Below, piece after piece: positions 1 through 64,000 of a stretch of 64,000 nucleotides of DNA. Numbering within the stretch: position 1 is the stretch's first letter; the number at the start of each line of letters is the position of its first letter. The notes under the pieces were generated by a model that worked only from the letters and a program-made list of their open reading frames with translations, ran no database searches and was not told the origin of the DNA. Origin of the DNA: a virus (lineage: Duplodnaviria; Caudoviricetes). A program made the position numbers and the translations under genes. Where the stretch lies: the IMG/VR virus record IMGVR_UViG_3300011517_000006, positions 24,476 to 88,475 of that record. One strand, given 5' to 3'.

Positions 1-1080
1 CGTGGCCATCACGGCCTCCTTTTCGGTATGGGCCGAAGCGCGCGAGCCCGACGCGCCGGCTTGGCTTCCTGAAACAGGCTCGGAAGAAACGTGGTCGACC
101 AGGGCGGCGAAGGCCTGCTCCTCGTCCATGATCTCGTCGGCGAGGCCCAGCGCGACGCCCGATCGGGCCTCATCCTGGTGCTCGGCCATGAAGACGTCGG
201 CTCTCAGCTCCAAAAGCTGTTCGCGGGTCAGGCTCGATCGCCCCGCCTCGACATCGGCCAGAAACAGCTCGCCCACCTGGTTGACATCGGCCTGCCAGGC
301 CGCCCGTGCGCTCTCGCTCAGAGCCTTCCACCAGGCGCCGTCCGTCTTCACCCCGCCTTCGGGAAACTCGATGGTGGTGATCTCGACGCCGTCCTGCTCC
401 AGCGAGCCCGCGTGGCTTTCATGGACCATGACGGCGCCGATCGAACCGACGTAACCGACGCTCGGCGCGATGATCCTGTCGGTCTGCGCCGCAATCCAGT
501 AGCCGGCCGAACAGGCCATGTCGGCATAGGTCCAGATCGGCTTTCCGCCGGCGGCCTCCCGGGCTTCACGCATGAAGCGGGCCAGCGTGGGCAGGCCGCC
601 GGCGACGACGCCGCCGGGCGTATCAAGGCGCAGGAAAACGCCGCGAACGCGGGCGTCGGCGAGCGCCTCGCGCATGGCCATCAGCAAGGTATCGTACCCG
701 TGCCAGACGACGCCGCAGAACTCGTCGCCGCGTTCAACCAGAGGGCTGTCGCATTCGATGAGCGCGACGCCGTCTTTCAGCGACCAGCAGAATCCCGTGT
801 CCTCGACCTCGCCCAGCCAGCGCGGTTGATAGGCGAGCCGCTCCTCAATCGGGACGAAGGGTGCGCCTTCGCCGTCGTCCCAAGCGAACGCCGTGCGCGC
901 GCTGTCGCCGGGCGCGTGGCCCAGGCCCACGCGGCGCAGGAAAGCGTCCAGCCGCGATGGACGGCTGAAGGCGCGCGGATCGACCGAACGGATACGCACC
1001 GCCAGATCTCGCGCCGCAGCCGGGGTAAGCAGAAGGGGGCGGCCGGCATAGCGGGCCGCCATGGAGGCGTAGTCAGGCAT
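1..1080 (-). CDS. S49 family head maturation protease (lambda gpC-like), runs off window
   Basis: Translated by hand from ATG at 1080: MPDYASMAARYAGRPLLL...FLRLDTPGG...DMACSAGYWIAAQTDRIIAPSVGYVGSIG; RBS AGGAAAA; directly follows portal. Confidence 0.85.
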   Translation of the reverse strand, partial: MPDYASMAARYAGRPLLLTPAAARDLAVRIRSVDPRAFSRPSRLDAFLRRVGLGHAPGDSARTAFAWDDGEGAPFVPIEERLAYQPRWLGEVEDTGFCWSLKDGVALIECDSPLVERGDEFCGVVWHGYDTLLMAMREALADARVRGVFLRLDTPGGVVAGGLPTLARFMREAREAAGGKPIWTYADMACSAGYWIAAQTDRIIAPSVGYVGSIGAVMVHESHAGSLEQDGVEITTIEFPEGGVKTDGAWWKALSESARAAWQADVNQVGELFLADVEAGRSSLTREQLLELRADVFMAEHQDEARSGVALGLADEIMDEEQAFAALVDHVSSEPVSGSQAGASGSRASAHTEKEAVMAT

Positions 1081-1090
1081 GGTGTTTTCC

Positions 1091-2737
1091 TCAGGCGGCG
1101 GTGCGCTGATCCAGGAAGGCCTGGTGCGCGGGATCTCGGCTGGTTGCGGCGGCGCGCTCCAGCGCCCCGCCCGGCATGGTCAGGCCCAACTCCTGGTACT
1201 TGGCCTGCTCTCGCGCCGTTTGCTCCAGCACCTCTTCCCAATCCTTGCCCTGATCGTCGCACTCGTCTTCCAGAGTGCTGACGTTGGCCTCGATGCGGGC
1301 GGAGGCCGCGTCGATTTCCTTGGTCGGATCGATGAAGCCCCGGCCGGGGCCGATGCAGTGGATCTGACAATAGGCGTCGACCGCGTCGTAGAAGTCCGGC
1401 GCGCCCTCGGGGATCTGGACGTAGCCCCTGTCAAAAGCCTCTTCGGCCCAGGCGACCACGAACGGCCTGACCAGCTGGTCTTCCATCAACCCCATCAAGG
1501 CGACGGTTTCGGCCCAGGCGTGGACGAGGGCTGCGCGAGCAGACGAATAGTTCGTCTGCGAATAGTCCATCGACAGCTCTTCGTAGGTCACGCCCACCGA
1601 TGCGGCGATCAGGCGCAGGATCGAACGCACGAAGGCGTCGAAGCTGGCGACATCCTTCGACGCCGTCTGCAGTTGCAGTTCATCGCCGTACGGCAGGACC
1701 GGAATCTGGGCGCCGTTGGCCAGGTTGACCGGGTGTTCCTTGTAATGGTCCTGGCGCCAGGTCTCGAACTCCCTGACGTCTTTCGCCTCGAAACTCTCGC
1801 TGACGGCGCCCGGCCCGCCGTTCGACTTCATGAAGGCGACGATGAGGGCATTGACCGTCGCGCTCTGCAGCGTGGCGTCCGTGAACCGGGACAGCGCGCG
1901 GAAGCTCTTCAGCGCGGCCGCGAAGCGGCTGACCCCGCGCGTCTGGCCGGCCCGTTCAGGCTCGAAGCAATGAAACACCTGCGGCCGGCCCCACTCGGTC
2001 CAGCGCTCGAACCTCTGCCAGCGGAACTGGCCAGGCCCGCCGAAGTCGGACGGATGCCGCTCGCGGATATGATAGGCGTCGGCCGCGCCCCAGGCGTCGA
2101 ACTCGACGCCGCCGCGCAGTTCGTCCCGATCCGGTCGGCCGTTCGGATTGCTCAGACGGTCAGGATCGACCAGACGAAGCCGCGTCTTGTACCGGGTCGC
2201 CTCGTCTTCCGCCCATTCGCCCAGCCCGAGCGCCTCGCCGTCGACCACGATGTGCGACGCCGCCAGGCGTAGTTGCTGGCCCCAGGTCAGCTTGCGCTCG
2301 GCGTCGGACGTAAAGGCGTGGCCATAGCCGTAAAGCTGGAACTCTGTGCTCAGATCGGCCCCGAGCTGCCGCGCCGCTTCCCTGTCGATGCCGAGAGCGC
2401 GGGCGTTCGGCCTGAACTTGACCCGCCAGCCCTTGCCGACGGCCGCATTGACGCGGCGAGACCGCGCCGACGCGGCGACTGGATCGTTGCGCACCCGCTC
2501 TCGCACGCGCGCGGTGACGCGATCGCGGTTGGGCAGCCATTGCTTGTCGGCAGAGCCGAGTTGGGCCGGCCATTCGGCAAAGTAGGTGCCATGGCCGCTC
2601 GCCCCCTCATAGGAAGGGGACCCGCCCATGGCCGCCGTATCCGTCATCGCCACGGTGCGCGCGCGGGCGACCTCCAGGCGAGAGATCGACCGGCCCGAGG
2701 CGGACACCAAACCTGAGGGAGCGAACGGCGTGCGCAT
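1091..2737 (-). CDS. Phage portal protein, lambda family
   Basis: 548 aa; GQTRGVSRFA, LSMDYSQTNYSSARAAL, GPGRGFIDPTKE motifs. Confidence 0.92.
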   Translation of the reverse strand: MRTPFAPSGLVSASGRSISRLEVARARTVAMTDTAAMGGSPSYEGASGHGTYFAEWPAQLGSADKQWLPNRDRVTARVRERVRNDPVAASARSRRVNAAVGKGWRVKFRPNARALGIDREAARQLGADLSTEFQLYGYGHAFTSDAERKLTWGQQLRLAASHIVVDGEALGLGEWAEDEATRYKTRLRLVDPDRLSNPNGRPDRDELRGGVEFDAWGAADAYHIRERHPSDFGGPGQFRWQRFERWTEWGRPQVFHCFEPERAGQTRGVSRFAAALKSFRALSRFTDATLQSATVNALIVAFMKSNGGPGAVSESFEAKDVREFETWRQDHYKEHPVNLANGAQIPVLPYGDELQLQTASKDVASFDAFVRSILRLIAASVGVTYEELSMDYSQTNYSSARAALVHAWAETVALMGLMEDQLVRPFVVAWAEEAFDRGYVQIPEGAPDFYDAVDAYCQIHCIGPGRGFIDPTKEIDAASARIEANVSTLEDECDDQGKDWEEVLEQTAREQAKYQELGLTMPGGALERAAATSRDPAHQAFLDQRTAA

Positions 2738-2745
2738 GGCGCGGC

Positions 2746-3330
2746 TCAGTCCTTGGCCTGCGCAGTCGCGCGGGCTTCCAGGGCTTCGAGGCGAGACTTG
2801 AGCGACGCCAGCTCTGCGGCGCTGCCATTGCCCGCCTCATCGAAGGCGGCGAAGCGCGCCTTCAGGGCCTCGTCAAGGCCTTCGAAGCGCTCATCAACTG
2901 CGGCAAGCGCCGTCTTGAGGGCCTCGTCAAGGCCTTCGAAGCGCTCATCAACTGCGGCAAGCGCCGTCTTGAGGGCCTCATCACGGGTTGCGCCAGCCTT
3001 CTCCTGACCGAAGAAGCGCTCATCGATCAACGCAGCGAACTTATCGAACCGCTCGCCGATCCAGGCGTCATCGTAAGCGGCCGATCCGGGAACAGCGACG
3101 GGCACGAACGGCGTATTCACCGCCTCGTTGAACTGCTGGCGGGCGTTCAGGACGCCTTCGACCAGAGTGTCGGGCACGGGGCGGCTGGGAAAGCTCACCA
3201 GAGCGCGCATCGCGTCCAGCAGCACGATCAATGCGGTCACGGCGGGCACGCCCGACAGGGAAATGCTCGCGTCGATGGGTTCCTGCGCCGGCGCGGGGGC
3301 GGGGGCGGGCGACTTGGGGGTGCGGCTCAT
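2746..3330 (-). CDS. Hypothetical coiled-coil protein with an 18-aa tandem repeat
   Basis: 194 aa ORF with RBS GAGGAGG, between gpW and portal. Confidence 0.7.
   Translation of the reverse strand: MSRTPKSPAPAPAPAQEPIDASISLSGVPAVTALIVLLDAMRALVSFPSRPVPDTLVEGVLNARQQFNEAVNTPFVPVAVPGSAAYDDAWIGERFDKFAALIDERFFGQEKAGATRDEALKTALAAVDERFEGLDEALKTALAAVDERFEGLDEALKARFAAFDEAGNGSAAELASLKSRLEALEARATAQAKD
2864..2979. repeat. 54-bp exact tandem repeat, about 2.1 copies
   Basis: AGGGCCTCGTCAAGGCCTTCGAAGCGCTCATCAACTGCGGCAAGCGCCGTCTTG at 2864 and 2918, partial copy at 2972. Confidence 0.9.
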
Positions 3331-3459
3331 GGTGGCCTCCTCGATGTGATGAAATCCGGGTGCGAAGGCGGCGCCGCCCCGACGTCGGCGATCGGGGATC
3401 GCGGGCAGCCGAGAGCCTCCCCGAACCCGGGGCGGGAGGCCGGTTGACGGCGTAGATCG

Positions 3460-3690
3460 TTAGAGGCGGATGCTCAGCGCGCCGCGGCGGCGCAGCGGGG
3501 CGCCGTCTAGTCGCAGGGCCTTGGCCTCAAGATTGGCGATCTCGGTTTCCAGCCGCCCGATATCGCCCTTGGCGTACTTCACGGTCCGTCCGTTGCTGGT
3601 GATCTCGGCCACCTGACCGCCGGCGATGATCTTGGCGTACGCCGCGCGGAAGGCGGCTAGCTGGGCGGTCTCTGCGGGCGTCAGCGCCAT
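3460..3690 (-). CDS. Head-tail joining protein gpW-like
   Basis: MALTPAETAQLAAFRAAY...GRTVKYAKGDIGRLETEI; TAATG overlap with terL; lambda W position. Confidence 0.8.
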   Translation of the reverse strand: MALTPAETAQLAAFRAAYAKIIAGGQVAEITSNGRTVKYAKGDIGRLETEIANLEAKALRLDGAPLRRRGALSIRL

Positions 3691-5801
3691 TAGAAGCTCC
3701 ATTTCTTCTTGGCCGCTGCGACCTCGGCCGAGCTGGCGGCGGGCGCAGACAGCGTTTCCGACTGACCGGCTGGCGGACGCTCCCACAGCGCCTCCAGGCC
3801 GGCCTTCTCGGCCTGTCTGCGACGCGCCAGCTCAAGCCAGTCCGGCTCGGCGCCCGAAACCCCGATGCCCAGAGAAGCGGCCAGCGCGCGGTTGTAGACC
3901 CACAGGTCCAGCTCCTCGTTGCGACGGCGGACGCGAACCCAGGCCTCATCCTTCACGACCCCCGTCTTGCTGTCCTGGACCGAGACCAGAGCCTCGCCGG
4001 TCAGTTCCTCGAAGAAGTCCCGCTCGACCCACCCCGGCCAATGGGGGCGACGCGGCGCCCGAGCGCCCTTCTCCCCTTCCAGGCTCAGCGGAATCGCCTC
4101 GTTCATCAGCGTCCGCTTCAGATCCCAGGTCCCGACGCGCCAGGTCCGGCACGAAACCACTCGCCCTTCCGGCCCTTCCAACTTCTGTTTCGCGCCTCGG
4201 CGAAGCGGCATCCGTCCCCAGCCGTCAGCGCCGTCCAAGGCCTTCGATTTCCCGTGCGCCGAGCAGTAGGCATAGACGTGGAAGGTCCCGTAGCCGGAAT
4301 CGACGCCCTGCACCTCAGTGGCGACATAGCCGCCGTCCTCATGCGGCCACCTCTTGCGCTCCAGCTGCGCCAGCTCGGCCCATATCTGCGGCTCCGACGG
4401 CCCGCCCTCGATCCGCCCCTTATCGACGGGGACGTGCTCAGCATCGGGGCCCCAGGCGTAGGCCGTCCACTGGGCCCAGTCCCCGTTCAGGTCGACGGCG
4501 ATGGTGACGATCTCGTAGCCCGACGGCACCACGCCCTTGGTGAACCGGCCGTCCCGACGTTCCAACAGCTTGTCGACATCGGCCTGCTGGACCGTGACTT
4601 CGTAAGCCTCGCCGAAGATCTGCTGATGCAGGGCGATCTTCGCCTCTTCATCCGTCGCATCCCGGATCTGTTCGGCGATATAGGCCCAGTCCACGGCGTC
4701 GGACACGACCTGCCAGGCGTGGTAGCTGGGCTGTCGGCCCTCTGTCGGCCGTTCCCGCCAGGCCTCGTACTCGCTGACCGCGATGAAGGCGCCGGGCGCC
4801 GGATTATGAGGGTCCGCCGACGGGAAGGTCGGTATCCAGCCGCCGCGCACGCCGTGCGCAGGTTCGCGATACGGGTGACACGCCTCGACCATGGCACGCT
4901 TGTGCCGATGCTCTATCACGCCGCCGCATGACGGGCAGTTGAAGTGGGGCGTTTCGCCCTTCTCCACGCCCATCATCAGCTCGCGATCCAGTCGGATCAG
5001 CACCCCGCCGGGCAGCGACGAGCAATGGGGACAGGGCAGGTACAGCCGGCGCTGGTCGCCGATGCGATAATCGGCCGTCACCGGGCAGCCGGTCAGTTCG
5101 CCTTCATTCTCCTCCGAACGACGAACAAGCCCGGGCGTCGAGTTGTGGAAGGTCTTAGCGCCGGCCAGCTCCCACTGAAGCTGGCGGACCTTGATCTGCT
5201 TGTGCGGGTCGCCCCGATCCCCGACCGACACGCTCCAGTTCGGCGTCTCTTCCTTCACCACCAGGCAGAATGTGACCATCTGCAGCGGCTTGGCGCTGGT
5301 CGTGCCGAAGAACTGTCCGTAACCGCCCGGGAAGCGTTTGTAGGTGTTGGTCGAGCCCTGCTCATCCCGCGAGGTCACCGCACGGATCTTGCGGCGCAGC
5401 TCGGGGGTGGCGTCGACAAGCGGTTGCCACTTCGTCCGGTTGTACTTGAGCGCCTCGTCGCCGCTAGGCAGGGCGACGCCCCACGGGCGAGCCACCACAG
5501 CCGAGTAGTAGAGCGTCGCTAGGACGCCGATCGTCGTCTTCGCGATCTGGGCGGAACCGACGAAGGTGACCGTCCTAGCCGGATCATCGGGGTGAAGCCG
5601 GTCCAGCGGCTCGATCAGATACTCGAACCCATCCCACGATAATGGGCCTTCCCGCGTCGTGCCCGTCTCACCGGGGATGACGACGCGACCTTCGGCCCAG
5701 GCGCTGATCATCTGATCGGGGGCAGGCGTCACGGCCGTCGCCATGGCCATGACCAGCGACGCCGCCTGCCGCGCCAGCTCGGCGCTGCTGAACAGGCTCA
5801 T
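3690..5801 (-). CDS. Terminase large subunit, GpA family
   Basis: 703 aa; GSAQIAKT Walker A, STP motif, YLPCPHC zinc motif, AVDL nuclease motif, RNEELDLWVY. Confidence 0.92.
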   Translation of the reverse strand: MSLFSSAELARQAASLVMAMATAVTPAPDQMISAWAEGRVVIPGETGTTREGPLSWDGFEYLIEPLDRLHPDDPARTVTFVGSAQIAKTTIGVLATLYYSAVVARPWGVALPSGDEALKYNRTKWQPLVDATPELRRKIRAVTSRDEQGSTNTYKRFPGGYGQFFGTTSAKPLQMVTFCLVVKEETPNWSVSVGDRGDPHKQIKVRQLQWELAGAKTFHNSTPGLVRRSEENEGELTGCPVTADYRIGDQRRLYLPCPHCSSLPGGVLIRLDRELMMGVEKGETPHFNCPSCGGVIEHRHKRAMVEACHPYREPAHGVRGGWIPTFPSADPHNPAPGAFIAVSEYEAWRERPTEGRQPSYHAWQVVSDAVDWAYIAEQIRDATDEEAKIALHQQIFGEAYEVTVQQADVDKLLERRDGRFTKGVVPSGYEIVTIAVDLNGDWAQWTAYAWGPDAEHVPVDKGRIEGGPSEPQIWAELAQLERKRWPHEDGGYVATEVQGVDSGYGTFHVYAYCSAHGKSKALDGADGWGRMPLRRGAKQKLEGPEGRVVSCRTWRVGTWDLKRTLMNEAIPLSLEGEKGARAPRRPHWPGWVERDFFEELTGEALVSVQDSKTGVVKDEAWVRVRRRNEELDLWVYNRALAASLGIGVSGAEPDWLELARRRQAEKAGLEALWERPPAGQSETLSAPAASSAEVAAAKKKWSF

Positions 5802-5802
5802 G

Positions 5803-6378
5803 TCAGGCCGCCGCCAGCTCGTCTTCCGTGAAGCCGCCCGCCAGCTTGGTCAGCTCGGTCACAAGGTTGTTCAGCAGCTTCTGGTCAGCCTGTTTCAACA
5901 CATGCTCGGCCTGGCGGACATCGCTCATGCCGGCCACCTCAGTGGCCAAGGTGCGACGCCGGCGCTCCAACGCCTGGGTGAAGGCGACGCCCATGGCCTC
6001 GACCGCCATCGTCACCGCCGCCTTCGACAGAAGCTCGCCCTTCCGCTCAGCCAGGTCGAGTTCCAGCTTTTCCTCTTCCAGCGCGCGCTTCCGCGATCCC
6101 GCCGGGCCCGCAGGCGCCGCCGACGGCGCTTCGACCACCTGACGACTGTCCTGCACCGAGAGGGATTCGCCGCGCGCCCGGATCAGGGCGTCGTAGTCGA
6201 CCTCCTTAACGCGCCCCTGCGCGTCACGTTTGACAGGCAGGTCCTCATTCCTCGCGATGAAGCGAGAGATCGATGATTTGTTGATCGGCCGACCGGCTTT
6301 GGCTTCCAGCGCCGCCGCCTCGCTGACGCTGACCCAGCGCCGTGACGATCCGCCATCGAGCAGGAAGGGCTCTGTCAT
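5803..6378 (-). CDS. Terminase small subunit (Nu1-like)
   Basis: N-terminal HTH, KLELDLAERKGELL coiled coil; immediately upstream of terL. Confidence 0.8.
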   Translation of the reverse strand: MTEPFLLDGGSSRRWVSVSEAAALEAKAGRPINKSSISRFIARNEDLPVKRDAQGRVKEVDYDALIRARGESLSVQDSRQVVEAPSAAPAGPAGSRKRALEEEKLELDLAERKGELLSKAAVTMAVEAMGVAFTQALERRRRTLATEVAGMSDVRQAEHVLKQADQKLLNNLVTELTKLAGGFTEDELAAA

Positions 6379-6448
6379 GCCGTTGCGCTCCCTGTTGCGT
6401 CAGCAACGCCCGTTGCACCCCTCGAAACATCGCTCACTAGGGAACGAA

Positions 6449-6494
6449 AACGCTCTGCCCCACCGTATAGGGCCAGAAATGGGGGGAAGGACCC
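6449..6494 (-). other. Candidate lambda-type cos site (cosQ-like GGGTCCT followed by cosN-like sequence)
   Basis: Minus strand GGGTCCT-N20-TACG-GTGGGGCAGAG-CG just upstream of terS, resembling the lambda cosQ/cosN layout. Confidence 0.45.
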
Positions 6495-6535
6495 AAAACA
6501 CCCCTGCACGCCGCACAAGTCATTGAAAGACAATG

Positions 6536-6567
6536 AAAAACCCGCCCGAGCGGAGCCTTGGGCGGGT
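6536..6567 (-). terminator. Intrinsic terminator between nusG paralog and terS
   Basis: Minus strand ACCCGCCCA-loop-TCGGGCGGG-TTTTTCATT. Confidence 0.75.
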
Positions 6568-6609
6568 GGGGCGGAACGGGCTGAGGCTGAATGGCTACCG
6601 CACTGCGCG

Positions 6610-7182
6610 TCAGTTCTCTGACGGCAGTGAAATGATCTGGCGCGAATCACGCCCTAGCAAGGTGAATACGACTGCGGCTCTGTCGCCGTCAACCATCTCA
6701 TCAAAGACCAGATCATAGTCCGCCGTAGGACCGGTGAGGCGGATTTTGTCTCCCCGCTTATACCGACAGGCCCTTGCAGCGGCCTTTTCGTTGTCATTCC
6801 GAGCCCTCTGCAACACCACCAGACCGTTGACCTCGCGGGCCTTGGTTTCAGTGATGAAGCGGCTGGGGATCGGGCAGGGCCGGGCGGTCTCGCCGGTCCC
6901 GCGCATGATGACCTCCGTCACACCCATGGTCGAGAACACAGCACGCCAGCGGTCCTGGTCGAGATCCATCTCGATGAACAGGTAGCGCGGGATCATCGGT
7001 CGAGGCGACGGTGCCTGACCATTCCGAACCCGGGCCCGGGCAGGAGGCGGCACCAGCGGCAGGTAGACGTTGAAGCCCTGCTGCTCCAGTTGATACCGGG
7101 CATGCCGTTCCTGATGGGCGTGGGTGACCACGACGTACCAGGCCTTGCCGGATTGAGCGGATTGAGCGTTCGACGCGGTCAC
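6610..7182 (-). CDS. NusG/RfaH-family transcription antitermination factor
   Basis: WYVVVTHAHQE...QQGFNVYLP...PMIPRYLFIEMD NGN domain and YKRGDKIRLTG KOW-like end; probable GTG start at 7182. Confidence 0.85.
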   Translation of the reverse strand: MTASNAQSAQSGKAWYVVVTHAHQERHARYQLEQQGFNVYLPLVPPPARARVRNGQAPSPRPMIPRYLFIEMDLDQDRWRAVFSTMGVTEVIMRGTGETARPCPIPSRFITETKAREVNGLVVLQRARNDNEKAAARACRYKRGDKIRLTGPTADYDLVFDEMVDGDRAAVVFTLLGRDSRQIISLPSEN

Positions 7183-7210
7183 TTCTGCAGCCCCTTCGAT
7201 GCGGTTTCGG

Positions 7211-7457
7211 GCGTCCCACGGCGTACCGGCTGAACGTCCCACTTATCTTTTTGAGAACACTCGATAAAAATAGAGACGGGACGCGCGGGACGGATGGGAC
7301 GCACCTGTGGCGTCGTGCGCTCCCGCCTGTGCGCCCCCGCAGGAGGCCGGTACCGCGTCCCACGCGTCCCGGTGTCCCACACCCGCCTCAAAGGCCGATC
7401 ATTCATGGCTTTCACCGTGGGACGCATTGCGGGACGCACGGTCGCCGGACCCGTCCC
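7211..7457. repeat. Iteron cluster (GGGAC core, 11 copies in both orientations) with AT-rich spacer; candidate replication origin
   Basis: Copies at 7211, 7234, 7278, 7287, 7296, 7355, 7364, 7372, 7419, 7431, 7451; AT-rich tract 7241-7272. Confidence 0.7.
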
Positions 7458-9258
7458 AAACAGGCGGCTCGAACGCGGAAACCTCTGCAGGATCGGCCCC
7501 CAATCCGACCGGCCTCTCCAGCCAGGGGGTCAGGGGGACAGCCATGGCCCGGCTCTGGTGCATGCCGAAGCGCACCGGAGTAGGCAGCGCTCGCGGCGCA
7601 TAGGCGTCGCCGAGGTCTGCCAGGTGCTCCAGCACCCCGCGCCAGTTGGCGTAGTGGGTTCCCGCCAGCGCCCGCGCGAGAGCGGGGTGGTTCGTAGAGA
7701 TCACCAGCCATGGCCCGGGCCTGTCGTGACTGCCGTGACCGTTCTCGACCTTCAGGCCGAAGGTCTTCAACACCTTCTCATGGACGCCCGGGCTCTCCAG
7801 TTGCTCCTGGATCATCTCGCCGATGGTCAGGTGGCGATCCTTGGCGTGCTGGCCCGAGTTGATGGCCCATATCCGCGACAGACAGGCCTGCCCCGGATTC
7901 TGCGCGGCCGAGGTCTCCTCCCGGTTTCGGATCAGCGCCGACCACCTGGCCACCTCCTCCCGTGCCGTCTCGATCGTCAGCGCCTCATCGTGCAGCAGCA
8001 GCCTTCGCCCGGCGGCGAGCGCGGCGACCAGATCGGCTGCCCGGGGCGTCTGCCCGCTTTCCCCCAGCGCGGCCTTCAACAGACCTACGTCCGACCGGTA
8101 TCGCTTGGCCTCGCGCACGGCGCGCGCCAGCAAGCGGGGGGACACCTCCCTTGCCCAGTCTATGGCTTCCTTCAGCGTTTCGTCGGCGCCGCCCTTGGCC
8201 TTGCCCAGCAGCCTCAACCGCACTTCGACCACCCGCGTGGCCATGGCGTCGCCCAGCTGCACCGGCAGGATGCTGGCCAGGTAGGCGGACCCCACGGCGG
8301 TCTGACCCGCAGTCCGTCCGCCCGTGTCGCCCTGACGCCGGGTCGATCCCTCGCCGGTCGACATGCGTCGCAGCACTTCCAACGCCTTCTCGACCGGCCC
8401 CTGCCCGTCCACGCTGGGCTCCGCCTCGTCCAGGTAGAGCGCCCGCGCCTCGCCGGACAAGCCGTTGCGCAGACCCGCCTCCGAGAAGCTGTCCAATAGA
8501 TCCCCGGCGTTCGCGCTGCCTGCCGCCTGCAGCAGGCGCGACAACGTCGTCTTGCCGGCCCCTGCTCCGCCGCTCACGCTGGCGTGCGGCCTGAACGGCG
8601 GAATGGCGCCGAGCAGCGCGGTTCCCTGCCATCCGAACAGCGCGTCCGCCTCGCTGAGGCCATCGGGATCCCGAGGATCCAGCGGGGCGAAGTTCCACAT
8701 GTTCATCAGCTCGCGCAGCTGCTCGCCCTCCGCGATGGTCGCGGGCTTGCCTGGCCTGGGGGCCGGGGGGCGCAGCAGCCACAAGGGACCGCGGTTGCGG
8801 GCGCCGTTCCTCAACGCCTCCGCCACCGATTCCCAATCGTCATCGCCGAAGGGCCAACGGCCGACCGCGTCGCCGGCATGGACGACCGGACCGTCTATGG
8901 TCGACCACACCCCGTACCCACGCTGCGGCCGATCGCTGTCCCACCGGCCGGCCTTGCGGCATCGATCGACGAACCACTGGGCCGCCATGTCGCGCTGCAG
9001 CTTTCCATCGTTGTCGCGCCATTGGGCCAGGAACACCCGCCCCTCCAGGCTGACGAACAGGTCGGTCTTCAGCATGCCGGCGATCTTGGACGCCGGCTCG
9101 CGGCGCAACTCGCCCTCAGGCAGGGCGAAATGCACGTAACCGCCCTCGAACCCCAGCGGGATCACCGGACAGTCCTCGACCTTCGGCTCGATCCAGACGG
9201 CGCCGGACGCCGCCTCGCTGTCGGGATCGGCGTCATCCATCACATAGGAATCGTTCAT
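7399..9258 (-). CDS. Replicative P-loop ATPase/helicase (SF3-like)
   Basis: Walker A GGAGAGKTT, Walker B LYLDEAE; coupled to primase gene. Confidence 0.75.
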   Translation of the reverse strand: MNDSYVMDDADPDSEAASGAVWIEPKVEDCPVIPLGFEGGYVHFALPEGELRREPASKIAGMLKTDLFVSLEGRVFLAQWRDNDGKLQRDMAAQWFVDRCRKAGRWDSDRPQRGYGVWSTIDGPVVHAGDAVGRWPFGDDDWESVAEALRNGARNRGPLWLLRPPAPRPGKPATIAEGEQLRELMNMWNFAPLDPRDPDGLSEADALFGWQGTALLGAIPPFRPHASVSGGAGAGKTTLSRLLQAAGSANAGDLLDSFSEAGLRNGLSGEARALYLDEAEPSVDGQGPVEKALEVLRRMSTGEGSTRRQGDTGGRTAGQTAVGSAYLASILPVQLGDAMATRVVEVRLRLLGKAKGGADETLKEAIDWAREVSPRLLARAVREAKRYRSDVGLLKAALGESGQTPRAADLVAALAAGRRLLLHDEALTIETAREEVARWSALIRNREETSAAQNPGQACLSRIWAINSGQHAKDRHLTIGEMIQEQLESPGVHEKVLKTFGLKVENGHGSHDRPGPWLVISTNHPALARALAGTHYANWRGVLEHLADLGDAYAPRALPTPVRFGMHQSRAMAVPLTPWLERPVGLGADPAEVSAFEPPVWDGSGDRASRNASHGESHE

Positions 9259-10562
9259 GCGGACACGCCCCCGGCTACGCTCGCGGCGGCCTCGGCCGCC
9301 CTGATCACTTCGTTGAAATCCATGCCGATCGGCGGGCGCGAGACACGCACCTGCGTCGAACTTCCGGTGCTCAGGCGGCGGCTCCAGCTGGCCCGGGCCA
9401 AAGCGCCGCTCACGCGCGCCCGCTCGGCGCTGTCACGCACCGCCTCGATCATTCGCTTTTGCTGGCGCCCGCTACGTCCTTTGACCGTCACCGGGCTCAT
9501 GTCGCCGTCGACGGCGATGTCGATCAGCCCCCACGGGTTCTCCGGATCCTCCGGCCAGGTGAAGCCGGGCCGCAAAGGATCCGCCCTGACCCGCCAGATG
9601 TCCCGTGCGCCATCCTTGTCGATGGCCTCGAAGCCGCTCAACCGATCCAGCGATCCCGCCGCAACCGCCCGAACCGGCCGGCTCAACGGCCCAGCCAGCA
9701 TCATGGCCCGCGACGCCGCGTTCTCGACGCCCTCCGCCACCACGAGGGGGCCTGGGGCGTCCGGTCGCGTCAACCACAGCCCGCCCGGCAGCACATAGCC
9801 CTCGATGTCGCCATGCCGGTCCGGCCGGGGCGGCCCCGCCAGTCCGTCGCGACGCGCCAGCACGAAATGGCCCTGCGGCCCCAGCATCCGCTTCGCCGGC
9901 GACCGGTGCGTCTTCCCGCGCCCGTTGGGCGCCAGATAGGTGCAGTGCACGCCGCCGGTCGGACCCAGCTCCGTCATGACCAGAATGACCATCGCCGGCA
10001 GGAACACGCCCCGCTCCGGATGGCCGCTATGCCAGGTTCGCGGATTGAACCCGACCAGAGCCAGCATCCGCGCCGCGACGGGCCCCCGGATGCTCCGCGC
10101 CTCTTCCAGATAGACCTGCGCCAACGACCCGGCCGCGGGCTCACGCTCGCGCCAGATCTTGCGCGCCATTTCCAACCGCCATGCGGCGTCGGCCAGCGCC
10201 TCGGCTTCGGCCTGTTTCGACGCCTGCGCACGCCGTGCGCGCGAAGCCTCGCTTTCGGGCTTCAACTCGCCGCCCATCAAACGGCGGGCCGCGTCGGCCA
10301 TCGTCTCATCGCCGCCTGAGAACAGCCGATGCTCCAGATCGATCACATCGCCGCCGCGCGGGTCGCAGGAATAGCACTGCCAGCGCCGCCCATCGGCGGA
10401 CACGCGGAACGGGGCTAGTTTGCTCTTGGCCCCGCATTCATTCAGGGGGCAGACGCCTCGATAGCCCTTGCCCGTCTTGCGCAGCTTGCACTTGGGCGCC
10501 CGGATCGCGATGTCCTCGCACCGGACCGCCGCACGCGCCCTGTCGAACAGCTCGTCGCTCAT
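9255..10562 (-). CDS. DNA primase (CHC2-type Zn finger + toprim)
   Basis: GVCPLNEC...WQCYSC zinc finger, KRMLG, VVAEGVENA toprim; start MSDELF at 10562. Confidence 0.8.
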   Translation of the reverse strand: MSDELFDRARAAVRCEDIAIRAPKCKLRKTGKGYRGVCPLNECGAKSKLAPFRVSADGRRWQCYSCDPRGGDVIDLEHRLFSGGDETMADAARRLMGGELKPESEASRARRAQASKQAEAEALADAAWRLEMARKIWREREPAAGSLAQVYLEEARSIRGPVAARMLALVGFNPRTWHSGHPERGVFLPAMVILVMTELGPTGGVHCTYLAPNGRGKTHRSPAKRMLGPQGHFVLARRDGLAGPPRPDRHGDIEGYVLPGGLWLTRPDAPGPLVVAEGVENAASRAMMLAGPLSRPVRAVAAGSLDRLSGFEAIDKDGARDIWRVRADPLRPGFTWPEDPENPWGLIDIAVDGDMSPVTVKGRSGRQQKRMIEAVRDSAERARVSGALARASWSRRLSTGSSTQVRVSRPPIGMDFNEVIRAAEAAASVAGGVSA

Positions 10563-11248
10563 GCCGCGATCTCCGCAGCCCTGACAGCGGCCTCGATCCG
10601 GAAGCAGGCGGTGTCGAAATGCTTCGGATCGATCTCGACCCCCGTGAACCTCAGGCCCCGCTTGATCGCCGCCACGCCGGTCGAACCGCTGCCCATGAAG
10701 GGGTCGCACACGTTCGCGGCGTTGATGGTGGCCAACACCTTGTCCATGACCGGATCGGGCTTGACCGTCGGATGATCGACACCGGTGAAACGGCCGCTCT
10801 CGCTCAGGATCCACCGCGCCTTGTCGGTCAGGCTTCCGACCGGATGCGCGCCCGCCAGCCAGGCGTGAACCCAGAACTCCGTGTCCGGCCGATAGTGCTT
10901 GTTCGCCACCGGCAGCGGGTTGGTCTTGTGCCAAGCGCAGACGACGGTCCGATGGTACCGCGCAGCCAGACGCGGCAGCAGCTGGGGCAGCTGATCGTTA
11001 TGACAGAACACCGCCACCGACCGGAACGTGGCCGGCGAACAGATCCGATCGTCGAACCCCTGATCCAGCCCGGCCGCCGCGATCCGATCCATGTTCGGCC
11101 GGGCCTTGCGGAAGCGTCCTGCCCCGCGCGTGTTGAACGCATACGGCGGATCGAACACCCCCGCGTCCTGGGGGCCCAGGGTCCGCACCACCTCGTACCC
11201 GTCGCCCAGGTAAAGCGTCGCCGGCCCGATGACCTCGATCCGGCTCAT
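10559..11248 (-). CDS. DNA N6-adenine/N4-cytosine methyltransferase (beta class)
   Basis: DPPY motif IV before DPFMGSGSTG motif I; HPTVKP; GVEID. Confidence 0.88.
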   Translation of the reverse strand: MSRIEVIGPATLYLGDGYEVVRTLGPQDAGVFDPPYAFNTRGAGRFRKARPNMDRIAAAGLDQGFDDRICSPATFRSVAVFCHNDQLPQLLPRLAARYHRTVVCAWHKTNPLPVANKHYRPDTEFWVHAWLAGAHPVGSLTDKARWILSESGRFTGVDHPTVKPDPVMDKVLATINAANVCDPFMGSGSTGVAAIKRGLRFTGVEIDPKHFDTACFRIEAAVRAAEIAA

Positions 11249-11646
11249 GCCGCCGCCCCGCGCGAGGCTTCGATCTGTCGCCGCGCCTCGGCCTTGTTGG
11301 CCGCTGTCATGAAATAGCCCACGCCCCAGCGGGTGCCGATCTCGATCCCGAACGGCTTCAGCTTCCGCCGGATGTGGCAGACGAAGACGTCCACGATCTT
11401 CATCTCGGGCTCATCCTCGCCCCGGTCGCGGTAAAGCGCCGCCATCGCGGAGTCCTTCGTCAGCAGCTCGCGCTCCAGCAGGACCCCGAACAGTCGGGCC
11501 TGCTGGACGGTCAGCCCCCACTCCAGCGGCGGCAGGACGCACAGGCCCATCGCCTCCTCCAGCTCAACGATGCGGTCTTCCAGGCGCGTGATCGTGGCCT
11601 GCAGCGCGGCCTCGCGCGCAACGGGGTCAACCTGCTCGACGGCCAC
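11245..11646 (-). CDS. Receiver-less OmpR/PhoB winged-helix protein, CtrA-like DNA-binding domain
   Basis: LTKDSAMAALY...DEPEMKIVDVFVCHIRRKL...TRWGVGY compared with recalled CtrA DEPELKIIDVFICKLRKKL...TVWGRGY. Confidence 0.8.
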   Translation of the reverse strand: MAVEQVDPVAREAALQATITRLEDRIVELEEAMGLCVLPPLEWGLTVQQARLFGVLLERELLTKDSAMAALYRDRGEDEPEMKIVDVFVCHIRRKLKPFGIEIGTRWGVGYFMTAANKAEARRQIEASRGAAA

Positions 11647-12544
11647 GACGTTTCCCCTTCCGGTACAGAACGATGGCCAGGGCCTTCCACAGCGGCGTCT
11701 TGTGCGTAGCCGCGAAAACCGCAGCCTCCTGTTCCGCCGCCTCGCCCAGCGCCAGCATCGCGTTCGCCACCCCTTCCGCGTCGATGTCCTCGCGGTATTC
11801 CTCGTCGTGCAGCAGCGTCTCGACCGCCTTGATCTGACCCGCCGTCAACGGCTGCGCCCGCCCCTTCACCAGGGCCTCCAGCACCATGCGCGCCCGCATG
11901 GCGCCGCGCCGGTTGATCAGGGCGCCGATCGCTCGCACCGCGACCGTGTCTCCGATGGCCCAGACCCCGTTGCCTGGCTGGGCGCGCAGCACTCTCACCC
12001 CGGCGCGGGCGCAGACCTGGTCAATTGTCAGGGCGTCCTCGTCCCCGGCCGCCGCCGCCGCGTAGTGCATCTGCATCGGTGTGATGTTCAGCCGGTCGCG
12101 GTTGTGGCCGATGAAGCTGTGGGCCCGCTCTGATCGGCTCGCCGCCTCGACCACCATCACCGGAATGGTGGTCACCATCGGATGGCTGCACGCAGCGATC
12201 GCCGTATGCTGGCCGTCGATCACCTCCAGCCCGCGCTCCGTCCGGGCGCAGACCGGCGGCTTGAACCGACGCCAGTCCCAGCGGGCGCAGATCTTGCGCA
12301 CCAGCTTGATGGACCGCTCCGACAGGTTGCGCTGATACCCTTCATCGATCAGCAGCGTGCCTGGATCGACCCATTCGAACGTCGGCGACGCCGTCTCGGC
12401 CGCCCCGGCCTCGACCCCCGACAGATTGATGGCCTTCACGCCCCTCAGGGCCTTCGACACCGCTGCGGCCGCCAACTCGGCGTGGCATGCGGCCACATAG
12501 CGGTCGTCCGCCTGGCGAAACGCTTGACTGCCCAGCTCCGTCAT
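11627..12544 (-). CDS. ParB/Srx-like domain protein
   Basis: LLIDEGYQRNL...VIDGQHT motif; start MTELGSQ at 12544. Confidence 0.7.
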   Translation of the reverse strand: MTELGSQAFRQADDRYVAACHAELAAAAVSKALRGVKAINLSGVEAGAAETASPTFEWVDPGTLLIDEGYQRNLSERSIKLVRKICARWDWRRFKPPVCARTERGLEVIDGQHTAIAACSHPMVTTIPVMVVEAASRSERAHSFIGHNRDRLNITPMQMHYAAAAAGDEDALTIDQVCARAGVRVLRAQPGNGVWAIGDTVAVRAIGALINRRGAMRARMVLEALVKGRAQPLTAGQIKAVETLLHDEEYREDIDAEGVANAMLALGEAAEQEAAVFAATHKTPLWKALAIVLYRKGKRRGRRAG

Positions 12545-12903
12545 CCGTCGATGTCCTTTCGCTCGCGGCGCGTCGCCGCGCCCTGATGTCCGGCCAGCGC
12601 CTCGCGCGCCGCCTGCGCCGCCGCCTTCAGCGGCCCCTGCAGCTCGCGGCGGCCGGCCGTGGTCTCGGCGCAGTACCGCCGCGACAGGCGCGACAGCTGC
12701 ACGCACGGGTTCGATCGGGTGACCACGCCCGGCGCGCAGGCGTTCTTGGCCTCATGGGCGACGCGGGCCAGCGCCGTCATCGGCTTGCTGGGGGCCGCCG
12801 CCGCTGCGGCCTCGGCCTGGGCGATCAGTTCGTTCCAGCAGGCCTCGTCATTGGCCGTCATCCGGCCGTCGGGCCCGCCGCGCAGATTGCCGAAGCGGCT
12901 CAT
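12541..12903 (-). CDS. Hypothetical phage protein
   Basis: 120 aa, ATGA-coupled on both sides. Confidence 0.6.
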   Translation of the reverse strand: MSRFGNLRGGPDGRMTANDEACWNELIAQAEAAAAAAPSKPMTALARVAHEAKNACAPGVVTRSNPCVQLSRLSRRYCAETTAGRRELQGPLKAAAQAAREALAGHQGAATRRERKDIDG

Positions 12904-12940
12904 GGGCGGGCCTCCGGCTGGGCCGTCTCAAAGACAGCAT

Positions 12941-13249
12941 CTATCCAGCGAGGTCGAGCAACTGCTCCGCCAGTTTCAGGGCCTGAGCCTTCGACAGCTC
13001 GATCGAACGACCCAATCCCATCATCCCGCCGAAGTCTCCGACCGCCAACAGGATGTTGTCCTTTTCCGCCCGGACGATGACCTGATCGGTGCTCGTGGTG
13101 ACGCGGATGGTGGCCGTCGTCACGCTGATGGTCCCGTCCGCGCTGCGGCTGATCGTCTTTCGCTCGTACATGATGGGGCTCCCTTGCGATTGAACGGATG
13201 GATGGGCCGCTGGCGGAGGATTCGCCTCCGCCAGCGACTCGCTCTCCAT
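12941..13249 (-). CDS. Hypothetical protein (accessory)
   Basis: Protein-like composition, lower GC; start uncertain. Confidence 0.45.
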   Translation of the reverse strand: MESESLAEANPPPAAHPSVQSQGSPIMYERKTISRSADGTISVTTATIRVTTSTDQVIVRAEKDNILLAVGDFGGMMGLGRSIELSKAQALKLAEQLLDLAG

Positions 13250-13271
13250 TGGCGGCTTCCAAACTCAACCG

Positions 13272-13523
13272 ATGGAGAGAACTGAAATGGACGACGCCTT
13301 CATCGCCGCAACACGGTTCAAGATCGCCGCTCTCGAGACCGTTGTGGGGGACCTGATCACCGTGCTGCACGGCTTGGCCCCCGAAGAAATCGAAGCGCTT
13401 CAGATCGCGACCGAGCAACGCATGGCGAGTGCCGAGGACGACGTGTCCCGCCGGCTTCACGAACTCCGTCTTCAGCTTCTTGATGATGGCGTCTCGCGCA
13501 GCACAGCGCTTCAGGGGCGATAG
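13272..13523 (+). CDS. Hypothetical protein (accessory, opposite to operon)
   Basis: 83 aa helical protein-like ORF. Confidence 0.5.
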   Translation: MERTEMDDAFIAATRFKIAALETVVGDLITVLHGLAPEEIEALQIATEQRMASAEDDVSRRLHELRLQLLDDGVSRSTALQGR

Positions 13524-13579
13524 GCCCGATAGATCGGCCTGAACGCCGCCCCGTTCCATGTGGCTAGACGGGCGGCGGC

Positions 13580-14299
13580 TCATGGGCGGGCCCCCGAGGC
13601 TGCCGGGGCGCATTGGACTTCTCCGTCAGTTTCGTGATGAACAGAGCGATGCGTTTCCTCGCCGCCCTGATCGCCGCAGCCTTCACCGGCCTCGCTGCGC
13701 CCGCCTTGGCTGATCCGTGCAAGCGGATTCCCGACCGAGGCCCCATGCCCGCCGAACTGGCGCGCGGGCGCACCTTCTCCGGCCCGGTCGTCTACGTCGG
13801 CGACGGCGACAGCCTGTGTGTCGAGACCCTGCGAGAGCGGGGCGGGAATGGTTGGGTCGAGGTCCGCCTGGCGGACTTCAATGCGCCCGAGCTGAACGAC
13901 CCCGGCGGCCGCGCCGCCCGCGACGCCCTGGTCGCCATTGCCATGAACCGCCGCGTCGTCTGCGTCGCTGGCCGCAAATCCTACGATCGCGTCGTCGCCC
14001 GCTGTACGCTCGGCGGTGTCGGGCTCGGCGAGCGGATGCGGCGGCGGGGCATCGCCGAAGGCGGGCGCTGACGGTACAGCGAAGAACCAGTCTCCGCTGA
14101 ACGGAAGATCGCGCCGCAGCGCCTCATCCCTGATCTTTACCAATACAGGGTAGGACGGGTTGTCTCTCCCGTTTTCGTAACGTGAGATCGAAGGCCGCTG
14201 CACCCCCGCGATTTCGGCGAACTCCTCCTGACGGACGCCAAAGACATGGCGGCGCACCCAGCGGATCGGCGAGTCGGTTATGAGCGAATCACTAGCCAT
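13580..14299 (-). CDS. Cro-like XRE HTH protein; C-terminal tail runs antisense through the nuclease gene
   Basis: IRWVRRHVFGVRQEEFAEIAGVQRPSISRYENG HTH; divergent from cI. Confidence 0.75.
   Translation of the reverse strand: MASDSLITDSPIRWVRRHVFGVRQEEFAEIAGVQRPSISRYENGRDNPSYPVLVKIRDEALRRDLPFSGDWFFAVPSAPAFGDAPPPHPLAEPDTAERTAGDDAIVGFAASDADDAAVHGNGDQGVAGGAAAGVVQLGRIEVRQADLDPTIPAPLSQGLDTQAVAVADVDDRAGEGAPARQFGGHGASVGNPLARISQGGRSEAGEGCGDQGGEETHRSVHHETDGEVQCAPAASGARP
13637..14071 (+). CDS. Secreted thermonuclease (SNase-like) family protein
   Basis: Signal peptide MRFLAALIAAAFTGLAAPALA; VGDGDSL, VRLADFNAPE, YDRVVA motifs. Confidence 0.85.
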   Translation: MNRAMRFLAALIAAAFTGLAAPALADPCKRIPDRGPMPAELARGRTFSGPVVYVGDGDSLCVETLRERGGNGWVEVRLADFNAPELNDPGGRAARDALVAIAMNRRVVCVAGRKSYDRVVARCTLGGVGLGERMRRRGIAEGGR

Positions 14300-14304
14300 G
14301 CGCC

Positions 14305-14372
14305 TTTTGTGCGTGATTCGCACAAAAAGAACAGCTAGGAAGTTCGCCTTATGAACGTGCGCGAGGCGAACT
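14305..14372. promoter_or_regulatory. Prophage 1 operator cluster (GTKCG-N5-CGMAC) in the cro/cI switch
   Basis: Perfect palindrome TTTTGTGCG-TGATT-CGCACAAAA at 14305-14327; related sites at 14342-14356 and 14357-14371. Confidence 0.75.
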
Positions 14373-14392
14373 TATTGGGGATAGGCGGTCTT

Positions 14393-15025
14393 ATGACCGT
14401 TCGACGCCCCACAAATCGCCTCGGCCGGCCCGAACTTCCAGTGGAAGAGGATACGGCTGGAGGGCGCCTGCGCGCACTCAGGAAGCTAGCTCGAGAAGAC
14501 CAACAAGATCTTGCCGATGCTTTGGGCGTAAGCCGCACCCAAGTATCCAAGTACGAGAACGCCGGGCATGTAATGCCCGACTACATTATCGAGCGCGCCG
14601 CCCAACACTACGGGGTCACTCCCGCCTTTCTACGCTACGGAGATACCGACAACCGAATGGCCAAGGTGGTCGGACGCGTCGGCGCAGGCGGCCACGTCGA
14701 GGCCATCGAACAGCCGCCCTGGCGTTACGTCGAGGTCCCGGCGAGTTGGCGCGACGCGATTGCGCTCGAAGTCTCCGGCACCTCTTGTTGGCCGATCTAC
14801 GACGACGGCGACGACATCGTCATCAGAGGCGAGCGACGCTTGATAGCTGAGGAAATCATCGGCCGGATGTGCGTTGTCGAAACAGTCGACGGCCTTGGGC
14901 TAGTTAAGCGTGTGCGGAAGGGAACGCAGGAAGGCCTGTTCACACTTGAAAGCCCCAATGCGCCGCCGATCGAAGATGTGCAGCTCGCTAGCGGTCGCCC
15001 CGTGAAACTCCACGCCCCTCGCTAG
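14393..15025 (+). CDS. CI-like repressor (HTH + S24 peptidase domain)
   Basis: RLRALRK...DLADALGVSRTQVSKYEN HTH; VSGTSCWP serine and LVKRV lysine of S24. Confidence 0.88.
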   Translation: MTVRRPTNRLGRPELPVEEDTAGGRLRALRKLAREDQQDLADALGVSRTQVSKYENAGHVMPDYIIERAAQHYGVTPAFLRYGDTDNRMAKVVGRVGAGGHVEAIEQPPWRYVEVPASWRDAIALEVSGTSCWPIYDDGDDIVIRGERRLIAEEIIGRMCVVETVDGLGLVKRVRKGTQEGLFTLESPNAPPIEDVQLASGRPVKLHAPR

Positions 15026-15384
15026 TTCAAAAGATGCAAGCATCTCAAGTCCAAGTCTGAGCAACGCTCCTCGACGATCAACGGCTCTACCACCACTCCT
15101 CCAGTCGTGATCATCTGGCACTCGATCACACGAGGCGGGCCGTGAGAGAGGGTGCGGGGCGGGTGAATCCCCGGCGTCCGCGCGCCCGCTACTCCGCCCT
15201 CCCTGGCCTTGATCCATGCCAAGTTACAGGTTTGACCGGGTCGTTCATCTAACCCAGCCAACTGCACAGCCAAATCGCCACGCTGCTCTCTCGTCGTCGC
15301 ATCCTCGTGTGCCGCGAACATCACAGCAGCCACGCCCGCGAAAAGCAGCAGAACACAACCAACCGCCCAATTAGACTTCTTCAT
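15022..15384 (-). CDS. Membrane-anchored hypothetical protein with Cys residues
   Basis: N-terminal TM MKKSNWAVGCVLLLFAGVAAVMFAA; lower GC; convergent with cI. Confidence 0.6.
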   Translation of the reverse strand: MKKSNWAVGCVLLLFAGVAAVMFAAHEDATTREQRGDLAVQLAGLDERPGQTCNLAWIKAREGGVAGARTPGIHPPRTLSHGPPRVIECQMITTGGVVVEPLIVEERCSDLDLRCLHLLN

Positions 15385-15475
15385 CGTGGCCCCTCCGCGC
15401 CCCTCCTTTGTGCGCGATTCAGCACCGCCATGATAGGCGACCAATGAATTCCAAAGCGTCACATAACGCCAATAA

Positions 15476-15523
15476 GTGCGCTTGACGCACATACAAAAGC
15501 AGACATATGTTCGCGTTACGCAC
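15476..15523 (+). promoter_or_regulatory. Early promoter with two operators
   Basis: TTGACG -35 at 15482 inside GTGCG-CTTGA-CGCAC (15476-15490); second site GTTCG-CGTTA-CGCAC (15509-15523). Confidence 0.7.
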
Positions 15524-15540
15524 ATAACGCGGAGGCCTCC

Positions 15541-16071
15541 ATGGCCCAGTCTGATCTACCTGCCTTCGAAGCCGTACTCCGCTCGCCCCAGGGCGAGATA
15601 CGGGTTTGGCTTGAGCCTGCGACGAACCCGGACGCAGAGGCGCACGCCGTGCGCACTCGCCTGCGCATCGACTACGGCGACGAAGCCGACCGTCTTGTTC
15701 ACGACCAGGCCGCCCTGCGCCTGGTCGCCCAGCTGACCCGCGCCGTGCGCGGCCTGTCCGGCGCAGGCACGGCCGAGACCGCCGCCGTCGCCGCCGCCCC
15801 CAGCGTCGGCCCATGGCTAGTCGAGCGCACCGAGGCCGAGCCGACGACGCGCACCCTCGTCGCCCATCTGTTTCAGGACTACCTCGCCTGGTGCGACCGA
15901 CGCGCCTTCACGCCCCTGTCCCGTTTCGACTTCGGCCGCGAGCTGGAGCAGCGCGGCTTCCCCTCCGCAGGCAAGATTCGTCAGGGCGCGACCCAGGGTC
16001 ATGCGCGCGGCGGCCTGCGCCTGCGGCCGGTCGCTGTCGGGTCGGCTCTCAAGACGGGAGACGCCCGATGA
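15541..16071 (+). CDS. Hypothetical protein with a primase-C-terminal-type winged helix
   Basis: LFQDYLAWC...FGRELEQRGF...GGLRLR; RBS GGAGG. Confidence 0.6.
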   Translation: MAQSDLPAFEAVLRSPQGEIRVWLEPATNPDAEAHAVRTRLRIDYGDEADRLVHDQAALRLVAQLTRAVRGLSGAGTAETAAVAAAPSVGPWLVERTEAEPTTRTLVAHLFQDYLAWCDRRAFTPLSRFDFGRELEQRGFPSAGKIRQGATQGHARGGLRLRPVAVGSALKTGDAR

Positions 16072-16493
16072 TCCTCCCGCCCCACGTCTCGGCGCTCGCC
16101 GCCGTTCCGGCGCCGTCGAGGCCGGACGCCGCGTCCGCCCCGAACGTCTTCCCCGGCGCCGTCCCGGTCGTCAGCATCGATGACGACCTGCTCGACATCA
16201 TCGCCCAGCTGCACACCGCGCCCATTCGGTCCTTCGACCTCTCGACGGCCGCGGTGATCTCGGGCCCCTTCGTCGAAGGGCGCGTCTGCATCCGCATGGA
16301 CGGTCGGTCCTGGTCGCTTCCGACCGTCTCCTGTTCCGTCCTCGCCCTGCTGGTCCGCCTGGAGCGCGACTTGCGCGCCTGCGACCTCTTCGCCGACGCC
16401 TTCAACGCCGCCGTGGCCCAGGCCGAGGCCAAGGTGGACGCCGTCCACGCCTGGTCGGGTCGAATCCGACCGACCGAAGGGGACGAAGGCTGA
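16068..16493 (+). CDS. Hypothetical phage protein
   Basis: ATGA-coupled in early operon. Confidence 0.55.
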   Translation: MILPPHVSALAAVPAPSRPDAASAPNVFPGAVPVVSIDDDLLDIIAQLHTAPIRSFDLSTAAVISGPFVEGRVCIRMDGRSWSLPTVSCSVLALLVRLERDLRACDLFADAFNAAVAQAEAKVDAVHAWSGRIRPTEGDEG

Positions 16494-16900
16494 TGGCGTC
16501 CGCCCTTTCCTTCGCCGACGCCGCCGCCATGCGCGCAGCCCTGGCCGACAATGACACAGGCCCGTTGGTCGTGATCGAGCTGCGGCCGCCCTGCGCCTCC
16601 GAACGCATCGAGATCTCAGGCGGCTTCGACGGCCCCGACCCGGTCCAGGTGGTTAAATCCCTCTGCCGCGCCTTGGAATGCGGCCCGGGCGCCGTCGCCG
16701 CCGTCATCGACCCGACAGCGCGCGGCCTGCGCGGCGAAGAGGCGCGCTGTTACGTCCTGGACAAGGCGGACCGTCGCGTCGCCCGTATCTGCGGCCTCAG
16801 CTTCGCCTATGTGAACGTCGCGGCCTCGGCCCTGGCCAACAGCGGCTGGCGACCGGGCATGAACCGCGAGAGCGGCCTCCGTCCGGATGCCTTCCAATGA
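16493..16900 (+). CDS. Hypothetical phage protein
   Basis: TGATG-coupled. Confidence 0.55.
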   Translation: MASALSFADAAAMRAALADNDTGPLVVIELRPPCASERIEISGGFDGPDPVQVVKSLCRALECGPGAVAAVIDPTARGLRGEEARCYVLDKADRRVARICGLSFAYVNVAASALANSGWRPGMNRESGLRPDAFQ

Positions 16901-17046
16901 AGCGCAACGGCCGCCTTCTCACCGACACGGGCCGCGAAGCCCTCGCCGCCGTCCTGGTCATCCTCCTCGCCGTCGCCTTCGCCGGCGCTGCGCTCCAGGC
17001 CCGGGGACCCGCCCAACCCCTGCCCGCTCAACACCGGATCCGCTGA
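16897..17046 (+). CDS. Small single-TM protein
   Basis: [19 protein letters not shown]; ATGA-coupled. Confidence 0.5.
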
Positions 17047-17047
17047 C

Positions 17048-19024
17048 ATGGCTTCCCCTGCCCTGCGCGAAATGCGCGAGGCCGACTTCCCGGCCGTCGT
17101 GCACACCTACACCGACGTCCTGCGCCTTCTGCGTGATCAGCCGCAAGGCGACGCGGGCCATCTGGCCCGCCTGACCGGCCGTGACGGCTCGAACGTCCGC
17201 CGCGACATGCACAAGCTGGTCGACGCCGGCGTCGTCCAACACGACGGGGCCTGCTGGATCCTGACCGACAAGGGCCGTCAATGGGTCGCCGGCCAGGACG
17301 TGGCCGAGGGTCTGATTTCGCCCGACGGTTCCGCGGTTCCGGTCACCCGCTGTCCCATCGATCAGATCCGGCCCAACCCGGCCAACCGCCCGATCGACCC
17401 CGAGACCATTCCCGACCTGGCCCTGTCGATCATCGGCGCGGACGACGTGCTCCAGCCCCTGATCCTGACCCCGCCCGACGCGAACGGCGTGCGCATGATC
17501 CTGGCCGGCGAGCGTCGCTGGCGCGCTGTCCGCCACATCATGGAAACGGGCAGCACCCTGCCCGCCGCCCTGACGCCCGGCGTCCCCTTCGTCGAGCGCG
17601 AGGCGACCGAGGCCGAGGCTCTGCAGATCACCATCATCGAGAACAGCCAGCGCCAGGACCTCTCGCCATGGGAAGACGCCCAGCTGCTGCTGCAGCTGCA
17701 GGCCGCCACCGGCTGGAACGCCTCCGAGCTGGCCCGCAACATCGGCCGCGCGGCCGAGGGCGAACGCTCCGGGCTGCGCGACGTCCAGACCAAGCTGAAG
17801 GTCGCCCGCGAGGCCTCCCCCGCCGCCATCGCCGCCTATCTCGACAACGGCAGCTGGGACCAGCTGCGCAGCAGCGTCAGCCAGCCCAAGGCCACGACGC
17901 TCTCCGACCAGGTCGCCGAGTACGGCGCGGCCAGCCTCAAGCCCGGCGAACCCACCCCGCTTGAGCAGGCGATCGAGGAGGCGCAGCAGCTTTACACCGT
18001 CGCCGATTTCGGCGTCCCGGCCGATTGGAAGGCCGACGACTTGGGCGCGGCGGCAGCCTGGCTGGAGACCGGCACCCTCGAGATGCTGACCTGCACTGAC
18101 GGCAGGGTCAGCGCCACCATCTATGTGGCTCAGCTCAAAGGCGGCGCTTGCTGGCTGAACGGCACGTCGCACACCGCCGCGACGTCCGGCCACTCCTCCA
18201 GCCTGAATGGCGTCTGGAGATCCGCCGCCCCGGCCTTCGTGAGCCGGAAACGCGCGATTGAAGCGGCCGCCGCCTACCTCAAGCTCACCTACGGGGCGCA
18301 CCTGACCAAGCGCATCCGGGATTGGCTCAGCGACCCAGAAGGCGCGCCGACCGGCCCCCATGTTGTAAACGGGATCGACTACGGCAACGCCACCCGCGCA
18401 AACGAAGCGCGCTACGCCGCCGGCATCCTCCAGCGCCCGGCCGCCAACTACGGCTCAGCATCCCGCAGGGATCCGCCCGCGCCCGCCGCCGAACCCGGCG
18501 ACGCCGACACGCCCGCGCCGGCGTCCTCCGCCCGCGAAGAACTGGCCGAACAACGCCTCGAGCGCCTCGGCGCGGCCCTGCAGGTCCTGACCGAGCGGCT
18601 CGAGCCCCTGCTCGCCGTCCTGCGCGGCGACCGCACCGACGACGGCCTGGTCACGCTCGAGACCGACGACGCCGAGTACTACGAGCGCGAGATCTCCGAG
18701 GCCTGTCAGTGGGCCGAGGACGCCCTGGCCGACACCAGCACCGTCTTCGACGGCTGGGGCGAGGAGACGCCGCGCCCGGACCTGGGCGCGCCTGCCGTGC
18801 CGATCCGCCAGTCGATCACGGCGGACCACATCGTCTGTCTCGAGGACGGCCGCAAGTTCAAGTCGCTGAAGCGCCACCTGCGCACCCGCTACAACCTCTC
18901 GCCGGAAGAGTACCGCCGGCGCTGGGGTCTCCCGGCCGACTACCCCATGGTCGCGCCCAACTACGCCAAGGCGCGCGAGGATCTGGTCCGCCGGATGGCC
19001 CTCGGCCTGGCGGGGACGCGCTGA
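17048..19024 (+). CDS. wHTH-ParB-MucR(Ros) fusion protein
   Basis: ParB motifs [36 protein letters not shown]; C-terminal [30 protein letters not shown]...[14 protein letters not shown] MucR domain. Confidence 0.85.
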
Positions 19025-19458
19025 TGTCCGCCCGCCCCTGGATCGAAGGCGCCGCCCTTCTGGCCGCCCATCACCGCGCCGCACCGGCGCCCCGAACTCT
19101 TCACCGCAGGAGCTATCCCGTGTCCCCCGACGTCCGCTTCGCCCTGCTCAGGGCTGACCCCCAGAACCAGCAGTCGGCCAAACCTCTGGCCTTTCCCGAC
19201 ATCGGCGCCCTGGCGCGCCACATTCAGCGCGAACGCGCCGGACGCTCGATCGAGCTGGTCGACATCGAGGACCTGCGCTTCGACGGCGACGCCAACATGC
19301 GCGAGGGCGTCTCGGTCTACGTCCTGGACCTCGGCGGCGATCGCGACGGCCTGATCGGCCACTGCTGGCTTGACGGCCAGGGGCAGGACGCCCTGCGCCA
19401 CGCCCTCGCCCGCAACCAGCTGGCGAGCATCAGCGCCCCTTCGGCGAGGGCCGCCTGA
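19024..19458 (+). CDS. Hypothetical phage protein
   Basis: TGATG-coupled, 144 aa. Confidence 0.55.
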   Translation: MSARPWIEGAALLAAHHRAAPAPRTLHRRSYPVSPDVRFALLRADPQNQQSAKPLAFPDIGALARHIQRERAGRSIELVDIEDLRFDGDANMREGVSVYVLDLGGDRDGLIGHCWLDGQGQDALRHALARNQLASISAPSARAA

Positions 19459-19904
19459 TGGACGGCGCGACCTTCCCCTCCGTCCAGCCCGCGCCCGACC
19501 TCGCCGCCGCCGAGCCGCCCGCCCGCCTGAACCGGCGCCAGGCCGCCAAGCGCAGAACGCGTCAGCGCGTCCTCGCCGCCGCGACCGACCTGTTCAACGA
19601 CGTCGGCTACGCCAAGGGCACCATCCGGGCCATCGCCAAGCGCGCCGGCATGTCCACCGGCGCCGTCTTCGCCAACTTCATCGACAAGGACGACCTCTAC
19701 GTCGCCGCCTTCGGCCACCCGCCGCTGACGCCCGAACAGGGCCTCCGCCTGGCCGCCGCTCTGCGCGAGGCCGAAGCTTTCATCCGCGGCTTCGACGACG
19801 ACCCTCTGCAGGAAGGCGTTCCTGAGCTGCTGCAGGCCATCAAGGCGGTCGTGCCCCCTCCGCCGCCCGCACCGGCTCAGGCGACGGGAGGCGCCGATGC
19901 ATGA
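19458..19904 (+). CDS. TetR-family HTH protein with short, non-canonical C-terminus
   Basis: RQRVLAAATDLFNDVGYAKGTIRAIAKRAGMSTGAVFANFIDKDDL. Confidence 0.8.
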   Translation: MDGATFPSVQPAPDLAAAEPPARLNRRQAAKRRTRQRVLAAATDLFNDVGYAKGTIRAIAKRAGMSTGAVFANFIDKDDLYVAAFGHPPLTPEQGLRLAAALREAEAFIRGFDDDPLQEGVPELLQAIKAVVPPPPPAPAQATGGADA

Positions 19905-20262
19905 CCGCCTGCCTGGGCTACGCGCTCTCGATCATTCACACGGCCCTGATGCGCCTGCTCGGCCGCCGGCGCCTGCTCTGACGGCATCGCCCCCGCCCCC
20001 GGCCTATGTGGACCGGGGCTACCATCCCGGCGGCCGCTGGGAGCGGATCCTGCGCGCCATCCACGATCAGCCGCTGACCGAGACCGAGATCCTGCGCGCC
20101 GTCCACGACGGCCGCTACCCGCGCCGGATCGAGCGCCGCAAGATTCACGCCGCCCTGATCGCCATGACCCGTCAGGGCCTGACGGCGCGCCTGCCGGGTC
20201 GCCCGCCCGCCTTCACCGCCACCGCGCACGGCGTGCGCGTCCTGCATGGAGAGGCCGCGTGA
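19897..20262 (+). CDS. Hypothetical protein, possible winged helix
   Basis: Coupled ORF, 121 aa. Confidence 0.5.
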   Translation: MHDRLPGLRALDHSHGPDAPARPPAPALTASPPPPAYVDRGYHPGGRWERILRAIHDQPLTETEILRAVHDGRYPRRIERRKIHAALIAMTRQGLTARLPGRPPAFTATAHGVRVLHGEAA

Positions 20263-20411
20263 CGCCGCACCTCGATCCCATCCCCGACCGTCATCCGCGC
20301 CTGATCGTCTGGTGCGGATGGTTCCGCCGCGCCGGCTGGTCCGTCCGCGACATCGCCAAGCTCTTCAACATCTCGATCGGCGAGCTGATCGAAGCCGGAG
20401 TCGAACCATGA
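20259..20411 (+). CDS. Small HTH-like protein
   Basis: Read by hand: MTPHLDP...WFRRAGWSVRDIAKLFNISIGELIEAG; GTGA/ATGA-coupled. Confidence 0.5.
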   Translation: MTPHLDPIPDRHPRLIVWCGWFRRAGWSVRDIAKLFNISIGELIEAGVEP

Positions 20412-22143
20412 CCAAGGTCACCCCCAACGGGCCCGGCGCGCGCCCGCTCGCTCAGCTCAAGCGTTTCCGCGCGCTGGAAGACATCCTGATGGGCTTCTCT
20501 GACGGCGTCGACGGCGACCGCCTTCAGGCCGGGCTCACATGGGCCAAGACCGGCCGCGCCGATTGGCGGCGTCAGGACCTGATCAGCCTCTTCGCCGCCC
20601 CGTGGGTCGCAGCCCAGGAAGAGGCGGGCTGGGAAGGCAACCCCACCCTCCAGGGCGAAATGGAGCTGGACGAGATCACGGCCGCCGCCCTGCAATCGGA
20701 TTCCAGCGAAGACTTCGTCGCCAAGCGCGAGGCCGGGGAGATCGACCTTTACGACGATAAGGTGCAGGCGGGCATCGCTTGGACGATGCGTCAGTGGGGC
20801 GAAGCGCTGGGCCTCAAGGCGTGGACGCAAGGAGATGGGTCGGAGAGCGTCGAGGGCGACGTTGGCGCGGAAATCCACACCATCCTGGTCGATGCGGGGC
20901 TACGTGACCCTGAGACGAACAAAATGGCCGCCCTCCGCGTCCAGCCGCAAGCCTCGGCCAACGACCAGCTGACGGCGGATGAGGCGTGGTCGGACCTTCT
21001 CGACAAGGACGACCGCACCTCGCCGGAAGACCAACCGGGAATGTGCCTGATCACTGCTGGCGAACTGGCGGATTACATGGCCCGCGCCCGGCCGCAGCCG
21101 GTGGCTCTGCCGCTGGAAGACGCCCCTCGCGACGGAACGATGTTGCGCCTGCGCGTCCGCTACGAGGCGGCCAATCAGGATGAGGCCTGGACCCCGCTAG
21201 AAGACAGCGAGGAAAGCTGGACTATCGGCTTCAACAACTTCGACAACACGGGCGATGACCGCTGGCAGTTTGTCGGTTGGGACTGGTCGCAAGACCACCT
21301 GTTGGAAGCCACAGGAGGCGCCGTCATCGGCTGGCTTCCCTTCCACACCCACCCCGCCCCCGCGCCGGAAGGCGGGGCGGTGGATGGCTGGCGGGCCATC
21401 GACAGCGCCCCGATTGGCGAGCTTGTGCAGGTCTATTGGCCTTGCATGGCCCTCAACGACGATGGCGAACTCACCGGCGAGATGCTTGACCGCGAGGGCC
21501 ACGTCAGCCTGTCGTTCCGGCATTCTGAAAAGCACGGCTGGGAACCTGACAGTGTGATCGAGGCCAACGGCGATGGTTTGGTGACGACTTCGAGTTCGGT
21601 CAGCCGACCCATTGGAAGCCGCGCCCCTCTCGTCCTTGCACCGCCCTCGCCACCCGCGAGGAAGCCCCGGCAGAGGCGGGGGATAGAGTGGTCCTATCAC
21701 GCGACACAGTTGAACGACTTCTGGCCTGCGCGGATACGATGATGCCTCTGTCTCCCTTGGTGGAGCGCCTGCAAGAAGCCCTCCGCGCCCAGCCGCCAGC
21801 CCGCGAGGATGCGCAGCCGGTGGCGTATTGCTGCCTAGAACATTTGACCCGGATCAGGCGACAGGCTGAAGCCCGCGGAGAGGCATCGTCGGTTATCTAC
21901 GGTTATCCGGCCGGCACATATCAGACGCCCCTTTACACCCACCCCGCCCCCGACGCGCTGCGGGTCGCCATGGAGGCGTTGGAGCCGTTCGCAAAGGGCG
22001 GACACCATCGGACCATGCCCGGTCTCTCGCCGTCCTACACGGTCGCCGACTTTGGAGATGGCGTAGTCGTCACTGTGGCCGACTTCCGCCGCGCCGCCGA
22101 AGCCTTCGCCGCCCTGCAAGCCGAACAGAAAGGCGGTGCGTGA
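20408..22143 (+). pseudogene. Mosaic multi-module (DUF551-like) gene with an apparent 1-nt frameshift near 21575
   Basis: The frame of 20408-21742 loses sense after EANGD; the -1 frame continues WFGDDFEFGQPTHW (DUF551-type PTHW motif) into the 21688-22143 ORF. Confidence 0.6.
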
Positions 22144-22400
22144 TGGCTGATCCTGACTATGAATACGACGACCGGGACGAAGGCGTGACCTGCCCGCGAT
22201 GCATGGGCGATGGATCGGTGTCCTGCCATTGCGGCGGCGACCTGTGCGTCTGCGACAACTACGGCGAGCGCGATTGTCCGGTGTGCTTCGGAGAGGGCGA
22301 GGTATCGCCGGAGCGCGAGGCCCAATACCTCAAAGCCGAAGGTGAGGCGATGGCGGCCATCCGAGCGGCATGGCCCGCCTCGTCGGAGCCTCAACAATGA
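22140..22400 (+). CDS. Cys-rich zinc-binding small protein
   Basis: CPRCMGDG, CHCGGDLCVC, CPVCFGEG. Confidence 0.6.
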   Translation: MMADPDYEYDDRDEGVTCPRCMGDGSVSCHCGGDLCVCDNYGERDCPVCFGEGEVSPEREAQYLKAEGEAMAAIRAAWPASSEPQQ

Positions 22401-22615
22401 GGATCATCGAGAAGAAGCGCGGCTATTTTCGCGGCACGCACAAGGGCTGCACGATCGAGATCGAGCGCGACCGCACGTCAGGCGATGACCGGTGTAAGTT
22501 CTACATCACCGTTCAGGGCGCCGACGGCTGCTACCGTTACGACGGCTGGAGCCCTGAAGGCGTCGAGACCATGGCCCAGGCCAAGCGGGAAGCGATCCGG
22601 GGGGCGTGCCTGTGA
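22397..22615 (+). CDS. Hypothetical phage protein
   Basis: ATGA-coupled. Confidence 0.5.
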   Translation: MRIIEKKRGYFRGTHKGCTIEIERDRTSGDDRCKFYITVQGADGCYRYDGWSPEGVETMAQAKREAIRGACL

Positions 22616-23049
22616 CCCAGACCGACCGCCTTGACGCCGACATCGAGCCCCTCTGGAACCTCTACGAGGTCACCGTCACCGCAGGCGACTACGTGGCGAC
22701 CTCGACCCTCTCGGCCGCCACCCGATCGCGCGCCGTCTACCAGGCTTTCCTCGACTACAGCGACGTCTGGACCGTCAGCTTCCGCGACTTCCTGTCCATG
22801 GTCCGGGTGCGGCGGGTCAGCAGCTGCGCCTATGACGGCTATGCCTATGTCCGCTGCGCCTATGGCGTCGATCCGCGCATCGGCGCCGAGGTCGAGCTGA
22901 TCAACGGAGGCGACTGGACGGGCAAGCGCGGCCAGGTCGTTCACCCCGGCAAGTCGTCCACTGCCTACGTCTACGTCGCCTTCGCCGGCATTCGGCACGC
23001 CGTGCCCTGCCACCCGCGCAGCATCCGCATGATCGAGGCCTCGGCATGA
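22612..23049 (+). CDS. Hypothetical phage protein
   Basis: GTGA-coupled. Confidence 0.55.
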   Translation: MTQTDRLDADIEPLWNLYEVTVTAGDYVATSTLSAATRSRAVYQAFLDYSDVWTVSFRDFLSMVRVRRVSSCAYDGYAYVRCAYGVDPRIGAEVELINGGDWTGKRGQVVHPGKSSTAYVYVAFAGIRHAVPCHPRSIRMIEASA

Positions 23050-23342
23050 ACGGCGATGATGACGACGGCGCCCTGGCCGACCACGACGAGGGCTTCAACG
23101 ACGACGGCCCGACGCTCCGCACCCTGGCCGCCGCGATCCAGTGTTGGTCGATCACCAATCTGTCCGCCCGGGTTCGCGACGTGGGCTGGAAGGCGGCCGT
23201 GGGCCCGACCCTGGGCGAGGCGGCCCTCGCCTTCGCCCTGCCTGTCGAGCGCATCAAGGCCGCCGTCGAATGGCACTACTGGATGTTCCTGACCGGCGAC
23301 GGCGCCGACGCCGACCTGGTCATCGAGCATGAGGGGGAGTGA
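23046..23342 (+). CDS. Hypothetical phage protein
   Basis: ATGA-coupled, acidic. Confidence 0.55.
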   Translation: MNGDDDDGALADHDEGFNDDGPTLRTLAAAIQCWSITNLSARVRDVGWKAAVGPTLGEAALAFALPVERIKAAVEWHYWMFLTGDGADADLVIEHEGE

Positions 23343-23351
23343 ACCTTAGTC

Positions 23352-23522
23352 ATGGCCCCCGCTCCTCGCCGCGTCAGCGAAGCGATCGAGCCCCCTTCCG
23401 GCGGGCTCGATCCCGCCCTGCTGCGCATCATTCAGGCCATGGCCCGTGCGGATGCGCGCCGCGACTTCCAGGCCGCCAGCGCCGCCCCCTTGCCGACCGA
23501 CAGGCTCGCGAGTCACGATTAG
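23352..23522 (+). CDS. Small protein upstream of the serine integrase (possible directionality factor)
   Basis: MAPAPRR...DPALLRIIQAMARADARRDF; function inferred from position only. Confidence 0.4.
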   Translation: MAPAPRRVSEAIEPPSGGLDPALLRIIQAMARADARRDFQAASAAPLPTDRLASHD

Positions 23523-23926
23523 CGCCACGGCCACGGCGACGATCGCCGCCGCCACAATGGCCAGGGCGAACAACCCGACGCCGTTCGAGACTTCCAGATC
23601 GAGGGTGTGATGCAGTTTCACGACGACAATTCCTCAGCGATGACGCCGCCAGTCTCGACCCGTTCGAGATCCGGCAACGCGCTGATCGTCACACCGCCCT
23701 CGAGGGGGGCGGACGCTCAACGCACGCTCAGCCTGTCGTCACGACATGGATTCCAACAATGCACCGTCTTTGTGGGGGCCGCACCGCACAAAAGGCCAAG
23801 CGACCAGACTATGCGACCAGTGAGTTACGGCTGTTTAACCGGCCTTAGGGTCAGGCCCGTCCCGCACCATAAGACGCGGGCAGGGGCTCACATCGCCGAT
23901 CGCGCCCATCGGGAGGGCGGACGGCC

Positions 23927-25555
23927 GTGATCCGCGTCGCCCTTTACGCTCGCTACAGCTCGGACCGACAGAACGAGCGCTCGATCTCCGATCAGTTGAG
24001 CCTCCTGATCCAGCACGCCGGCGCCAAGGGCTGGGCCGTCGTCGGCACCTACACCGACGCCGCCATTTCCGGCTCGGCCATGGCGAATCGCCCCGGGCTT
24101 CTCGCAGCGCTCGCTGCGGCCGAACGGGGCGAGTTCGACCTGCTGCTGGCGGAAGACGAAGACCGTCTCGCCCGCAACCTGGAACACTTGGCGCACGTGG
24201 CCAACCGCCTGGCCGACATCGGCGCCGGCATCGCCACCCTGTCGACGGACCGGGTCCAGGACATGCACGTCGCCTTCAAGGGGCTCATCGCTCAGGACTT
24301 CATTCGCAACCTCAGCATGAAGACCAAGCGCGGTATGGCCTCCAATGCGGAGAAGGGGCTCGCGACCGGCTCGCGCCTTTACGGCTATCGCTCCCAGCCC
24401 GGCGGCGCGGTCGAGATTGTGCCCGACCAGGCCGAGGTGGTCCGGCGCATCTTCTCCATGTACGTCAACGATCGCATGTCCTCGCGCGAGATCGCTGAAC
24501 GCCTCAACCGCGACAGGATACCCTCTCCGGCCGGCCGGGAATGGAACGCCTCATCCATTCAGGGCTCGCGCCAGCGCGCCAACGGCATCCTGCACAGCGA
24601 GATCTACGCCGGCGTAAAGGTCTACAACCGCGTCGAGATGCGAAAGGACCGCCAGACGGGGCGTAAGATCACGATCTGCAAGCCGCCCAGCGAGCACAAG
24701 CGCATCGACGTCCCCCACCTGGCCATCATCGACCAGGACCTGTGGAACGCCGCCCGGCAGCGCCTGGACAGCCGGCAGACGGCCGACCCTTCGCAGCGCG
24801 CAAGCCTGCGGCGGCGCCCGGGCCTGCTGTCCGGGCTGACCAAGTGCGGCTGCTGCGGGGCGTCCTACACCTCACTCAGCCAGGGGCGCCTGGTCTGCGC
24901 CGCCTATCGTGAGAAGGGCGTGTCCGCCTGCAATAACAACCGCCACGTCAAGCGCGCCGAGATCGAGCAGCGCGTGCTGGACGGCCTGCGCACGCGGCTG
25001 CTGGCCCCCGAGGCCATCGCCGCCTACGTCCGCGCCTATCACGCCGCCTGGGCCGAGCAGGCCGCCCAGGTCGAAGACCGCCGCCGCCCTCTGACGCGGC
25101 GGCTGGCCGAGGTCGAGCGCGCGATCGAGCGCGGGGCCGAAGCCCTGCTCTCCGGTGCGACGGCGGCCGCCGTCATCGGCAAGAAGCTCGAAGCCCTCGA
25201 AATCGAACAGGCCCAGCTCAAGGCGACCCTTGAACAGCTCGACGCTGAAGGCGCGCCGCCCGTGCAGCTGCACCCGCGCGCGGCCGAGAACTACGCCCGC
25301 AAGATCGAGCAGCTCCAGGCGCGCCTGGCCGAGGCGGCCGGCAGCACCGACGACGCGGACAGAGACCTGATCGGCAGCGTCAGGGGCCTGATCCAGAAGG
25401 TGGACATCGAGCCGATCAACAAATCGAGAGGATCGCCGGTGCGGGTCACCTTGCACGGTGACCTCGCCCGGTTCGTTCTCCCGCAACACCCACCAGCTAG
25501 TGGGTGTGCGTTGGTGGTTGGAGGCGGGATCGAACCGCCGACCTGTGGGTTATGA
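23927..25555 (+). CDS. Large serine recombinase (integrase of prophage 1)
   Basis: YARYSS catalytic serine, EDEDRLAR, recombinase domain, LSGLTKCGCCG...C...C zinc ribbon, coiled coil. Confidence 0.93.
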   Translation: MIRVALYARYSSDRQNERSISDQLSLLIQHAGAKGWAVVGTYTDAAISGSAMANRPGLLAALAAAERGEFDLLLAEDEDRLARNLEHLAHVANRLADIGAGIATLSTDRVQDMHVAFKGLIAQDFIRNLSMKTKRGMASNAEKGLATGSRLYGYRSQPGGAVEIVPDQAEVVRRIFSMYVNDRMSSREIAERLNRDRIPSPAGREWNASSIQGSRQRANGILHSEIYAGVKVYNRVEMRKDRQTGRKITICKPPSEHKRIDVPHLAIIDQDLWNAARQRLDSRQTADPSQRASLRRRPGLLSGLTKCGCCGASYTSLSQGRLVCAAYREKGVSACNNNRHVKRAEIEQRVLDGLRTRLLAPEAIAAYVRAYHAAWAEQAAQVEDRRRPLTRRLAEVERAIERGAEALLSGATAAAVIGKKLEALEIEQAQLKATLEQLDAEGAPPVQLHPRAAENYARKIEQLQARLAEAAGSTDDADRDLIGSVRGLIQKVDIEPINKSRGSPVRVTLHGDLARFVLPQHPPASGCALVVGGGIEPPTCGL

Positions 25556-25556
25556 A
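25512..25556 (-). tRNA. 3' half of tRNA-Met(CAT) only (att site remnant)
   Basis: Minus strand TTCATAA-CCCAC-AGGTC-GGCGG-TTCGATC-CCGCC-TCCAACC-A-CCA; no 5' anticodon stem, D-arm or 5' acceptor strand. Confidence 0.85.
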
Positions 25557-26728
25557 GCCGCCGCGCCCGACCCCTTAGACGATTGTTCTTCCTCGCCCTT
25601 TTCCGGACCCTTGGGCGATGCTCCGGGACTATTCCGGGAGAGCGCCGCAAGCCCGGCTTTCACGTCGTCCTCGATCGCGTGGGCGTAAACCATCGTCGAC
25701 TTGATGTCGGCATGGCCCAGGAGGCGCTGCGCCAGACGAAGGTTGCCGGTCTCCCGCAGGATCTGCATGCCGCTGTGGTGGCGCAGGTCGTGGATGCCCC
25801 GCAGGCCCTTGGCGTCCTTCAGCCCGGATCGCTTCATCGCCCGGCGCATGGCGATAGCGGCTCCAGAGGGCTTGAGCGCCTTCAGGATGACCTTCCCGGC
25901 CGGCCCGCGTAGGCGCCGCTCGCGATACCAGACCGTTTCCAGCTTCGCGGCACGCGCCCGGCCAAGACGAGCCGATAGCATCGCCGCATCCTCGGGCAGC
26001 AGGGGGATGACGTGATCGTCGCCGCCCTTCCGATCTCGAAGGCGGACGCGGGCGTTGTTGATGTCGGCCACGTCGAGGTCGTCGAGCGAGAAGAACAGCT
26101 CCGACAGTCGACAGCCGTAGCGGGCGGCGAAGCGGATCAGGTCGTGCCAGTGGGGCAGAACCTCGGCCTCGACCCGCTCCAGCTCATCCCCGACGAGCTC
26201 CTTGGGCCGGGGCTTAGGCTCCTTGAGGCGCAGGGCCTCCCAGTCGATCTCCGGAAGCCTGGCGCCCCATGCCTTCCGTGCGCGGTTCAGGATCGGCCGG
26301 AGGGTGTCGATCATGTCCCGGTTCACCGTCGAGTTCGACGGCAGGTATTCCTTCGCCCCCTTGGCCTTGGACTTCACGATGCCCTGGCCGCGGCGTCGCT
26401 CGATGGCGGTGGCGATGTGGTTGGTGGTGATGTCGCAGATGCGTGTCCCTGCCCCCACGACGGCCATCATGCGCTCGATCCGGGCTTCCAGACGGGCGCC
26501 GCCCTTCAGCGTCGTGCCGCGCTCGGCCCACCAACGGCCGGCGGCCTCGTCCAGGGTCATCTGCGAGGCGTCATCCAGTTCGCCCGTCGCCGCCTTGGTG
26601 CGGATGCGGCGTTCGACCTCCTCGGCCTTGCGCTTCGTCTCCACGCCGGTCGAGCCGTGGTAGCGCCTGCCCTTGTATTGGAAGTCGTAGGCCCAGTACC
26701 GGCTGTTCTTCGGCAGGTAGACGGACAT
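25550..26728 (-). CDS. Tyrosine integrase (prophage 2)
   Basis: YGCRLSE, HDLRH, LLGHADIKSTMVYAH catalytic motifs; N-terminal arm-binding domain. Confidence 0.93.
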   Translation of the reverse strand: MSVYLPKNSRYWAYDFQYKGRRYHGSTGVETKRKAEEVERRIRTKAATGELDDASQMTLDEAAGRWWAERGTTLKGGARLEARIERMMAVVGAGTRICDITTNHIATAIERRRGQGIVKSKAKGAKEYLPSNSTVNRDMIDTLRPILNRARKAWGARLPEIDWEALRLKEPKPRPKELVGDELERVEAEVLPHWHDLIRFAARYGCRLSELFFSLDDLDVADINNARVRLRDRKGGDDHVIPLLPEDAAMLSARLGRARAAKLETVWYRERRLRGPAGKVILKALKPSGAAIAMRRAMKRSGLKDAKGLRGIHDLRHHSGMQILRETGNLRLAQRLLGHADIKSTMVYAHAIEDDVKAGLAALSRNSPGASPKGPEKGEEEQSSKGSGAAAS

Positions 26729-27021
26729 CAGGGATCGACGCGATAGACGCGCGCACTAGGTAGGCCTGGAGGGCAAACCTTGTCCTCGATCCTGTAGATC
26801 GCCTCGCGCAAGGGCTGGACAGGATCGGTGGCGTTCAGGATCTTGGCGACCGGAACGACTTCCTCTGCGAGCTTCTCCTCGCCGGTGCCGGGAGGCGGGT
26901 AGCCGCCTTCAATGATCACTGCTTCGGCGGTTCGACGGACGGGCCTAAAAGCTACGGCAGAATCCTTCATCTGGAACTCAGCGTCGTATATCGCGCCCTG
27001 GATAAGTTGGTCGTCGGTCAT
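26728..27021 (-). CDS. Hypothetical protein inserted between xis and int
   Basis: 97 aa, lower GC, RBS GAGGGA. Confidence 0.55.
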   Translation of the reverse strand: MTDDQLIQGAIYDAEFQMKDSAVAFRPVRRTAEAVIIEGGYPPPGTGEEKLAEEVVPVAKILNATDPVQPLREAIYRIEDKVCPPGLPSARVYRVDP

Positions 27022-27034
27022 GTCCCTCAGCCTC

Positions 27035-27361
27035 CTAGCGTCCGGCCGTCTTCTTGCGCTGGCTGAACGGCACGACCTTGCTCTGGACGTGAACCGTCGG
27101 CCTCGGCTTCTCCTCGCGGACCGGGGCGTCAGCCTGCGTCAGATAACAGCGTATGTCACCCTCGGTGTAAGCGCGCCGCGCGCCGCGACGGACAGCACGG
27201 ATCACGCCCTCCTCGGTCAGTTCGCGCAAGGTTCCGGCATCCATGCCCAGCAGCTTGGCGGCGGCCTGGGCGGTGATGATGCAGGCGTCAGCGAACGCCA
27301 TCTGGATACGGCGCTCGGTGGCGGGGCCGATGGTGGCGACAGCGTCGTTAGCTGCGGTCAT
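27035..27361 (-). CDS. Excisionase-like HTH protein
   Basis: AAKLLGMDAGTLREL...RRAYTEGDI; upstream of int. Confidence 0.75.
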   Translation of the reverse strand: MTAANDAVATIGPATERRIQMAFADACIITAQAAAKLLGMDAGTLRELTEEGVIRAVRRGARRAYTEGDIRCYLTQADAPVREEKPRPTVHVQSKVVPFSQRKKTAGR

Positions 27362-27615
27362 GGTGCCCCCCTTGTCAGGAAATAGAGGCGGGCGGACGAA
27401 GGGCCGTCAAAGGTCTCGTCCTCAGCAATGCGCTTGATCAGCCCCTCGGCCTGAGAGAGCCGGGCCAGAACGGTGTTGATGGCCGCCTCATCTTCGCGGC
27501 GCGCGCGGGCTTCGGCGGGCGTCTTCGACTTCGTCGACATAGCGCCGAACCAGATCGCCATCCGGCCCAGACGCTGGACGGCGAGGGCGAGTTTGTCGTT
27601 TGCGACGGTGGTCAT
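27358..27615 (-). CDS. Hypothetical phage protein
   Basis: ATGA-coupled. Confidence 0.55.
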   Translation of the reverse strand: MTTVANDKLALAVQRLGRMAIWFGAMSTKSKTPAEARARREDEAAINTVLARLSQAEGLIKRIAEDETFDGPSSARLYFLTRGAP

Positions 27616-28001
27616 TTCAGCACCTGATCGATCCAGGCGCTGACGTGCGCGGTCACGATCACCGCATCGCCGCCCGCCTCAACGCTGTTGCTGACCAGCA
27701 GGGCAATGTCTTTGTCGAAGCTCGGCTCTTCGGGGCGCAGGGCTGCGATGGCCGCGCGGGCGATCCTGATAGTGTCCGAAACCTGCTGCAGCATGCCGGG
27801 GTTGGTCTCGGCGTTCTCATAGGCGACGTCGACGAACTGCTGCCAGGTCGGGTAGCCCGGCACTTCGTCTCCATCGACGTTGTGGATCACCGCGCAGACC
27901 CGCTCGATCACGTCGAAGCTGGCGCGCTCTTCCGGCGTCATGTTGTCGTTGCGGTGTTCGGGTGCGCTGGGCTTTCCGCCCTCGATGACGCGGAAAGTCA
28001 T
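27612..28001 (-). CDS. Hypothetical phage protein
   Basis: Coupled ORF. Confidence 0.5.
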   Translation of the reverse strand: MTFRVIEGGKPSAPEHRNDNMTPEERASFDVIERVCAVIHNVDGDEVPGYPTWQQFVDVAYENAETNPGMLQQVSDTIRIARAAIAALRPEEPSFDKDIALLVSNSVEAGGDAVIVTAHVSAWIDQVLK

Positions 28002-28113
28002 GGCTTCCATCCTTGGCGGGTGTTGTGAAACTGGCCGCAGCGGCGGCAGGAGCCCCACAGGGCGCCGGGGCTGAGCGGGACGTGGCCGAGGAAGAAGCAG
28101 AGGAGCTGCCGAA

Positions 28114-28473
28114 TCATCGCGTAGCGGCCTTGATGATGGCGTAGGTGCGCGGGCACTCTCGCGCGCCCCAGCGATTAATCGCTCCGTTCATCTGCTCCTC
28201 CTTGAAGGCAGCAGTCGCTTCATCCCAAACGCGCGCCAGCCGAGCCCAGATCACATCGTTTTGGCCGAGCCGATCAACCGCCTCTCGCGCCTCTGGCGCT
28301 GCCAAGACAAGCCGGTAGCAGCGTCCAAAGTCGCTGGTGTCGCGAGGATGATGGGGGTTGCGGACTGCGATGCCGCACGTCTCGCGGGCGAGGTCCTTGG
28401 ACGATAGGCCCACGTCGTCGCTGAGCGCCCATAGGGCAACTGCAGCCTGTATCTCACGGAGCGATCTGGTCAT
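28114..28473 (-). CDS. Hypothetical phage protein
   Basis: PHHPRDTSDFGRC motif typical of phage early hypotheticals. Confidence 0.6.
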   Translation of the reverse strand: MTRSLREIQAAVALWALSDDVGLSSKDLARETCGIAVRNPHHPRDTSDFGRCYRLVLAAPEAREAVDRLGQNDVIWARLARVWDEATAAFKEEQMNGAINRWGARECPRTYAIIKAATR

Positions 28474-28594
28474 GCGGAGAGCCTCAGCAGGAGTTCGCAG
28501 AAGCCCATGCTCCCGACGCCGATGGCGCCGCCCAGCACGATGAGCTTCCAGATGGGGGTGTTGTGGTGGGCTGGGTTCGACCAGGAGCGGCGGA

Positions 28595-29974
28595 TCACTG
28601 GCCGCCCTCCGGCTGAGCCCCGCCGTCGCCCAGCGCATCACCCATGAAGAACTTGGCCACCAAAGGCGTGATCGGCAGGTCGAGAACCCGGATGGCGTTA
28701 GCGACAGCGGAGCGGATCAGGTTCGCCGCGTCGTCGGCATCGTCGGAGGCCCCGTGCTGGACGGCATGCAGCTGTCCCATCGCCGCGACCAGCTGGAAGG
28801 CGACGCCGCCCTTGCTCGCGGGGGTCATGCGCAGGGCGGCGCTGGGGATGGCCGACAGGTCGTGGTCAGCGCGGGAATAGGCCAAGATCTCCCTGGGGTG
28901 CAGGGCGGTCGCGTTGCTCGCGTCGTGCTTCTCGAACGTGCTGAGAGCGTCGAGCATCTCGCCCGAGAGATCCGCGACCGCGCAACCGGCGGGCAGCGGC
29001 GCCGGGATACGGCCCATGCGCCGCGCGTCCTGCACAACCTGCTCCGCAAAGCTCAGAGCGTCGCGCTCGCCGGTCCACTCTTGGCTGAAGACCTGAGCCT
29101 TGAATGCAAGAGCTTCAGGCGTCTCGGCCGGCGTCGAGATGAGTGTTGCGACCGCTTCGTTGACCGCCCGCAGCGCAGCATCCTCTTCAGTTCGAAGCGC
29201 GACCAGCCCCAGTTCCTCCCCGAGGGCGGTCCGGTCCTTCTGGAACTGCAGGAAGACCGCCGCCTTGTCTGCCGCTTCTTCTGGGGTGAGCTTGGGATCG
29301 TCACCCCACGGCGCATGGACCGCCTGCTCGATGGACTGGACCGAAAGGTAATACCGGCGATCAGGGCCAGATCGTCGCAAGGCGTCGGGCCAAGGGCGGC
29401 GCTGACCCAGCTCAGCTTCAGCCGAACTCAGGGCGGCTTGGGCCGCCTCAGAACGCCGCGCGGCAGCGAGATAGGCGTCGCGGGCGGCGTCCCATTCAGG
29501 CGACGCCCCGTCGCGATCCGCCCAGTCCTTGATAGCGACGTAAGCCGCGAGCAGACCATCACGCGCATCGTCGTGGTTCAGGTCTGTGACCGCTTGTTCG
29601 CCGCAGGAAAGGACATAGGCGCCGATCCGCTTGACCATCGACGCGGGCTCGGCAGGGGGCAGGAACAGCAGGCGGTGGCCGAGGTCGCCGACGCGCTTAT
29701 GCTCAGCGTGCCAGGCCTCAAACTCGGCCGTCTCGTCGTCACCCCGCGCATCGACAGCGCAGCACTCGTCCCAGAGCGCGGTAAGGCGTGGCTGCGCGTC
29801 CTCAATCGCCTGGATCAAGTCGCCCTCAGACATGGCGATGATCTCAGGTGAATCGTCAGGGGCGGCGGCATCGAAGGTCGCGACAGCCTCAGCGGCGTTC
29901 ACGGCGTTTCGGGCAGCAGTCATCGCTCCCGCGCCGGTAGTGATAATCGGTTTTGTAATGGTGGCGCTCATCAC
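28595..29974 (-). CDS. Hypothetical helical phage protein (459 aa)
   Basis: Long coupled ORF in the left early operon. Confidence 0.65.
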   Translation of the reverse strand: MMSATITKPIITTGAGAMTAARNAVNAAEAVATFDAAAPDDSPEIIAMSEGDLIQAIEDAQPRLTALWDECCAVDARGDDETAEFEAWHAEHKRVGDLGHRLLFLPPAEPASMVKRIGAYVLSCGEQAVTDLNHDDARDGLLAAYVAIKDWADRDGASPEWDAARDAYLAAARRSEAAQAALSSAEAELGQRRPWPDALRRSGPDRRYYLSVQSIEQAVHAPWGDDPKLTPEEAADKAAVFLQFQKDRTALGEELGLVALRTEEDAALRAVNEAVATLISTPAETPEALAFKAQVFSQEWTGERDALSFAEQVVQDARRMGRIPAPLPAGCAVADLSGEMLDALSTFEKHDASNATALHPREILAYSRADHDLSAIPSAALRMTPASKGGVAFQLVAAMGQLHAVQHGASDDADDAANLIRSAVANAIRVLDLPITPLVAKFFMGDALGDGGAQPEGGQ

Positions 29975-30417
29975 GTAGCCGCCCTCTGCGAGGCGCGACG
30001 CGCCTTGAGGTTTCTCAGAGCCGTGGCGACCCCATCCGCGTTCACCGCAAGGGAGTGGACGCGATAGCTGATGCCGGGCGCGCGCCTCTCAGCTGCTTCC
30101 AGCCAGTTGAGCAGCCGAATGCCTTCATCGAGCACGGCGTCGGGCATGAGGTAAGCAAAGCTGCTTCCGCTCTCGCAGCGGATGTCGCAGCCAGCGCGAC
30201 GATACGCGGACAGCCATTGCCGCTCTTCCCAAAGAGCTGGGCGTGGTTCTTTCCCGAAGTAGGGGAACAGATCCAGACCGACCAGCGCCAGGCGGCGTGC
30301 TTCGCGTAGATCGGCCTGGGAAGGCTTCGCCACGACCGGGATGCCAGCGGCTAGATCCGTTTCAAAATCGGTAGGCGGCAAATCCGCACGCGCTTCAGTG
30401 TTGGCAAAAGCCTGCAT
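29971..30417 (-). CDS. Hypothetical protein, first gene of the left early operon
   Basis: RBS GAGGAG and ATG at 30417 after the pL-like promoter. Confidence 0.6.
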   Translation of the reverse strand: MQAFANTEARADLPPTDFETDLAAGIPVVAKPSQADLREARRLALVGLDLFPYFGKEPRPALWEERQWLSAYRRAGCDIRCESGSSFAYLMPDAVLDEGIRLLNWLEAAERRAPGISYRVHSLAVNADGVATALRNLKARRASQRAAT

Positions 30418-30440
30418 GGCGTTCTCCTCGGTGTGCGCGA

Positions 30441-30484
30441 ACGATGACAAAGTGTGCTCATTGATGCAAGCACATTTTGTGCTT
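30441..30484 (-). promoter_or_regulatory. pL-like promoter with AGCAC-N5-GTGCT operators
   Basis: Minus strand TTGCAT-N17-CATCGT; palindrome AAGCACA-TTT-TGTGCTT at 30468-30484; degenerate site 30444-30458. Confidence 0.7.
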
Positions 30485-30592
30485 TCCTTGCTTGGGGCGT
30501 TTCTTCGAGACGCCATTATCGGTCGCAGAGCTACCCGCGGTCGTTGACTCTTCACTCCCCTAAAGGCCCCTTGCGGTAGTGAAGGAGTGGCC

Positions 30593-30826
30593 ATGCAGAC
30601 CATCTATCGTGTGCAGACTTACCGCCGTCAGGGTCGACGCCTGGAGGCCGGGCAAATGCATCAGTTCGCCGATGAGGCAGCAGCGAGAGCCGCTGGGATT
30701 TCATTGTCTGGCAAGGCGGCGGGGGTCGTCGTCTATGCAATCAGTGGGGAACCAGAAGCCGACTTTTGGGACGAGCCGATGTTGCTGTCTCGGCATGGAG
30801 TCGCTCCTGAAGATCGGGAGGTCTGA
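30593..30826 (+). CDS. Small hypothetical protein (accessory cassette)
   Basis: MQTIYRVQTY...SGEPEADFWDEP; RBS AAGGAG. Confidence 0.65.
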   Translation: MQTIYRVQTYRRQGRRLEAGQMHQFADEAAARAAGISLSGKAAGVVVYAISGEPEADFWDEPMLLSRHGVAPEDREV

Positions 30827-31723
30827 ATGGGATTTCTGTCGAAGCTGTTCGGGTCGCCATCGAAGCCAGCCGCGCCATCTCCGATCTCGGCATGGAGCGT
30901 AGACTTTGTGGTCGTCGACGTTGAAACAGCCTGCTCTCGCTCCAGCAGCATTTGCCAGATCGGGATCGTAGGCTTCCGCGAGGGCAAGGAGGTCGAGGCA
31001 TTCGAAACCCTCGTTGATCCGCGCGACGAGTTCGATGATTTCAACGTCCGCCTTCACGGGATCGGTCCGAACCACGTCCGAGGCCGACCGACATTCTCCG
31101 CTCTTCACTCCGTCGTAAACGCGCGCCTCGGCGGTCAGATCACCGTGGCTCATTCGAGCTTCGATAAAGGCGCGCTTGCGTCGGCCTGCGAGCGCCACGC
31201 TCTACCGAACATTTCAACTACATGGCTTGATAGCGTCATGGTTGCGCGAAGGGCCTGGCCTGAGCTGTCCAGTCACCGGCTGAACCTCCTGGCGGACTAT
31301 CTTGGGATAGAGCATCGACACCACGACGCGCTCAGCGATGCGCGCGCTGCCGGGATGGTGATCGTGAAGGCAATTGATCACACCGGCCTAAGCCTAGCCG
31401 ACTGGCTGACGCCGCGCGCTCACGTGGTGCCTTCTCTCAAGCGCGCAGGCGGGGCGGGACCGCTCGCTGGGCACAGCGTGTCATTTACAGGCGAGTTTTC
31501 AGTAACCAAGGCAGAACTCGCCGACCAACTGGCGGCCGCTGGTGCTGCGACGACCCCTGGGCCGACGAGGAAGACGACGATTTTCGTGGTCGGACAGCAG
31601 GACCCAGCGTCGCTGGCCGGGAAGGCAAAAAGCAACAAGCACCTCAAGGCCGAAATGCTTCTTGCCTCTGGCCAGCACATCCAGATTGTGGACGAGGCCG
31701 GCCTTCGAAAGCTGATGTCTTAG
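30827..31723 (+). CDS. DEDDh 3'-5' exonuclease (DnaQ-like) fused to a BRCT domain
   Basis: VVDVETA ExoI, HHDALSDA ExoIII; SVSFTGEF...PTRKTTIFVVG...K..KA BRCT. Confidence 0.88.
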   Translation: MGFLSKLFGSPSKPAAPSPISAWSVDFVVVDVETACSRSSSICQIGIVGFREGKEVEAFETLVDPRDEFDDFNVRLHGIGPNHVRGRPTFSALHSVVNARLGGQITVAHSSFDKGALASACERHALPNISTTWLDSVMVARRAWPELSSHRLNLLADYLGIEHRHHDALSDARAAGMVIVKAIDHTGLSLADWLTPRAHVVPSLKRAGGAGPLAGHSVSFTGEFSVTKAELADQLAAAGAATTPGPTRKTTIFVVGQQDPASLAGKAKSNKHLKAEMLLASGQHIQIVDEAGLRKLMS

Positions 31724-32307
31724 CGCGGCCGCATGTTGGTGACGACCGCGGCCCACTCCACAGTCTGGTCCGTCAGGGTGGGCTCGTTGCTATTACTGTC
31801 GAGATGGAAAAGGCCGTTGGCTGCGGGACGCAGGCGCTTAACCAGCACCCTCCCGTCGGCCAGGCCCACGACACAGAGCCTGTTGAACATGTCGGGTGTC
31901 ACTGGCGAGCGCACATCGTCGTAGAAGACCAGCCAGTTGTCCAGCACAGGACCCAAGCTGTCGCCGCGGATTTCCGCAGCCACCGTCTTGGGACCAGCAT
32001 TGTCGGGAGCAGCCACGTAGTCGAGGTTGCCCTGCCCTTCCGAATACAAGACCGCCGCCGATCCGGCGGCCACGTAGCCGACGACTGGAACTTGCCGATG
32101 TTCTGCGTCAGCCCCGCTCATCTCGAGCTCTGAGGGTTTCATGAGCAGGGCGAGCGCGACTCGCTCCACGTCCGCTCTGGTGGGCTCCGTCCTATTCCGC
32201 TCCCACGACGATATCGTCGTCTGCGCCGTCCCAACGGCTAGGGCTAGCGCTCTTTGCGACATTCCTTTGGCCTGCCTGGCCCGAGCGATGCGATCCCCGA
32301 TCTTCAT
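31720..32307 (-). CDS. CI-like repressor (HTH + S24 peptidase)
   Basis: IARARQAKGMSQRALALAVGTAQTTISSWERN; IRGDSL serine, VLVKRL lysine. Confidence 0.88.
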   Translation of the reverse strand: MKIGDRIARARQAKGMSQRALALAVGTAQTTISSWERNRTEPTRADVERVALALLMKPSELEMSGADAEHRQVPVVGYVAAGSAAVLYSEGQGNLDYVAAPDNAGPKTVAAEIRGDSLGPVLDNWLVFYDDVRSPVTPDMFNRLCVVGLADGRVLVKRLRPAANGLFHLDSNSNEPTLTDQTVEWAAVVTNMRPR

Positions 32308-32342
32308 GGCGGGAACGTGCCGCTGCACACTGGCGGCGTCTA

Positions 32343-32385
32343 ACGACAATATGTGCTTGTCACAAGCACGCTTTGTGCTCATTAT
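32343..32385 (+). promoter_or_regulatory. pR-like promoter with two operators
   Basis: TTGTCA(32357)-N17-CATTAT; AGCAC-GCTTT-GTGCT (32365-32379) fills the spacer; ACGAC-AATAT-GTGCT at 32343. Confidence 0.75.
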
Positions 32386-32391
32386 GGCCTC

Positions 32392-32640
32392 ATGCGAAGC
32401 CATAGCCAGATTGTTCGAGATTTCGGCGCCGCCGGTCTTCACCGGGCCTTGCGTGCTCGGGGCCATGTTATTCATCCGTCGACTCCGCAGCGGTGGGCTG
32501 AACGAAACTCCATCCCCGGGGGATTTTGGGCCGACTTCGTCGATATCGGCGCCTCAACGCTGAAAGAACTGGCCGACGCCGCCCGCCAGGGGGCGGGCTG
32601 TGGCGACCGTCAGCGCGAAACCGACCGCGGGGCCGCCTGA
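32392..32640 (+). CDS. Cro-like protein
   Basis: HSQIVRDFG...PSTPQRWAERNSIP; divergent from cI. Confidence 0.7.
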   Translation: MRSHSQIVRDFGAAGLHRALRARGHVIHPSTPQRWAERNSIPGGFWADFVDIGASTLKELADAARQGAGCGDRQRETDRGAA

Positions 32641-32884
32641 TGCAACGCCCCTCTCGCCTTCTCCCGCTGCTCCTGAGCCAGACGCCACCACTTCGGGTCG
32701 CGCGTCTCCCGCGCCGCGACGCTGCAGGCTCCGGCCGCAACTCCATGGCGGATCGCCCGCAAGATTTCTGCGGACGGCTCCGGTCCGCTGTTCGCCCTGT
32801 CCAACATCTCAACCTCCAATCCTGTGAGGCGACATTCGGCCAACGCCGGTCGCCCGTCACCTTGCATGCACAAGGCTCTTGGCA

Positions 32885-33328
32885 ATGAACGACTTCTCCC
32901 CCGCTCTTCTGAAGGCGCACTTCGGCCAGCTGGTCGACGCCGTCGGCACCCAAGAAGCGGCCGCCGCATTCCTCGGCGTCAGCCGTCAGCGCGTCGGCCA
33001 GTTGATCAGCACGGCGAACAACGACCTGCCGACCTGGGCGCAGGTGTGGAAGCTGGAAAAGGTGACGGGACAATCGCTGGTCTTCGGCGCGTTCGGTCGC
33101 ATGACGGCGGGCGAAGAGGCCCACACCGGCGCCCTAACCGCTGCAGTCGAAAGCACCGCCACGGCGACCCGCGCCCTTCAGGCCGTCCACGCGGCCAAGG
33201 CCGATGGCGTCATCGAGCAACACGAGGTCGAGGCTGTGCGCGACGCGGCGCGAGACAACCTGATCGCCGCCCAGCGCCAATACGACGAGAGCATGCGCTT
33301 GCGCTCGACAGCGGGAGCTGATGCATGA
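32885..33328 (+). CDS. CII-like regulatory protein
   Basis: LVDAVGTQEAAAAFLGVSRQRV HTH; ADGVIEQHE; position after cro. Confidence 0.65.
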   Translation: MNDFSPALLKAHFGQLVDAVGTQEAAAAFLGVSRQRVGQLISTANNDLPTWAQVWKLEKVTGQSLVFGAFGRMTAGEEAHTGALTAAVESTATATRALQAVHAAKADGVIEQHEVEAVRDAARDNLIAAQRQYDESMRLRSTAGADA

Positions 33329-34329
33329 TCCAGATCGACCGGATCACGACCTTCGACCGCGTCCGTCAGGCGGATCGCAAGCAGGTTGAAGCCTTGGCGG
33401 AAAGCATCCGCGAGGTCGGGCTGCTCAACCCCATCGCGGTGGCGCCGGATGGCGAGGGCTATGCCCTGATCGCCGGGATGCACCGGCTGGAAGCTGCGCG
33501 CCTGCTCGGCTGGACGGAAATCCCGGCCACCGTGCTGGCGCTGGATCAGCATCGCCGGATCATCGCCGAGTGCGACGAAAACCTGTGCGCGCCGTCCCTG
33601 ACGCCCGCCGAACGCGCTGAGTTCACGCGCCGCCGTAAGGCTGCATATGAGGCGCTGCACCCGGAGACGCGGGCTGATGCGCCAAAGGGCAATCAATATG
33701 CTTCTCGCCAAGTTGGCGACAAGCAACCGGCGCCCCGCTTCACCGCCGATACCGCCGCCGCCACGGGCCAATCTGAGCGGGCCGTTCAGCGCGACGCCGA
33801 GCGGGGCGAGAAGGTCTCTGACGAAGCTCTGGCGCTGATCAAGGGGACCCGCCTCGACACCGGGCGCTACCTCGACAGCATCAAGAACCTGTCGCCCGCG
33901 GATCAGGTGGCGAAGGTGGAAGCGGACCTGACACCGCCCTCTGAAGGCGTCGAAAAACGGGACACGCACCCCGCCGAACCTGTCGAGCCCATCGACCCCG
34001 CCGAAGCCAAGGCTCGTCGCGAGATCGCCCAACTCCCCGACGAGGCCAAGGTCGACGAGATCGTCGGCCTACGCGCTGAAGTCATCGACCTCCGCAAAGC
34101 GGTCAAGGAACATAAAGCCAACACCGCCAGGCTGAAAACCCAGTTGAAGGGCCACGAGGGCGACAAGGACGACACGATCCGGGCGCTCCAAAGGAAGCTG
34201 GACCACGCGAACAGCGAGATGTTCCGCGCCAAGGAGGAGGCTGCGCGCGTCCTTCGCCACAACCACGTCCTGAAGAAGGAAATCGACAAGCTCAAGGCTG
34301 AGATCGAGAACCAGGTGTTCCAGCTTTGA
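33325..34329 (+). CDS. ParB N-terminal domain protein with coiled coil
   Basis: LAESIREVGLLNPIAV, LIAGMHRLEAA, ENLCAPSL. Confidence 0.8.
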   Translation: MIQIDRITTFDRVRQADRKQVEALAESIREVGLLNPIAVAPDGEGYALIAGMHRLEAARLLGWTEIPATVLALDQHRRIIAECDENLCAPSLTPAERAEFTRRRKAAYEALHPETRADAPKGNQYASRQVGDKQPAPRFTADTAAATGQSERAVQRDAERGEKVSDEALALIKGTRLDTGRYLDSIKNLSPADQVAKVEADLTPPSEGVEKRDTHPAEPVEPIDPAEAKARREIAQLPDEAKVDEIVGLRAEVIDLRKAVKEHKANTARLKTQLKGHEGDKDDTIRALQRKLDHANSEMFRAKEEAARVLRHNHVLKKEIDKLKAEIENQVFQL

Positions 34330-34577
34330 GCATCGTCGAGCGCATCAGAGCCCATGGCGGCGAGGTCGGACGGGACCGCTGGAACATCAGCCTCCGCAAG
34401 GGACGGCTGGATGCGACGGCGCTCGCCTGGATCGCGAAGCACCGGGGCCAGCTGATGCGCGAGATCTGGCCTGAATACGACGCCTTCGAAGAGCGCGCCG
34501 CCATCATGGAGTACGACGGCGGGCTGCCCCGACAGGAGGCTGAGCGCGCCGCATACCGGGAGGTGTGCGGATGCTGA
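34326..34577 (+). CDS. Replication-associated small protein
   Basis: FEERAAIMEYDGGLPRQEAE motif common beside phage primases. Confidence 0.65.
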   Translation: MSIVERIRAHGGEVGRDRWNISLRKGRLDATALAWIAKHRGQLMREIWPEYDAFEERAAIMEYDGGLPRQEAERAAYREVCGC

Positions 34578-36139
34578 CGTTCGTCGACGCCAGGGAGATT
34601 GCTCTGCGGCCCTATCAGGGATCGGTGGTTGAGCGGCTGCGCGAGAAAATCCGGCAGCGCATCAAGCGGCTGATCCTGTGCGCCACGACCGGCGCGGGGA
34701 AGACGCTGATCTCGGCTTACCTGATCAAAGAGGCGGCGAAGAAGGGCAGCTATGTGCTGTTCATCGTCGACCGCGTCGCCCTCGTGGAGCAGACCAGCGC
34801 CGTCTTCGATGAATACGGTATCCCCCACGGCATCGTACAGGGCATCCACCAACGGTGGGCGCCGCGCGAAAACGTGCAGGTCTGTTCGGCCCAGACGCTC
34901 GCTCGCCGCAGCCTGCCGCGCGACCCCGACCTGATCATCGTCGATGAGGCACACTGCCAGTTCAAGGCCACGATCGAGTTCATGAACCGCTATCCAAACG
35001 CGGTGAAGATCGGCCTGACGGCCACCCCGTTCACCAAGGGCATGGGCCAGCACTGGGACGGCATGGTCAACGCGGTTTCGACCCGTCAGTTGATCAACGA
35101 CGGCTTCCTGGTCGAGCCCAAGATTTTCGTCGCCAAGAGCCCCGGCGACAGCGAGCTGGGTCGCAACAGCTTCGGCGAGTTCAGTGACCAAAGCGCCGCA
35201 GACGCCGGGATCAAGATCGTCGGCGACGTGGTTCAGGAATGGATCGCCAAGACGCGCGAGCACTTCGGCGGGCCGGTGAAGACCATCGTATTTAGCCCGA
35301 CAGTCGAGCATGGGCGCGAGCTATGCGCCGCCTTCGCCGCCGCCGGGTTCAACTTCCAGCAGATCAGCTATCTCGACGACGAGGACGAGCGGATGGAGCG
35401 GATCGCCGAGTTCCGCCGCCCCGACAGCTTGATCCACGGCCTGATTTCCTGCGGCGTCCTGACCAAGGGTTTCGACGTGCCCGACGTTCGGGTCGGCATC
35501 TCCTGCAAGCCCTATCGCAAGAGCCTCTCCAGCCACATGCAGGAGATCGGCCGCGTGATGCGATCGCATCCCGGTAAGGACGTGGCCCTTTGGCTCGATC
35601 ACTCGGGCAACTTCGAGCGGTTCGCCCTGGACATGTACGACGTCTGGGAGAACGGGGCGGGCGAACTGGATAAGGCCGAGAAGCGCGACAGCGTGGCCCG
35701 GGAGCGGAACCAGAAGGCCAGAGAAAAGGTCGTCTGCCCCGAATGCTCAGGCGCCCTGCGCGGCACGACCTGCACCGCCTGCGGCTGGGAGAAGCCCGCG
35801 CGGTCGGGCATCCAGGCCGTCGAGGGCGAACTGCGCGAATTTGATGCGGGCGCGATGGGGATGGAGGCGCGTCCGGGGCTTCGCGCCGAATGCCTGAAGA
35901 ACCCCAAGGCGGTGTATAACGCTGCGCTCTGCTACAGTATCGACCAAAGCCGCAGCGGTGACTGTGAGGCCGCCCGGAAGCGCGCATATGCCATCTGGCG
36001 CGGGGTCTACCCGAGCAGCAAGCCGCCCTATCACTGGTTCGACATGGCGACGGTCGCTCCCGACGCCGGAGCCTATGCGCTGGTGGATCGCGAGGTCCTG
36101 CGGTTCCGCAAGCAGAGCAAGATGCGGAGGGCTGCATGA
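34571..36139 (+). CDS. SF2 DEAD/DEAH-box helicase with zinc ribbon
   Basis: ATTGAGKT, DEAH, LTATP, LTKGFDVP, QEIGR, CPEC/CTAC. Confidence 0.9.
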   Translation: MLTFVDAREIALRPYQGSVVERLREKIRQRIKRLILCATTGAGKTLISAYLIKEAAKKGSYVLFIVDRVALVEQTSAVFDEYGIPHGIVQGIHQRWAPRENVQVCSAQTLARRSLPRDPDLIIVDEAHCQFKATIEFMNRYPNAVKIGLTATPFTKGMGQHWDGMVNAVSTRQLINDGFLVEPKIFVAKSPGDSELGRNSFGEFSDQSAADAGIKIVGDVVQEWIAKTREHFGGPVKTIVFSPTVEHGRELCAAFAAAGFNFQQISYLDDEDERMERIAEFRRPDSLIHGLISCGVLTKGFDVPDVRVGISCKPYRKSLSSHMQEIGRVMRSHPGKDVALWLDHSGNFERFALDMYDVWENGAGELDKAEKRDSVARERNQKAREKVVCPECSGALRGTTCTACGWEKPARSGIQAVEGELREFDAGAMGMEARPGLRAECLKNPKAVYNAALCYSIDQSRSGDCEAARKRAYAIWRGVYPSSKPPYHWFDMATVAPDAGAYALVDREVLRFRKQSKMRRAA

Positions 36140-37056
36140 CCCTGTCGCTGACGGAAGCGCTGCATCAGGCCTGTGCGGTGGTAGGCATCGAGCCGCCCAA
36201 GCGTCGGCTGTCCCCGGGCCAGTGGGTGCGCACGGACACCAAGGGCAAGAACGGCCGCGACGACGCCGCCGTCCTGATCTTCGACGACGAGAACGGCGGC
36301 ATGGTCTGGAACCACCAGACCGGCGCCAATCACCGCTTCAGCCTTGCCGGGTCTGGCCAGGTGCGCCGCGATCCCGAAGCTGAACGCCGTGCCCGCCGTC
36401 GCGAGGCCGCCCGGCTAGCCGAGCAGCAAGAGGTCGAGCGGATCTGCGCGGCCATCGTGCGCGGCTGCCGCCAAGACAAGCATCCCTATCTGGAGAAGAA
36501 GGGCTTCCCTGACGAGCTGGGGCTGGTCTGCGACGTGCCCAGCAAGTTCTTCCCTGAGACGCCCTTCGGCGAAGCCCTGGCCAAGGCTCTGCCGGGCATC
36601 GGCCCCTTCCTGATCGTTCCCGGCCGCATCGGCGGCAAGGTTACGACGGTGCAGTTCATCACCGCCGACGGGGCGAAGAAGAACATCCTGCGCGGAGCCC
36701 AGGGCGGCGCCAGCCACAGGATCGCCACAGGGCGCGATACGTGGGTGTGCGAGGGCATCGCCACGGCCCTGAGCGTCAGGGCGGCCCTGCGGCTCCTGGG
36801 GGTGTCTGCGACCGTTCTGAGCGCCTTCTCGGCCTCTAACGTGGAGAAGGTGGCTGCGGGCATCCCTGGCGCTCGCATCGCGGCTGACCACGACGCCCCG
36901 AACCCGCATCTCGAGGGCAAGGGCGCAGGCGAGTTCTATGCGCGCCGCTCGGGCTGCGCATGGACCATGCCGCCGTCCATCGGCGACTTTAACGACATGC
37001 ACATGGAGCGCGGTCTGAGGGCCGTCGCACTGCATCTCAGGGAGGCGCTGGGATGA
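36136..37056 (+). CDS. Toprim-domain primase
   Basis: HPYLEKKG, VCEGIATA, AADHD, GDFND. Confidence 0.82.
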   Translation: MTLSLTEALHQACAVVGIEPPKRRLSPGQWVRTDTKGKNGRDDAAVLIFDDENGGMVWNHQTGANHRFSLAGSGQVRRDPEAERRARRREAARLAEQQEVERICAAIVRGCRQDKHPYLEKKGFPDELGLVCDVPSKFFPETPFGEALAKALPGIGPFLIVPGRIGGKVTTVQFITADGAKKNILRGAQGGASHRIATGRDTWVCEGIATALSVRAALRLLGVSATVLSAFSASNVEKVAAGIPGARIAADHDAPNPHLEGKGAGEFYARRSGCAWTMPPSIGDFNDMHMERGLRAVALHLREALG

Positions 37057-37540
37057 CGTGATGCAGGATCATTTCGCGATGTGTTTCTCGCGAGCAATCA
37101 GGCGACGGCTAGGGCCGAAACCTGATCGGCATGGGGATGGTAAGGCCCCGGTGTGCGCGCCGAAAGCGCACGAGATAGGCCCTCTGCAAGTAGCACCCGC
37201 TCTGATGTGTGGCGGAAGCGAACGGGTCACGAAACACCAGCCGCCTTACCCACACAGGACGCACCCGCAAGAGGTGCAGCCGCGTACGTCTCGCCATCGA
37301 ATGACGTGCAATGCGGTGCCGCCAGGTCTCCGGAAGGAGAGCGAAGCGACGGCCATGGATCGACAGCCTGACCCCGATCCAGCGCAGACCAGCGCGAGCC
37401 GATTTGATGGAGTGTTACTGCGTGTCCCAGATGACCCTCAGTTCAGAAACACACTTCGTCCCATAGCAGGGCGAAGTGTGCCCAGCGGAACCCGAGAGCC
37501 CTAGTTCAGAAACTAGTTCAACAAGGAAAGGAGAGCAGTA

Positions 37541-37816
37541 GTGGTCGCTAAGAAGAAGCTCAGCCGGAAGGAGCGTGAAGCTTCACGCGAAGAGGCTGCT
37601 CGGCGGTTTGACGAAATCGCCTCCCTCGTCAGCGAGGCCAGAAAGAACGACGAGATTGGATCGCATTACAGCCTTTGGATCGACCAACACCGGCGCGTCG
37701 AGTGGTGGCCTGGAGCTCAGCACTGGCGTTGCAGCACCCAGACGGATCACTTCGGCCCAATGGATGATTTGCTGACGTGGCTTCGGTCTGAGACCGCTCC
37801 AGGCCGGAGCATTTGA
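37541..37816 (+). CDS. Hypothetical protein
   Basis: RBS AGGAGAG, GTG start. Confidence 0.5.
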   Translation: MVAKKKLSRKEREASREEAARRFDEIASLVSEARKNDEIGSHYSLWIDQHRRVEWWPGAQHWRCSTQTDHFGPMDDLLTWLRSETAPGRSI

Positions 37817-37820
37817 CCTG

Positions 37821-38027
37821 ATGGTCGAGCGCATCACGCTCATGCAGCAGTACGCCGTGAACGAGCAGCGGCGCCGGGGGAGAACGGACCGTCAGATCGA
37901 GAAGATCGTCGGCCTTCCCCACGGCATCCTCTCTCGCCGCTTCATCGTCGTCGACGACCGCGACCCCCTCCCCCGGCGAGGCCCCAGCGCCAGCCCCCGC
38001 ACCCTTCACCGATACACCCTGTTCTGA
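37821..38027 (+). CDS. Hypothetical protein
   Basis: 68 aa ORF in operon. Confidence 0.45.
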   Translation: MVERITLMQQYAVNEQRRRGRTDRQIEKIVGLPHGILSRRFIVVDDRDPLPRRGPSASPRTLHRYTLF

Positions 38028-38041
38028 AAGGCCCTCCCCTC

Positions 38042-38821
38042 ATGGGCAAAGCCACCAAACCCCGCCTGAACCCCCGCTCCAAGGGCGGTCGCCCCCGTCA
38101 GCAGGGCGAGCGCACCAAGGGCGGACGCCTGAAGCACGCCCCGAACGAACGCGTCCTGCAGATGCGGGCCATCTTCGGCGTCGACCACATCGGCCAGGCC
38201 TTCTCCCCCATCCAGATCGCGCTGAGGAACGGCTGGCTGAGCGAAGCCGACTGCCGAACCGCCGCCGAGTTCGCATCGCTTTACGCCGCCGCCGGTATGG
38301 GTCGCAGCAGCATCAGCCTGTCGGCTGGCATGGAGGTGAAGCCGGGAGCGGATACGTCGGGCGATGTGACCGCCGCGTCGTTCTTCGCCACCCTGCCGGA
38401 TCGTGAGGTCGCCGAGATCTGGGACGCTGTGTTCACCGACGATGGCGGCCCTGCTCTGGGTCGAGAAGAGGCCGCAGCCCGCGCCATGAAGCGCTGGAAG
38501 CTGGCCTGCGCCGCCATGTCGCCCGATCAGCGCGAAGAGGTGCACAACGTCTGCATCCTCGACAGCTTCCCGCAGTGGATCATCCAGCGGGCGCACGGGC
38601 ACATGGAGACGAGCTGGGAGAGGAAGCGCGACCTGCTGATCGCCGGTCTACGCGCTATTCGGGCAGAGCTTCATCCGCCCAAGGGGAAGCCGGAGAAGCA
38701 GCCGGAAACAGCGGTCGCGTCTCCCCGTCCCCGAGCCCAGGTCGAGCGCACGGTCTATGTCGATGAAGACGGCGAACCCCTGTTGGAGGTCGAGCGCGTC
38801 GTCCGTCGACCAGCGGCTTGA
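38042..38821 (+). CDS. Putative late-gene regulator (Q position)
   Basis: 259 aa, last early gene, followed by a promoter and hairpin. Confidence 0.55.
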   Translation: MGKATKPRLNPRSKGGRPRQQGERTKGGRLKHAPNERVLQMRAIFGVDHIGQAFSPIQIALRNGWLSEADCRTAAEFASLYAAAGMGRSSISLSAGMEVKPGADTSGDVTAASFFATLPDREVAEIWDAVFTDDGGPALGREEAAARAMKRWKLACAAMSPDQREEVHNVCILDSFPQWIIQRAHGHMETSWERKRDLLIAGLRAIRAELHPPKGKPEKQPETAVASPRPRAQVERTVYVDEDGEPLLEVERVVRRPAA

Positions 38822-38920
38822 CAGGCGGATCGAATAGGAAGATAAGCCTAGGTGCAGTTATGTCAGGGTGGCACGAAATCCTGACCGAGAGACCCCGGAG
38901 CATCATGCGGCCGGGGTTCT
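38818..38920 (+). promoter_or_regulatory. Late promoter followed by a terminator-like hairpin
   Basis: TTGACA-N17-GATAAG at 38818-38846; ACCCCGG-N12-CCGGGGT-TCTT near 38892-38920. Confidence 0.6.
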
Positions 38921-39016
38921 TCGTATCCGGCTCCCTTAAGGGCGAGAGGGCGGCAGGCTTAGGGTTGGGGGTTCCCGGCCGGGTCGGCCGTCTGCCCCCT
39001 TGGGCACACCATCATC

Positions 39017-39343
39017 ATGATCATCAGGAGCTCCGGACCAATGATCGGGAACACCGAAGACTTCCTCGTGCGCGCTGCTGATGCTGAGGCCAAGCCCATC
39101 GAGACCCTGACGGTCAAGCTGGCTGTGGACAGCGAGGCGTTTGAAGGCGCGATCAAAGCCGCTCTCGCAGAGGCCGGGCGTTCAATCGTGGGGGATCGCC
39201 CCATCACCATCATCTCCAGTCGGAAGGGCCTCGCCGTCAGTGTCGGCGGCCGACACATCGGCTTTGTAGCGGGCCAGGATAGCAGCACCCTGCACATCGC
39301 TGTTCCCCATGGCCTGACGAAAACCGTTGGCCCGTCGTCCTGA
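39017..39343 (+). CDS. Hypothetical protein
   Basis: 108 aa before HNH. Confidence 0.5.
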   Translation: MIIRSSGPMIGNTEDFLVRAADAEAKPIETLTVKLAVDSEAFEGAIKAALAEAGRSIVGDRPITIISSRKGLAVSVGGRHIGFVAGQDSSTLHIAVPHGLTKTVGPSS

Positions 39344-39659
39344 CCGCATCGCCGCCCAAGGCACCCAGCGCCTAAGAGGCCGCAGAGGCGTAGAGCAACG
39401 CAAGCGCCGCCTCGCCGCCGAGCCCCTGTGCAGGGATTGCATGGCCAAGGGGATCATCACCGCCTCGACGGTGCCCGACCACATCATCCCGCTGAGCCAG
39501 AACGGCCGAGACACCGACGACAACATCCGCTGCCTATGCGCGGACTGCCACACCATCAGGACGAGAGAGCAGTTCGGCCAGCGCCAGGTCAGCCCTGTGG
39601 GCGTGGATGGCCGGCCGCTCGACCCGAACCACCCGTGGAACCAGCCCCGCCCGGCCTGA
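39327..39659 (+). CDS. HNH endonuclease (packaging-associated)
   Basis: PLCRDC...DHIIPL...NIRCLCADCH, immediately upstream of terS. Confidence 0.88.
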   Translation: MARRPDRIAAQGTQRLRGRRGVEQRKRRLAAEPLCRDCMAKGIITASTVPDHIIPLSQNGRDTDDNIRCLCADCHTIRTREQFGQRQVSPVGVDGRPLDPNHPWNQPRPA

Positions 39660-39807
39660 CCGAGCCTGATGCGACCGGATCGCAGGAGGGAGGGGGGCAT
39701 GTCGAAGTCTGGAGCCTTTGCCTCGGACACCGGCGGCCAAGGTCCGTTCGCACCGAAATGGATTTTCAAACAGAAAAGTTGGGGGCACCCCGTAGGGGTG
39801 ATGCTGC

Positions 39808-40239
39808 ATGAACGTAGTGCCGGGGACGGGCGACATCGTGCCGGAGCCGCACTGGCGCATGCTCCTGACGGATGACCTGGAGGTCGAGGCCGCTGGTGAA
39901 CACTGGCGCCGGATCACCGCGGAGATGCGCGAGAGGGGCATCCTGTCGCCGTCGAACGGCCACGCGATCCAGCGGCTGGTTCTGGCCTACGTGATCTTCG
40001 ATCGTTGCTCGCGTGAAGTCGCGGAGCATGGGGCTGTGTCGAAGCCGAAGCGGGGCAACCCCAAGGCCATCGCGCGGATCAGCCCACACTTCACAGCCAT
40101 GCGGGAGGCCGGGTCGGACGCCGAGCGTCTGGAAGCAGAGCTGGGCCTGTCGCCGCGCCGCCGGGCCGCTGCCGCGAAGGTCGAGAAGAAGGCGAGGACC
40201 GCCCGTGCCTCCGACGCGTATCTCACAGTCGCCAAGTGA
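39808..40239 (+). CDS. Terminase small subunit, P27 family
   Basis: ELGLSPRRR motif; HK97-type position. Confidence 0.82.
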   Translation: MNVVPGTGDIVPEPHWRMLLTDDLEVEAAGEHWRRITAEMRERGILSPSNGHAIQRLVLAYVIFDRCSREVAEHGAVSKPKRGNPKAIARISPHFTAMREAGSDAERLEAELGLSPRRRAAAAKVEKKARTARASDAYLTVAK

Positions 40240-42025
40240 CCCGACGAGCCGGTGGGCTGCTGATGTCGTCGCCGGCCGGATCGTTTCAGGGGAACTGGCC
40301 CAACAAGCCGCCGAGCGTCACCTTCGCGACCTGAAGGACGGGGCGAAGCGTGGGCTTTACTTCGACGAGGCGGCGGCGGCGCGCGCCCTGGGGTTCTTCC
40401 CCGCGGTGCTGTCGATCACGGCCGGCGCGATGGAGGGCAAACCCTTCACGCTGCTGCCCTGGCACCAGTTCACGGTCGGGTCGCTGTTCGGCTGGAAGAT
40501 GCAGAGCGGCCGGCTTCGGTTCCGGCAGGCGTGGCTCGAGACGGGAAAGGGGCAGGCGAAGTCGCCACTGATGGCCGGCATCGGCCTCTACCTGATGGGC
40601 TGGCACGGGGTGAAGCGCTCCGAGGTCTATGCGATCGGGCAGGATCGGGCGACGGCCAACGTGCTGTTCAAGGACGGCGTGGCCATGTGCCGGGCCAACA
40701 TCCCGGACACGCCGGAGGATGAAACCGACAGTCTCGTCAGCCGGGGCGAGGCGATTATCCGAGGCGAAGGCGACAACGCCTGGAAGATCGAGCACCCGGA
40801 GACCGGATCAAAGTTTCAGTCGCTGGCGAACGGCGAGGCGATCTCGGGCCCCAGGCCGACGGCGGTGCTGGCCGACGAGATCCACGAGTTCAAGTCGGGC
40901 GCTTCGATCGAGACCTGGCAGCGCGCCATCGCGAAGATGCCGGGCGACGCCATGATGCTCTTGGGGACCAACACCCCGGCGACAACGCAGATTGTGGGCA
41001 CGGCCTACAGCGACTTCTTCCAGAAGGTGCTCAAGGGCGACGTGAAGGATGACGAGGCTTTCGCCTTCATCGCCCGCGTCGACAAGGCGGATCGGGAGAC
41101 GATCTTCGACAACGAGGCGGCGTGGGTGAAGTCCCTGCCCGCCCTCGGCATCACCTTCCCTGTCGAGAACATCCGCGGCGAGGTCAACACGGCGAAGGTG
41201 CGGCTTTCGACGGCCATGTCGGTGCGGCGCCTCTACTTCGGCATCCCGACCGGCGCCGTCGACTTCTGGATCGATGAGGCGGCCTGGGCGGCGGTCCAGG
41301 GCGAGGTGAACCCGGACGACTTCAGGGGCTGCCCCTGCTGGCTATCGCTGGACCTGTCGAAGAAGAACGACCTGACCGCCCTGACGGCGATCTGGCTTAA
41401 GGACGGGAAGCTCTACGCCAAGACCTGGTACTGGACCACGCGGGACGGACTGGCGGATCGGGCCAAGGAAGACGGCGCGCCCTACGAAGAGTGGGTTGAG
41501 GCTGTCCACCTCACAGCTGTGCCGGGCGCGGTGATCGACAAGACCTTCGCGGCCGCCGAAGTCGCCCAGCTCGTCGCCGAACACGACGTCCAGTTCCTGG
41601 CCTTCGACCCGGCCGGCATCGCCGACTTCATCGACGCCTGCGACGACATCGGCTTTCCGGTGTGGCGCTGGAAAGGGCCGGACGAGCCGGAGGGCGAGGG
41701 CCTGAAGCTGATCGCGCACGGCCAGGGCAAACGGGTCGTGTTCGAGGATCGACAACTCTGCATGCCTCGCTCGGTCGAGCGGCTTGAGGACGCGATCCTG
41801 ACGAAGGCCATCACGGTGGACGCATCCCCTGTGACCTACATGTGCGCGGCGAACGCGGCGCTGGACCACGACGGGCAGAACAACCGGGCCTTCGACAAGA
41901 AGCGCTCACGGGGTCGGATCGACGGCCTTGTCACCTTGGCGATGGCGACCGGCGCCGCGCTGTATGCCGAGAAGAAGGAGGCGGGATGGAACGACTACCT
42001 CGCCAGCCTGGGGGTGCCGGCTTGA
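40205..42025 (+). CDS. Terminase large subunit (HK97-like)
   Basis: TGKGQAKS Walker A, LADEIH Walker B, LDLSKKNDLTA, FDP, GRIDG; probable GTG start at 40205. Confidence 0.9.
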   Translation: MPPTRISQSPSDPTSRWAADVVAGRIVSGELAQQAAERHLRDLKDGAKRGLYFDEAAAARALGFFPAVLSITAGAMEGKPFTLLPWHQFTVGSLFGWKMQSGRLRFRQAWLETGKGQAKSPLMAGIGLYLMGWHGVKRSEVYAIGQDRATANVLFKDGVAMCRANIPDTPEDETDSLVSRGEAIIRGEGDNAWKIEHPETGSKFQSLANGEAISGPRPTAVLADEIHEFKSGASIETWQRAIAKMPGDAMMLLGTNTPATTQIVGTAYSDFFQKVLKGDVKDDEAFAFIARVDKADRETIFDNEAAWVKSLPALGITFPVENIRGEVNTAKVRLSTAMSVRRLYFGIPTGAVDFWIDEAAWAAVQGEVNPDDFRGCPCWLSLDLSKKNDLTALTAIWLKDGKLYAKTWYWTTRDGLADRAKEDGAPYEEWVEAVHLTAVPGAVIDKTFAAAEVAQLVAEHDVQFLAFDPAGIADFIDACDDIGFPVWRWKGPDEPEGEGLKLIAHGQGKRVVFEDRQLCMPRSVERLEDAILTKAITVDASPVTYMCAANAALDHDGQNNRAFDKKRSRGRIDGLVTLAMATGAALYAEKKEAGWNDYLASLGVPA

Positions 42026-43257
42026 TGCTTCGGGCGCTTTGGCCGTTCAGCGCCAAGGGCGACACGCGTGAAAGGTTGTCGCTGACTGAGCAACGCAGCC
42101 GCGTCGGCGACATCGACGCGGGCGTGCCGGTCAACGAGACGACGGTGCTGAACCTCTCGGCGGCGTGGGCCTGCGTCAACCTGCTGGCAGGTACGATCGC
42201 CTCGCTGCCGTTGATGGTTTACCGCACCGACGCCAAGGGCGACCGGACCGTGGCCAAGGACCATCCGCTGTATCGGGTTCTCCACGACAGTCCGAACCTG
42301 GATCAGACCGCCATGGACTTCTTCGAGGGCGGGGTCGCCGCTCTCGAACTGCGGGGCAACATGCATGCCCGGATCGGCAGGCTGGGCGACCGGATCGTCA
42401 GCCTGTCCCCCATAGCCAGGCCGTCGGTCCGTCGGACATCATCCGGCGTCCTGCGTTACAGCTGGAGCGAGGACGGCAAGCATTACGACGAGGCCGCCGA
42501 GAATATCCTGCACGTGCGGGGCTTCGGCGGATCTCCGCTCGGCGGCCTATCGACCATCGCCTTCGGCCGGCAGGTCTTCGGGGTCTCTTCAGCCGCGAAC
42601 CTGAGCGCGGCCCGGACGTTCAGAAACGGCGCCCGTCCCGGCATCATTCTTTCCTTCAAGGAGTGGCTGAAGAAGGAACAGCGCGAACCGCTTGAGAAGG
42701 CGCTGGAAGACAAGTTCACCGGCGCAATCAACGATGGGCGGCCCTTCATCGCGGAGGGCGGCACGACGGTTCAGACGCTCGGCTTCTCTCCCGAAGACAC
42801 CCAGCTCCTGGCATCGCGTGGCTTCGGCGTTGAAGAGGTCTGCCGCTTCTTCGGCGTGCCGCCGCATATGGTCGGCCACACCGAGAAATCCACCTCCTGG
42901 GGGACGGGCCTGAAGGACCAGACCGAAGGCTTCGTGAAGTTCGCCCTGCGCAAGCGCCTGAAACGCATTGAGCAGGCCATCATGAAGCAGTTGCTCACCC
43001 CGGCGGACCGCGCGGCGGGCATCGTGGTCGAGTTCAACCTAGAGGGCCTTCTTCGGGGCGACAGCGAGGGTCGCGCGGCCTTCTATGAGTCCGGCCTGCG
43101 CAACGGCTGGACCACCATCAACGAGGTGCGCCGTCGTGAGGGGCTGCCTCCGGTGGAAGGCGGCGATGTCCCGCGCATGCAGATGCAGAACGTCCCCATC
43201 ACCATGCAGATGCCCGGCAAGCCGATTGGCGACATGCCGGCGCTGACGGCCGAGTAG
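42025..43257 (+). CDS. Portal protein, HK97 family
   Basis: AWACVNLLAGTIASLP, GN, ILHVR, FFGVPP, EGLLRGD, WTTINEVR. Confidence 0.93.
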   Translation: MLRALWPFSAKGDTRERLSLTEQRSRVGDIDAGVPVNETTVLNLSAAWACVNLLAGTIASLPLMVYRTDAKGDRTVAKDHPLYRVLHDSPNLDQTAMDFFEGGVAALELRGNMHARIGRLGDRIVSLSPIARPSVRRTSSGVLRYSWSEDGKHYDEAAENILHVRGFGGSPLGGLSTIAFGRQVFGVSSAANLSAARTFRNGARPGIILSFKEWLKKEQREPLEKALEDKFTGAINDGRPFIAEGGTTVQTLGFSPEDTQLLASRGFGVEEVCRFFGVPPHMVGHTEKSTSWGTGLKDQTEGFVKFALRKRLKRIEQAIMKQLLTPADRAAGIVVEFNLEGLLRGDSEGRAAFYESGLRNGWTTINEVRRREGLPPVEGGDVPRMQMQNVPITMQMPGKPIGDMPALTAE

Positions 43258-43270
43258 GAGGCCTCCCAGG

Positions 43271-43960
43271 ATGCAGACCAAGGACTTCGACCTCGACCTC
43301 AAGGAGGTCGGGGATGACGGCACGTTCGCCGGATACGGCTCGATCTTCGGCAACGCCGACAGCTACGGCGAGATCGTCGAGCCCGGCGCGTTCGCCGCCA
43401 GCCTGCGCGCGCACGCCAAGGCCAAGACCATGCCGATGATGCTGTGGCAGCACGACACCTGGCAGCCCATTGGCGTCTGGACGCTAATGGAAGAAGACCA
43501 GCGCGGCCTCCGGTGCGAAGGGCGTCTGCTCCTTGGCGTGAAGCAAGCCGACGAAGCCCACATCATGCTGAAGGCTGGCGCCATTCGCGGCCTGTCGATC
43601 GGCTACCGCGAACTGGCCGCCGAGCCTGACGGCAACAACCGGCGCCTGAAGAAGCTGGACCTGCGAGAGGTCAGCATCGTGTCGTTCCCGGCGAACGACA
43701 AGGCGACGGTCACGTCTGTGAAGGCAGAGCGCGCCGCCGATTTCGTGCGGCGACTGCGCGACGGCGATCCGCCCAGCACCAAAGAGTTCGAGGACATCCT
43801 GGGTGATCTAGGGGTCCCGAAAGCCCTGCGGGCAGGCATTGCCTCCCACGGGTACGCCAAGGCCATCCGGAGTGAGTCCGGGGGCATCGATCCAGCCGTC
43901 AAATCAGCCATGACCGACCTGCGGGCGGCGCTGGACGGCTTCCTCAACCCCCGGACCTGA
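43271..43960 (+). CDS. HK97-family prohead protease
   Basis: FAGYGSIFG, WQHD...PIG, GLSIGY, EVSIVSFPAN. Confidence 0.92.
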   Translation: MQTKDFDLDLKEVGDDGTFAGYGSIFGNADSYGEIVEPGAFAASLRAHAKAKTMPMMLWQHDTWQPIGVWTLMEEDQRGLRCEGRLLLGVKQADEAHIMLKAGAIRGLSIGYRELAAEPDGNNRRLKKLDLREVSIVSFPANDKATVTSVKAERAADFVRRLRDGDPPSTKEFEDILGDLGVPKALRAGIASHGYAKAIRSESGGIDPAVKSAMTDLRAALDGFLNPRT

Positions 43961-43971
43961 TGGAGACCCCA

Positions 43972-45192
43972 ATGTCCGAAGCTCAAGAAATGGAAACGCT
44001 CGTCAAGGACCTGAAGCAGGCCGCCGACGACGTGAAGAAGGTCGCGGAGACCACCCAGACCGAAGTCAAGAACCTGGGCAAGGTGACCGACGAGACCAAG
44101 CAGAAGGCCGACGAGGCGCTGGTCAAGCACAACGAAATCAGCGAGCGCCTGTCGGTCATCGAACAGAAGATGACCCAGCCCGACGGCCGCGACGACGAAC
44201 GCCAGAAGTCGGCCGGTCAGATGGTCGCCGAGAGTGACGAGCTGAAGAGCTTCATCGCCGGCGGCGGCAAGGGCCGGGTCAGCATCGCAGTCAAGGCGAT
44301 CATCTCGTCGCTGACGACTGACGCCAACGGTTCGGCCGGCGACCTGATCGTGCCCCAACGCGTGGACGGCATCATCACACCCGCTCAGCGCCGCATGACC
44401 ATCCGCGACCTGCTGACGCCGGGTAACACCGCGTCGAACGCCATCCAGTACGTGAAGGAAACCGGCTTCACGAACAACGCTTCGACGGTGTCGGAAACCT
44501 CCGGCTCGACGAAGCCGCAGTCGGAGATCAAATTCGACATCGTCACCACGCCCGTCACGACCATCGCCCACTGGGTGCTGGCGACGAAGCAGATCCTGGA
44601 CGACGTGCCGCAACTGCGGTCCTACATCGACGGGCGCCTGCGCTACGGCCTGGAGTACGTCGAGGAAGGCCAGATGCTGAACGGCGGCGGCACCGGCACC
44701 GACCTGAACGGCATCTACACCCAGGCCACGGCGTACTCGGCTCCGACGACCCTGCCGGCGCCGGTCACCAGCATTGACGTTCTGCGTCTGGCGATGCTGC
44801 AGGCCTTCCTGGCTGAGCTGCCCCCGACGGGTCACGTCCTGCACCCGACCAACTGGGCCGAGATCGAGCTGGTCAAGGATACGACCGGCCGTCACATCAT
44901 CGGCAACCCGGTCAACGGCGGCCCGTCCACCCTGTGGCGCCTGCCTGTGGTCGAGACCCCGGCCATGACGGTCGGGAAGTTCCTGACCGGCGCCTTCAAG
45001 CTGGGCGCGCAGATCTTCGACCGGGAAGAGGCCAACGTCGAAATCTCGACCGAGGACAGCGACAACTTCCGCAAGAACCTGGTCACGATCCGCGCCGAGG
45101 AACGTCTGGCCTTGGCCGTCTACCGCCCGGAAGCCTTCATCAAGGGCGACCTGGCTGCGGCCATCACCGCTTCGACCGCCACCGGCGGCTGA
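43972..45192 (+). CDS. Major capsid protein, HK97 family
   Basis: N-terminal delta coiled coil, AGDLIVP, QILDDVPQL, RAEERLA. Confidence 0.93.
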   Translation: MSEAQEMETLVKDLKQAADDVKKVAETTQTEVKNLGKVTDETKQKADEALVKHNEISERLSVIEQKMTQPDGRDDERQKSAGQMVAESDELKSFIAGGGKGRVSIAVKAIISSLTTDANGSAGDLIVPQRVDGIITPAQRRMTIRDLLTPGNTASNAIQYVKETGFTNNASTVSETSGSTKPQSEIKFDIVTTPVTTIAHWVLATKQILDDVPQLRSYIDGRLRYGLEYVEEGQMLNGGGTGTDLNGIYTQATAYSAPTTLPAPVTSIDVLRLAMLQAFLAELPPTGHVLHPTNWAEIELVKDTTGRHIIGNPVNGGPSTLWRLPVVETPAMTVGKFLTGAFKLGAQIFDREEANVEISTEDSDNFRKNLVTIRAEERLALAVYRPEAFIKGDLAAAITASTATGG

Positions 45193-45200
45193 TGCTGAGC

Positions 45201-45227
45201 GCCCCGGCTTCGGCCGGGGCCTCTTTT
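45201..45227 (+). terminator. Intrinsic terminator after capsid gene
   Basis: GCCCCGGC-TTCG-GCCGGGGC-CTCTTTT. Confidence 0.8.
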
Positions 45228-45270
45228 CCCGAGCGGCCGATCAGCGGCCGTTCCGGCAAGGAGAACACCG

Positions 45271-45507
45271 ATGAAACTCTATGCTCTCGATACCGTGCAG
45301 ATCACGTCCGTGAAGACGCCCGACCCCCTGCTGGCCGGCGAGGCGTTCGACGTCGATGACGAGGCCCTGGCGAAACAGCTTGTGGACCGCGGCTTGGCTA
45401 GCGAGAAAGCGCCCGGCGAGAAAGCCGCGCCGCCGCCGAAGAACAAGGCTGAGCCCGCGCCTGCGAACAAGGCGGCACCGAAGCCGGCTAACAAGGCGGA
45501 CGCCTGA
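45271..45507 (+). CDS. Small head-associated protein
   Basis: K/A/P-rich tail PPPKNKAEPAPANKA; follows capsid. Confidence 0.65.
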   Translation: MKLYALDTVQITSVKTPDPLLAGEAFDVDDEALAKQLVDRGLASEKAPGEKAAPPPKNKAEPAPANKAAPKPANKADA

Positions 45508-45818
45508 TGCTGAACGTCGTCGTCCTGACGGCCGGCCCGCTCTTCGACCTGGCCGAGGCCAAGCAGCACCTGCGCGTCGACCATGATGACGACGACACCC
45601 TGATCGAGGGCTACGCGGACGCGGCCGTGCTGTCCTGCCTGGACTTCTGCGACCGCAAATTGGTCCCGCAGGGCGCCGAGCCTGTCTTCAAGGCCGCCGC
45701 GCTTCTGCAAATGGCCGGGCTCTTCAACTCGCGGGAGGCGATCATCACCGGCGCCACGGTGCAGTTGAACCCGGCGGTCGAGAACCTGCTGCGCCCCTAC
45801 CGCATCATTCGAGTCTGA
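45507..45818 (+). CDS. Head-tail connector (gp6-like)
   Basis: LAEAKQHLRVDHDDDDTLI...LLRPYR. Confidence 0.88.
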   Translation: MLNVVVLTAGPLFDLAEAKQHLRVDHDDDDTLIEGYADAAVLSCLDFCDRKLVPQGAEPVFKAAALLQMAGLFNSREAIITGATVQLNPAVENLLRPYRIIRV

Positions 45819-45829
45819 GGAGACCCGCC

Positions 45830-46045
45830 ATGCGCGTTCGCTTTTTGAAAGATCGCCTCTGGACGCCGCCTGAGGATCGGCGCCTGACCGTGGCCTACAA
45901 GGCTGGGATGGAAGAGACCGTGAAGCGGTCGTGGGGCGAGCAGATGGTGCGCGATGGCGCGGCCGTCGAGATCGAGGCTCCGCCGCGCGCGACTGACGAA
46001 CCCGGTTCGTCTCCGGCGCTCAAGCGTGTGAAGGCGACTGCCTGA
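45830..46045 (+). CDS. Hypothetical virion-region protein
   Basis: MRVRFLKD..W.P; RBS GAGGAG. Confidence 0.6.
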   Translation: MRVRFLKDRLWTPPEDRRLTVAYKAGMEETVKRSWGEQMVRDGAAVEIEAPPRATDEPGSSPALKRVKATA

Positions 46046-46386
46046 TGAGTGTCGGCGCGGGCGATCTGCGTGACAGGTGGACATTCCAGCAGCGCGCCGT
46101 TGACGCCAATGGCGCCCGGCGTGGTCCATGGGAAGAAGGGTTCAGCGTCAGCGCCAAGGTGACATGGCTGATCGGGTCGGAGGCTGTGATGCAGGACCGT
46201 CTGACTGGCCGACAGCCTGTCGTTCTGACGATCCGGGAGTCCAGCATGTCCCGTCAGATCACGCCCGGCTGGCGTGCTTTCGATGCCCGGCGCGCAGGCC
46301 GTGAGGCGAACATCACGGCGGTGTCGCCGTCGAAGACGCGTGGTTTCCTCGACGTGCTGGCCGTCATCGGCGTGGCGCAGGGCTGA
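46045..46386 (+). CDS. Head closure / head-tail adaptor
   Basis: AGDLRDRWTFQ; position. Confidence 0.8.
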   Translation: MSVGAGDLRDRWTFQQRAVDANGARRGPWEEGFSVSAKVTWLIGSEAVMQDRLTGRQPVVLTIRESSMSRQITPGWRAFDARRAGREANITAVSPSKTRGFLDVLAVIGVAQG

Positions 46387-46862
46387 TGAGCCGCCCTCTG
46401 ACGGCGGCGGGCCGGGCGCACCTGAAGAAGAGGATGATGAAGCTGCCCGAGCAGATGCGCGTGAGGGTGGATGCGTCGCTTTCCGGTTCGGCGGATGCGC
46501 TGGTCGACGCCATCAAGGCGGCGGCGCCGGTGCGATCGGGTGACCTGCGGGATTCGATCCGCAAGGTTCCGCTGGACGACGGGCAGATCGGCTATCGGAT
46601 CGTCGGCGGCGAGCGAGGCAAGGGAAAGAAGGGCTGGTATCTGCGGTTCGTCGAGTACGGGACGAAGGCGTCGCCCGGTAGCCAGGGAGCCCTGTACAAG
46701 CGCCAGAAGGGGAAGTGGCGGGGCATGCGGCGCAGGGACAAGCGCGCCCATGCCGCCACACCTGCCCAGCCGTTCTTTTGGCCGACCTATCGCCGGATGA
46801 AGGCCCGTATCCGTGCGGCGCGGACGCGAGCCCTTAAACGAGGGGCGCAGGAGGCGAAATGA
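46386..46862 (+). CDS. HK97 gp10-like tail component
   Basis: APVRSGDLRDSI, RFVEYGT, AQPFFWP. Confidence 0.85.
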   Translation: MSRPLTAAGRAHLKKRMMKLPEQMRVRVDASLSGSADALVDAIKAAAPVRSGDLRDSIRKVPLDDGQIGYRIVGGERGKGKKGWYLRFVEYGTKASPGSQGALYKRQKGKWRGMRRRDKRAHAATPAQPFFWPTYRRMKARIRAARTRALKRGAQEAK

Positions 46863-47284
46863 TCGACGAAGCCTTCGACGCCACGCAGGAACAACTGTTG
46901 CGCGCGAGCCCGGCGCTGTCCGACGATATGGGCGGCCGGGTCCGGTTGTATGGCCTGTCGGCGCCCAATGACGCGCCCTTCCCGCACATCATCCACGGCG
47001 AGAGCCAAATCCTTCCTGACGGCGATGAATGCCGCGAGGCGTACGAGATCTACTCGACCCTCTATGTCTGGACGCGGGACGACGCGAAGGGACCTGCCGC
47101 CACAATGGTGCAGGCCAAACGCATCGGCGGCCGTGTCCGCACTCTACTGGACATCGCTCTGCCCATTCCCGGCTTTCGTACGGTCGAGCACCGCGTCGAG
47201 AGCACCCGCTACATGCCTGACGCTGACGGACTGAGCGCCCTCGGCGTCATTGAGCACCGCTATTGGGTCGAAGCCTCGGCCTGA
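46859..47284 (+). CDS. Tail terminator (DUF3168-like)
   Basis: APFPHIIHGE; position before tail tube. Confidence 0.75.
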   Translation: MIDEAFDATQEQLLRASPALSDDMGGRVRLYGLSAPNDAPFPHIIHGESQILPDGDECREAYEIYSTLYVWTRDDAKGPAATMVQAKRIGGRVRTLLDIALPIPGFRTVEHRVESTRYMPDADGLSALGVIEHRYWVEASA

Positions 47285-47339
47285 TGCCCCGGCCGCCCAG
47301 CGCGGCCTTCTTCCTCACAATCGAAAAGGAGGCCGAGCC

Positions 47340-47807
47340 ATGGCTCTGGTCAAAACCACGCGCTGGTCAGAACTGGTGCTGAAAGTCGGTGACGGCGCGA
47401 CGCCGGAACAGTTCAAGCCGCTGTGCACGATCAACGCGGCGCGCGGCATCAACTTCAACGCCAATACGACCGAGGACTCGATCCCGGACTGCGACGATCT
47501 GAAGAAACTGCAATGGCTGATCCGCGAAAAGGTCAGCCTGTCTGTCGATGTGACCGGCGCAGGCAAGGTCGACAAGAAAGACGTGAAGCCTCTGGTGGAC
47601 TGGCAGCAGTCGCCTGAAACCCGCAACTGCATCGTGGTGTTGGACGACTCCGATCCGGACAATGTGATCCAGTTCCTGGGCGCCTATCATCTGACGACGT
47701 TCAGCATGAATGGCGATCCGGGCACTCCGACCGTCACCGGCGACATCGCCCTGCAATCCAGCGGCGCCGTCGCGGCCACCTACGGCGCCAACGTCGGCGG
47801 CGCGTAA
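47340..47807 (+). CDS. Major tail tube protein
   Basis: VLKVGDGATPEQF...C, SVDVTGAG; GTA-like tube family. Confidence 0.8.
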   Translation: MALVKTTRWSELVLKVGDGATPEQFKPLCTINAARGINFNANTTEDSIPDCDDLKKLQWLIREKVSLSVDVTGAGKVDKKDVKPLVDWQQSPETRNCIVVLDDSDPDNVIQFLGAYHLTTFSMNGDPGTPTVTGDIALQSSGAVAATYGANVGGA

Positions 47808-48247
47808 TGGACGGGACCGCTCTTCTGATCCGGCCTTTCGGTGGCGAGGAGCGGGCCTTCCGCCTCGACATCGACCGGCTGCGGGCGTTGCAGGAGAAAA
47901 GCGACGCCGGGCCGGTCGAACTGATCCGACGCATTGAGGCGGCGGCCTGGCGTGTAGACGATCTGCGCGAGACGATCTTTCAGGGTCTTGTCGGCGGCGG
48001 GGCGACGCAGCTGGAGGCGACCGTTCTGGTGCGCGACAACTTCGACCACCAGTCGCGCGGGTACGCCCAGTTCACGCAGCTGGCCTATGACATCCTGGCG
48101 GCCGCAGTCTTCGGGCCTGAGGATGAGCCCCTGGGGGAGCCGGAGGGAGCGAAGCCGACCCGCTCCCGCGCAGTAAAATCAGGTTCGGGTCCATCATCGG
48201 CGCAGCGGCCGTCCTCGGGTGGACGGCGCGGGACGTCGGCCAAATGA
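47807..48247 (+). CDS. Tail assembly chaperone (G)
   Basis: FGGEERAFRL, LRETIFQGLVGGG; GTA-type chaperone. Confidence 0.78.
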   Translation: MDGTALLIRPFGGEERAFRLDIDRLRALQEKSDAGPVELIRRIEAAAWRVDDLRETIFQGLVGGGATQLEATVLVRDNFDHQSRGYAQFTQLAYDILAAAVFGPEDEPLGEPEGAKPTRSRAVKSGSGPSSAQRPSSGGRRGTSAK

Positions 48248-48363
48248 GCCTGTGGGAGTTCGGTCAGGCGATGGAGGGCTATGCCGAGGCCCACGGCGGT
48301 GAAGCCAAGCCGTCGGCGCCAACGGACGACCGTCACGCGGAGCTGTTGGCGAAATACGCCTAA
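48133..48363 (+). CDS. Tail chaperone -1 frameshift extension (T)
   Basis: -1 frame open from GGGGGAG (48133): ...LGWTARDVGQMSLWEF...LLAKYA*. Confidence 0.65.
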   Translation, partial: GGAGGSEADPLPRSKIRFGSIIGAAAVLGWTARDVGQMSLWEFGQAMEGYAEAHGGEAKPSAPTDDRHAELLAKYA

Positions 48364-49049
48364 GCCCTACTTCTTCGGCTTGCCCGGAGAGGGAGATGGC
48401 CGCGGCGAAGGGGGGGTTTGCGACGGCCTGGGGGACGGTGCACCCTTCCCGCCACGGTCACCTACATTGCTACGCCGCTCGGGCGGCGGTTTGGCTGGAG
48501 ACATGTTTTGAAAGTCCAAGATTATCTGTCCGCCTCGGATGAACAGCGATACCTTATCTTGAGTCAAGCCGACTTGCGTCTGGCGGATCAACACGGCTTT
48601 GCGCAAGCGGCCGATGCGCGGGCCGCAACGGTGACGGGCGCCGCAGCAGCATTGGCCACGGCAGCGGTAGGGGCCTTTGCGGCCGGCCTTAGCGACGGAG
48701 TTAACTGGCCGCTCGTCGGCGGCGGATTTGCTGCCACCATTGGCTTTGCGTGGGGCGCGCGACAGGCTCTGCATTCAGCCAGATGCGTCCAGTTCCACCC
48801 TCGTGGTTATCGGCCCAGCGATTTTTCAGACGATGTCCGCGCTAAAAAGGCGCACGCAGAGACCATCTCGGAAATGCTCGAGGATCTGGACGAACGTCTC
48901 GAGTTCAATCGCAAAGTCTTGATCGACCGGGGGGAGTTGATCGACAGCGCTATGAAGATGCTGTGGAAGACGCCGTTTGCGGCCTTAGCGGCAGCAGTTG
49001 CGTTCTGGCTTGGAGCGATGGCCTTTGGGTGAGTTGGCGAAATACGCCT
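48345..49049. repeat. 17-bp direct repeat GTTGGCGAAATACGCCT flanking a one-gene cassette
   Basis: Exact copies at 48345-48361 and 49033-49049. Confidence 0.85.
48508..49032 (+). CDS. 3-TM membrane protein (Pycsar-effector-like architecture)
   Basis: TTG start with GGAG RBS; ADARAATVTG-TM1-TM2-HPRGY...FNRKVL-TM3. Confidence 0.65.
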   Translation: MKVQDYLSASDEQRYLILSQADLRLADQHGFAQAADARAATVTGAAAALATAAVGAFAAGLSDGVNWPLVGGGFAATIGFAWGARQALHSARCVQFHPRGYRPSDFSDDVRAKKAHAETISEMLEDLDERLEFNRKVLIDRGELIDSAMKMLWKTPFAALAAAVAFWLGAMAFG

Positions 49050-49094
49050 GAGGTCGTAGCCTTCACCGATCAATGATCGGGAGAGCGGCGTGCG

Positions 49095-49790
49095 ATGATG
49101 TTTTTTCTTTTCATACTCGGCTTGGTGTTCGTCGGGGCGATCATCGTTGTCGTAATCCAGTCGAACGCTGCGGCAGAGGAACTGAGACAAACAGAACAGT
49201 CGGTGCGCGCCGAGTTCGAGTTGGATGAACTGGTTATCTCACCAGTCGATCAGGGCTTTGTTGGGTTCAATTTCGCGCAGGCCCAAGTGGTTCTTGGGAG
49301 CGGAGGGCACAAGGCGACGTATGATTTTGCAGACATTGCAGCAGTAGAGATCATCAAAAACGGCGCATCTGTGGTTTCGACCAATCGGGGGTCTCAGTTT
49401 CTGGGCGCTGCGATTGGCGGCGTCGCCCTCGGCGGGGTTGGGCTGCTGGCTGGAGCTCTTACGGGCTCAAAGCGCACGAACGAAGGCATCCGTGAGCTAA
49501 GTGTGAAGATCACTGTGGATGATCATGTGCGGCCTTTGCATGTCCTGAAGATTTTTCAGTGTGCAGACAAAAAAGGCCTAGCTGCTGACAGTATTGTCGT
49601 CACCCACGCTGCTGAGCAAGCCGACAGGATCAATGCCCATTTCGTCAATGGGATGCGGCGGGCAGATCAGGCAAGGACGGCCCCGAGTGTAGACTATGCC
49701 GGTCAGATTGATCGGCTGTGGTCGCTTCATCAAGCGGGCGCTCTAACCGAAGAAGAGTTCCAGCGTCAGAAGGCGCTACTCGCTCAATAA
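49095..49790 (+). CDS. Membrane-anchored protein with C-terminal SHOCT domain (moron)
   Basis: N-terminal TM; IDRLWSLHQAGALTEEEFQRQKALL; lower GC. Confidence 0.8.
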   Translation: MMFFLFILGLVFVGAIIVVVIQSNAAAEELRQTEQSVRAEFELDELVISPVDQGFVGFNFAQAQVVLGSGGHKATYDFADIAAVEIIKNGASVVSTNRGSQFLGAAIGGVALGGVGLLAGALTGSKRTNEGIRELSVKITVDDHVRPLHVLKIFQCADKKGLAADSIVVTHAAEQADRINAHFVNGMRRADQARTAPSVDYAGQIDRLWSLHQAGALTEEEFQRQKALLAQ

Positions 49791-49817
49791 GTCGTTTGTA
49801 ACGAACTGGGTTAGGTA

Positions 49818-49846
49818 GGGGCGGCCTCTTCGGAGCCGCCCTTTTT
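49818..49846 (+). terminator. Intrinsic terminator after moron
   Basis: GGGCGG(C)CTC-TTCG-GAGCCGCCC-TTTTT. Confidence 0.8.
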
Positions 49847-49858
49847 CATGGGTGACGC

Positions 49859-52800
49859 ATGGCCGAAGAAGAAATTTTCTCCGTCGTTCTCGACGCTCGA
49901 ATGGCGGCGTTTGAGAAGCAGATGCTTCAGGCTGCGAACAAGACAGATCAGAACCTTAATCGCATCGAAAAGAAGATGGCGCACGCGAACAATCGTTTGC
50001 GGAAAGGTCTGACTTTCGGCGGACTGGACGCGCGAGGAGAGCGAGCGTTCAAGGACCTGGAACGCCGATTTGCCGGACTGCGCGGAACTGCTCTTGGCGG
50101 TCTTGCCGCCCTCGGGGTCGGTTTCGGCGGCGCGGAGTTGGTCCGCGCTCTACGTGAGGAAGAAGAAGCAGCGCGCCGCCTGGGCGCCGTTCTGAAGTCG
50201 ACAGGGCATGCGGCGGGCCTATCCCAGCAGGAAATCGCACAATGGGCTGATGCACTCGAGGTCAAGACCGGCCGTTCTGCCGCAGAAATTCAGACTGTGG
50301 CGGCGCAGTTGGCGACGTTCACCAGCATCGGTAGAAATGAGTTCTTGAAAGCCATCGAGGTGGCTGACGACCTGGCAGCGACCTTTGGCGGCGATCTTCA
50401 GTCCAATCTTGACGCTGTCGCGCGCGCACTGGATGACCCAATCAAAGGCTTTGGCAATCTGCAGAAGCGCGGCTTCGCCCTTGCTGATGCTGAACTGAAG
50501 CGCGTTAAGGCCCACCTTGCCGCCGGCGAGTCCGCCAAGGCCCAAGGCATCATCCTCGAGAACCTGTCCAAGCAAGTGAGCGGCGCGGCGGAAGCGACCA
50601 ATCAAGGTCTGACGAAAGCGCTTAATGATCTGAAAAAAGCGGCGGGTGACGCCTTCAAGGCTATGGCTGAGAGGGGAGGCACAGACGCTGCAACTGCGGC
50701 CATCGAAGCCGTCACCAAAGGCGTGCATTTGCTGGAAAGCAACATGGGCACGTTGGTGTCAGTTTCACAGGCCGCCGCCGCCTTCTTCGCTACGCGCTGG
50801 GTGGCCTCGATGGTCTTGGCCAAAGATGGTCTGGTAATGACCTCGATCGCTGCGGTGCGGGCGAAGGGATCGGTTGAGGCATTGAACGCCGTAATGCGGG
50901 CGAGCCCGGCGGTTATCGTAGCCGCGACGGTCGCAGCATTGTCGTTCGCCATGCTTGAACAGCATCGTCGTACGCAGGAGCTGGAGGCATCCACCAAGCG
51001 CTACAATGATCTGGTCAAAGAGCACGATCAGATGCTGGCCCAGGTGGCGAAGAACACCAAGGCCGTCGGTGACGCTTCGGCAGGCGCTGTGGGCGGGATC
51101 GACGCCATGTGCGACGCGGTTGATCGCGCCGCTGATGCCATGTGGACGCTGGCTGATGCTCAGAAAGAGGTCCTGCGCACCAACATCATGAAGCAGATCG
51201 AGGACAACCGCGAGCAAATCGCTGGTCTGTCGAAACGGTCCCTCATGGACAATGTGCAACTGGCTGGTGAAATCCTGGGCGGAAACGGCTCGGCGACGGC
51301 ATATCGCGAAGCGGACCGTCGTCAGGCTATCCAACAGCTCGAGCGGCAGAACGCGGACCTGATGTCGCGGGTGATGGGGATATCGCTCGATCCGGACGGT
51401 GGTCTGCGCCGCCGGGATCAGAACACGACTGAGGTCGAATACACCCCCAAGGTCGACAAGAACGCGGCCAAACAGGCCGAACAGCGCAAGCGCCTGCTGG
51501 AAGACCTGAAGGCGCAGACCGCGCTGGAGGTGGCACAGCTGGATGAGCAGGTCGCCAAAGTCCGCGAGCTGGAGCGCCAAGCCGAGATCACGGCGCGCAT
51601 CCGTCAGCTGGAAGACGCCGGGTTCAAGGCCGCGCAGGCGAGGGCCATTTCGGGCGAGGTCCAGACCAAGCTGGACGAAGCCCGCGCGCGCGCCATGGAG
51701 CGCGAAGAGGGTCTGCTGAAGCGCGGCTGGGACCTGGACATCGCCCGCCTGGACGAGAACTGGGCGACGGTCCGCGCGATTGAGGAAGAGGTCGAGAAGC
51801 GCGAACTTGTGGCAGCGCTGGCCAAGGTGACGGCGGATGAAACAAGCGCCATCGCCAAGGCCGAAAGCATGCTGGCCGCCATCCAGTCGGCCCGCGTGGA
51901 CGCCGCCAAGCGCGGCCTCGATCTGGCCCGCGAAGAGCACCGCCTCGCCGTCGCCCAGCTAAGCGGCAATCGGGAACTGACCAAGCAGTTGCAGGACCAG
52001 GCTGCGATCCGCGAACGGACCAAGGCCTATCAGGCCGAGGGCTACGGACTGAAGCCTGCCGATGCGGAGCGGCGTGCGACCGAGGAAGTCACGCGCGAGC
52101 GGGCTGCAGCGACCTATGGCGAGCATCGTGAACTGTTCGCCACGGCGTTCAGCGACGGCATCCGCGCGGCGATGACAGGCGACCTTCAGGGCTTCCTGTC
52201 CAATCAGTTCGGCAACTTCGCCGATACGATGATGCAGAAGGCGGGGGAGCAGATCTTCGACGCCATGTTCGGCGGCGTGGATGCGGTGGCTGAGGGCGTT
52301 TCCCAAGGCGCGGCGATAGCCGCCACGGTCACGCCTGCCATTACGGGCGCCGGCGCGGCTGCTGGCGCCACTATGGCGGCGTCGATTACTGCAGCCGGTG
52401 CAGCCGCCGGAGCTTCGATGGCGGCGGCGATCGCTGGCGCCAACATGACCAAGTTCCCGCTGTTCGACCAGGGCGGGTACACGGGGCCCGGCGGCGTCAA
52501 ACAGGCGGCCGGCATCGTCCACAAAGGCGAGGTCGTCTTCAGCCAGAAGGATGTTGCGCGCCACGGCGGCCCGGCAGCTGTCGAGGCCCTGCGGCGCGGG
52601 ATGCCCGGCTATGCGCAAGGCGGCGTGGTCGGGCGGACGGTGATCCCTGGCGTCAATGCGGCCGTCAACCGGATCAGCGGCGCCAGTCAGGCCCAGCAGC
52701 AGCCGATCATCATCAAGATGGCTGTCGAAGAAGGCGCCCTTTTCCAGCCTACCATCGAGGCGGTTTCCGGCCGCGTCAGTGTGCAGACGACAGCCATGGG

Positions 52801-52867
52801 CGTCGCCACGGTTCAGGACCAACAGCGCACCGCCAATATGCGCCGCAGACAGAGCCTTGTCGGATGA
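49859..52867 (+). CDS. Tail tape measure protein
   Basis: 1002 aa Ala-rich helical; FDQGGYTG...GIVHKGEVV C-terminus. Confidence 0.9.
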   Translation: MAEEEIFSVVLDARMAAFEKQMLQAANKTDQNLNRIEKKMAHANNRLRKGLTFGGLDARGERAFKDLERRFAGLRGTALGGLAALGVGFGGAELVRALREEEEAARRLGAVLKSTGHAAGLSQQEIAQWADALEVKTGRSAAEIQTVAAQLATFTSIGRNEFLKAIEVADDLAATFGGDLQSNLDAVARALDDPIKGFGNLQKRGFALADAELKRVKAHLAAGESAKAQGIILENLSKQVSGAAEATNQGLTKALNDLKKAAGDAFKAMAERGGTDAATAAIEAVTKGVHLLESNMGTLVSVSQAAAAFFATRWVASMVLAKDGLVMTSIAAVRAKGSVEALNAVMRASPAVIVAATVAALSFAMLEQHRRTQELEASTKRYNDLVKEHDQMLAQVAKNTKAVGDASAGAVGGIDAMCDAVDRAADAMWTLADAQKEVLRTNIMKQIEDNREQIAGLSKRSLMDNVQLAGEILGGNGSATAYREADRRQAIQQLERQNADLMSRVMGISLDPDGGLRRRDQNTTEVEYTPKVDKNAAKQAEQRKRLLEDLKAQTALEVAQLDEQVAKVRELERQAEITARIRQLEDAGFKAAQARAISGEVQTKLDEARARAMEREEGLLKRGWDLDIARLDENWATVRAIEEEVEKRELVAALAKVTADETSAIAKAESMLAAIQSARVDAAKRGLDLAREEHRLAVAQLSGNRELTKQLQDQAAIRERTKAYQAEGYGLKPADAERRATEEVTRERAAATYGEHRELFATAFSDGIRAAMTGDLQGFLSNQFGNFADTMMQKAGEQIFDAMFGGVDAVAEGVSQGAAIAATVTPAITGAGAAAGATMAASITAAGAAAGASMAAAIAGANMTKFPLFDQGGYTGPGGVKQAAGIVHKGEVVFSQKDVARHGGPAAVEALRRGMPGYAQGGVVGRTVIPGVNAAVNRISGASQAQQQPIIIKMAVEEGALFQPTIEAVSGRVSVQTTAMGVATVQDQQRTANMRRRQSLVG

Positions 52868-53457
52868 TCGAACTTCCTGCCTGCCCTCCGATCAAGGAGG
52901 CGGTCCCGCGCTACGTCAGCTTCGGGGTCGATCAGGACCCGATCCTGGGCGGTCCGCAGTCGAAGGTGCTGCGCATGGGGGACCGCTGGGCCATCGACGT
53001 GGAGACCTATCCGGCCGAGTACGCCGAGCATGGGATGAAGTACCTGTCGCGGCTCGTGCGCGGCCTGAAGGAGACTGTTCGGCTGGCTTTTCCAGAGCCG
53101 GGGGTGAAGCCCCGGTCCTATGGGGCGCCGGTCGTCGCCTCGGCTGGTTCGGCGGGAACGTCGCTGCCTGTCAGCGGCCTGATCCCCGGCGACGTGATCC
53201 GTGAGGGCAAGTTCTTCAGCCTCGTCATCGGAGGGCAGTCCTACCTCTATCAGGTCGCGGTCGCGGATGTGGTTGTCGGCGCGGGCACCACGGCGACCCT
53301 GCAAATCGAGCCGATGCTGCGGCGCCAGCCCCCGGCCGGGACCGCCCTGGATTTCGAGCCCAAGATCGAGGGCTTCGTGCAGGGCAACGAACAGGCCTGG
53401 AACACAAGCCGGTCGAAGTACCTGCCGTTCCGCTTCACCATCAAGGAGCGCGCCTGA
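52864..53457 (+). CDS. Distal tail protein-like
   Basis: Directly after TMP, ATGA-coupled. Confidence 0.65.
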   Translation: MIELPACPPIKEAVPRYVSFGVDQDPILGGPQSKVLRMGDRWAIDVETYPAEYAEHGMKYLSRLVRGLKETVRLAFPEPGVKPRSYGAPVVASAGSAGTSLPVSGLIPGDVIREGKFFSLVIGGQSYLYQVAVADVVVGAGTTATLQIEPMLRRQPPAGTALDFEPKIEGFVQGNEQAWNTSRSKYLPFRFTIKERA

Positions 53458-54119
53458 TGTCCATGTCTCCGGCCATGCTGGCCGCGCTCCAGGCCCGCAA
53501 TCCCCTGCTGGTCCACCTGCTGAAAATCGAACTGCCCAGCAAGACGATCCGCCTGGTGGATGGCTCGGGCTTCGTGCTGTGGGGCGGGGAGTCGTACACG
53601 GCCGAGGATGCCGACTTCGGCAAGATTGCGGGCTTCGGCGAGTTCACCGAGGCCGAGGGCACCGAAGCGCCCCGCCAGACGGTGCAACTGCTGCCGACCG
53701 GCAACGCGGCCGTCGCCGCCCTGACCGCGCCCAGCGCCCAGGGCTCGCCTGTCACCATCTACGCTGCCGCCATCGACCGGCAGACCGGCCAGGTCATCGG
53801 CGAGCCTGACGTGCGCTTCGTCGGTGAGCTGGACGACGCTGGGTTCAACCACGCCCAGAACTCGTCCCTGCTGGAACTGGAACTGGCGACGATCTGGGAG
53901 CGGCTGTTCGACGACAACGAAGGCCATCGCTGGAACGACGCCTTCTGGACCTACCTCTACGGCTCCAACGCCCGCGCGTTCCAGCACGTCACCAACGCCG
54001 GCAAGAAGCTGTTCTGGGGCTACAACGGCCCTTCGTCCGGTTCGGGCGGGTCATACGGGGGCGGCAACGGTTCCATCGGCGGCGGGCCGGGCTCTGGGTT
54101 TGAACAGGCGGTTAAATGA
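53457..54119 (+). CDS. Minor tail protein
   Basis: Coupled, position in tail tip cluster. Confidence 0.65.
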   Translation: MSMSPAMLAALQARNPLLVHLLKIELPSKTIRLVDGSGFVLWGGESYTAEDADFGKIAGFGEFTEAEGTEAPRQTVQLLPTGNAAVAALTAPSAQGSPVTIYAAAIDRQTGQVIGEPDVRFVGELDDAGFNHAQNSSLLELELATIWERLFDDNEGHRWNDAFWTYLYGSNARAFQHVTNAGKKLFWGYNGPSSGSGGSYGGGNGSIGGGPGSGFEQAVK

Positions 54120-54532
54120 CAGAGCTTGAAATGCGGGTGGCGGCCACGGAAGCCACATTCGCCCGGTTCCACGGACAGCCGCTGGTTCTGGGGACGACGG
54201 ACTGCGCCCGTATGGCGGCGTTTCACCTCAAGCAGCTAGGGTTCAAGCCCTCCCTGCTGAAGGGCGGCGCCTATAGCACGCCGGTCGGGGCGCGCCGCGC
54301 CTTGAAGCGCCTCGGCGTCTCGTCGCTCTCTGAGATCATGGATCAGCACTTCCCGCGCTGGGATGCGCCCGCCCAGGCTCGCGTCGGAGACATCTGCTGC
54401 GTCGTCGGTGACGGCGACATGGGCGACGCCATGCAGGTGGTGCTGCACCGGAACACCGTCCTCGGCTTCCTCGACGGGGTGTGCGGCGAAATCATCAATC
54501 ATCAGTACGTCGCAGCCTGGAGGGTTGTGTAA
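54116..54532 (+). CDS. NlpC/P60-like tail tip protein
   Basis: LGTTDCARMAA Cys motif, ARVGDI. Confidence 0.7.
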   Translation: MTELEMRVAATEATFARFHGQPLVLGTTDCARMAAFHLKQLGFKPSLLKGGAYSTPVGARRALKRLGVSSLSEIMDQHFPRWDAPAQARVGDICCVVGDGDMGDAMQVVLHRNTVLGFLDGVCGEIINHQYVAAWRVV

Positions 54533-57500
54533 TGCCTCAGGCTATCCCTGTCGTCGCATCATGGGCGGCAGCCGCGTGGTCGTCGGCCGTCACGGCTACG
54601 GCGGTCGGCCTGACCAAGATCGGCGTCATGGCCGCCATCGGCGAGGGCGCGACGATTGCGCTGGCCGGCAAGATTGTCGCGGCGGGCGCGGCTCTCGGCC
54701 TGTCCGCAGCGGCCGCCGCCCTGATGCGCCCCAGCACGCCCTCCAGCGGCACCACCCTAGACTTCAAGCCTGACCCCAAGGCCCCGGTCCGGGGCGCCAT
54801 GGGCTATACCGCGCTGGGCGGCAACAAGGTCTTCCAGGCGGCCTGGGGCTACAAGAACGTCGCGCTTTCGCTGGGCGTCGCCCTATCGTTGGGACCGATC
54901 GATCAGGTTCCGCGCTTCGAGGCGGACGGCGCGACCGTCAGCTTCAGCGGGCCTCAGAATGAGGCGACCGGCTTCTACGCCGCCGACATGTGGCAGCGGA
55001 CCACGCTGGGCCTGCCCGGCGATGCGGCGCTGCTGCCGCCGACCGGCCTGAAGTACGGTAATCCCGGCCTGACCGGCTGGGGCACGCAGCACGCCGCGCC
55101 GCAGACCGCTTTCTCCTTCTGGACGATGGTGCTGGCGAAGAACCCGGAGGACCGGGATGTCTTCACCAACGGCGTGCCCGATCCGCGCTGGGTCGGCCGC
55201 TGGATGAAGGTCTGGCAGCCGCGCTACGACAGCACCTATCCGGGCGGCAGCGGCCCCCAGCGCCGTGACGACTGGCGCACCTGGGGCTGGTCGGAGAACC
55301 CCTATGACCACGCCCTCGCGTGGGTGCGGGGTCACTACAAGCTCAACCTGGACGGCTCCATCGACCGCACGAAGCGGATCGCAGGCATCGGAGCGCCGGA
55401 CAGCGCCATCGACATCCCGGCCTTCGTGGAAGGCGCCAACATCGCCGATGCGAACGGCTGGACGATCTCGGGCGAGTGGTCGACGGGCGACGGCAAGTTC
55501 CAGACCCTGCTGGCCATGCTCCAGGCGGGCGGCGGCGAGCCGATCAGCCGTGGCGCGCAGATCAGCGTCCTGGTCAACGCCCCGCGCGTCGCAACCTACA
55601 CCTACACCCGCGACGACCTGATCGGGCAGGCCGAGATCCGGCCGCTGACGCCGCGCCGCGATCGCAAGAACACGATCATCCCGCGCTACAAGTCGGAGGC
55701 GAACGGCTGGCAGTACGTCCCGGCCGGCGAGGTCACGTCTTCCGTCTACCGCGACGAGGACCGGGGCGAGCCGCGCTCGCTGGAGATCGAGTACACCCAC
55801 GTTCGCAACGCCAAGCAGGCGGGCCAACTGGCCGCCTATGACCTGGCCAACCTGCGCGAGGGCCTGACGGCGACCCTGCCGTCCAAGGTCCACCTTATGC
55901 ACGTCCATCCGGGCGCCTGCATCACTGTGGACGTGCCGGAGCTGGCGCTGGCCGGACAGAAGTTCATCGTCCGCCGCGCCACGACGAACCATCAGGCGGC
56001 GAGCGTGACGCTGGAGCTGCGCTCGGAGAGTGACGGCAAGCACGCATGGGCGCTGGGCCAGGCTGCGCAACCGGCGCCGTCGCCCAGCCTGTCGGCTGTC
56101 GATCCCAAGTACGTGCCGCCGCCCGCTTCGGAAGACTGGACCGTCCTGCCGAAGCCGCCCGGCGACGGCGGCGTGTCGCAGCCGATTTTCGTCATTGAGG
56201 CGCCGGTCGAGACGACGGACATCGTGGCCGTCATCATCAAGCACGGCCCCAGCGCCTCGGGTCCCTGGACCGATGGCTATGAGGGCTCGCCGCGCGCTGA
56301 TGGCCGGTATGAGGTCGCAGGGCTGACGCCAGGGCAGACCTATTGCGTCTCGCTCCAGTACGTCGCGAAAAACGGCGCCAAGAGCGATCCGGACATCAAA
56401 TGCGGGATCGTGGCCGGCGACCTGATCGCGGGCGGGCTGGCGCCGGATGCGGCCGAAGAGCTTCTGGAAGAGGCCAGAACTGCTGTTCAGGAGCAGATCG
56501 AGGCGGCGACGGAGACCCTGCGTCAGGGCCAGCTCCAGCTTGAACAGGCGCAGGCGGCGCTGGACGCGCTGGTGACGCAGTCGAACGCCGCATTTGACGG
56601 CCGTCTGGCGGCGCTGGATAGCGGACTGGACGGCGTCCAGCAGGGGCAGGCCAGCCTGCAGACCTTGATCGACGGCAAGGCGAGCCAGGAAGACCTGAAC
56701 TTCGTCATCAACCGGCAAGGCAGCCAGGAAGCCATCATCGGGACGTTGACGGCGACGATCAACGACCTGCCCAACCAGTATGTCTCTGCCACGTCGTACA
56801 ACACGTTGTCGGCGGAAGTCGCCGGTGCGAGAGGAGGCTACGCCAACCTGTCCGGCCGCTTCTCAGCGCAGCAACAGGCGCTGGTCGATGGCCTTGCGGG
56901 CAAGGTGGCCGTGTCCGACTTCTCTTCGCTCAATAGCCGGGTGACCTCGGCTGAGGGAACCATCGCCGGACATGCCGGGCGCCTGACGTCCGTCGAGGCG
57001 GAAGTATCCGGACGAGTGAAGACCTCGGACTTCAACAACCTTAGCGGCACAGTATCGACCTTGTCGGGTACGGTCGGCGGGCACAACAGCCGCCTGTCTC
57101 AGGTTGAGGCCGACGTGCAAGGCAAAGCCTCGGCGCAGACGGTTAGCGATCTTGCAGCATATGCCTCGACGCGGGGGCGCACGTTCTTTCAGGCCACGGC
57201 GCCAACATCAACGCAGAACAGCCCGCTGCACGCTGGCGATCTGTGGGTCCACACCGGTGATCAGCGCAAGCTCTACGCCTGGAACGGCACGGCCTGGGTC
57301 TTCGCCGATGATCAGAGCGTGAGAGGCGATATTTCGGCGCTGGTCACGCGCACCGATAGGGTCGAGGCCGATGTTGCAGGTAGGGCGTCAGTGAAGTCGG
57401 TCGAACAGCTTGAACTCTCTGTGGGCGGCTTTGACAGCCGGATCACGAACGCCCAGACCCTAGCACAACAGGCAGACGGTCGAGTTTCGGCTCTTGTCAC

Positions 57501-57708
57501 CCACGCGACTGACGTTAATGGCGTCATCACCGGCACCTACAGCTACAACAACGGGGTTTCCTCCAGCTATCGTATTCGGACCGATGTGTTTGCGCTCGAA
57601 CCCTCGGCCAGCAGCGGCGCCCGCCTGCGCTTCGCCAACGGCAAGATCAGCATCTTCAACAGCGCCAATATCGAAGTCGTCCAACTTGGCCTTGGGGTGA
57701 CTGGCTGA
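54532..57708 (+). CDS. Central tail fibre / host-specificity protein J
   Basis: 1058 aa; tail hub, FN3-like YEVAGLTPG, coiled-coil repeats, C-terminal beta domain. Confidence 0.85.
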   Translation: MPQAIPVVASWAAAAWSSAVTATAVGLTKIGVMAAIGEGATIALAGKIVAAGAALGLSAAAAALMRPSTPSSGTTLDFKPDPKAPVRGAMGYTALGGNKVFQAAWGYKNVALSLGVALSLGPIDQVPRFEADGATVSFSGPQNEATGFYAADMWQRTTLGLPGDAALLPPTGLKYGNPGLTGWGTQHAAPQTAFSFWTMVLAKNPEDRDVFTNGVPDPRWVGRWMKVWQPRYDSTYPGGSGPQRRDDWRTWGWSENPYDHALAWVRGHYKLNLDGSIDRTKRIAGIGAPDSAIDIPAFVEGANIADANGWTISGEWSTGDGKFQTLLAMLQAGGGEPISRGAQISVLVNAPRVATYTYTRDDLIGQAEIRPLTPRRDRKNTIIPRYKSEANGWQYVPAGEVTSSVYRDEDRGEPRSLEIEYTHVRNAKQAGQLAAYDLANLREGLTATLPSKVHLMHVHPGACITVDVPELALAGQKFIVRRATTNHQAASVTLELRSESDGKHAWALGQAAQPAPSPSLSAVDPKYVPPPASEDWTVLPKPPGDGGVSQPIFVIEAPVETTDIVAVIIKHGPSASGPWTDGYEGSPRADGRYEVAGLTPGQTYCVSLQYVAKNGAKSDPDIKCGIVAGDLIAGGLAPDAAEELLEEARTAVQEQIEAATETLRQGQLQLEQAQAALDALVTQSNAAFDGRLAALDSGLDGVQQGQASLQTLIDGKASQEDLNFVINRQGSQEAIIGTLTATINDLPNQYVSATSYNTLSAEVAGARGGYANLSGRFSAQQQALVDGLAGKVAVSDFSSLNSRVTSAEGTIAGHAGRLTSVEAEVSGRVKTSDFNNLSGTVSTLSGTVGGHNSRLSQVEADVQGKASAQTVSDLAAYASTRGRTFFQATAPTSTQNSPLHAGDLWVHTGDQRKLYAWNGTAWVFADDQSVRGDISALVTRTDRVEADVAGRASVKSVEQLELSVGGFDSRITNAQTLAQQADGRVSALVTHATDVNGVITGTYSYNNGVSSSYRIRTDVFALEPSASSGARLRFANGKISIFNSANIEVVQLGLGVTG

Positions 57709-60374
57709 TGGCGGACGGACTGGTCATTCGGCACCCCCAGACGGGTGCGGTCATATTCAACACGACGACGGTGAATGCGCACTCTCGGGCGCTGATCACT
57801 ACCTCGGGAACAGCCGGGAGCGCCAACGTCGCTTCGATGCTGCGCGGGACGCCGTTCATCATTCAGGCGCTCCCGGCCGACGACCGGAGCTACACCTACG
57901 TTTCCAACTTCACCATCTCCGGGCCAACGATCAGTTGGGACGCGTCCGGTCGCAATATGCGCCTGCTGGTGGGGTCGTTCGCGGGCTCGCCGCCGAGCGG
58001 CGTTGAAGCGGCGGACGCAGGCCTTGTGGTGCGTAACCCTGCGAACCAAGCGATTCAGGTCTCGACTAAGGACTTGTCGCTGCAACTAGCGTCCTATGGG
58101 GCGGTGACGCTGACGTATGATCCCAACCGCCCTGCGTCGCCGCAGCCTATGGTACATGGTCAGGTCACCGTCAGCGGCTCAAACCCGGTCCTAGCTTTCA
58201 GGGTGCAGGATGGTGCGGCGCCGGTGAGCGTGGTCGGAGTCAAGCAGGCGGGCGGGCAGTTCACCTTCTACTTCAGGGCTACCTCGTTCAGCCGGGTGGG
58301 TCTGGTTTACTGGGTCTTCGACACGACCTCGTCGGCGCTCCTTTTGAACACCGACGCAGCCTTGGTGACGCTGGATTCCGTTGGGCTGAAGACGTTCGAC
58401 TCTCGCGCCTACGCGATGAAGGTCGTTTCCACCCATGCGACGACGGGCGGCACCAATGTTGTCGCCCAACCGGCCGGAAGGTCTTACGCCGCTATTCAGT
58501 CCACGCCATGCTTCCGCGCCACCATGGCGGACCTTGGCGGATATAGCCCAAATAAAAATCCGCCGATGCAGTTTGAAGTCGGCGAGCCCCAATGGCCACG
58601 CCCCCTCGGCACGAGGTGGGCTTACATGGCGCTGTCCGGCCAGCAGTCCAGCGTCAAGTTCAACGGGGCGACCATCGAAGTCGGAATGACGTTTTTCGAG
58701 CAATTTGAAGGCTGGTATCCGGTCGATCAGCTTCCGAGCGACGATCTATGGGGGACTGCCAGGCACACCATCGTTGATGTGACCGGCCTGCCATCAGCTT
58801 CTATGCCGACTTCGGAAACGGTGGCTGTTGCGGTCACGGCGGGCGTTCGGGAGGTGACCGTGTCCAGCGCCACGCCGGTCGGAACGGTGACGCCCGCCGT
58901 GACGGCCTCCGCGTCCGGCGGCTTGGCTCCCTATAGCTATCTATGGATGTACTATGACGGGTCCACAGGGGTCGGCTCCTACGGACCAGAAAACACGGCG
59001 TCGTTCCAGACCCAGACAGCCAACCAAGACCCTGGCACGACGGCCACTGCGCGGTGGATCTGCCGGGTCACGGATGCAGGAGGGCGGGTCGGTTGGTCGC
59101 AGCCTGTGACGTTCATCCACAATGTCAACCGGATCAGCATCACACCTGAACCGTTCAGCTTTGGGGACGCAACGTCGACTACAGACGACCCTTCGGGCTT
59201 CGTTGGCGTTGAATCGCGCAAGATCACCGGCATCACACAGACGATCATCTTGCGCGTCGAGCGGTTCACCTACGTAGGCGATCTCTCGACCTTCACCCTG
59301 CTGGTCTACAAGGGGCCGAGCGCGACGGGGCCTTGGACTTCTGTCGGCAATCTGGATGCGACAGGCACCGCCACTCGCTACATCGACTTCCCGATCAGCG
59401 ACGGCGAGTGGTTCTACTACTACGCCTACGGCGACACCGCGTCTGGCCGCCGCACCGGCCGGTTCGATGTTCAGATATGGAACGAGACTGCGGGCCACGT
59501 CGGCCTGACGATTGGCCGCTTGACCCTGACGGTGGACGCGAACAATGACTACAATGTCGCGGACTACACCCCTGACCCCATTAACTTCGGCAACGCCAGC
59601 GAGGTTACGAACGACCCGTCGGGCTTCGTCGGCGTGGGGTCACGGCAGATCACCGGCATCAACCGCACCGTAACGCTGCGCGTCGAGCGGTTCAACTATT
59701 CCGGCAACCTGTCGTCGGCAAACACCTACGTTTATAGAGGGCCGGGGCCGAATGGGCCTTGGACCAAGGTGGCCGATATAGACTCTCGGGGATCGGCCAC
59801 GCGGTATGTCGATTTCACCGTGAACAACGGCGACTGGGTCTACTATTACGCCTATGGAGACACCTCGTCCGGGCGGCGCTCGGGCCAGTGGTATATCACT
59901 TTCTGGAACGAGAGCGCGGGCCACGTCAGCCTAACGAGCGGACGACTTAGCCTGACGGTTGATAACGACGACAACTACAATGTTGCCGACTATTCCCTGA
60001 ACTACATGGACTTTGGAAACATCTGGTTCGATACCACCGACAATGGTTACTACACCTACAACAACTATCAGTCGGTATCGGGCATCAATCAGCCGGTGAC
60101 GATAGCCGTTCAGATGGCCAACTTTTCGGTTTCAGGCCCCATCCGCGACAGCATTATGGCCTGCCAGGCCCAGGGGCGTGGCGATATCATGTTGACGAAT
60201 CTTTACAACGGCACAAACTACATGACCGTTTATAACGGCGACAGCATCCGCTTCGCCGTGGTCCTGAATACGACGGGCGGCCGACGCAGTTTCGGCTTTG
60301 ACGTCTACCTCTATAACCAGAACACTGGCGAGTTCATTGACCACTTTCACGTGTCTGGTTTCTTCGGCGCATAG
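57708..60374 (+). CDS. Putative receptor-binding tail protein with three ~140-aa beta-rich repeats
   Basis: DDPSGFVGV...ITGI..T..LRVERF...YYYAYGDT.SGRR repeated. Confidence 0.7.
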   Translation: MADGLVIRHPQTGAVIFNTTTVNAHSRALITTSGTAGSANVASMLRGTPFIIQALPADDRSYTYVSNFTISGPTISWDASGRNMRLLVGSFAGSPPSGVEAADAGLVVRNPANQAIQVSTKDLSLQLASYGAVTLTYDPNRPASPQPMVHGQVTVSGSNPVLAFRVQDGAAPVSVVGVKQAGGQFTFYFRATSFSRVGLVYWVFDTTSSALLLNTDAALVTLDSVGLKTFDSRAYAMKVVSTHATTGGTNVVAQPAGRSYAAIQSTPCFRATMADLGGYSPNKNPPMQFEVGEPQWPRPLGTRWAYMALSGQQSSVKFNGATIEVGMTFFEQFEGWYPVDQLPSDDLWGTARHTIVDVTGLPSASMPTSETVAVAVTAGVREVTVSSATPVGTVTPAVTASASGGLAPYSYLWMYYDGSTGVGSYGPENTASFQTQTANQDPGTTATARWICRVTDAGGRVGWSQPVTFIHNVNRISITPEPFSFGDATSTTDDPSGFVGVESRKITGITQTIILRVERFTYVGDLSTFTLLVYKGPSATGPWTSVGNLDATGTATRYIDFPISDGEWFYYYAYGDTASGRRTGRFDVQIWNETAGHVGLTIGRLTLTVDANNDYNVADYTPDPINFGNASEVTNDPSGFVGVGSRQITGINRTVTLRVERFNYSGNLSSANTYVYRGPGPNGPWTKVADIDSRGSATRYVDFTVNNGDWVYYYAYGDTSSGRRSGQWYITFWNESAGHVSLTSGRLSLTVDNDDNYNVADYSLNYMDFGNIWFDTTDNGYYTYNNYQSVSGINQPVTIAVQMANFSVSGPIRDSIMACQAQGRGDIMLTNLYNGTNYMTVYNGDSIRFAVVLNTTGGRRSFGFDVYLYNQNTGEFIDHFHVSGFFGA

Positions 60375-60388
60375 CAAAGGAGCGCAAA

Positions 60389-60682
60389 ATGTCGACTACC
60401 CAAAACAGCCCCGAGGGCGGTACGCCCTATCCCGACGCACAGCAGCTGCTGGACGCCCGGAACGCCCAGGTGCAGGCCATCATCGACAAGCTGATGATCA
60501 TAAGCGCCGAGGTCGTGGCCATGAAGACTTCGGATCTGGATGGGTTCGCGCTCTGGCACGGCGGCCTGCCCGATCGTCTCGCGAACAGCGGGGCGCAGGC
60601 CCGATTCCTGGCCGGGCAACTGGCCGAGACTTTCGGACTGCCGCAGCCGCCCCAGGCGGAACCGGCCGAACCAGGAGCCTGA
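60389..60682 (+). CDS. Hypothetical protein (possible fibre chaperone)
   Basis: RBS AAGGAG, follows fibre gene. Confidence 0.55.
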   Translation: MSTTQNSPEGGTPYPDAQQLLDARNAQVQAIIDKLMIISAEVVAMKTSDLDGFALWHGGLPDRLANSGAQARFLAGQLAETFGLPQPPQAEPAEPGA

Positions 60683-60728
60683 CGAACCCGGTTCGTCTCT
60701 TCTCCAAACCCATCGCGTAGGAGCCCGC

Positions 60729-61106
60729 ATGTCCGCAGGCGACGAGATCATCACTCCGGTCACCAAGCCGGAGGCCGTCAGCATGGCCGAAATTCATGCC
60801 ATGCGCGGTCTGACCGACGCGGTGTCGGCCCTTGGCCGTCAGGTCGAGCGGATGAACGCCAAGGTCGATGACGTGCGCGAGCGGGTCATCAAGCTGGAGG
60901 CGCGCGAGTATGAGCGCCAGATCGAGGCCCTGAACGACCGCCTGTCGGCCGCCTTCAAGCGCATCGACGATCTGGAGGGGACGCGGGATCAGCAGAAGGG
61001 CGCCAAGGCCCTGGTCGATTGGCTGCGTCAGACCGCGCCGTGGCTGCTGGCCGGCATCGCCGCCTTCGTCGCGGGCATCAGCATCAAGAACGGAGCCGGA
61101 GCATGA
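60729..61106 (+). CDS. Coiled-coil + C-terminal TM protein (holin/antiholin-like)
   Basis: Long coiled coil then WLLAGIAAFVAG. Confidence 0.6.
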   Translation: MSAGDEIITPVTKPEAVSMAEIHAMRGLTDAVSALGRQVERMNAKVDDVRERVIKLEAREYERQIEALNDRLSAAFKRIDDLEGTRDQQKGAKALVDWLRQTAPWLLAGIAAFVAGISIKNGAGA

Positions 61107-61345
61107 GCCGCAAACCGCCCCGCTGGTGGCCGCAGGTGATCAACCTGCCGCGCACCACGACCGTTCTCGCCCTCGGCTTCCTCGGTGGAAACCTGCTGTT
61201 CCTGCCGGTGATCGCCTGGCTGGGCGACATGGTGGCCGAGCGTTATGCCGACGCCGTCATGCTGGTGGCGTCGATGTTCAAGGACGGGATGCTGCTGATC
61301 CTGGGCTTCTACTTCGGGCGGAACCAGGCGTCTGATACGGGCTAG
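61103..61345 (+). CDS. Holin-like 2-TM protein
   Basis: Two TM segments ending LILGFYFG. Confidence 0.65.
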   Translation: MSRKPPRWWPQVINLPRTTTVLALGFLGGNLLFLPVIAWLGDMVAERYADAVMLVASMFKDGMLLILGFYFGRNQASDTG

Positions 61346-61542
61346 AGCAGGCACCGATCCCGCTGGCTGGCCTCTTCGCACCTGCGCCTGAGCTGAGCCC
61401 ATGTCGCTTTGCCCTCGATCCCGAAAACGTCTGACTGTGTGTAGCCTTCCCGCAAAAGAGCCCTGCGCACTTCGCTGGGAATGCGGAAGTTGCCGCTGTC
61501 GGCCAACTCCAAAGCGCGCTCGATCACTGACGTTTGCGTCAT
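61342..61542 (-). CDS. Small hypothetical protein (antisense insert)
   Basis: ERALELADSG...VRRALLREGY; RBS AGGGGAGG. Confidence 0.6.
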   Translation of the reverse strand: MTQTSVIERALELADSGNFRIPSEVRRALLREGYTQSDVFGIEGKATWAQLRRRCEEASQRDRCLL

Positions 61543-61615
61543 TCCAGACCTCCCCTGTCAGGCGAGTCTTAACGCAGATGTCTCGGCTAAGGTTGCGGCA
61601 CCGGACCGGGCGGGT

Positions 61616-61720
61616 TCAACCCACCGCGATCCAGAAGAGCACGCCGAAGATCGCCAGACACAGGGCGATCAGCACATACTCCATCACCCAGCCGACGCGC
61701 CGGCGACGCTTCCTCTGCAT
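61616..61720 (-). CDS. Small basic TM peptide
   Basis: MQRKRRRRVGW...IALCLAIFGVLFWIAVG; RBS GGAGG. Confidence 0.5.
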   Translation of the reverse strand: MQRKRRRRVGWVMEYVLIALCLAIFGVLFWIAVG

Positions 61721-61861
61721 GTCCTGCCCTCCAGTAACGCCGGTACCATCTGCAGAAATGACCAGGCTGTCCAGCCAGTGAGCGTAGGGAGGCCGCCGCA
61801 TCATGCAGCGGGCGCGTACCGATAAAGTTCAGGCAGTTCGCCGTCGGTGCACAGTGAGCGC

Positions 61862-62032
61862 TCACGCCGCTCTTTTCCAACTGGGATCGGCACGAACAGC
61901 CGTCAACTCGATGTCAACTCCGTAATCGCGGAGGATCTGGGCCGCGAGTTCGGTACAGCCGAGCACAGGCAAAGTCTCTCCAAAGTGCTGCATCCAAGCG
62001 TCAGCAACGATCTGCTCTTTCACCGATAGCAT
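61862..62032 (-). CDS. Small hypothetical protein
   Basis: MLSVKEQIVADAWMQHFGETLP; RBS GGAGTAGG. Confidence 0.5.
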   Translation of the reverse strand: MLSVKEQIVADAWMQHFGETLPVLGCTELAAQILRDYGVDIELTAVRADPSWKRAA

Positions 62033-62116
62033 ACCTACTCCTACGCGCTGTCGCCCAGCCCATAAGCAGCGCTGAAACGGCGCTTTCTGTTCCTCACAAT
62101 CTGAACTGGAGACACC

Positions 62117-62698
62117 ATGCTCGACGCACGTCGATTGCAAGGGCGCCTCGGCGTGCCCGTTGACGGCATTATCGGCGCGGGAACCCTGACGGCGCTGTTC
62201 GCGCGGATGGGAGCGCAGAAGCCGATCGCGGAGGAGCTGGGCCTCGCGGCCAACGTCCACTTCCGCACTTACGGCATTCTCGATAGCGGCCTGAGGCTGG
62301 CGCACTTCATGGGCCAGTGCAGCCACGAGAGCGGCGGCTTCCGATACATGGAGGAGATCGCCAGCGGGGCCGCCTATGAGGGCCGCGCGGATCTCGGCAA
62401 CACTCAGCCGGGCGACGGGCGTCGGTTCAAAGGCCGCGGCCCGATCCAGCTAACGGGCCGAGGCAATTATCGTCGCGTCGGCCGGCAGATCGGGATCGAT
62501 CTTGAGCGCCACCCGGACATCGTCTCGCATCCGTCGATCGGACTGCTGGTCGGCTGCGTCTACTGGAGCGACCGAAAGCTGAACGCCAAGGCTGATGCTG
62601 ACGACCTGCTGGGCCTGACCAAGGCGATAAATGGCGGGACGAACGGGCTGGAGGATCGCCGCCGTCGGACCGCGCAGGCCAAGGAGCTGATCCTGTGA
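62117..62698 (+). CDS. Endolysin, glycoside hydrolase family 19
   Basis: AHFMGQCSHESGGF, GRGPIQLTGRGNY, TKAINGG.NGL.DR. Confidence 0.9.
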   Translation: MLDARRLQGRLGVPVDGIIGAGTLTALFARMGAQKPIAEELGLAANVHFRTYGILDSGLRLAHFMGQCSHESGGFRYMEEIASGAAYEGRADLGNTQPGDGRRFKGRGPIQLTGRGNYRRVGRQIGIDLERHPDIVSHPSIGLLVGCVYWSDRKLNAKADADDLLGLTKAINGGTNGLEDRRRRTAQAKELIL

Positions 62699-63069
62699 TC
62701 CGCCTCCGCGACATCACCTCGAGCGGCTGGCTCGCCTTCGCCTGTCTCGCCCTCGCCCTGATCCTGCTGACCATGTGCTCCGTCGATGGCCGCCAGAAGG
62801 CCGCTGACCGGCTTCGTCAGGCCGATGTGGGCAAGACCCTAGCCGAGGGCCGCACGGCCGCTGCGCGCGACGCCAGCGCCATCCGTGACCGCGCCGACGC
62901 CCGAGACCAACAGATCGACCAGTCCACACAGGAGACGACCGATGCAATCCGCAATGCGCCTGACGATGCTGCTGCTGGCGACCACGGCCTTAGGAGCCTG
63001 TGCCGGCTCTACCCGGATCGTGACCCCCGCTGTCGGATGCAGCAACCTTCTCCCGGCCGGGTGGGCTGA
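62695..63069 (+). CDS. i-spanin (Rz-like)
   Basis: N-terminal TM plus coiled coil, after endolysin. Confidence 0.7.
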   Translation: MIRLRDITSSGWLAFACLALALILLTMCSVDGRQKAADRLRQADVGKTLAEGRTAAARDASAIRDRADARDQQIDQSTQETTDAIRNAPDDAAAGDHGLRSLCRLYPDRDPRCRMQQPSPGRVG

Positions 63070-63274
63070 TCCTGTTCCGTCCGCCGCCTTTCCGCAGGAC
63101 GCCGCCTCAGTCCGCGACTGGCAGGTGTTCGGGGTCGAGCAGTCGGGCCAACTGGCCAAGGCCACCGGCCGGACGGCGGACGTGATCGGGATCGTGCGGG
63201 CGTGTGAGGCGAGGGACGCTGAGGCCGTAGAGCGAATAGGGCGACCGTGGTGGGCTCGCTTGAGGCCGGGCTAG
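62942..63274 (+). CDS. o-spanin (Rz1-like lipoprotein)
   Basis: Lipobox ALGAC, Pro-rich, overlaps Rz in another frame. Confidence 0.7.
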   Translation: MQSAMRLTMLLLATTALGACAGSTRIVTPAVGCSNLLPAGWADPVPSAAFPQDAASVRDWQVFGVEQSGQLAKATGRTADVIGIVRACEARDAEAVERIGRPWWARLRPG

Positions 63275-63822
63275 GCCACCTCATCCGACGCAGCGTCTAG
63301 GAAGTCGTCATTATCGGCTGGTGTGAGCGCATCCCGCACAGTCGCTATAGGCATGTACATCGCCAAGCGCTTGGATGAGACCCGCTTGAATCCCCAGTCC
63401 TCATAATAAGAAATGAGGCCCTCGCACGCAGCTTCCAGATACAAACAACACGCGCCGATGTGATCAGCGGCGGCGGCGACGGTCTCGAAGACATCTTTCA
63501 TCAAGGCCGGGCCAACCCCGGATCCGTGATGGTTTTTACAAGCGGCAACCATCGTGAGGTGAATGACAGGCAGCTTCTTGTCGTCGCGCCCCCTCCCCAG
63601 AAGGTAGCCGAATATGTCGCCCTTTACGCTATCTGCCATCAGCGCATGATAGCCCAACACCCGAGACTCGCCTTCGTGTACAGCTACTCGGACGCGGACG
63701 AAGTTCTCGGAGTGATCGCGGAGGGCGTCAGTTTGGCAGAAACTATCAAGAACGTCATTCCGGCCGCAGGTGAACCCACCACGGTCGTGAACTTCTTCCA
63801 GCGCCTCTATCACATACGACAA
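63271..63822 (-). CDS. GNAT acetyltransferase toxin (TacT/AtaT-like)
   Basis: HDRGGFTCG..LD.F, VLGYHAL, HHGSGVGPALM, YYEDWGF; probable TTG start at 63822. Confidence 0.8.
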   Translation of the reverse strand: MSYVIEALEEVHDRGGFTCGRNDVLDSFCQTDALRDHSENFVRVRVAVHEGESRVLGYHALMADSVKGDIFGYLLGRGRDDKKLPVIHLTMVAACKNHHGSGVGPALMKDVFETVAAAADHIGACCLYLEAACEGLISYYEDWGFKRVSSKRLAMYMPIATVRDALTPADNDDFLDAASDEVA

Positions 63823-63826
63823 GGCG

Positions 63827-64000
63827 CTACGCGGGTGTGCGCTCTTTGACTGTGAGCTTCGCCGCGGCAACACGGGCCTTCAGGGCAGCGCTTGCACGCG
63901 GCGGGTTCTTACAGTCGCGCGCGATCTTTTCCAGTTCGCGAGTGCTGAGGCGTGCAAGCGGCTTGAAGATGCCCGCGCGAGGCTTGAACGAAATGGCCAT
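63827..64000 (-). CDS. DUF1778/TacA-like antitoxin (possibly truncated by the window edge)
   Basis: Read by hand: MAISF...LSTRELEKIARDCKNPPRASAALKARV, resembling the TacA C-terminal L..PP.PN.AL motif; stops 4 nt before the toxin. Confidence 0.6.
   Translation of the reverse strand: MAISFKPRAGIFKPLARLSTRELEKIARDCKNPPRASAALKARVAAAKLTVKERTPA

Follow-up and report, generated by a model that had tools for sequence, protein, structure and literature searches.

CtrA-like and MucR-like DNA-binding domains in two probable ParB-linked modules of a Brevundimonas prophage

The stretch of viral DNA analyzed here (the window, 64,000 nucleotides) raises the question of whether four genes of prophage 1 act together on the host. 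A sequence-only reading had proposed that a receiver-less CtrA-like winged helix-turn-helix protein (wHTH), a truncated MucR fused to ParB, a short TetR-type protein and a methyltransferase with the motif order of CcrM form one system for hijacking the host cell cycle. All four features were confirmed where that reading had placed them. The prophage does carry cut-down DNA-reading parts of host CtrA and MucR, but these lie in two separate ParB-linked modules.

The gene order is summarized in Table 1. The minus strand encodes portal, terminase, primase, methylase, wHTH, DUF6551 and HTH_3 proteins (Pfam, PHROG), and the plus strand encodes a CI-S24 repressor, the ParB-MucR fusion, the TetR protein and a serine recombinase (Pfam). 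We think it probable that the early genes of a lambda-like Brevundimonas prophage are seen here, arranged as two divergent operons on either side of a CI/Cro-type switch, and that these operons contain an ordinary orphan methylase as well as two mutually independent DNA-binding modules, each linked to ParB. The reading frames P0001-P0004 have GC3 values of 0.86-0.90, as in real genes, in surrounding DNA of 68% GC. A megablast search with the region found no match among cultured phages. When eight of the proteins were submitted to PADLOC, P0001 gave generic methylase matches only and the other seven gave none. A repeat near both ends had suggested a circular or terminally redundant contig; this was rejected, as the ends share only short segments of 85-97% identity.

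Table 1. Features of the prophage 1 early region and copies of the 15-bp palindrome, in window coordinates
Feature	Position	Strand	Evidence or remark
Palindrome GCGCACGSCGTGCGC	884..898		1 mismatch
Palindrome	2721..2735		1 mismatch
Palindrome	4845..4859		exact; within large terminase gene
Palindrome	8113..8127		1 mismatch
Primase, CHC2 zinc ribbon + DUF7146, replication-side marker of minus-strand operon	9255..10562	-	Pfam; 94-95% identity in relatives
Palindrome	10226..10240		exact; within primase gene
P0001, small orphan beta-class N6/N4 DNA methyltransferase, 229 aa	10559..11248	-	Pfam N6_N4_Mtase, phrog_67
P0002, zipper-CtrA: N-terminal helix, winged helix, C-terminal helix; 133 aa	11245..11646	-	Trans_reg_C, NCBIfam, BLASTP, tree, AF2
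P0176, DUF6551/ParB-Srx-like	11627..12544	-	phrog_1033, atlas look-alikes
HTH_3 protein, first in minus-strand early operon	13580..14323	-	Pfam HTH_3
Inverted repeat	14278-14327		repeat search; at HTH_3 gene
CI/LexA-type repressor, HTH + S24 peptidase	14351..15025	+	Pfam
Two 22-nt operator-like repeats (family D12)	15472..15526		just 5' of first gene of plus-strand early operon, ATG 15541
Palindrome	15640..15654		exact; 100 nt into plus-strand early operon
P0003, ParB-MucR fusion, 658 aa	17048..19024	+	Pfam, motifs, AF2, Foldseek
Palindrome	17480..17494		1 mismatch; within ParB-MucR gene
P0255, phrog_30753 small protein	19024..19458	+	phrog_30753, E 1.5e-17
P0004, mini-TetR, 148 aa	19458..19904	+	TetR_N; alignment A3
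Palindrome	20224..20238		exact
Large serine recombinase, right end of prophage 1	23927..25555	+	Pfam Resolvase, Recombinase, Zn_ribbon_recom

The methylase P0001 matches Pfam N6_N4_Mtase with 45.5 bits and has DPPY at aa 32-35 and FMGSGST near aa 183-189, so that motif IV precedes motif I in the beta-class order, as had been claimed. This order is common to many phage methylases. The likeness to CcrM does not extend beyond class: the CcrM model NF050803 scores 36.3 bits against a cut-off of 830 and matches the motif I region only, and identity to the host CcrM is 41% over 68 aa, again around motif I. The closest solved relative is of the M1.HpyAVI/DpnA type (5hek). P0001 is an ordinary small beta-class enzyme and not CcrM-like.

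The wHTH, by comparison with other OmpR-type regulators, is supported as a CtrA derivative and not a generic OmpR domain. The only Pfam match in P0002 is Trans_reg_C (29.7 bits, cut-off 26.2, aa 45-112), and Pfam finds no receiver domain. The best NCBIfam model is that of CtrA (NF045991; 38.1 bits, with PhoB next at 18), although this score lies below the 350-bit cut-off and only model positions 167-221 are matched. BLASTP aligns P0002 to Brevundimonas diminuta CtrA with an E value of 2e-11 (45% identity over 58 aa), whereas the 12 other host OmpR-type regulators give E values of 0.15 or above. Phylogeny could have placed the protein among non-CtrA OmpR families. Instead, 17 phage proteins and 28 CtrA sequences form one clade (100/99) apart from the 12 other host OmpR regulators, in a tree that omits locus L037 (genome G041). 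Within it the phage proteins are a clade of their own (100/100) on a long stem, which may leave room for a shift in specificity. The family of P0002, which we call zipper-CtrA, comprises at least 152 clusters (50% identity) at E<=1e-30. Ten of its 15 invariant columns fall in the recognition helix and wing, where by-eye comparison shows that they agree with the CtrA sequences, and P0002 itself retains the CtrA signature KI-DVF-C--R-KL and WG-GY.

In the AF2 model of P0002 (pLDDT 84), aa 8-33 form a single long helix in the receiver's place, and Foldseek groups the protein with OmpR/PhoB DNA-binding domains (rmsd 1.7-1.8 Å). The shape of this predicted helix is the basis for suggesting that it mediates dimerization; a two-copy complex prediction scored 0.31 against a mark of 0.42 and speaks neither for nor against a dimer. 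The protein ends in AAA, and 64 of 141 family representatives end in AA where 4% would be expected, an ending that resembles the ClpXP tag of CtrA. P0002 would dimerize without a signal, read CtrA-type half sites and be short-lived. We looked for such sites on the phage. The window contains no exact CtrA box and one box with a single mismatch (0.62 expected), and TTAA occurs 22 times on the contig where 71 are expected. Across 80 wHTH-bearing phage loci, CtrA boxes are not enriched and the N7 spacing is no commoner than other spacings. A role for the wHTH in reading CtrA boxes of the phage's own DNA was therefore dropped, and CtrA-type targets, if any, would have to lie on the host chromosome. 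The lack of enrichment in the 80 loci fits host targets and altered specificity equally well.

The conserved partner of the wHTH is the DUF6551/ParB-like gene directly upstream, which is found in 70 of 80 viral loci at gaps of -16 to +480 nt. In prophage 1 this gene is P0176, whose stop overlaps the wHTH start by 20 nt. Its open reading frame extends to 12706, although translation probably starts at M55 (12544), and the atlas record also begins at residue 55. P0176 matches phrog_1033 (E 1.9e-15), and its look-alikes in the atlas come from DUF6551 clusters, most of them viral; searches of Pfam and of PDB sequences were empty, and pairwise comparison with P0003 showed no similarity. The label ParB-like is thus a putative one, drawn from the PHROG match and the language-model look-alikes. 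Together, P0176 and the translationally coupled zipper-CtrA would constitute the first module (module A), on the replication-side operon.

The second module (module B), on the plus-strand early operon, would consist of a protein of the ParB/Noc/KorB type with intact CTP-pocket motifs, followed by the phrog_30753 protein and mini-TetR. P0003 was correctly recognized as a ParB fused to a truncated MucR: ROS_MUCR scores 112.7 bits and is matched over positions 45-123 of 123 only, and the alignment to B. diminuta MucR starts at host residue 63, so that the oligomerization part is absent. The finger is 71% identical to that of B. diminuta MucR over 73 aa. The AF2 model shows a wHTH, ParB_N, a ParB HTH, a poorly modelled middle, two long helices (aa 493-568) and the MucR zinc finger. 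The N-terminal wHTH (aa 23-67) is additional to the ParB part, and ParB_N (36.7 bits, aa 100-201) contains the GERRWRA and ENSQR motifs. In alignment A2, which comprises 17 fusions at 26-89% identity, the GERRWRA residues G154, R157 and W158 and the ENSQR residues N199 and R202 do not vary. Foldseek retrieves Noc, ParB, KorB and Ros87 (59% identity to the last), and an atlas search with aa 290-575, from the middle of the protein, yielded no usable match. The architecture recurs in more than 100 clusters. No ParA-type ATPase (AAA_31 or CbiA) is matched on the 88-kb provirus record, and such a partner is expected of classical partition systems only. In both P0002 and P0003, sequence comparison supports replacement of the control or oligomerization part of the host regulator.

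The ParB-MucR fusion travels with a phrog_30753 gene and often with mini-TetR. The start of P0255 overlaps the stop of P0003 (TGATG), and a phrog_30753 gene also lies 3' of the fusion in the distant loci L138, L143-L145, L149 and L150. The description of P0004 as a TetR HTH with an atypically short C-terminus holds: TetR_N scores 50.5 bits at aa 39-83 and about 65 residues follow the HTH, whereas all the solved TetR relatives found have at least 179 aa. Its family consists of conserved proteins of 119-155 aa, mostly adjoining ParB-MucR fusions, with a conserved C-terminal module of about 40 aa in which alignment A3 has an invariant H87 and TPEQG at 91-95. We found no cell-cycle link for P0004.

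A set of palindromes accompanies the fusion. The contig contains 13 copies of the 15-bp palindrome GCGCACGSCGTGCGC, all within prophage 1, and the window contains eight where 1.2 are expected, a number reached in none of 100 shuffles. The copy within the ParB-MucR gene is present at the same place in relatives, and distant fusion genes have their own variant there. In a B. diminuta lysogen (BD39), eight of nine exact genomic copies lie in a related 42-kb prophage. Distant loci that carry a fusion contain scattered copies of the variants CGAACG-N-CGTTCG, CGAACC-N-GGTTCG and CGAGCG-N-CGCTCG, usually including one within the fusion gene itself. Loci whose sole element is the wHTH pair or a stand-alone MucR have essentially no such repeated palindromes. 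Lineage-specific variants track the fusions in this way, as parS or KorB operators would, and the 13 phage-only palindromes are candidate loading sites for P0003. Loading there in the manner of ParB at parS or of KorB at its operators, the fusion would coat phage DNA with a MucR finger unable to build MucR oligomers, and would either shield the phage from host MucR silencing or tether its DNA to AT-rich DNA. Because mini-TetR co-occurs with many fusions, it could be the palindrome binder instead of P0003. A single argument speaks against this, namely that tblastn finds no mini-TetR in the fusion loci L143-L145 and L149, from which a diverged TetR could have escaped detection.

Do these genes nevertheless act together, as signal-independent mimics that jointly reprogram the cell cycle of the host or bring it to a halt? 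In favor, the resemblance to CtrA and MucR is genuine and specific, the literature has CtrA and MucR acting on overlapping cell-cycle promoters in Caulobacter, the phage is free of CtrA boxes of its own, and six close relatives carry the full set of four genes. However, gene neighborhoods of homologues, taken from viral and genome loci, show the four genes together only within a lineage of about 90% identity. Among 80 diverse viral wHTH loci, MucR is found in 8, TetR in 5 and a methylase in 13, almost all from this same lineage, and the relative L138 lacks the wHTH although the methylase, ParB-MucR and TetR are retained. The conserved partners are the ParB-like genes and phrog_30753, not one another, and the methylase is CcrM-like in class only. 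With the four genes divided between two divergent operons and inherited jointly in one close lineage only, the proposal of a single hijacking system fails, and we consider coordinated action of this kind very improbable.

Alternatively, the parts might be purely internal to the phage, with the wHTH and its DUF6551 partner regulating or processing phage DNA at diverged sites, the MucR finger standing in for the ParB C-terminal domain as a generic DNA binder, and no host regulon touched. The wHTH pair does lie in the early/replication module of many unrelated phages, its long stem would permit a change in specificity, and the candidate sites of the ParB part are exclusive to the phage. Non-specific DNA binding is also a property of canonical ParB C-terminal domains, which favors the same explanation. 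On the other hand, a k-mer screen of prophage 1 found no convincing over-represented word besides the palindrome. The wHTH recognition helix hardly varies among phages that infect different hosts and agrees with that of CtrA, unlike phage-specific operator readers, which tend to diverge. The MucR fingers of the fusions stay 71-88% identical to host-type fingers, in contrast to the divergent middle of the protein. We judge purely internal roles rather unlikely.

A more specific extension of the two-module arrangement is that the prophage encodes two separate host-regulator decoys. P0003, loaded at the 13 palindromes as a ParB-type CTP clamp, would move its host-type MucR finger along the phage genome, and would serve in cis as a counter-silencer against MucR or as a tether by which phage DNA hitch-hikes on the nucleoid. 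P0002, a constitutively dimeric CtrA DNA-binding domain timed by ClpXP, would, together with its DUF6551/ParB-like partner and independently of the phosphorelay, occupy the CtrA boxes of the host, at the origin and at pilus, flagellar and division genes. We regard this pair of roles as unlikely.

The two-module arrangement is of interest for several reasons. MucR is an H-NS-like silencer of foreign DNA in alphaproteobacteria. The MucR literature surveyed names few routes by which silencing is relieved, anti-silencing mechanisms have been called unknown (PMC12560781), and a 2022 review of the family describes the phage side as unexplored (PMC9779718). What is new here is the phage-only palindrome set accompanying the ParB-MucR fusion. 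A putative self-loading ParB clamp that combines a MucR finger with candidate sites makes a testable model of phage counter-silencing or genome tethering. The zipper-CtrA family would show phages reading or competing for the sites of a master cell-cycle regulator without signaling input, which complements published work on phages with sites that host CtrA binds. Should neither protein act on the host, the locus is still a clean example of host DNA-binding domains re-used in phage ParB-centered modules.

Among known systems, P0004 shares the N-terminal HTH of the TetR family but lacks the six-helix ligand-binding and dimerization domain. P0002 resembles CtrA in its OmpR/PhoB winged helix with CtrA-specific recognition-helix and wing residues and in its terminal AA. 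It differs in being phage-borne and on a long separate branch, and in having a long helix where CtrA has the receiver and, within its DNA-binding domain, the N-terminal beta platform. A receiver-less CtrA open reading frame, gp37 of roseophage RDJLphi1, was noted earlier by Hynes et al. 2016 (PMC5026251) and Fogg 2019 (PMC6363796) and lies between gafA and rcc01866 homologues. Like P0002, gp37 is a phage-encoded DNA-binding part of CtrA; in gp37, however, this domain comes first and a C-terminal extension follows, without an N-terminal zipper, and tblastn finds no relative of P0176 in its locus.

P0003 has the same C-x2-D...H zinc finger pattern as B. diminuta MucR, but differs from Ros/MucR proteins (PF05443) in consisting, in this part, of the finger only (host residues 63-135), without the DNA-bridging N-terminal oligomerization domain. 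MucR genes are common in alphaproteobacterial viral contigs, and in about 64 of 80 viral MucR loci the encoded protein is full-length and stands alone. Stand-alone phage MucR genes, such as gp61 of Erythrobacter phage vB_EliS_R6L, have the same finger domain as P0003. The remaining likeness is to KorB of plasmid RK2, Noc and chromosomal ParB, which are CTP-dependent DNA clamps. P0003 has their ParB_N domain, GERRxR and ENxQR motifs and HTH and, with no ParA, is accompanied by many dispersed odd-length palindromes, one of them within its own gene. It differs from them in being prophage-encoded, in its added N-terminal wHTH and in the exchange of the C-terminal dimerization domain for long helices and a MucR finger.

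Prophage 1 lies on an 88.5-kb record classed as a provirus in IMG/VR; its left end falls before the window and its gene order is lambda-like (see table). Close relatives, with proteins that are mostly 90-95% identical, occur on the chromosome of B. diminuta BD39 and on several viral contigs. All four domain calls made in the sequence-only reading (wHTH, MucR-ParB, TetR and beta-class methylase) are correct. That these four genes form a single cell-cycle-hijacking system is not borne out, and the strand layout divides them between two divergent early operons. Prophage 1 instead carries a routine methylase and two ParB-linked modules that are independent of each other. The host may be targeted, chiefly by the wHTH protein (zipper-CtrA).

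Features of prophage 1 and its surroundings (window coordinates unless stated)
Feature	Coordinates	Strand	Remarks
P0001, methylase	10559-11248	-	
P0002, wHTH (zipper-CtrA)	11245-11646	-	133 aa
P0176, DUF6551/ParB-Srx-like	11627-12544	-	
HTH_3 gene	13580-14323	-	
Small ORFs, primase, terminase, portal		-	619-aa P-loop-like protein between primase and terminase in listed order
CI/LexA-type repressor	14351-15025	+	
ORF with leader-like start	15022-15386	-	between CI gene and early promoter
Operator-like repeats	15472-15526		between CI/LexA-type repressor and plus-strand operon
P0003, ParB-MucR fusion	17048-19024	+	658 aa; in one operon with phrog_30753 gene, TetR and integrase
Middle of P0003	17950-18770	+	fast-diverging
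P0255, phrog_30753 small protein	19024-19458	+	
P0004, mini-TetR	19458-19904	+	148 aa
C-rich direct repeat	21338-21362, 21928-21952		590 nt apart
Large serine recombinase	23927-25555	+	right end of prophage 1
Tyrosine integrase	25550-26728	-	start of second element
Segments common to both contig ends	60849-62119; contig 340-1082, 4760-5020		contig positions left of window

The serine recombinase and tyrosine integrase genes overlap tail to tail by 6 nt, and the two mobile elements therefore adjoin directly; further right, the second has a terminase and portal of its own. The extreme left of prophage 1 has segments of 245-472 nt, one of them inverted, in common with the right end of the contig (85-97% identity); these may be tail-fibre-type cassettes swapped between the two elements. 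The start of the minus-strand ORF next to the CI gene, read by eye from the DNA (MKKSNWAVGCVLLLFAG...), resembles a signal or lipoprotein leader, and the ORF may encode a membrane protein expressed in lysogeny. The 25-nt C-rich repeats, which are 88% identical, flank the end of a 498-aa ORF.

The host look-alikes proposed for CtrA and MucR are real. For P0002, the top NCBIfam model is CtrA (38 bits, against 18 for PhoB), and over 58 aa the protein shares 45% identity with B. diminuta BD39 CtrA (E 2e-11); the other 12 OmpR-type regulators of this strain give E values of at least 0.15. We built a maximum-likelihood tree of DNA-binding domains from 17 phage proteins, 28 class-wide CtrA sequences and other regulators, in which the phage proteins and CtrA form a single clade (100/99) with the other regulators outside, placing the wHTH with CtrA and not with another OmpR family. 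The phage proteins make up a clade of their own (100/100) that sits on a long stem; this points to an old offshoot rather than a recent capture. The recognition helix and wing hold 10 of the 15 invariant columns of the family, and by eye these columns agree with the CtrA sequences. In an AF2 model of P0002 (pLDDT 84), a long helix (aa 8-33) leads into a winged helix that lacks the beta platform of OmpR domains, followed by a final helix. P0002 terminates in AAA, and an AA ending is shared by 64 of 141 family representatives (4% expected), which we take to be reminiscent of the ClpXP tag of CtrA. The family comprises 152 clusters at 50% identity (E <= 1e-30), nearly all of 120-140 aa.

The partner of zipper-CtrA is P0176, which has a homologue in 70 of 80 diverse wHTH-encoding viral loci, on the same strand and directly upstream in every case. 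The same loci contain MucR in 8 cases, TetR in 5 and the methylase in 13, nearly all from one close lineage. P0176, whose start is likely M55, matches phrog_1033 and resembles DUF6551, a mostly viral family of ParB/Srx type. CtrA boxes are absent from the phage and are not enriched across the 80 loci, so the targets of the wHTH would lie on the host if CtrA specificity has been kept. In two unrelated viral contigs (L129 and L131), the position directly upstream of the DUF6551-wHTH pair is taken by a MucR finger match; MucR thus also adjoins DUF6551, the second ParB-like gene. TTAA is much rarer on the whole contig than expected from base composition (22 versus ~71).

The second module is built around P0003, whose finger is 71% identical and 86% similar to that of host MucR and has the same C-x2-D...H pattern; host residues 1-62 are missing. 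The N-terminal two-fifths form a ParB/Noc/KorB-type module containing GERRWRA and ENSQR, with key residues invariant over 17 fusions of 26-89% identity, and Foldseek matches P0003 to Noc, C. crescentus ParB, Spo0J and KorB. Ahead of the finger lie two long helices (aa 493-568). No ParA is found on the provirus record. This architecture is present in >100 database clusters, chiefly from Brevundimonas but also from Paracoccus; among 80 MucR genes of viral contigs, ~64 are full-length and stand-alone and ~14 are long fusions with the finger only. At distant loci the fusion is followed by phrog_30753, often with mini-TetR close by, and in L138, L141 and L142 this cassette occurs without the wHTH pair. 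In the conserved mini-TetR family (119-155 aa), H87 and TPEQG (91-95), which follow the HTH, are invariant. Several more distant relatives end in AA (e.g. ...REAA, ...RVAA), as the zipper-CtrA family does, and the window's protein ends in ADA (alignment A3). Among close relatives, mini-TetR (61-64% identical, against 86-95% for flanking genes) and the middle of P0003 diverge much faster than their neighbours.

The 15-bp palindrome GCGCACGSCGTGCGC occurs 8 times in the window with at most one mismatch, against 1.2 expected, and none of 100 shuffles reaches this number. The contig holds 13 copies, all in prophage 1, at intervals of ~3 kb and within genes, including the fusion gene itself. In B. 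diminuta BD39 (3.4 Mb), 8 of 9 exact copies fall within the 42-kb related prophage. Distant fusion-bearing phages have dispersed variants of their own (CGAACG-N-CGTTCG, CGAACC-N-GGTTCG or CGAGCG-N-CGCTCG), usually with one copy within the fusion gene, and such palindromes are essentially absent where a locus has the wHTH pair alone or a stand-alone MucR alone. Sites of the parS, Noc-binding or KorB operator type show this same pattern. The palindromes are most likely read by the ParB part of P0003, with mini-TetR an alternative candidate because it is present in many, though not all, of the palindrome-bearing fusion loci. As far as we searched the literature, phage-exclusive palindromes tied to ParB-MucR have not been described.

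P0001 is, as first read, a beta-class enzyme; it is small, and its closest solved relative is M1.HpyAVI/DpnA. The suggested resemblance to CcrM, compared with the host enzyme, is confined to the surroundings of motif I, and we regard P0001 as a routine methylase.

A phage-encoded, receiver-less CtrA-like ORF had already been noted in roseophage RDJLphi1 (Hynes et al. 2016, PMC5026251; Fogg 2019, PMC6363796). Its product differs in build from P0002, and its locus has no relative of P0176. The phages of Mascolo et al. 2022 bear sites for host CtrA, not a CtrA of their own, and other CtrA-type architectures occur in Rhodobacter and Paracoccus phages.

Follow-up and report, generated by a model that had tools for sequence, protein, structure and literature searches.

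Replication initiation, division, motility and pili are governed in Alphaproteobacteria by CtrA, the master regulator of the cell cycle. On plasmid RK2, the small dimeric HTH repressor KorA latches the ParB-family clamp KorB, and CII of phage lambda is the classic helix-turn-helix tetramer, degraded by FtsH. Host CtrA binds sites in some phages and is needed for some infections (PMC9437464, PMC10589892). In the genome of RDJLphi1, an ORF resembling part of CtrA lies between homologues of GafA and rcc01866 (Hynes et al. 2016, PMC5026251), and phage CtrA homologues without a response-regulator domain have been noted in print for RDJLphi1 gp37 (PMC6363796, PMC5026251); neither paper tested function. 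Beyond these remarks on RDJLphi1, the literature yielded no description of a zipper-type or "CtrA-like" phage protein. Receiver-less phage homologues of CtrA are already known, and the family reported here, which combines a zipper, a winged helix-turn-helix (wHTH) and an Ala-Ala end and is linked to a ParB-like gene, was found undescribed.

Gene, operon and family

The window, the whole stretch of 64 kb that was analyzed, derives from the record of an 88-kb provirus with Brevundimonas as host. The wHTH gene lies in a leftward operon with the following layout.

14351..15022, plus strand: CI-like repressor, divergent from the wHTH operon (Pfam HTH_31/HTH_3 and Peptidase_S24; same layout in the related locus L126)
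14080..14323, minus strand: Cro-like HTH_3 gene, head of the leftward early operon, 3' end uncertain (Pfam HTH_3)
11627..12544, minus strand: ParB-like partner gene, 305 aa from the ATG at 12544 (PHROG 1033 ParB-like, E 1.9e-15)
11245..11646, minus strand: receiver-less CtrA-type winged-helix (wHTH) gene, 133 aa, stop codon included (ORF list, Pfam PF00486, dN/dS, alignment A1)
10559..11248, minus strand: N6/N4 DNA methyltransferase, its start overlapping the wHTH stop (ATGA) (Pfam N6_N4_Mtase, E 1.1e-11; PHROG 67)
9255..10559, minus strand: DnaG-type zinc-ribbon/DUF7146 primase, probable 434-aa form (Pfam Zn_ribbon_DnaG and DUF7146; 434-aa orthologue in the related locus L125)

The wHTH ORF starts with GTG, preceded by a Shine-Dalgarno-like GGAAGGGG 7-14 nt 5' of the start, and the start position falls on a conserved Met column in A1, an alignment of 34 sequences. 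The blocks DEPEMKIVDVFVCHIRRKL, TRWGVGY and EAALQATITRLEDRIVELEEAMG, which a sequence-only reading of this stretch had singled out, are all found in the translation, as is an AAA end, and the CtrA strings which that reading had given for comparison, DEPELKIIDVFICKLRKKL and TVWGRGY, match literally in the true CtrA genes from four genomes of Alphaproteobacteria. Existence and architecture of the gene, as observed earlier, are confirmed. Compared with seven relatives (53-91% identity), its dN/dS ratio amounts to 0.18-0.39, placing the gene under purifying selection. Short metatranscriptome contigs cover the methylase and ParB-like genes and zero cover the wHTH gene; such contigs cannot demonstrate expression.

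The operon runs from the cro-like HTH_3 gene (domain at residues 29-64 of ORF 13580..14323, E 2.8e-9) via two small ORFs to the ParB-like gene, the wHTH gene, the N6/N4 methyltransferase, the DnaG-type primase, a phrog_21086 protein and the terminase. These minus-strand genes are tightly packed, with overlaps of the ATGA type and of 20 nt, the latter between the end of the ParB-like gene and the wHTH start, and the wHTH is taken to be translationally coupled to the ParB-like protein upstream and the methyltransferase downstream. Of 80 viral loci, 67-69 have a ParB-like gene directly upstream of the wHTH gene and on its strand, and the five loci from alphaproteobacterial genomes all share this arrangement; the synteny persists down to 32-45% identity. 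The methylase is kept in close relatives only (11/80 loci), and so is the primase. The operon layout recurs in two independent relatives, which have a CI/Cro switch upstream and, downstream, NusG-like and terminase genes; from this conserved layout and the position on the Cro side, we infer that the wHTH protein is an early lytic product.

The ParB-like partner was modeled with a pLDDT of 91.8, and Foldseek matches the model to ParB, Noc and KorB (E down to 2e-5); the alignment of ParB-like proteins, used as a profile against the PDB, returned no significant match. Its N-terminal domain carries a VIDGQHT motif at the place where ParB proteins carry a GERRxRA box. A relative has a weak DUF6551 match. 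We also considered the ParB-like gene as a GafA homologue, as in RDJLphi1, and rejected this assignment, since BLASTP revealed no similarity to RDJLphi1 gp38.

The wHTH family is compact (~130 aa) and abundant. When 1.84 billion representatives were searched with a profile, full-length homologues emerged in at least 148 clusters at 50% identity (E <= 1e-30), nearly all of them 113-145 aa long and matched end to end; the zipper pattern and the Ala-Ala end are recurrent features over at least 128 protein clusters. In IMG/VR, 181 contigs harbor a wHTH relative. Named sources include Brevundimonas, Rhizobium, Shinella, Stappia and a Bradyrhizobiaceae MAG, and named hosts belong, with one exception, to the Alphaproteobacteria, the class with CtrA; the source labels Actinomadura and Paracoccus MAG look odd. 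Random species genomes (400 Pseudomonadota and 400 Alphaproteobacteria) contained no family member besides the centre genome, a result that means rare rather than absent, as only the top 10 candidates per genome were scored. Since it was not found in these 800 sampled genomes, the wHTH is a sporadic prophage gene. In 15 of the 80 loci, a tandem zipper-wHTH paralogue with a different recognition helix (..VVESHVSKLR..) is inserted between the ParB-like gene and the wHTH gene.

CtrA lineage, zipper and Ala-Ala end

Four elements of the protein are distinguished.

11548..11625, minus strand: N-terminal leucine-zipper-like helix, residues 8-33 (AF2; pLDDT 95-96 over residues 11-30)
11311..11514, minus strand: OmpR/CtrA-type winged helix-turn-helix, residues 45-112 (Pfam, Foldseek, BLASTP)
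11350..11400, minus strand: recognition helix alpha3, residues 83-99 (KIVDVFVCHIRRKL...), with the CtrA-specific K-I-x-D-V-F-x-C signature (AF2 helix 84-99, A1)
11248..11304, minus strand: C-terminal helix, residues 115-132, ending in Ala-Ala-Ala (AF2)

The sole Pfam domain of the wHTH protein is Trans_reg_C (PF00486) at residues 45-112 (29.7 bits, cut-off 26.2), and PHROG 31800 "transcriptional regulator" matches with an E value of 5.7e-11. The best of 18,950 NCBIfam models is the CtrA equivalog NF045991 (38 bits against a 350-bit cut-off, E 1.4e-9), followed by PhoB at 18 bits; the aligned region covers model positions 167-221 of 224, that is, the last 55, and the CtrA model is the best one for each of the 34 members of A1 and the only one in NCBIfam to match them all. 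Conversely, an HMM of the wHTH family scores five true CtrAs (genes from four genomes and a fifth CtrA fragment) at 59-62 bits, and those other OmpR regulators of the same genomes that score at all at 16-33 bits. BLASTP aligns residues 62-120 to Rhizobium CtrA with 44% identity (E 7e-12). In a maximum-likelihood tree, a split with support 96/98 separates the wHTH family, the phage proteins and CtrA from all 14 other regulators, the alignment comprising only 84 columns and leaving the inner branching unresolved. Searching the PDB by sequence gave CarR (E 0.004) as the sole match, and no structure of a CtrA DNA-binding domain onto which DNA contacts could be mapped.

The residues that carry this relationship lie in the contact surface. 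KI[IV]DVF[IV]C..R.KL and T.WG.GY are common to the wHTH family and the five true CtrAs and occur in none of the 14 other OmpR regulators. Within A1, K83, I84, D86, V87, C90 and R93 are invariant, present in CtrA and absent from these 14 regulators, and among 128 representatives K81, I82, D84, V85, C88, K89, R91, K93, T103 and W105 are 87-100% conserved and identical to CtrA. The residues distinguishing CtrA, K-I-[IV]-D-V-F-[IV]-C-K in helix 3 and the wing Trp, are thus invariant or nearly so in the family. At residue 91 the window protein itself carries His, in contrast to the Lys of CtrA and of 87% of the family; we take this position to be the equivalent of a base-contacting Arg in PhoB, as judged from PhoB-DNA structures, and the DNA specificity of the window protein may therefore have shifted. 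The sequence-only reading had named a CtrA-specific rather than a generic OmpR domain, and this stands on the top NCBIfam match, the family HMM scores, the tree split and the signature residues: CtrA ranks first among the matches, ahead of unrelated OmpR regulators. The assignment of the DNA-binding domain to the CtrA lineage is solid.

The protein itself is not a CtrA. Pfam and NCBIfam match the C-terminal domain only, and neither a receiver domain nor a phospho-Asp is found. In an AF2 model built with the family alignment (pLDDT 89.7, pTM 0.78), helix 8-33 and a linker precede a bundle of three helices (47-58, 64-72 and 84-99), a hairpin (104-112) and an additional helix (115-132). Residues 1-44 form a single helix and a linker, and the four-stranded N-terminal beta-sheet of the effector domain is absent: no strand precedes residue 61, and helix 8-33 is followed by a Pro-rich linker. 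Foldseek matches to the model are OmpR-type DNA-binding domains only (ArlR, SaeR, AdeR; 74 columns, rmsd 1.6-1.8 A).

Helix 8-33 shows a heptad pattern with L15, L22 and L29 at d and I19, I26 and M33 at a (spacing 4-3-4-3-4), predicting a zipper of 3.5 heptads. Across the family, the hydrophobic fraction is 0.76-1.0 at positions 15, 19, 22, 26, 29 and 33, and at most 0.32 at the helix positions between them. The central a position, Ile in the window protein, is Asn in 66% of the 128 representatives; an Asn placed there is the hallmark of zippers that dimerize in parallel and in register. Structure prediction of a wHTH homodimer scored 0.37, against a mark of 0.42 and 0.00 for the controls, and is counted neither for nor against a dimer. 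The proposal that the receiver had been swapped for a heptad helix holds up, given the lack of a receiver match and the conservation of the a/d pattern across the family.

An Ala-Ala end is found in 26 of the 34 close members and in 58 of 128 representative clusters, against about 2.4% (~3/128) that local Ala content would predict, and the tails preceding it differ in length and sequence among family members. All five sampled true CtrAs end in Ala, one of them in Ala-Ala. Regulated proteolysis of Caulobacter CtrA also requires determinants in the receiver domain; as the wHTH protein is devoid of them, its end could be no more than a simple tag of the ClpXP type. Of the CtrA-like end that had been claimed, the Ala-Ala itself and its conservation in the family are borne out, and the part concerning CtrA-type cell-cycle proteolysis is not, the receiver determinants being missing. 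Overall, the structural part of the earlier interpretation, a receiver-less wHTH of CtrA lineage with a predicted zipper and a conserved Ala-Ala end, is solid, and the interpretation as a whole is partly supported. Its functional part, a constitutive CtrA mimic or competitor, would be plausible.

DNA targets and possible roles

A scan of both prophages for CtrA boxes, which the sequence-only reading had proposed, returned no TTAA-N7-TTAA at all; exact boxes number zero in the window and zero in the whole 88-kb provirus, and boxes with one mismatch in the window and the 88-kb record number one (0.62 expected). In 1.04 Mb of related loci the motif is not enriched either (exact, 3 vs 1.0 expected; one mismatch, 40 vs 44). 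The half-site TTAACCAT shows no enrichment, and none of the TTAA-Nk-TTAA spacings from 0 to 25 stands out. Searches around the wHTH module for iterons and for repeats, direct or inverted, gave nothing beyond chance, nor did a search for dyads common to the cro side and the sequence 5' of the integrase gene. In the GC-rich provirus DNA, about 0.01 CtrA boxes are expected by chance, so the absence of boxes excludes phage targets only and is no pointer to host targets. It follows that any targets of the wHTH protein with CtrA-type half-sites would lie on the host chromosome, and that, if the protein acts on phage DNA, its specificity would differ from that of CtrA. A 15-bp palindrome, GCGCACGSCGTGCGC, is scattered over prophage 1 in 8 exact and 6 near copies and could serve either ParB-like protein.

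As best explanation we tentatively favor, somewhat short of calling it probable, an early-lytic prophage DNA-binding protein built from a CtrA domain, which would dimerize via its zipper, occupy host CtrA-type sites and have a lifetime limited by its Ala-Ala end. A CtrA DNA-binding domain would have been turned into an early-lytic phage protein without a phospho-receiver, in which the zipper would impose a constitutive parallel dimer able to bind DNA independently of phosphorylation by CckA-ChpT. That the wHTH binds host CtrA boxes is quite possible in view of its contact residues. The most likely targets would be CtrA-type sites on the host chromosome, namely the origin and the CtrA regulon. 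Such sites are favored because the CtrA-type contact surface is constant across phages of several alphaproteobacterial orders and the phage lacks TTAA-N7-TTAA. Phage operators normally drift and diverge fast, yet the contact surface is fixed in a CtrA-identical form, which again argues for host CtrA-type targets. Since TTAA is itself palindromic, the box should fit a zipper dimer with two-fold symmetry no less well than it fits a dimer arranged head to tail. Soon after induction, host CtrA sites would thus be occupied by the wHTH protein as mimic or competitor, acting together with its ParB-like partner in a manner that this explanation leaves unspecified; the Ala-Ala end could render the protein a short-lived ClpXP-type substrate and its action transient. 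A more far-reaching version is rather unlikely: a viral takeover device, widespread in temperate phages of Alphaproteobacteria, in which a phosphorylation-independent CtrA head on a zipper would sit on host CtrA boxes from the onset of lytic growth, silence the origin and rewire the cell-cycle, pilus and flagellum regulon, limited by ClpXP and assisted by the ParB-like protein. If true, this would be a reverse strategy, the virus imposing a cell-cycle state rather than reading that of its host.

The ParB-like coupling and the Cro-side position, both overlooked by the sequence-only reading, point to a phage-internal role at least as much as to a host CtrA mimic. The wHTH protein may possibly be a phage-internal regulator or DNA-handling factor paired with the ParB-like protein, its zipper dimer binding non-CtrA sites on the phage to serve early or middle transcription, origin use or partition, by analogy with KorA and the clamp KorB of RK2. 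Besides the same-strand pairing with overlapping frames in most viral and all genome loci, the ParB-, Noc- and KorB-like fold of the partner, the palindrome scattered over prophage 1, and a module that is always ahead of the replication genes in the Cro-side operon would fit this role. Three features favor action on the phage with a specificity other than that of CtrA: the partnership with a ParB-like protein, the paralogue whose recognition helix differs, and His91. The near-obligate pairing and the tandem paralogue are also more usual for a module that handles DNA within the phage than for a factor aimed at the host. Against it speak the CtrA-type contact residues, 87-100% fixed in the family even though phage operators usually diverge fast, the failure to find a shared dyad, an iteron or a TTAA pair of specific spacing near the module, and the palindrome itself, which is unlike a CtrA half-site.

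The location between cro and the replication genes, as for lambda cII, also suggests a CII-like decision factor. Such an early, unstable activator would bind repeats near the repressor and integrase promoters to bring about lysogeny, and its own level would depend on host protease activity directed at the Ala-Ala tail. The conserved end, the predicted oligomerization of an activator-type wHTH and a partly conserved acidic DEPE loop would be in line with such a factor, but no direct-repeat dyad is shared, above chance, by the cro-side region and the sequence upstream of the integrase gene, the ParB-like partner is left unexplained, and contact residues of the CtrA type conserved across unrelated phages are unexpected for phage-specific promoters. 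We consider it improbable. Scarcely credible is a decayed, functionless fragment of a captured host ctrA, for which one might cite the match to the last 55 positions only of the CtrA model at a score far below its cut-off; purifying selection, a single full-length architecture in at least 148 clusters, conservation of the added zipper and C-terminal helix, a confident AF2 model and retained synteny contradict it, and this candidate is effectively refuted by the conservation data.

Comparison with known systems

Like KorA-KorB of plasmid RK2 (PDB 8qa8/8qa9), the locus encodes a small DNA-binding protein, here with a predicted dimer only, together with a ParB-fold protein, and the fold of the partner matches that of KorB. 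Unlike the wHTH protein, KorA is not an OmpR-type winged helix and has no sequence relation to it. Lambda CII is likewise an oligomeric activator of the early operon that uses direct repeats and is controlled by C-terminal proteolysis, binding and oligomerization being predicted for the wHTH; it differs by an unrelated fold, and no CII-type sites were found around the wHTH gene.

RDJLphi1 gp37 "CtrA" and its counterparts in RDJL3, RcIroh (gp60) and vB_PmaS-R3 are, as the window protein, phage-encoded, receiver-less and grouped with CtrA by the tree split. Identity between the window protein and the RDJL, Rc and Paracoccus phage proteins reaches only 40-47% within the domain in tblastn. In contrast to the window protein, the versions from Rhodobacterales phages have no zipper, and their winged helix adjoins or is fused with DUF6456/GafA-type domains, not a ParB-like gene; DUF6456 was found in these versions only.

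With CtrA itself (NF045991), the wHTH protein shares the OmpR-type winged helix, the DEPExKI[IV]DVF[IV]C block, the wing Trp and an end in Ala, often Ala-Ala. It differs from CtrA in being phage-encoded, in lacking the receiver and the effector beta-sheet, in its zipper and extra C-terminal helix, and in His91. The family may thus present a case of an OmpR-type domain made signal-independent by a receiver-to-zipper swap, which bears on the evolution and engineering of transcription factors.

The ParB-like partner and a tandem paralogue

The gene directly upstream of the zipper-wHTH, the 133-residue receiver-less winged helix of CtrA lineage, encodes a ParB-fold protein carrying a VIDGQHT motif, with counterparts among the 80 related viral loci (L045-L124).

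11627-12544, minus strand: ParB-like partner gene
13613-14071, plus strand: ORF of 152 residues with high GC3, opposite to the early operon

The window copy of the partner has no Pfam match, and one of its relatives matches DUF6551 weakly. The ParB-like partner is an uncharacterised family in its own right, almost always paired with the zipper-wHTH across these 80 loci.

A second, paralogous zipper-wHTH subfamily displays a recognition helix that is not of CtrA type (..VVESHVSKLR..) and a GERxxGY wing. It lies in tandem, flanked by the ParB-like gene on one side and the CtrA-type copy on the other, in L024, L025 and L027 (Shinella), L003, L006, L126 (7613-8008) and 15 of the 80 viral loci. Heterodimers of the paralogue and the CtrA-type copy, formed via their zippers, are conceivable.

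The plus-strand ORF, a possible moron, sits between the cro-like gene and the other genes of the early operon. Its hydrophobic N-terminal segment resembles a signal peptide, and it yields a weak SNase-like match (E 0.09).

Two close relatives carry odd source labels: Actinomadura yumaensis for a protein 77% identical (P0006), and an uncultured Paracoccus MAG for a locus (L002) with 87-95% protein identity across its module genes. Both labels suggest that prophage DNA of Brevundimonas type was mis-binned or entered as a contaminant.

CtrA boxes and a dispersed palindrome

In 1.04 Mb comprising L045-L124, L003-L006 and G000 (the sequence containing the window plus DNA upstream of it), TTAA is under-represented, with 567 occurrences compared with ~871 expected under a first-order Markov model. 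Only three exact TTAA-N7-TTAA boxes occur in the related loci, one of which (L106, 5109-5123) lies immediately 5' of the ParB-like gene start in the same contig. This box may reflect either chance or control of the module by host CtrA in that phage.

A 15-bp palindrome, GCGCACGSCGTGCGC, is dispersed across prophage 1 in eight exact and six near copies, many of them within genes.

4845, 10226, 15640, 20224: exact copies
884, 2721, 8113, 16718, 17480: copies with one or two mismatches
upstream of the window, in G000: five further copies

The DGQHT ParB-like protein and the wHTH are candidate proteins for this palindrome.

Receiver replacement in Rhodobacterales phages

CtrA-type winged helices fused to or beside DUF6456 are found at L010 (3677-4516), L011 (3638-4252) and L009 (2701-3633). 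In the Rhodobacterales phages RDJL3 and RcIroh (gp60), both parts form one fused protein, whereas in RDJLphi1 the winged helix adjoins a separate DUF6456 protein, gp38, reported as a GafA homologue. The receiver replacement in these phages is different from the zipper.

Follow-up and report, generated by a model that had tools for sequence, protein, structure and literature searches.

A wHTH-ParB-MucR fusion protein and an evenly spaced palindrome array in a temperate phage genome

Results

The fusion gene and its phage setting

On the plus strand of the window (the whole stretch of 64,000 nucleotides that was analysed), a single uninterrupted open reading frame encodes a product of 658 amino acids (P0001; GC3 0.90), its ATG lying 1 nt past the stop codon of the preceding ORF. 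The sequence-only reading had seen in this product a winged helix, a ParB domain and a MucR/Ros domain, and all three were borne out by Pfam, by motifs and by sequence matches to PDB entries. The gene and the parts of its product are as follows:

17048–19024, plus strand: wHTH-ParB-MucR fusion gene (ORF and Pfam)
17093–17305, plus strand: winged helix-turn-helix, residues 16–86 (Pfam HVO_A0114/HTH_IclR; AF2 model; Foldseek IclR/MarR matches)
17345–17650, plus strand: ParB N-terminal NTPase-fold domain, residues 100–201 (Pfam; GERRWRA and ENSQRQDL)
17666–17881, plus strand: ParB-type HTH, residues 207–278, candidate palindrome reader (TIGR00180, Foldseek, discriminating columns 232, 236, 241 and 244)
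17990–18337, plus strand: alpha/beta middle domain, residues 315–430 (AF2 model, comparison of relatives)
18509–18763, plus strand: helical hairpin, residues 488–572, predicted homodimer (AF2 model, dimer prediction)
18770–19006, plus strand: MucR/Ros DNA-binding domain of host type, residues 575–653 (Pfam, Ros 2jsp, comparison with host MucR)

The junction between the ParB and MucR parts is bridged by two further contigs. An isolate contig of 7961 nt covers 16900–19500 unbroken, and a virome contig of 34193 nt matches 16900–18883 with 2 differences. An architecture search found the same wHTH-ParB-MucR order in more than 50 protein clusters from independent contigs. These clusters and the bridging contigs rule out an assembly artefact, and the idea that homologues are always split into separate ParB and MucR genes is likewise ruled out, as fused forms predominate, although a stand-alone hairpin-plus-MucR gene exists. 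The 658-aa product is almost certainly a real fusion protein. The architecture had been considered unfamiliar; the fusion stands, but it is not a one-off, and the sequences collected here present it as a recurrent module of temperate phages, with Brevundimonas as the host wherever a record names one.

In the six relatives examined, the fusion gene belongs to a temperate phage, with the immunity region on one side and the integrase on the other, and no ParA is found at the locus. ParA profiles PF13614 and PF01656 gave no match in the 88-kb record, with positive controls detected in 14 of 14 genomes. The phage that carries the gene here, prophage 1, integrates via a serine integrase, and the lack of ParA together with integration rules out a partition (ParABS) role. 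The fusion gene has the orientation of a CI-like gene and the integrase. Prophage 1 also encodes a methylase and a CtrA-like protein without a receiver.

The winged helix, ParB part and middle domain

The Pfam match to the winged helix (HVO_A0114/IclR type) covers residues 23–67. ParB_N (PF02195) matched residues 100–201 with 36.7 bits against a curated cut-off of 26.3, and TIGR00180 matched residues 103–234 with 52.2 bits, which is under its cut-off of 58.45. Both nucleotide-binding box II (G-x-x-R; GERRWRA) and box III (E-N-x-x-R; ENSQRQDL) are intact and align to ParB of C. crescentus, T. thermophilus and M. xanthus; among 40 relatives, G154, E155, R157 and R202 never vary, and 90% or more retain N199. 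Box I reads N-P-A-N-R-P instead of Q-P-R, with its arginine (R114) kept in at least 90% and alignments differing in whether Ala or Asn takes the place of the glutamine. In M. xanthus ParB the box I glutamine (Q-P-R) is catalytic, and hydrolysis, even CTP specificity, may therefore differ in the fusion protein. The ParB fold is able to bind ATP or GTP as well (PMC12704722).

Among PDB sequences, the fusion protein matched Ros (2jsp, E 1.8e-25) and Spo0J/ParB/Noc. Foldseek matched the ParB part to C. crescentus ParB (6t1f; E 1.3e-8, TMt 0.64, 198 columns), and also retrieved Noc and KorB (8qa9). The ParB HTH contains a 7-residue insertion ahead of its recognition helix, and the canonical ParB C-terminal domain is absent from the Pfam matches of the protein. 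The middle domain is cassette-like, with 36–39% identity in relatives whose N- and C-terminal flanks are 80–100% identical. When its fold was compared with 48,161 chains by VIA-align, the best Z was 4.9, with no clear match; Foldseek of the whole model returned ParB and wHTH folds only and no middle-domain fold, and the ESM Atlas gave no usable match for this domain.

A hairpin predicted to dimerise precedes a host-type MucR finger

The dimer prediction for the hairpin scored 0.66, against 0.01 for the best control. Among proteins of solved structure, the mark set for this score was attained by 20 of the 30 that are pairs and by 1 of the 23 that are single chains. At least 88% of the contacts agreed between runs, and the partner pLDDT was at least 78. 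Homodimerisation of the hairpin is thus supported by prediction. The same hairpin precedes the MucR finger in the stand-alone phage proteins P0136 and P0137.

The MucR domain, expected at about 18790–19010, was measured at 18770–19006. ROS_MUCR (PF05443) matched it with 112.7 bits against a cut-off of 25.4, over profile positions 45–123 of 123 only. The sequence-only reading had called the finger near-canonical, a description that calls for one reservation: the pattern is C-x2-D...H-x4-Y, rather than the C-x2-C...H-x4-H of Ros, and the fourth ligand is not His. An identical pattern is present in the MucR of Brevundimonas diminuta, which shares 71% identity over 73 residues with the fusion finger; the common pattern speaks against a degenerate zinc finger. 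Cys-Asp-His2 coordination spheres are known in the Ros/MucR family, and its zinc-free members bind DNA nonetheless (PMC9779718). In the AF2 model, the MucR domain is folded at low confidence.

The N-terminal oligomerisation region of MucR is missing from the fusion protein; profile positions 1–44 were unmatched, BLASTP against the N-terminal half of host MucR found no similarity, and the place of this region is taken by the different helical hairpin. In alphaproteobacteria, the counterpart of H-NS is MucR (PMC9410896), whose silencing requires N-terminal oligomerisation (PMC9779718; PMC9410896). Because silencing by MucR reportedly depends on this half (PMC9779718), its absence from the fusion speaks against a simple MucR-like silencer, and it would somewhat favour competition with host MucR.

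A 15-bp palindrome is spaced evenly along the phage genome

A 15-bp palindrome, GCG(C/A)ACG(S)CGTGCGC, occurs at 13 sites over ~42 kb of prophage 1, compared to 0.1 in shuffles, and at 0 sites in the neighbouring prophage 2. The 64-kb window contains 8 of these sites, all at 884–20238, where 0.16 were expected (none has a strand):

884–898: differs from the CA-class consensus at one position (GCGAAC half-site)
2721–2735: composed of hybrid half-sites; lies at the portal gene's 5' end
4845–4859: exact, within the large terminase gene
8113–8127: one mismatch
10226–10240: exact, within the primase gene
15640–15654: exact, ~130 nt 3' of a putative early promoter
17480–17494: within the fusion gene, encoding A-N-G-V-R right before GERRWRA
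20224–20238: exact, 3' of the fusion gene

Two relatives (L002 and L003) also have a site inside their primase-matching stretch and another at the equivalent place downstream of the fusion gene, and most relatives keep the position of the intragenic site. In AA-class phages, the Val codon at the intragenic site is GTT, which produces a perfect AA palindrome. In the 3.4-Mb genome of B. diminuta BD39, 13 of 14 palindromes were inside a related prophage, and the reversed-pattern control gave 0. Related phages carry 5–10 sites each, of the class GCGAAC..GTTCGC, GCGAGC..GCTCGC or CGAACC-N-GGTTCG. Sites recur approximately every 4–8 kb, and in each of the 11 genomes tested their spacing was more regular than random (CV 0.18–0.64 vs ~0.8). 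A search for direct repeats in 9–26 kb found nothing beyond GC-rich noise.

Many relatives with equal site arrays carry no MucR domain, and the MucR domain is one swappable C-terminal option within a larger wHTH-ParB family. Since the MucR-less relatives keep their arrays, the core function of the family does not depend on MucR.

The site classes follow the ParB HTH

The palindromes are probably the sites of the fusion protein. The four site classes vary with the ParB HTH rather than with the MucR domain, and when 10 kb on each side of site-positive loci were examined, the ParB N domain with its HTH was present in 16 of 16, as was a primase family. CI, TetR, the CtrA-like gene, the methylase and the MucR domain were each absent from several of these 16 loci. 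The columns that discriminate AA-class from CA-class phages include HTH residues I232, A236, S241 and R244; of the 16 discriminating columns, 12 fall in the N-terminal region, which is poorly conserved and does not include the HTH. A simple specificity switch by R244K is ruled out, as AG-class phages carry either residue. Few independent lineages underlie the covariation of site and protein.

Among other candidate readers, a match to the CI-like repressor is lacking in most of the relatives that bear the same site, and several site-positive loci lack TetR, the methylase or the CtrA-like protein, which excludes these three. The N-terminal wHTH fits less well, since its recognition helix varies widely among phages with CA-class sites. 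The suggestion of a spreading clamp, made in the sequence-only reading, receives indirect support from a genome-wide palindrome array that co-varies with the ParB part.

Promoter and operator regions

The genome is 67% GC and has few AT-rich promoter patches, at 14.3 kb, 15.5 kb and 7.2 kb, in which the following features were located:

7229–7268, no strand: third AT-rich patch of prophage 1 (GC 0.40 or less), 5' of the packaging genes and a candidate target of MucR type
14309–14323, no strand: a second inverted repeat of operator type, GTGCGTGATTCGCAC; it occupies the AT-rich gap that separates the cro-like gene from the CI-like gene
15476–15511, plus strand: putative early promoter, TTGACG-18-TATGTT, with its -35 within the inverted repeat GTGCGCTTGACGCAC

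The putative early promoter is in the AT-rich patch just 5' of the operon with the fusion gene; its pattern had 1 match against 0.9 in shuffles, which is no excess. An operator-overlapped promoter ahead of the operon suggests that the fusion gene is probably expressed early, after infection or induction.

Discussion

Relation to known clamps and silencers

Among the closest parallels are KorB and its O_B sites in the IncP-1 plasmid RK2 (PMC11790492, PMC13584720), which combine a ParB fold and HTH with about a dozen dispersed palindromes that have a central S. KorB regulates at a distance by sliding, as the fusion protein may also do. Unlike the fusion protein, KorB is plasmid-borne and has a ParA (IncC) and a separate latch, KorA or TrbA; the fusion belongs to an integrating element without ParA, has an added wHTH and middle domain, and carries its MucR finger fused in cis. 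By analogy, the fused finger could take the role of the clamp-locking partner KorA/TrbA. BisD of ICEclc in Pseudomonas putida (PMC12409273) is also an orphan ParB-like clamp of an integrated element with an added non-ParB domain. This CTP clamp loads at parS-like sites, spreads ~50 kb and controls promoters of the element (PMC12409273), but it has two bisS sites and is an activator with BisC, whereas the phage with the fusion has ~13 spaced sites and an added silencer-type finger. VirB of Shigella flexneri (PMC10770331, PMC10653881), a CTP-dependent member of the ParB family, counters the xenogeneic silencer H-NS on AT-rich DNA, an anti-silencing activity that the fusion protein may share; VirB has no silencer-derived domain, and acts from plasmid virS sites adjoining its target promoters. 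With Ros/MucR silencers (Ros87 2jsp; PMC9779718, PMC9410896), the fusion shares a bona fide host-type DNA-binding domain in its C-terminal 80 residues, and differs in having a hairpin predicted to dimerise and a ParB-type module of 490 residues instead of the oligomerisation region.

A clamp that may deliver MucR fingers

The explanation we favour overall, and hold with confidence evenly divided between belief and doubt, is that an orphan (ParA-less) nucleotide-gated DNA clamp of ParB/KorB type, encoded by a temperate Brevundimonas phage, is loaded at the palindromes and delivers non-oligomerising MucR fingers that counter host MucR. We strongly infer that the clamp would load at the 15-bp palindromes (~13 across the phage genome, with one in its own gene) and slide outward from them until the entire phage genome is covered. 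The two MucR fingers, on a dimeric stalk, would then dock at the AT-rich promoter patches (14.3, 15.5 and 7.2 kb) and compete there with host MucR, because they would be unable to form MucR-type higher oligomers. Such a counter-silencer would be restricted to DNA bearing the palindromes. We prefer counter-silencing to repression as the outcome only by a narrow margin. In its most specific form, in which temperate phages of Caulobacterales combine evenly spaced clamp-loading arrays with a host-silencer finger lacking oligomerisation as a cis-restricted system for the eviction of MucR solely from phage DNA, the proposal is still more doubtful.

The same components might make a long-range repressor that latches itself, in which the clamp slides until the fused finger holds it on AT-rich promoter DNA, keeping lytic or late promoters off for prophage silencing or temporal control. 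Dispersed operator-like palindromes recall the O_B sites of KorB, which Foldseek also retrieved; repression by KorB at a distance depends on a clamp-locking partner (PMC11790492; PMC13584720), the AT-rich patches fall in regulatory regions, and the fusion gene shares its strand with the CI-like gene and integrase. However, the putative promoter of the operon overlaps an operator of the type found in the cro/CI gap, which suggests that the fusion gene itself is off in the lysogen. A finger without an oligomerisation domain should be a poor silencer by MucR rules (PMC9779718), and relatives without MucR still carry arrays, so that we find this repressor rather unlikely. Less probable again is a take-over of the host in trans, where the dimeric finger would stand in for MucR at the host regulon or act there as a dominant-negative form of it, and the ParB part and palindromes would only buffer or localise the protein. 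In Caulobacterales, the host MucR regulon includes cell-cycle and envelope genes. A finger of host type with the ligand pattern of B. diminuta MucR, the receiver-less CtrA-like protein and methylase in the same prophage, and the stand-alone MucR proteins of isolated phages all fit such a role; but stand-alone proteins are then already available for action in trans, and the tie of the finger to a clamp is left unexplained, the sites being confined to phage DNA.

Even coverage of the whole genome by sites, a predicted dimer with two separate DNA-binding modules, and the condensation of DNA by ParB proteins (PMC8299390) would also suit a tether or organiser, in which the clamp coats phage DNA and the fingers fasten it to AT-rich, MucR-type parts of the host nucleoid or link stretches of phage DNA to one another, thereby positioning, compacting or protecting replicating genomes as an episome tether does. 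Integration by a serine integrase and the lack of ParA leave no inheritance problem to solve, and equal arrays are present in MucR-less relatives; we judge this reading quite improbable. Most improbable of all is that another phage or host factor reads the palindromes and that the fusion protein is unrelated to them, for example as a ParB-fold enzyme or in anti-defence. Phage ParB-fold fusions are diverse and their role is often unknown (PMC12704722), and the primase family accompanies every site-positive locus, but it is equally present at loci with different site classes. The conserved intragenic site is in the ParB-like gene, where a synonymous codon follows the site class, and stand-alone-MucR phage contigs that have no ParB-like gene (L037–L040) have no such palindrome. 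Phages of the fourth site class mostly lack the 7-residue HTH insertion, but it is also missing from L035, which has AG-type cores.

Implications

A full-text search of the literature outside subscription journals found neither the fusion nor temperate phages with spaced parS-like arrays described, and a 2025 survey of ParB-fold fusions makes no reference to a MucR fusion in its text or in the supplements searched. Gene-regulating clamps with a ParB fold (KorB, BisD, VirB) are a young field, to which this locus supplies a defined protein, a 15-bp site with four natural specificity classes, variants with and without MucR, and a culturable host genus. These make both the delivery of a DNA-binding domain along DNA by a clamp and the escape from, or exploitation of, MucR by phages directly testable. 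The evenly spaced arrays suggest that integrating phages join the replicons with KorB-like site networks, and clamp-delivered eviction of MucR, if true, would be the first anti-silencer described for MucR.

Among isolated phages (INPHARED), the fusion was present in none, and stand-alone MucR proteins only were found. Like the fusion, the stand-alone proteins (Erythrobacter vB_EliS_R6L and ZS04; Mesorhizobium Cp1R7A-A1; P0136) bring a phage-borne finger; unlike it, they have no ParB part, and L037–L040 have no array. One stand-alone MucR protein in INPHARED is annotated as a 'ParB-like partition protein'.

Domains of the fusion protein

The ORF at 17048-19024 (+) is open and encodes 658 aa; its GC3 of 0.90 is what real genes typically show in a window of 67% GC. 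A winged helix, a ParB domain and a MucR domain had been read from the sequence alone as parts of this one ORF, and three Pfam domains were found there, with ParB_N and ROS_MUCR above their cut-offs.

Pfam domains of the fusion protein
residues 23-67, +, winged helix
residues 100-201, +, ParB_N (36.7 bits, cut-off 26.3)
residues 575-653, +, ROS_MUCR (112.7 bits, cut-off 25.4)

An NCBIfam ParB model spans residues 103-234, and thus the ParB HTH comes after the N domain. Among solved structures, the tail was closest to Ros87, and residues 90-248 to Spo0J, ParB and Noc. When aligned with ParB from C. crescentus, T. thermophilus and M. xanthus, GERRWRA and ENSQRQDL correspond to boxes II and III, while box I, aligned with ParB structures, has N-P-A-N-R-P in place of the customary Q-P-R. 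By motifs and fold, the protein belongs to the ParB fold. It is not a partition protein of the ParABS system, because no ParA was found in the 88-kb record.

Regions of the AF2 model (mean pLDDT 71)
residues 16-86, wHTH
residues 100-200, ParB N domain
residues 207-278, HTH
residues 315-430, alpha/beta middle domain
residues 436-460, conserved motif
residues 493-563, helical hairpin
C-terminal, finger (low confidence)

Foldseek matched the model to C. crescentus ParB, Noc and KorB across the N domain and HTH. The middle domain, modelled alone, gave a confident fold (pLDDT 85.5) with no clear relative among solved structures (best Z 4.9). Over residues 286-450 (window 17903-18400), proteins such as the homologues P0007 and P0008 are only 36-39% identical where the N- and C-terminal flanks are 80-100% identical, so that, judged by sequence, this domain behaves as a cassette exchanged between otherwise near-identical proteins. 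The hairpin is predicted to homodimerise, with a score of 0.66 (best control 0.01), at least 88% contact agreement between runs and partner pLDDT of at least 78; among proteins of solved structure, 20 of 30 pairs and 1 of 23 single chains attained this mark, and we take the prediction as support, not proof. The hairpin also lies N-terminal to the finger in stand-alone proteins, among them P0136, an independent gene.

The finger is of the host type

The MucR/Ros domain had been called near-canonical. One reservation applies, in that Asp replaces the second Cys of Ros and Tyr its last His. The match covers profile positions 45-123 only: the protein has the part of MucR that binds DNA but lacks the N-terminal half for oligomerisation, and because of that missing region it differs from a full MucR. 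B. diminuta BD39, which harbours a related prophage, encodes one canonical full-length MucR whose finger has the same Cys/Asp...His/Tyr pattern; the phage domain shares 71% identity with it across 73 residues, and no BLASTP alignment linked the N-terminal half of the host protein to the fusion protein. A degenerate finger was ruled out by these shared substitutions. Cys-Asp-His2 spheres are documented in the family, as are zinc-free members that still bind DNA (PMC9779718).

Genomic context and control region

Two tandem prophages, from an 88-kb provirus record, make up the window, the first of which (1-25555) consists of a leftward and a rightward arm.

Features of the two prophages
prophage 1, leftward arm: cro-like gene, methylase, receiver-less CtrA-like gene, primase, terminase, portal
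prophage 1, rightward arm: CI-like S24 repressor, several small ORFs, fusion gene, TetR gene, large serine integrase
10559-11248, N6/N4 methylase adjoining the CtrA-like gene
11245-11646, -, OmpR/CtrA-type Trans_reg_C protein, 133 aa, DNA-binding domain only, no receiver
23927-25555, +, large serine integrase, end of prophage 1
25550-26728, -, tyrosine integrase, start of prophage 2
33325-34329, +, short ParB_N protein of prophage 2, 334 aa, unlike the fusion; adjoins helicase and Toprim primase
40-60 kb, terminase, portal, capsid and tail genes of prophage 2

The CtrA-like gene and methylase are kept in the closest relatives and missing from several more distant site-positive phages. In six relatives, to ~35% identity, the fusion gene lies between immunity region and integrase, on the integrase strand and opposite the replication genes, with an integrase that is serine or tyrosine and a primase that is DnaG-like or Prim-Pol. 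In a distant phage (L008, 4169-4465), a gene for a GapR DNA-binding domain lies two genes downstream of a ParB-MucR fusion; GapR, too, is a family of Caulobacter nucleoid proteins.

Between 13.4 and 26 kb, the + strand has a single sigma-70-like match, at 15482-15511, which is weak alone (1 found, 0.9 in shuffles) and whose -35 falls within the inverted repeat GTGCGCTTGACGCAC; a repeat of this type also lies in the cro/CI gap. These GTGCG-N5-CGCAC repeats, at 14309-14323 and 15476-15490, each occupy one of the immunity region's two AT-rich intergenic patches and probably serve the phage repressor as operators. The fusion gene looks to be part of an early operon under repressor control, similar to the int-side operon of lambda. 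The half-site of the repeats resembles an arm of the 15-bp palindrome described next, in inverted order.

A spaced array of palindromes

The palindrome GCGCACGCCGTGCGC was found 3 times, and allowing one mismatch gave 8 sites in the window (0.16 expected), all of them within 884-20238. Prophage 2, over its 38 kb, contained no palindrome sites and none of the prophage 1 site classes. Five further sites, further upstream in the record, bring the number to 13 over ~42 kb. The BD39 genome (3.4 Mb) has 14 sites, 13 of them inside the 42-kb prophage, with 0 for a reversed-pattern control; the sole copy outside it is at C5:241057-241071. Whole-record searches and de novo discovery yielded four site classes, the fourth in distant MucR-fusion phages.

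Site classes and numbers of sites per record
CA, GCGCAC..GTGCGC: window phage 13; BD39 prophage 13; G004 5
AA, GCGAAC..GTTCGC: G003 5; G007 7; G008 6
AG, GCGAGC..GCTCGC: G005, G006, G009, G011, 8-10 each
fourth, CGAACC-N-GGTTCG: G012-G016, 5-9 each, controls 0

Mean spacing was ~3.5-8 kb, and in 11 of 11 genomes tested the sites were more evenly spaced than random (CV 0.18-0.64, compared with ~0.8), with weaker evenness in the window prophage (CV 0.62, P 0.07). One site is intragenic: it falls on the fusion-gene codons for A-N-G-V-R, immediately before GERRWRA, and is at the same place in most relatives. Its Val codon is GTT in AA-class phages, making a perfect AA palindrome, and GTG in CA-class phages.

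Within 10 kb on each side, all 16 CA- and AA-class loci shared just the ParB N domain and HTH, apart from primase, which was also in 16 of 16 but equally in loci with other classes. As readers of the sites, the CI-like repressor, TetR, CtrA-like protein and methylase were each rejected; several of the 16 loci lack each of them, and several lack the MucR domain. Arrays without any MucR domain occur in five complete or near-complete relatives, and phage contigs with a stand-alone MucR and no ParB-like gene had no array. Sixteen columns fully separate AA- from CA-class proteins, and four of them (232, 236, 241 and 244) cluster within 13 residues of the ParB HTH, while the wHTH recognition helix varies widely among phages sharing the CA site. 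A 7-residue HTH insertion is missing in most fourth-class phages, and also in the locus L035, which has AG-type cores. This covariation suggests that the sites probably pair with the ParB part, a judgement held at that level because independent lineages are few.

Proposed mode of action

We favor the fusion protein as a cis-restricted counter-silencer. The ParB part would load at the palindromes in an NTP-gated manner, and the loaded clamp would then slide along phage DNA. The fingers would dock at three AT-rich patches (7229-7268, 14305-14344 and 15471-15510); no other 40-bp window in the first 27 kb has a GC of 0.40 or less. Silencing by MucR relies on oligomerisation through its N terminus (PMC9779718, PMC9410896), and a dimeric finger gathered on phage DNA would therefore be expected to compete with host MucR instead of silencing as MucR does.

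A self-latching repressor in the style of KorB is a close second to counter-silencing, and in its mode of working the fusion protein may be likened to KorB, BisD and VirB. Take-over of the host MucR regulon in trans, and tethering, both rank after such a repressor.

Recurrence of the fusion and exchange of the finger

The fusion is a true single gene, as first read, and not an assembly artefact: one isolate-assembly contig covers 16900-19500 whole, including the junction, and segment-wise BLAST found at least 54 clusters that combine a ParB core with a C-terminal MucR finger. Contig breaks cluster at 18857-18886, where matches to many host mucR genes accumulate. One contig of 34 kb, which came from a 'viral metagenome' run, covers 16900-18883 with 2 differences, suggesting that particles of this phage, or of a near-identical one, are released.

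The fused form recurs: a word-indexed search returned dozens of proteins of 640-970 aa with all three Pfam domains, to ~35% identity and, where a source was named, mostly from Brevundimonas, and an exhaustive search gave 138 representatives (E <=1e-30). No isolated phage in INPHARED carried the fusion, and a full-text search of literature other than subscription journals found no description of the fusion or of spaced arrays in integrating phages. On a quick, approximate tree of 188 ParB cores, finger presence or absence required at least 17 changes, compared with 46 for shuffled labels, and by these sequence comparisons the finger is a swappable module of clearly patchy distribution. The C-terminal halves of members lacking MucR matched no Pfam family.

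In Erythrobacter phage ZS04 (L013, PV416405.1), a 133-aa MucR-like protein at 5986-6387 is labelled 'ParB-like partition protein' in GenBank; this may be because the source of the annotation places it in one group with ParB-MucR fusions.

Follow-up and report, generated by a model that had tools for sequence, protein, structure and literature searches.

A phage serine integrase gene predicted to span its own attP site at a tRNA-Met gene and to change its C-terminal end upon integration

The window, i.e. the whole stretch of 64,000 nucleotides that was analyzed (positions 24,476 to 88,475 of the virus record IMGVR_UViG_3300011517_000006), carries two integrase genes of different families that converge on a remnant of a tRNA-Met gene. 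The features of the locus are given below in window coordinates, and positions preceded by 'contig' are those of the full record.

1-25527, no strand: prophage 1 within the window; whole element at contig 1610-50002, delimited by a 16-bp direct repeat and an empty locus (L061)
23927-25555, plus strand: large serine recombinase (integrase) of prophage 1, integrated isoform, 542 aa (Pfam, homologues)
25482-25510, no strand: inverted repeat (hairpin) just beyond the CCA end of the tRNA
25500-25517, no strand: attP P arm, the phage half of the integrase-side junction; exact reverse complement at contig 1610-1627
25512-25527, no strand: 16-bp common core TGGTGGTTGGAGGCGG, antisense of tRNA nt 61-76; exact second copy at contig 1594-1609
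25512-25556, minus strand: tRNA-Met(CAT) 3' fragment, nt 32-76, 45 nt (identity to the intact tRNA-Met in L003 and G013)
25522-25523, no strand: predicted crossover dinucleotide AG, dyad centre (centre of the 18-bp arms)
25550-25552, minus strand: stop codon TAA of the tyrosine integrase, tRNA loop positions 36-38 (sequence, ORF list)
25550-26728, minus strand: tyrosine integrase of prophage 2, 392 aa (PF00589; relatives adjoin the same tRNA fragment)
25553-25555, plus strand: stop codon TGA of the serine integrase, antisense of U33-C34-A35 (sequence, ORF list; also used on intact tRNAs)
25557-64000, no strand: prophage 2, up to the contig end, with the right att site outside the record (own structural and packaging genes)

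The 45-nt element is the exact reverse complement of nt 32-76, from the anticodon loop TTCATAA through the CCA end, of the intact tRNA-Met(CAT) of relatives, and past 25556 the likeness to tRNA-Met is only partial. As ARAGORN and Rfam detected no whole tRNA in the window or the contig, the element is a fragment, and it was recognized solely by comparison with the intact tRNAs of relatives. Its antisense strand encodes the final 14 residues of the serine integrase, LVVGGGIEPPTCGL. Two claims of an earlier, sequence-only reading thereby hold: the two stops, TGA and TAA, are immediate neighbours within the anticodon loop, and the end of the serine integrase is encoded by the antisense strand of the tRNA. 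The junction is not a chance arrangement, as stops within the loop recur. For the serine integrase this is the case in 64 of 120 homologues (50-100% identity; from Caulobacter and Phenylobacterium), which end on (I/L)EPPT(C/Y)GL and, sharing phylogeny, are non-independent observations, as well as in 12 genome loci; for the tyrosine integrase it is the case in 12 of 18 related loci. The hairpin abutting the CCA end, also pointed out earlier, is real. It has a 12-bp stem and a folding energy of -20.4 kcal/mol (z = -1.76; 12 of 200 shuffles fold equally well or better), and its right arm constitutes the outer portion of the attP P arm. A function as conserved terminator for the tRNA was considered and rejected: the hairpin has no T-run and the trend within the family is weak (median z = -0.97 at this place across family loci, with z < -2 in 5 out of 26), making the structure not universal.

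The 542-aa product matches PF00239 (Resolvase; E = 5.6e-23, residues 4-144), PF07508 (Recombinase) and PF13408 (Zn_ribbon_recom). The catalytic residues R9, S11 and Q15 are invariant among the 34-45 homologues compared; the zinc-ribbon cysteines C307, C310, C324 and C335 are invariant as well. In the AlphaFold2 model of a homologue, the long helices 361-408 and 414-441 are located between the strands of the zinc ribbon, which corresponds to a coiled-coil insertion. The protein thus shares the catalytic, recombinase and zinc-ribbon domains and the long coiled-coil insertion with the integrases of phiC31, Bxb1, Listeria A118/LI and TP901-1 and with SprA of SPbeta, although the matches to TP901-1, SPbeta and Bxb1-type structures are weak, if significant, and the identity is very low (E about 1e-9). 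On the basis of its domains and the layout of its attachment site we assign it to the large serine recombinases, more specifically the phage serine integrases; 309 homologues were recovered at E<=1e-30.

The contig contains a single serine recombinase and a single tyrosine recombinase. Candidates for a directionality factor are offered by small ORFs at 22140-23342. Prophage 1 (48.4 kb; with portal, large terminase and primase-like genes) starts 22.9 kb before the window, and the att site that had been anticipated to the left of window position 1 was located there in the form of the second core copy, directly adjoined by the reverse complement of the P arm. Joining of the two prophage ends yields an attP in which a 10-bp spacer separates two perfect inverted arms of 18 bp. 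Its dyad centre, 25522/25523, corresponds to the junction between the T stem and the acceptor stem of tRNA-Met and lies 33 nt upstream of the stop codon of the integrated gene. In the reconstructed attP the distance between dyad centre and ORF end is 54 nt, exactly as in L088, L089 and L090 (the four phages are 63-66% identical), and dyad scores of 13-19 out of 23 were found for attP in L088-L090, L016, L017 and L025. The claim that the crossover of prophage 1 falls inside the integrase ORF is therefore sustained by both the repeated core and the position of the dyad centre.

An empty site is provided by L061, a metagenome contig with an identical host flank that lacks prophage 1: contig 119-1573 is matched at 100% over 1455 nt, followed by the tRNA fragment and a phage-2-like integrase gene. 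The unoccupied attB is likewise seen in L060. In addition, the attP-type loci L089 and L090 carry, directly downstream of the integrase gene, a gene with 77-79% identity to the leftmost gene of the prophage (contig 1660-2796), as expected for circular permutation. A search of viral and metagenome contigs with the exact pattern of core plus P' arm gave no match, and the attP junction of this phage was not encountered as free DNA; the pattern is also that of the left prophage junction and cannot discriminate attP. For the LI integrase, the zinc-ribbon motif has been described to shift inward by 5 bp between the half-sites of attP and attB; no such shift was recognized by eye here. The B arm of attB may derive from an older phage remnant. 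Read from these junctions, the tailed prophage 1 appears to have entered the 3' end of tRNA-Met(CAT) by means of its own large serine integrase, at the junction of T stem and acceptor stem. As the copy of nt 61-76 supplied by the phage is identical to the target, an intact target tRNA remains intact, which is visible in relatives.

That the serine recombinase would not be the integrase of the 48-kb element, with the 16-bp repeat arising by chance or through the tyrosine integrase or homologous recombination, we consider very improbable. The core does exceed the 5-8 bp that are typical of serine integrases (PMC8092301), and the dyad symmetry of attB is slight as judged by eye, but prophage 1 is devoid of a tyrosine recombinase and the core is exactly central to perfect 18-bp arms beside the serine integrase gene. 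Moreover, many independent genomes as well as free phage genomes show the same layout of gene and site, and elements with only a serine integrase are found at the same tRNA position (L003, L033-L047).

Prophage 2 encodes a large terminase, major head protein, tape measure, tail fibre, helicase and endolysin, and its integrase carries the PF00589 Phage_integrase domain. The separate terminase and structural gene sets, together with one serine and one tyrosine recombinase, agree with the earlier notion of two stacked prophages with integrases of different families. The DNA continues past the integrase gene in 14 of the 18 related tyrosine integrase loci, and in 13 of these 14 the 3' half of tRNA-Met follows, either directly (L060-L064, L066, L071), 11-16 nt downstream (L067, L068, L070) or, in L075, well downstream. 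In G013, whose tyrosine integrase is 93% identical, the 3' fragment lies beside the integrase gene, and 39.1 kb away there is an intact tRNA-Met that has the same orientation. In the near relative G001, which extends 2.9 kb further to the right than the window, the 40.8 kb adjoining the junction are devoid of a tRNA, for which reason an intact tRNA around 0.6 kb beyond the window was dropped as a candidate; the right arm of G001 differs from that of the window. The last 33 nt of the window, used as a query to extend the contig rightward, gave no match. We conclude from these comparisons that prophage 2 is an unrelated element of ~39 kb or larger, the tyrosine integrase of which presumably uses the anticodon loop of the same tRNA. 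The integrase gene of prophage 2 has its end within the first bases of that element's core, and so the two integrase genes meet stop to stop.

As a metagenome-derived provirus whose contig runs out within or shortly after prophage 2, the record would fit an assembly chimera or one composite element. Such an origin of the stop-to-stop junction is nevertheless extremely improbable, as the same junction is present in an independent record of 88.8 kb (L008/L062), the serine-integrase prophage occurs alone on an intact tRNA (L003), the tyrosine-integrase prophage occurs without prophage 1 (L060, L061), two complete sets of packaging and structural genes are present, and similar stacks were encountered in L001, L040 and G013.

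Given that attP sits within the last ~30 codons of the integrase gene and thus inside the ORF, recombination replaces the coding sequence downstream of the crossover. Translation of the two junctions gave ...GGG-HQRTPTLERTVKLAV for the excised form, a protein of 549 aa with a 15-residue tail ending on ...LERTVKLAV, and ...GGG-IEPPTCGL for the integrated form of 542 aa, in which the last 8 residues and the stop codon originate from the tRNA antisense strand. The predicted viral and prophage products accordingly differ in their final 15 versus 8 residues, since the attP centre lies within the ORF, and the different C-termini proposed in the sequence-only reading were recovered upon rebuilding attP. 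Both tail types are seen in integrated and free relatives. The distal codons of the excised tail are coding-like, with a G+C content at the three positions of 0.73/0.50/0.72, as compared to 0.74/0.51/0.89 for the gene body, and the predicted tail equals that of the homologue P0034 at 7 of the 8 final residues, with synonymous differences, at an overall identity of 56%. AlphaFold2 modelling of an excised-form homologue gave a confident fold up to around residue 516, whereas residues 517-549 had a pLDDT < 50 and the tail showed no predicted docked structure.

A tail read from tRNA antisense was found in 70 of the 120 phylogenetically related homologues. The other 50 had different ends, 44 of which consisted of a non-tRNA tail after a VAGG motif. 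Out of 16 genome loci, 12 overlapped an intact tRNA-Met and one a tRNA-Phe. Two attP-type integrases were encoded on contigs with direct terminal repeats, which therefore represent complete free phage genomes. The closest isolated phages are Rhizobium phage RR1-A and Microcystis phage Mae-JY30, with integrases that are 35-36% identical over nearly the full length. There the ORF likewise crosses a dyad-symmetric site with a core resembling a tRNA 3' end, as read from the sequence, and ends 16 residues past the site on ...GRFVA or ...GVIAA; the hosts and the tRNA cores differ from those described here. RR1-A-like prophages have been reported in tRNA-Thr genes and the report makes no mention of an overlap or of a changed protein end (PMC11476347).

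The ~46-bp attP with inverted arms around a central dinucleotide and the position of the integrase gene at the prophage end are shared with the phage large serine integrases, a class that recombines attP with attB by a 2-bp staggered cut and requires a directionality factor for excision. The system deviates from these in its target, which is the 3' end of a tRNA gene instead of an ORF or intergenic site, in its common core of 16-18 bp versus the typical 5-8 bp (PMC8092301), and in the location of attP within the integrase's own coding sequence, by which the protein changes on integration. No description of a serine integrase with attP inside its own gene was found in the literature searched. 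The small serine recombinase of phiRSM also uses a tRNA gene 3' end as core (tRNA-Ser, 13 nt, reverse orientation), but it is of the resolvase/invertase type, belongs to an inovirus and has an attP that is situated outside the recombinase gene, between ORF14 and ORF15 (PMC3816273).

An attP core inside an ORF is a trait shared with other genes that are remodelled by integration, like Mx8 IntP/IntX, the genes of integration-dependent immunity and the SSV1-type integrase gene. As summarized in PMC6070905 (citing Tojo 1996 and Magrini 1999), the attP of Mx8 lies within the int coding sequence, as it does here, and integration gives int a different, recombinant 3' end and yields an enzyme whose properties are changed. 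The Mx8 integrase is a tyrosine recombinase, the present one a serine recombinase. In Mx8 a much larger C-terminal segment is reportedly replaced, whereas here a short, probably disordered tail is swapped and the new tail comes from the tRNA antisense strand. In the mycobacteriophages BPs and Brujita and in prophages of M. abscessus the attP core also lies inside a phage ORF with differing C-termini, and in this integration-dependent immunity the viral form bears an ssrA-like degradation tag (PMC8092301, PMC9934374). The split gene is a repressor in that case and the integrase a tyrosine recombinase; in the present system it is the serine integrase gene that is split. Integration-dependent immunity offers a model for the idea of a stability switch.

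We regard the explanation as a whole, an integrase end that is remodelled by integration and has a role in its excised form, as somewhat probable. A regulatory role of the tail swap, as a directionality or stability switch, is plausible and gains some support from the tail of the excised form, the length and C-terminal motif of which are conserved. In this phage, RR1-A and Mae-JY30 the tail measures 16 aa despite the low identity, and across 52 tails the C-terminal profile has Arg/Lys at position -4 (28 tails), Leu/Ile/Val at -3 (36), Ala or Arg at -2 (45) and Ala/Val/Leu/Cys at -1 (43), with an acidic residue within the last five positions in only 5 of them. The consensus, hydrophobic-R/K-hydrophobic-A/R-A/V/L at the C-terminus, would represent a short linear motif. 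Some of the excised tails, not all, end in AA. It is possible, if short of an even chance, that the excised tail is a translated motif that may act as a protease degron or regulatory peptide, and that, with its removal upon integration, the enzyme that integrates and the one that excises would come to differ in stability or activity. More tentatively, the integrase might, throughout this widespread clade of tRNA-targeting enzymes, sense the integration state via its own gene: the tail, as degron or control peptide, would confine the enzyme to a brief period following infection and another following excision, and the tail-free prophage isoform, capped by the tRNA-antisense residues, would serve excision. 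If true, this would place a layer of directionality in the DNA topology, added to the control by the coiled coil and the directionality factor.

There is also a real though not a strong chance that the anatomy is the same and the swap is functionless, the ORF simply running across attP with either tail as a tolerated disordered appendage. The folded part of the integrase ends ~30 residues before the stop and the tail has a pLDDT < 50; stop codons are rare in DNA of 67% G+C and the genome is compact. The integrated tail is set wholly by the tRNA and varies with the frame used in a sub-clade (WGRDRTADLWVMNPPL) or with a tRNA-Phe target, the related recombinase of Mae-JY29 stops right after the folded domain, and outside the C-terminal motif the excised tails are highly variable, with a GC3 of 0.72 that is below the 0.89 of the body. 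Random read-through at ~0.023 stops per codon, however, would have a mean of ~44 codons with wide scatter, against an observed length of 14-20 aa in 40 of the 44 non-tRNA tails; three lineages that are 35% identical share a tail of exactly 16 aa. The last five residues are strongly non-random, without Gly, Pro or acidic residues, and the motif is encoded outside the ~25-bp P' half-site and is kept even though the downstream gene differs among phages. In both this phage and L087 the DNA that encodes the tail holds a short palindrome, ACGGnCCGT, which could stem from a constraint acting on the DNA and not on the protein.

Serine integrases are the main tools of unidirectional genome engineering. 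To our knowledge, their directionality is at present explained only by coiled-coil contacts and the directionality factor. The comparisons made here indicate that a serine integrase gene spanning its attP, with a swapped protein end, is common to a large phage family and new with respect to the literature searched. They likewise suggest that the large serine integrases of ordinary tailed phages can target the 3' end of a tRNA through a long core and leave the tRNA intact, and that one Caulobacteraceae tRNA-Met gene acts as a landing pad for two integrase families, giving rise to stacked prophages; the conserved tRNA target could be a ready landing site for genetic tools in Alphaproteobacteria. 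Tractable relatives exist in the isolated phages RR1-A and Mae-JY30 and in the lysogenic isolate genome of Caulobacter sp. BP25 (L042). A natural family in which the protein end is rewritten at each integration and excision would offer a new and testable layer of control.

The two unrelated integrase genes, as the sequence-only reading had it, converge and stop inside a single anticodon loop: positions 25550-25555 read TTATGA on the plus strand, TTA being the tyrosine integrase TAA seen from the opposite strand and TGA the stop of the serine integrase. The two genes are the following.

23927-25555, plus strand: serine integrase ORF, 542 aa, with Resolvase, Recombinase and Zn_ribbon_recom domains
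25550-26728, minus strand: tyrosine recombinase ORF, 392 aa, Phage_integrase family

Given its three domains, the first product is classified as a large serine recombinase. That its C-terminus derives from tRNA antisense was confirmed as well, as 25512-25556 reproduces without mismatch the antisense strand of tRNA-Met(CAT) nucleotides 32-76, a stretch with the anticodon loop (TTCATAA) at one end and the CCA at the other. The fragment was identified via comparison with the intact tRNAs of relatives; no whole tRNA was found across the 88,475-bp record, whose final 64 kb make up the window. Considering the G1-C72 pair of the acceptor stem, the tRNA is judged not to be of the initiator type, and its CAT anticodon would fit either an elongator tRNA-Met or a CAU-type tRNA-Ile2. 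The hairpin claimed at the CCA end was also seen: the inverted repeat at 25482-25510 is real, though its significance is modest. It lacks a T-run, the distal P-arm motif forms its right arm, and only some relatives have a hairpin past the CCA end. Speculatively, it could act as a surrogate tRNA 3' signal or as an extra binding site.

Left of the junction we found a portal, a large terminase and a primase-like gene, and right of it a separate large terminase, a major head protein, a tape measure, a tail fibre, a helicase and an endolysin. These separate gene sets, together with the finding of a single recombinase of each type, serine and tyrosine, in the whole record, support the proposed stacking of two prophages of different integrase families. 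Directly upstream of the serine integrase, four small plus-strand ORFs (22140-23342; 81-147 aa) are candidates for a recombination directionality factor. The flank left of prophage 1 takes up the initial 1.6 kb of the record. Part of it, contig 340-1094 (located 23.4-24.1 kb ahead of the window), is 85-92% identical, in direct orientation, to window 60849-61873, the lysis region of prophage 2. This resemblance suggests that a third element, resembling phage 2, once occupied this tRNA and left a remnant, and the B arm of the attB of the serine integrase may therefore be phage-derived.

The 16-mer at 25512-25527 has one further copy, at contig 1594-1609, and directly after that copy window 25500-25517 recurs unchanged in inverted orientation. 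Joining the prophage 1 ends yields an attP with perfect 18-bp inverted arms and a 10-bp spacer, centred between 25522 and 25523. The empty site was recovered in a related locus (L061), where a 96%-identical tyrosine integrase and the tRNA fragment are followed directly by host-side DNA, without prophage 1; this DNA equals contig 119-1573 (100% identity over 1455 nt), and a second locus (L060) shows the same junction. Prophage 1 is thus almost certainly a discrete insertion with its site inside its own integrase gene. Its leftmost gene, a D12-type methyltransferase homologue (contig 1660-2796), is 77-79% identical to the gene located immediately 3' of, and convergent with, the integrase gene in the non-integrated loci L089 and L090, a gene order that would be expected after circularisation of prophage 1.

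The dyad centre and the two predicted ends support the earlier claim that the crossover lies within the integrase ORF, leaving different C-termini in the integrated and excised states. The prophage ORF runs through the core into the tRNA antisense and ends ...LVVGGG-IEPPTCGL-stop, whereas that of the reconstructed attP ends ...LVVGGG-HQRTPTLERTVKLAV-stop (549 aa), its stop being one base from that of the methyltransferase. A small palindrome at the left prophage end (contig 1636-1644), ACGGACCGT here and in the related locus L087 and ACGTATCGT in L089, sits within the final codons that encode the excised-form tail and might serve as a signal at the DNA level where the integrase and methyltransferase genes converge. 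The integrated-form TGA is the complement of U33-C34-A35, so every tRNA with a CAT anticodon supplies the stop in this reading frame; an intact tRNA would give the same stop, as seen in locus L003 and 12 genome loci. One family member resides in a tRNA-Phe (L048), with an integrated tail of 17 residues through the antisense tRNA, and a sub-clade (P0062, P0116, L021, L040, L043) uses another tRNA-Met antisense frame, with the tail WGRDRTADLWVMNPPL and a stop in the D arm. Because these members differ, the integrated tail is not conserved as protein.

The arrangement extends across the integrase family. Among the best 120 homologues (50-100% identity; Caulobacter, Phenylobacterium and Caulobacteraceae), 64 end in (I/L)EPPT(C/Y)GL, 4 in ...EPPT, 2 read the tRNA in another frame and 50 end outside tRNA antisense. 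Within the last group, 44 carry the core motif VAGG/VAGA followed by a non-tRNA tail, which measures 14-20 aa in 40 of the 44. In genomes that represent species, an intact tRNA-Met is overlapped at 12 loci, and a tRNA-Phe and a truncated tRNA-Met at one locus each; two further loci are of the attP type. Genes of the attP type have phage genes on either side, and the centre of their dyad symmetry falls in the GG codons; two lie on contigs with direct terminal repeats, and these contigs thus represent complete free phage genomes. The integrases of two isolated and sequenced phages, Rhizobium phage RR1-A (L096; 36% identity) and Microcystis phage Mae-JY30 (L098; ~36%), also have a dyad-symmetric site inside the ORF, followed by 16 more residues to ...GRFVA and ...GVIAA, respectively, and the related recombinase of Mae-JY29 stops immediately past the folded domain. 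In two genomes, G006 (L052, L054, L013) and G002 (L014, L026), a single tRNA-Met holds two same-family serine-integrase prophages, one behind the other; the upstream integrase gene is fused to the P' tail of the downstream phage and has an excised-type end though integrated. This fusion implies that attP recombined with a hybrid site, a reaction reported to be beyond serine integrases (PMC3783163).

The excised-form tail could be a selected feature or mere read-through. The distance from dyad centre to ORF end is 54 nt in four phages of 63-66% identity and 51 nt in RR1-A, and tail lengths are tightly clustered compared with the mean of ~44 codons expected from random read-through at this composition. 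In 52 excised-form tails, which as related homologues are non-independent samples, the last five positions read hydrophobic, R/K (28), L/I/V (36), A/R (45) and A/V/L/C (43), with an acidic residue in 5 and Gly and Pro nearly absent. The motif falls outside the ~25-bp P' half-site; it is kept although the 3' genes vary among phages, GC1/GC2 of the distal tail codons is coding-like, and the predicted tail agrees with that of homologue P0034 at 7 of the last 8 residues, the codons differing synonymously, in proteins that are 56% identical overall. Against a functional tail count the low AlphaFold2 confidence for residues 517-549 of a homologue (pLDDT < 50) and the variability outside the C-terminal motif. 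Weighing both sides, we have very high confidence in the attP-in-integrase anatomy and regard tail exchange as a functional switch as possible, though rather short of probable. If a switch exists, a degron that is lost upon integration would be its likeliest basis, on the model of integration-dependent immunity (PMC8092301).

The tyrosine integrase stop is the loop TAA in 12 of 18 related loci and precedes the tRNA fragment by 11-16 nt in more distant relatives (~70% identity); as it falls within the shared core, this enzyme is unaltered by integration. In the related genome G013, the tRNA fragment adjoins the integrase gene and an intact tRNA-Met lies 39.1 kb off in the same orientation; the record studied here ends short of the matching point, and no intact tRNA was found within 40.8 kb in the near relative G001. 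The phage-borne tRNA-end copy of G013 continues into ...CGGATTTCTTC, much like the B arm used by prophage 1, and the prophage end at its reconstituted tRNA (L080, local ~1480-1580) reads ...GAAGAAATCCG plus tRNA antisense, nearly that same arm. Phage-2-like elements thereby regenerate a site at which the serine integrase can land, and such a ready attB may be a reason for the repeated stacking. A serine-integrase prophage with an element inserted at the same loop position recurs in G001, L001 (tyrosine integrase 70.5% identical), L040 and G013.

Related arrangements are known. Phage Mx8 carries attP inside its tyrosine integrase gene, the enzyme being altered by integration (PMC6070905), whereas in prophage 1 it is a serine integrase gene that holds attP. 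Mycobacteriophages split a repressor gene at attP, removing a degradation tag (PMC8092301, PMC9934374), rather than the serine integrase gene as here, and the cores of serine integrases are described as short and located within ORFs (PMC8092301). The small serine recombinase of phiRSM targets a tRNA-Ser 3' end with attP between genes (PMC3816273), and not inside the integrase gene. A full-text search of a limited literature collection returned no account of an attP lying within the gene of the serine integrase that uses it. The principle of remodelling a gene through an internal attP is thus already known; its use by the serine integrase of full-size tailed phages, in a tRNA antisense frame, would be new.
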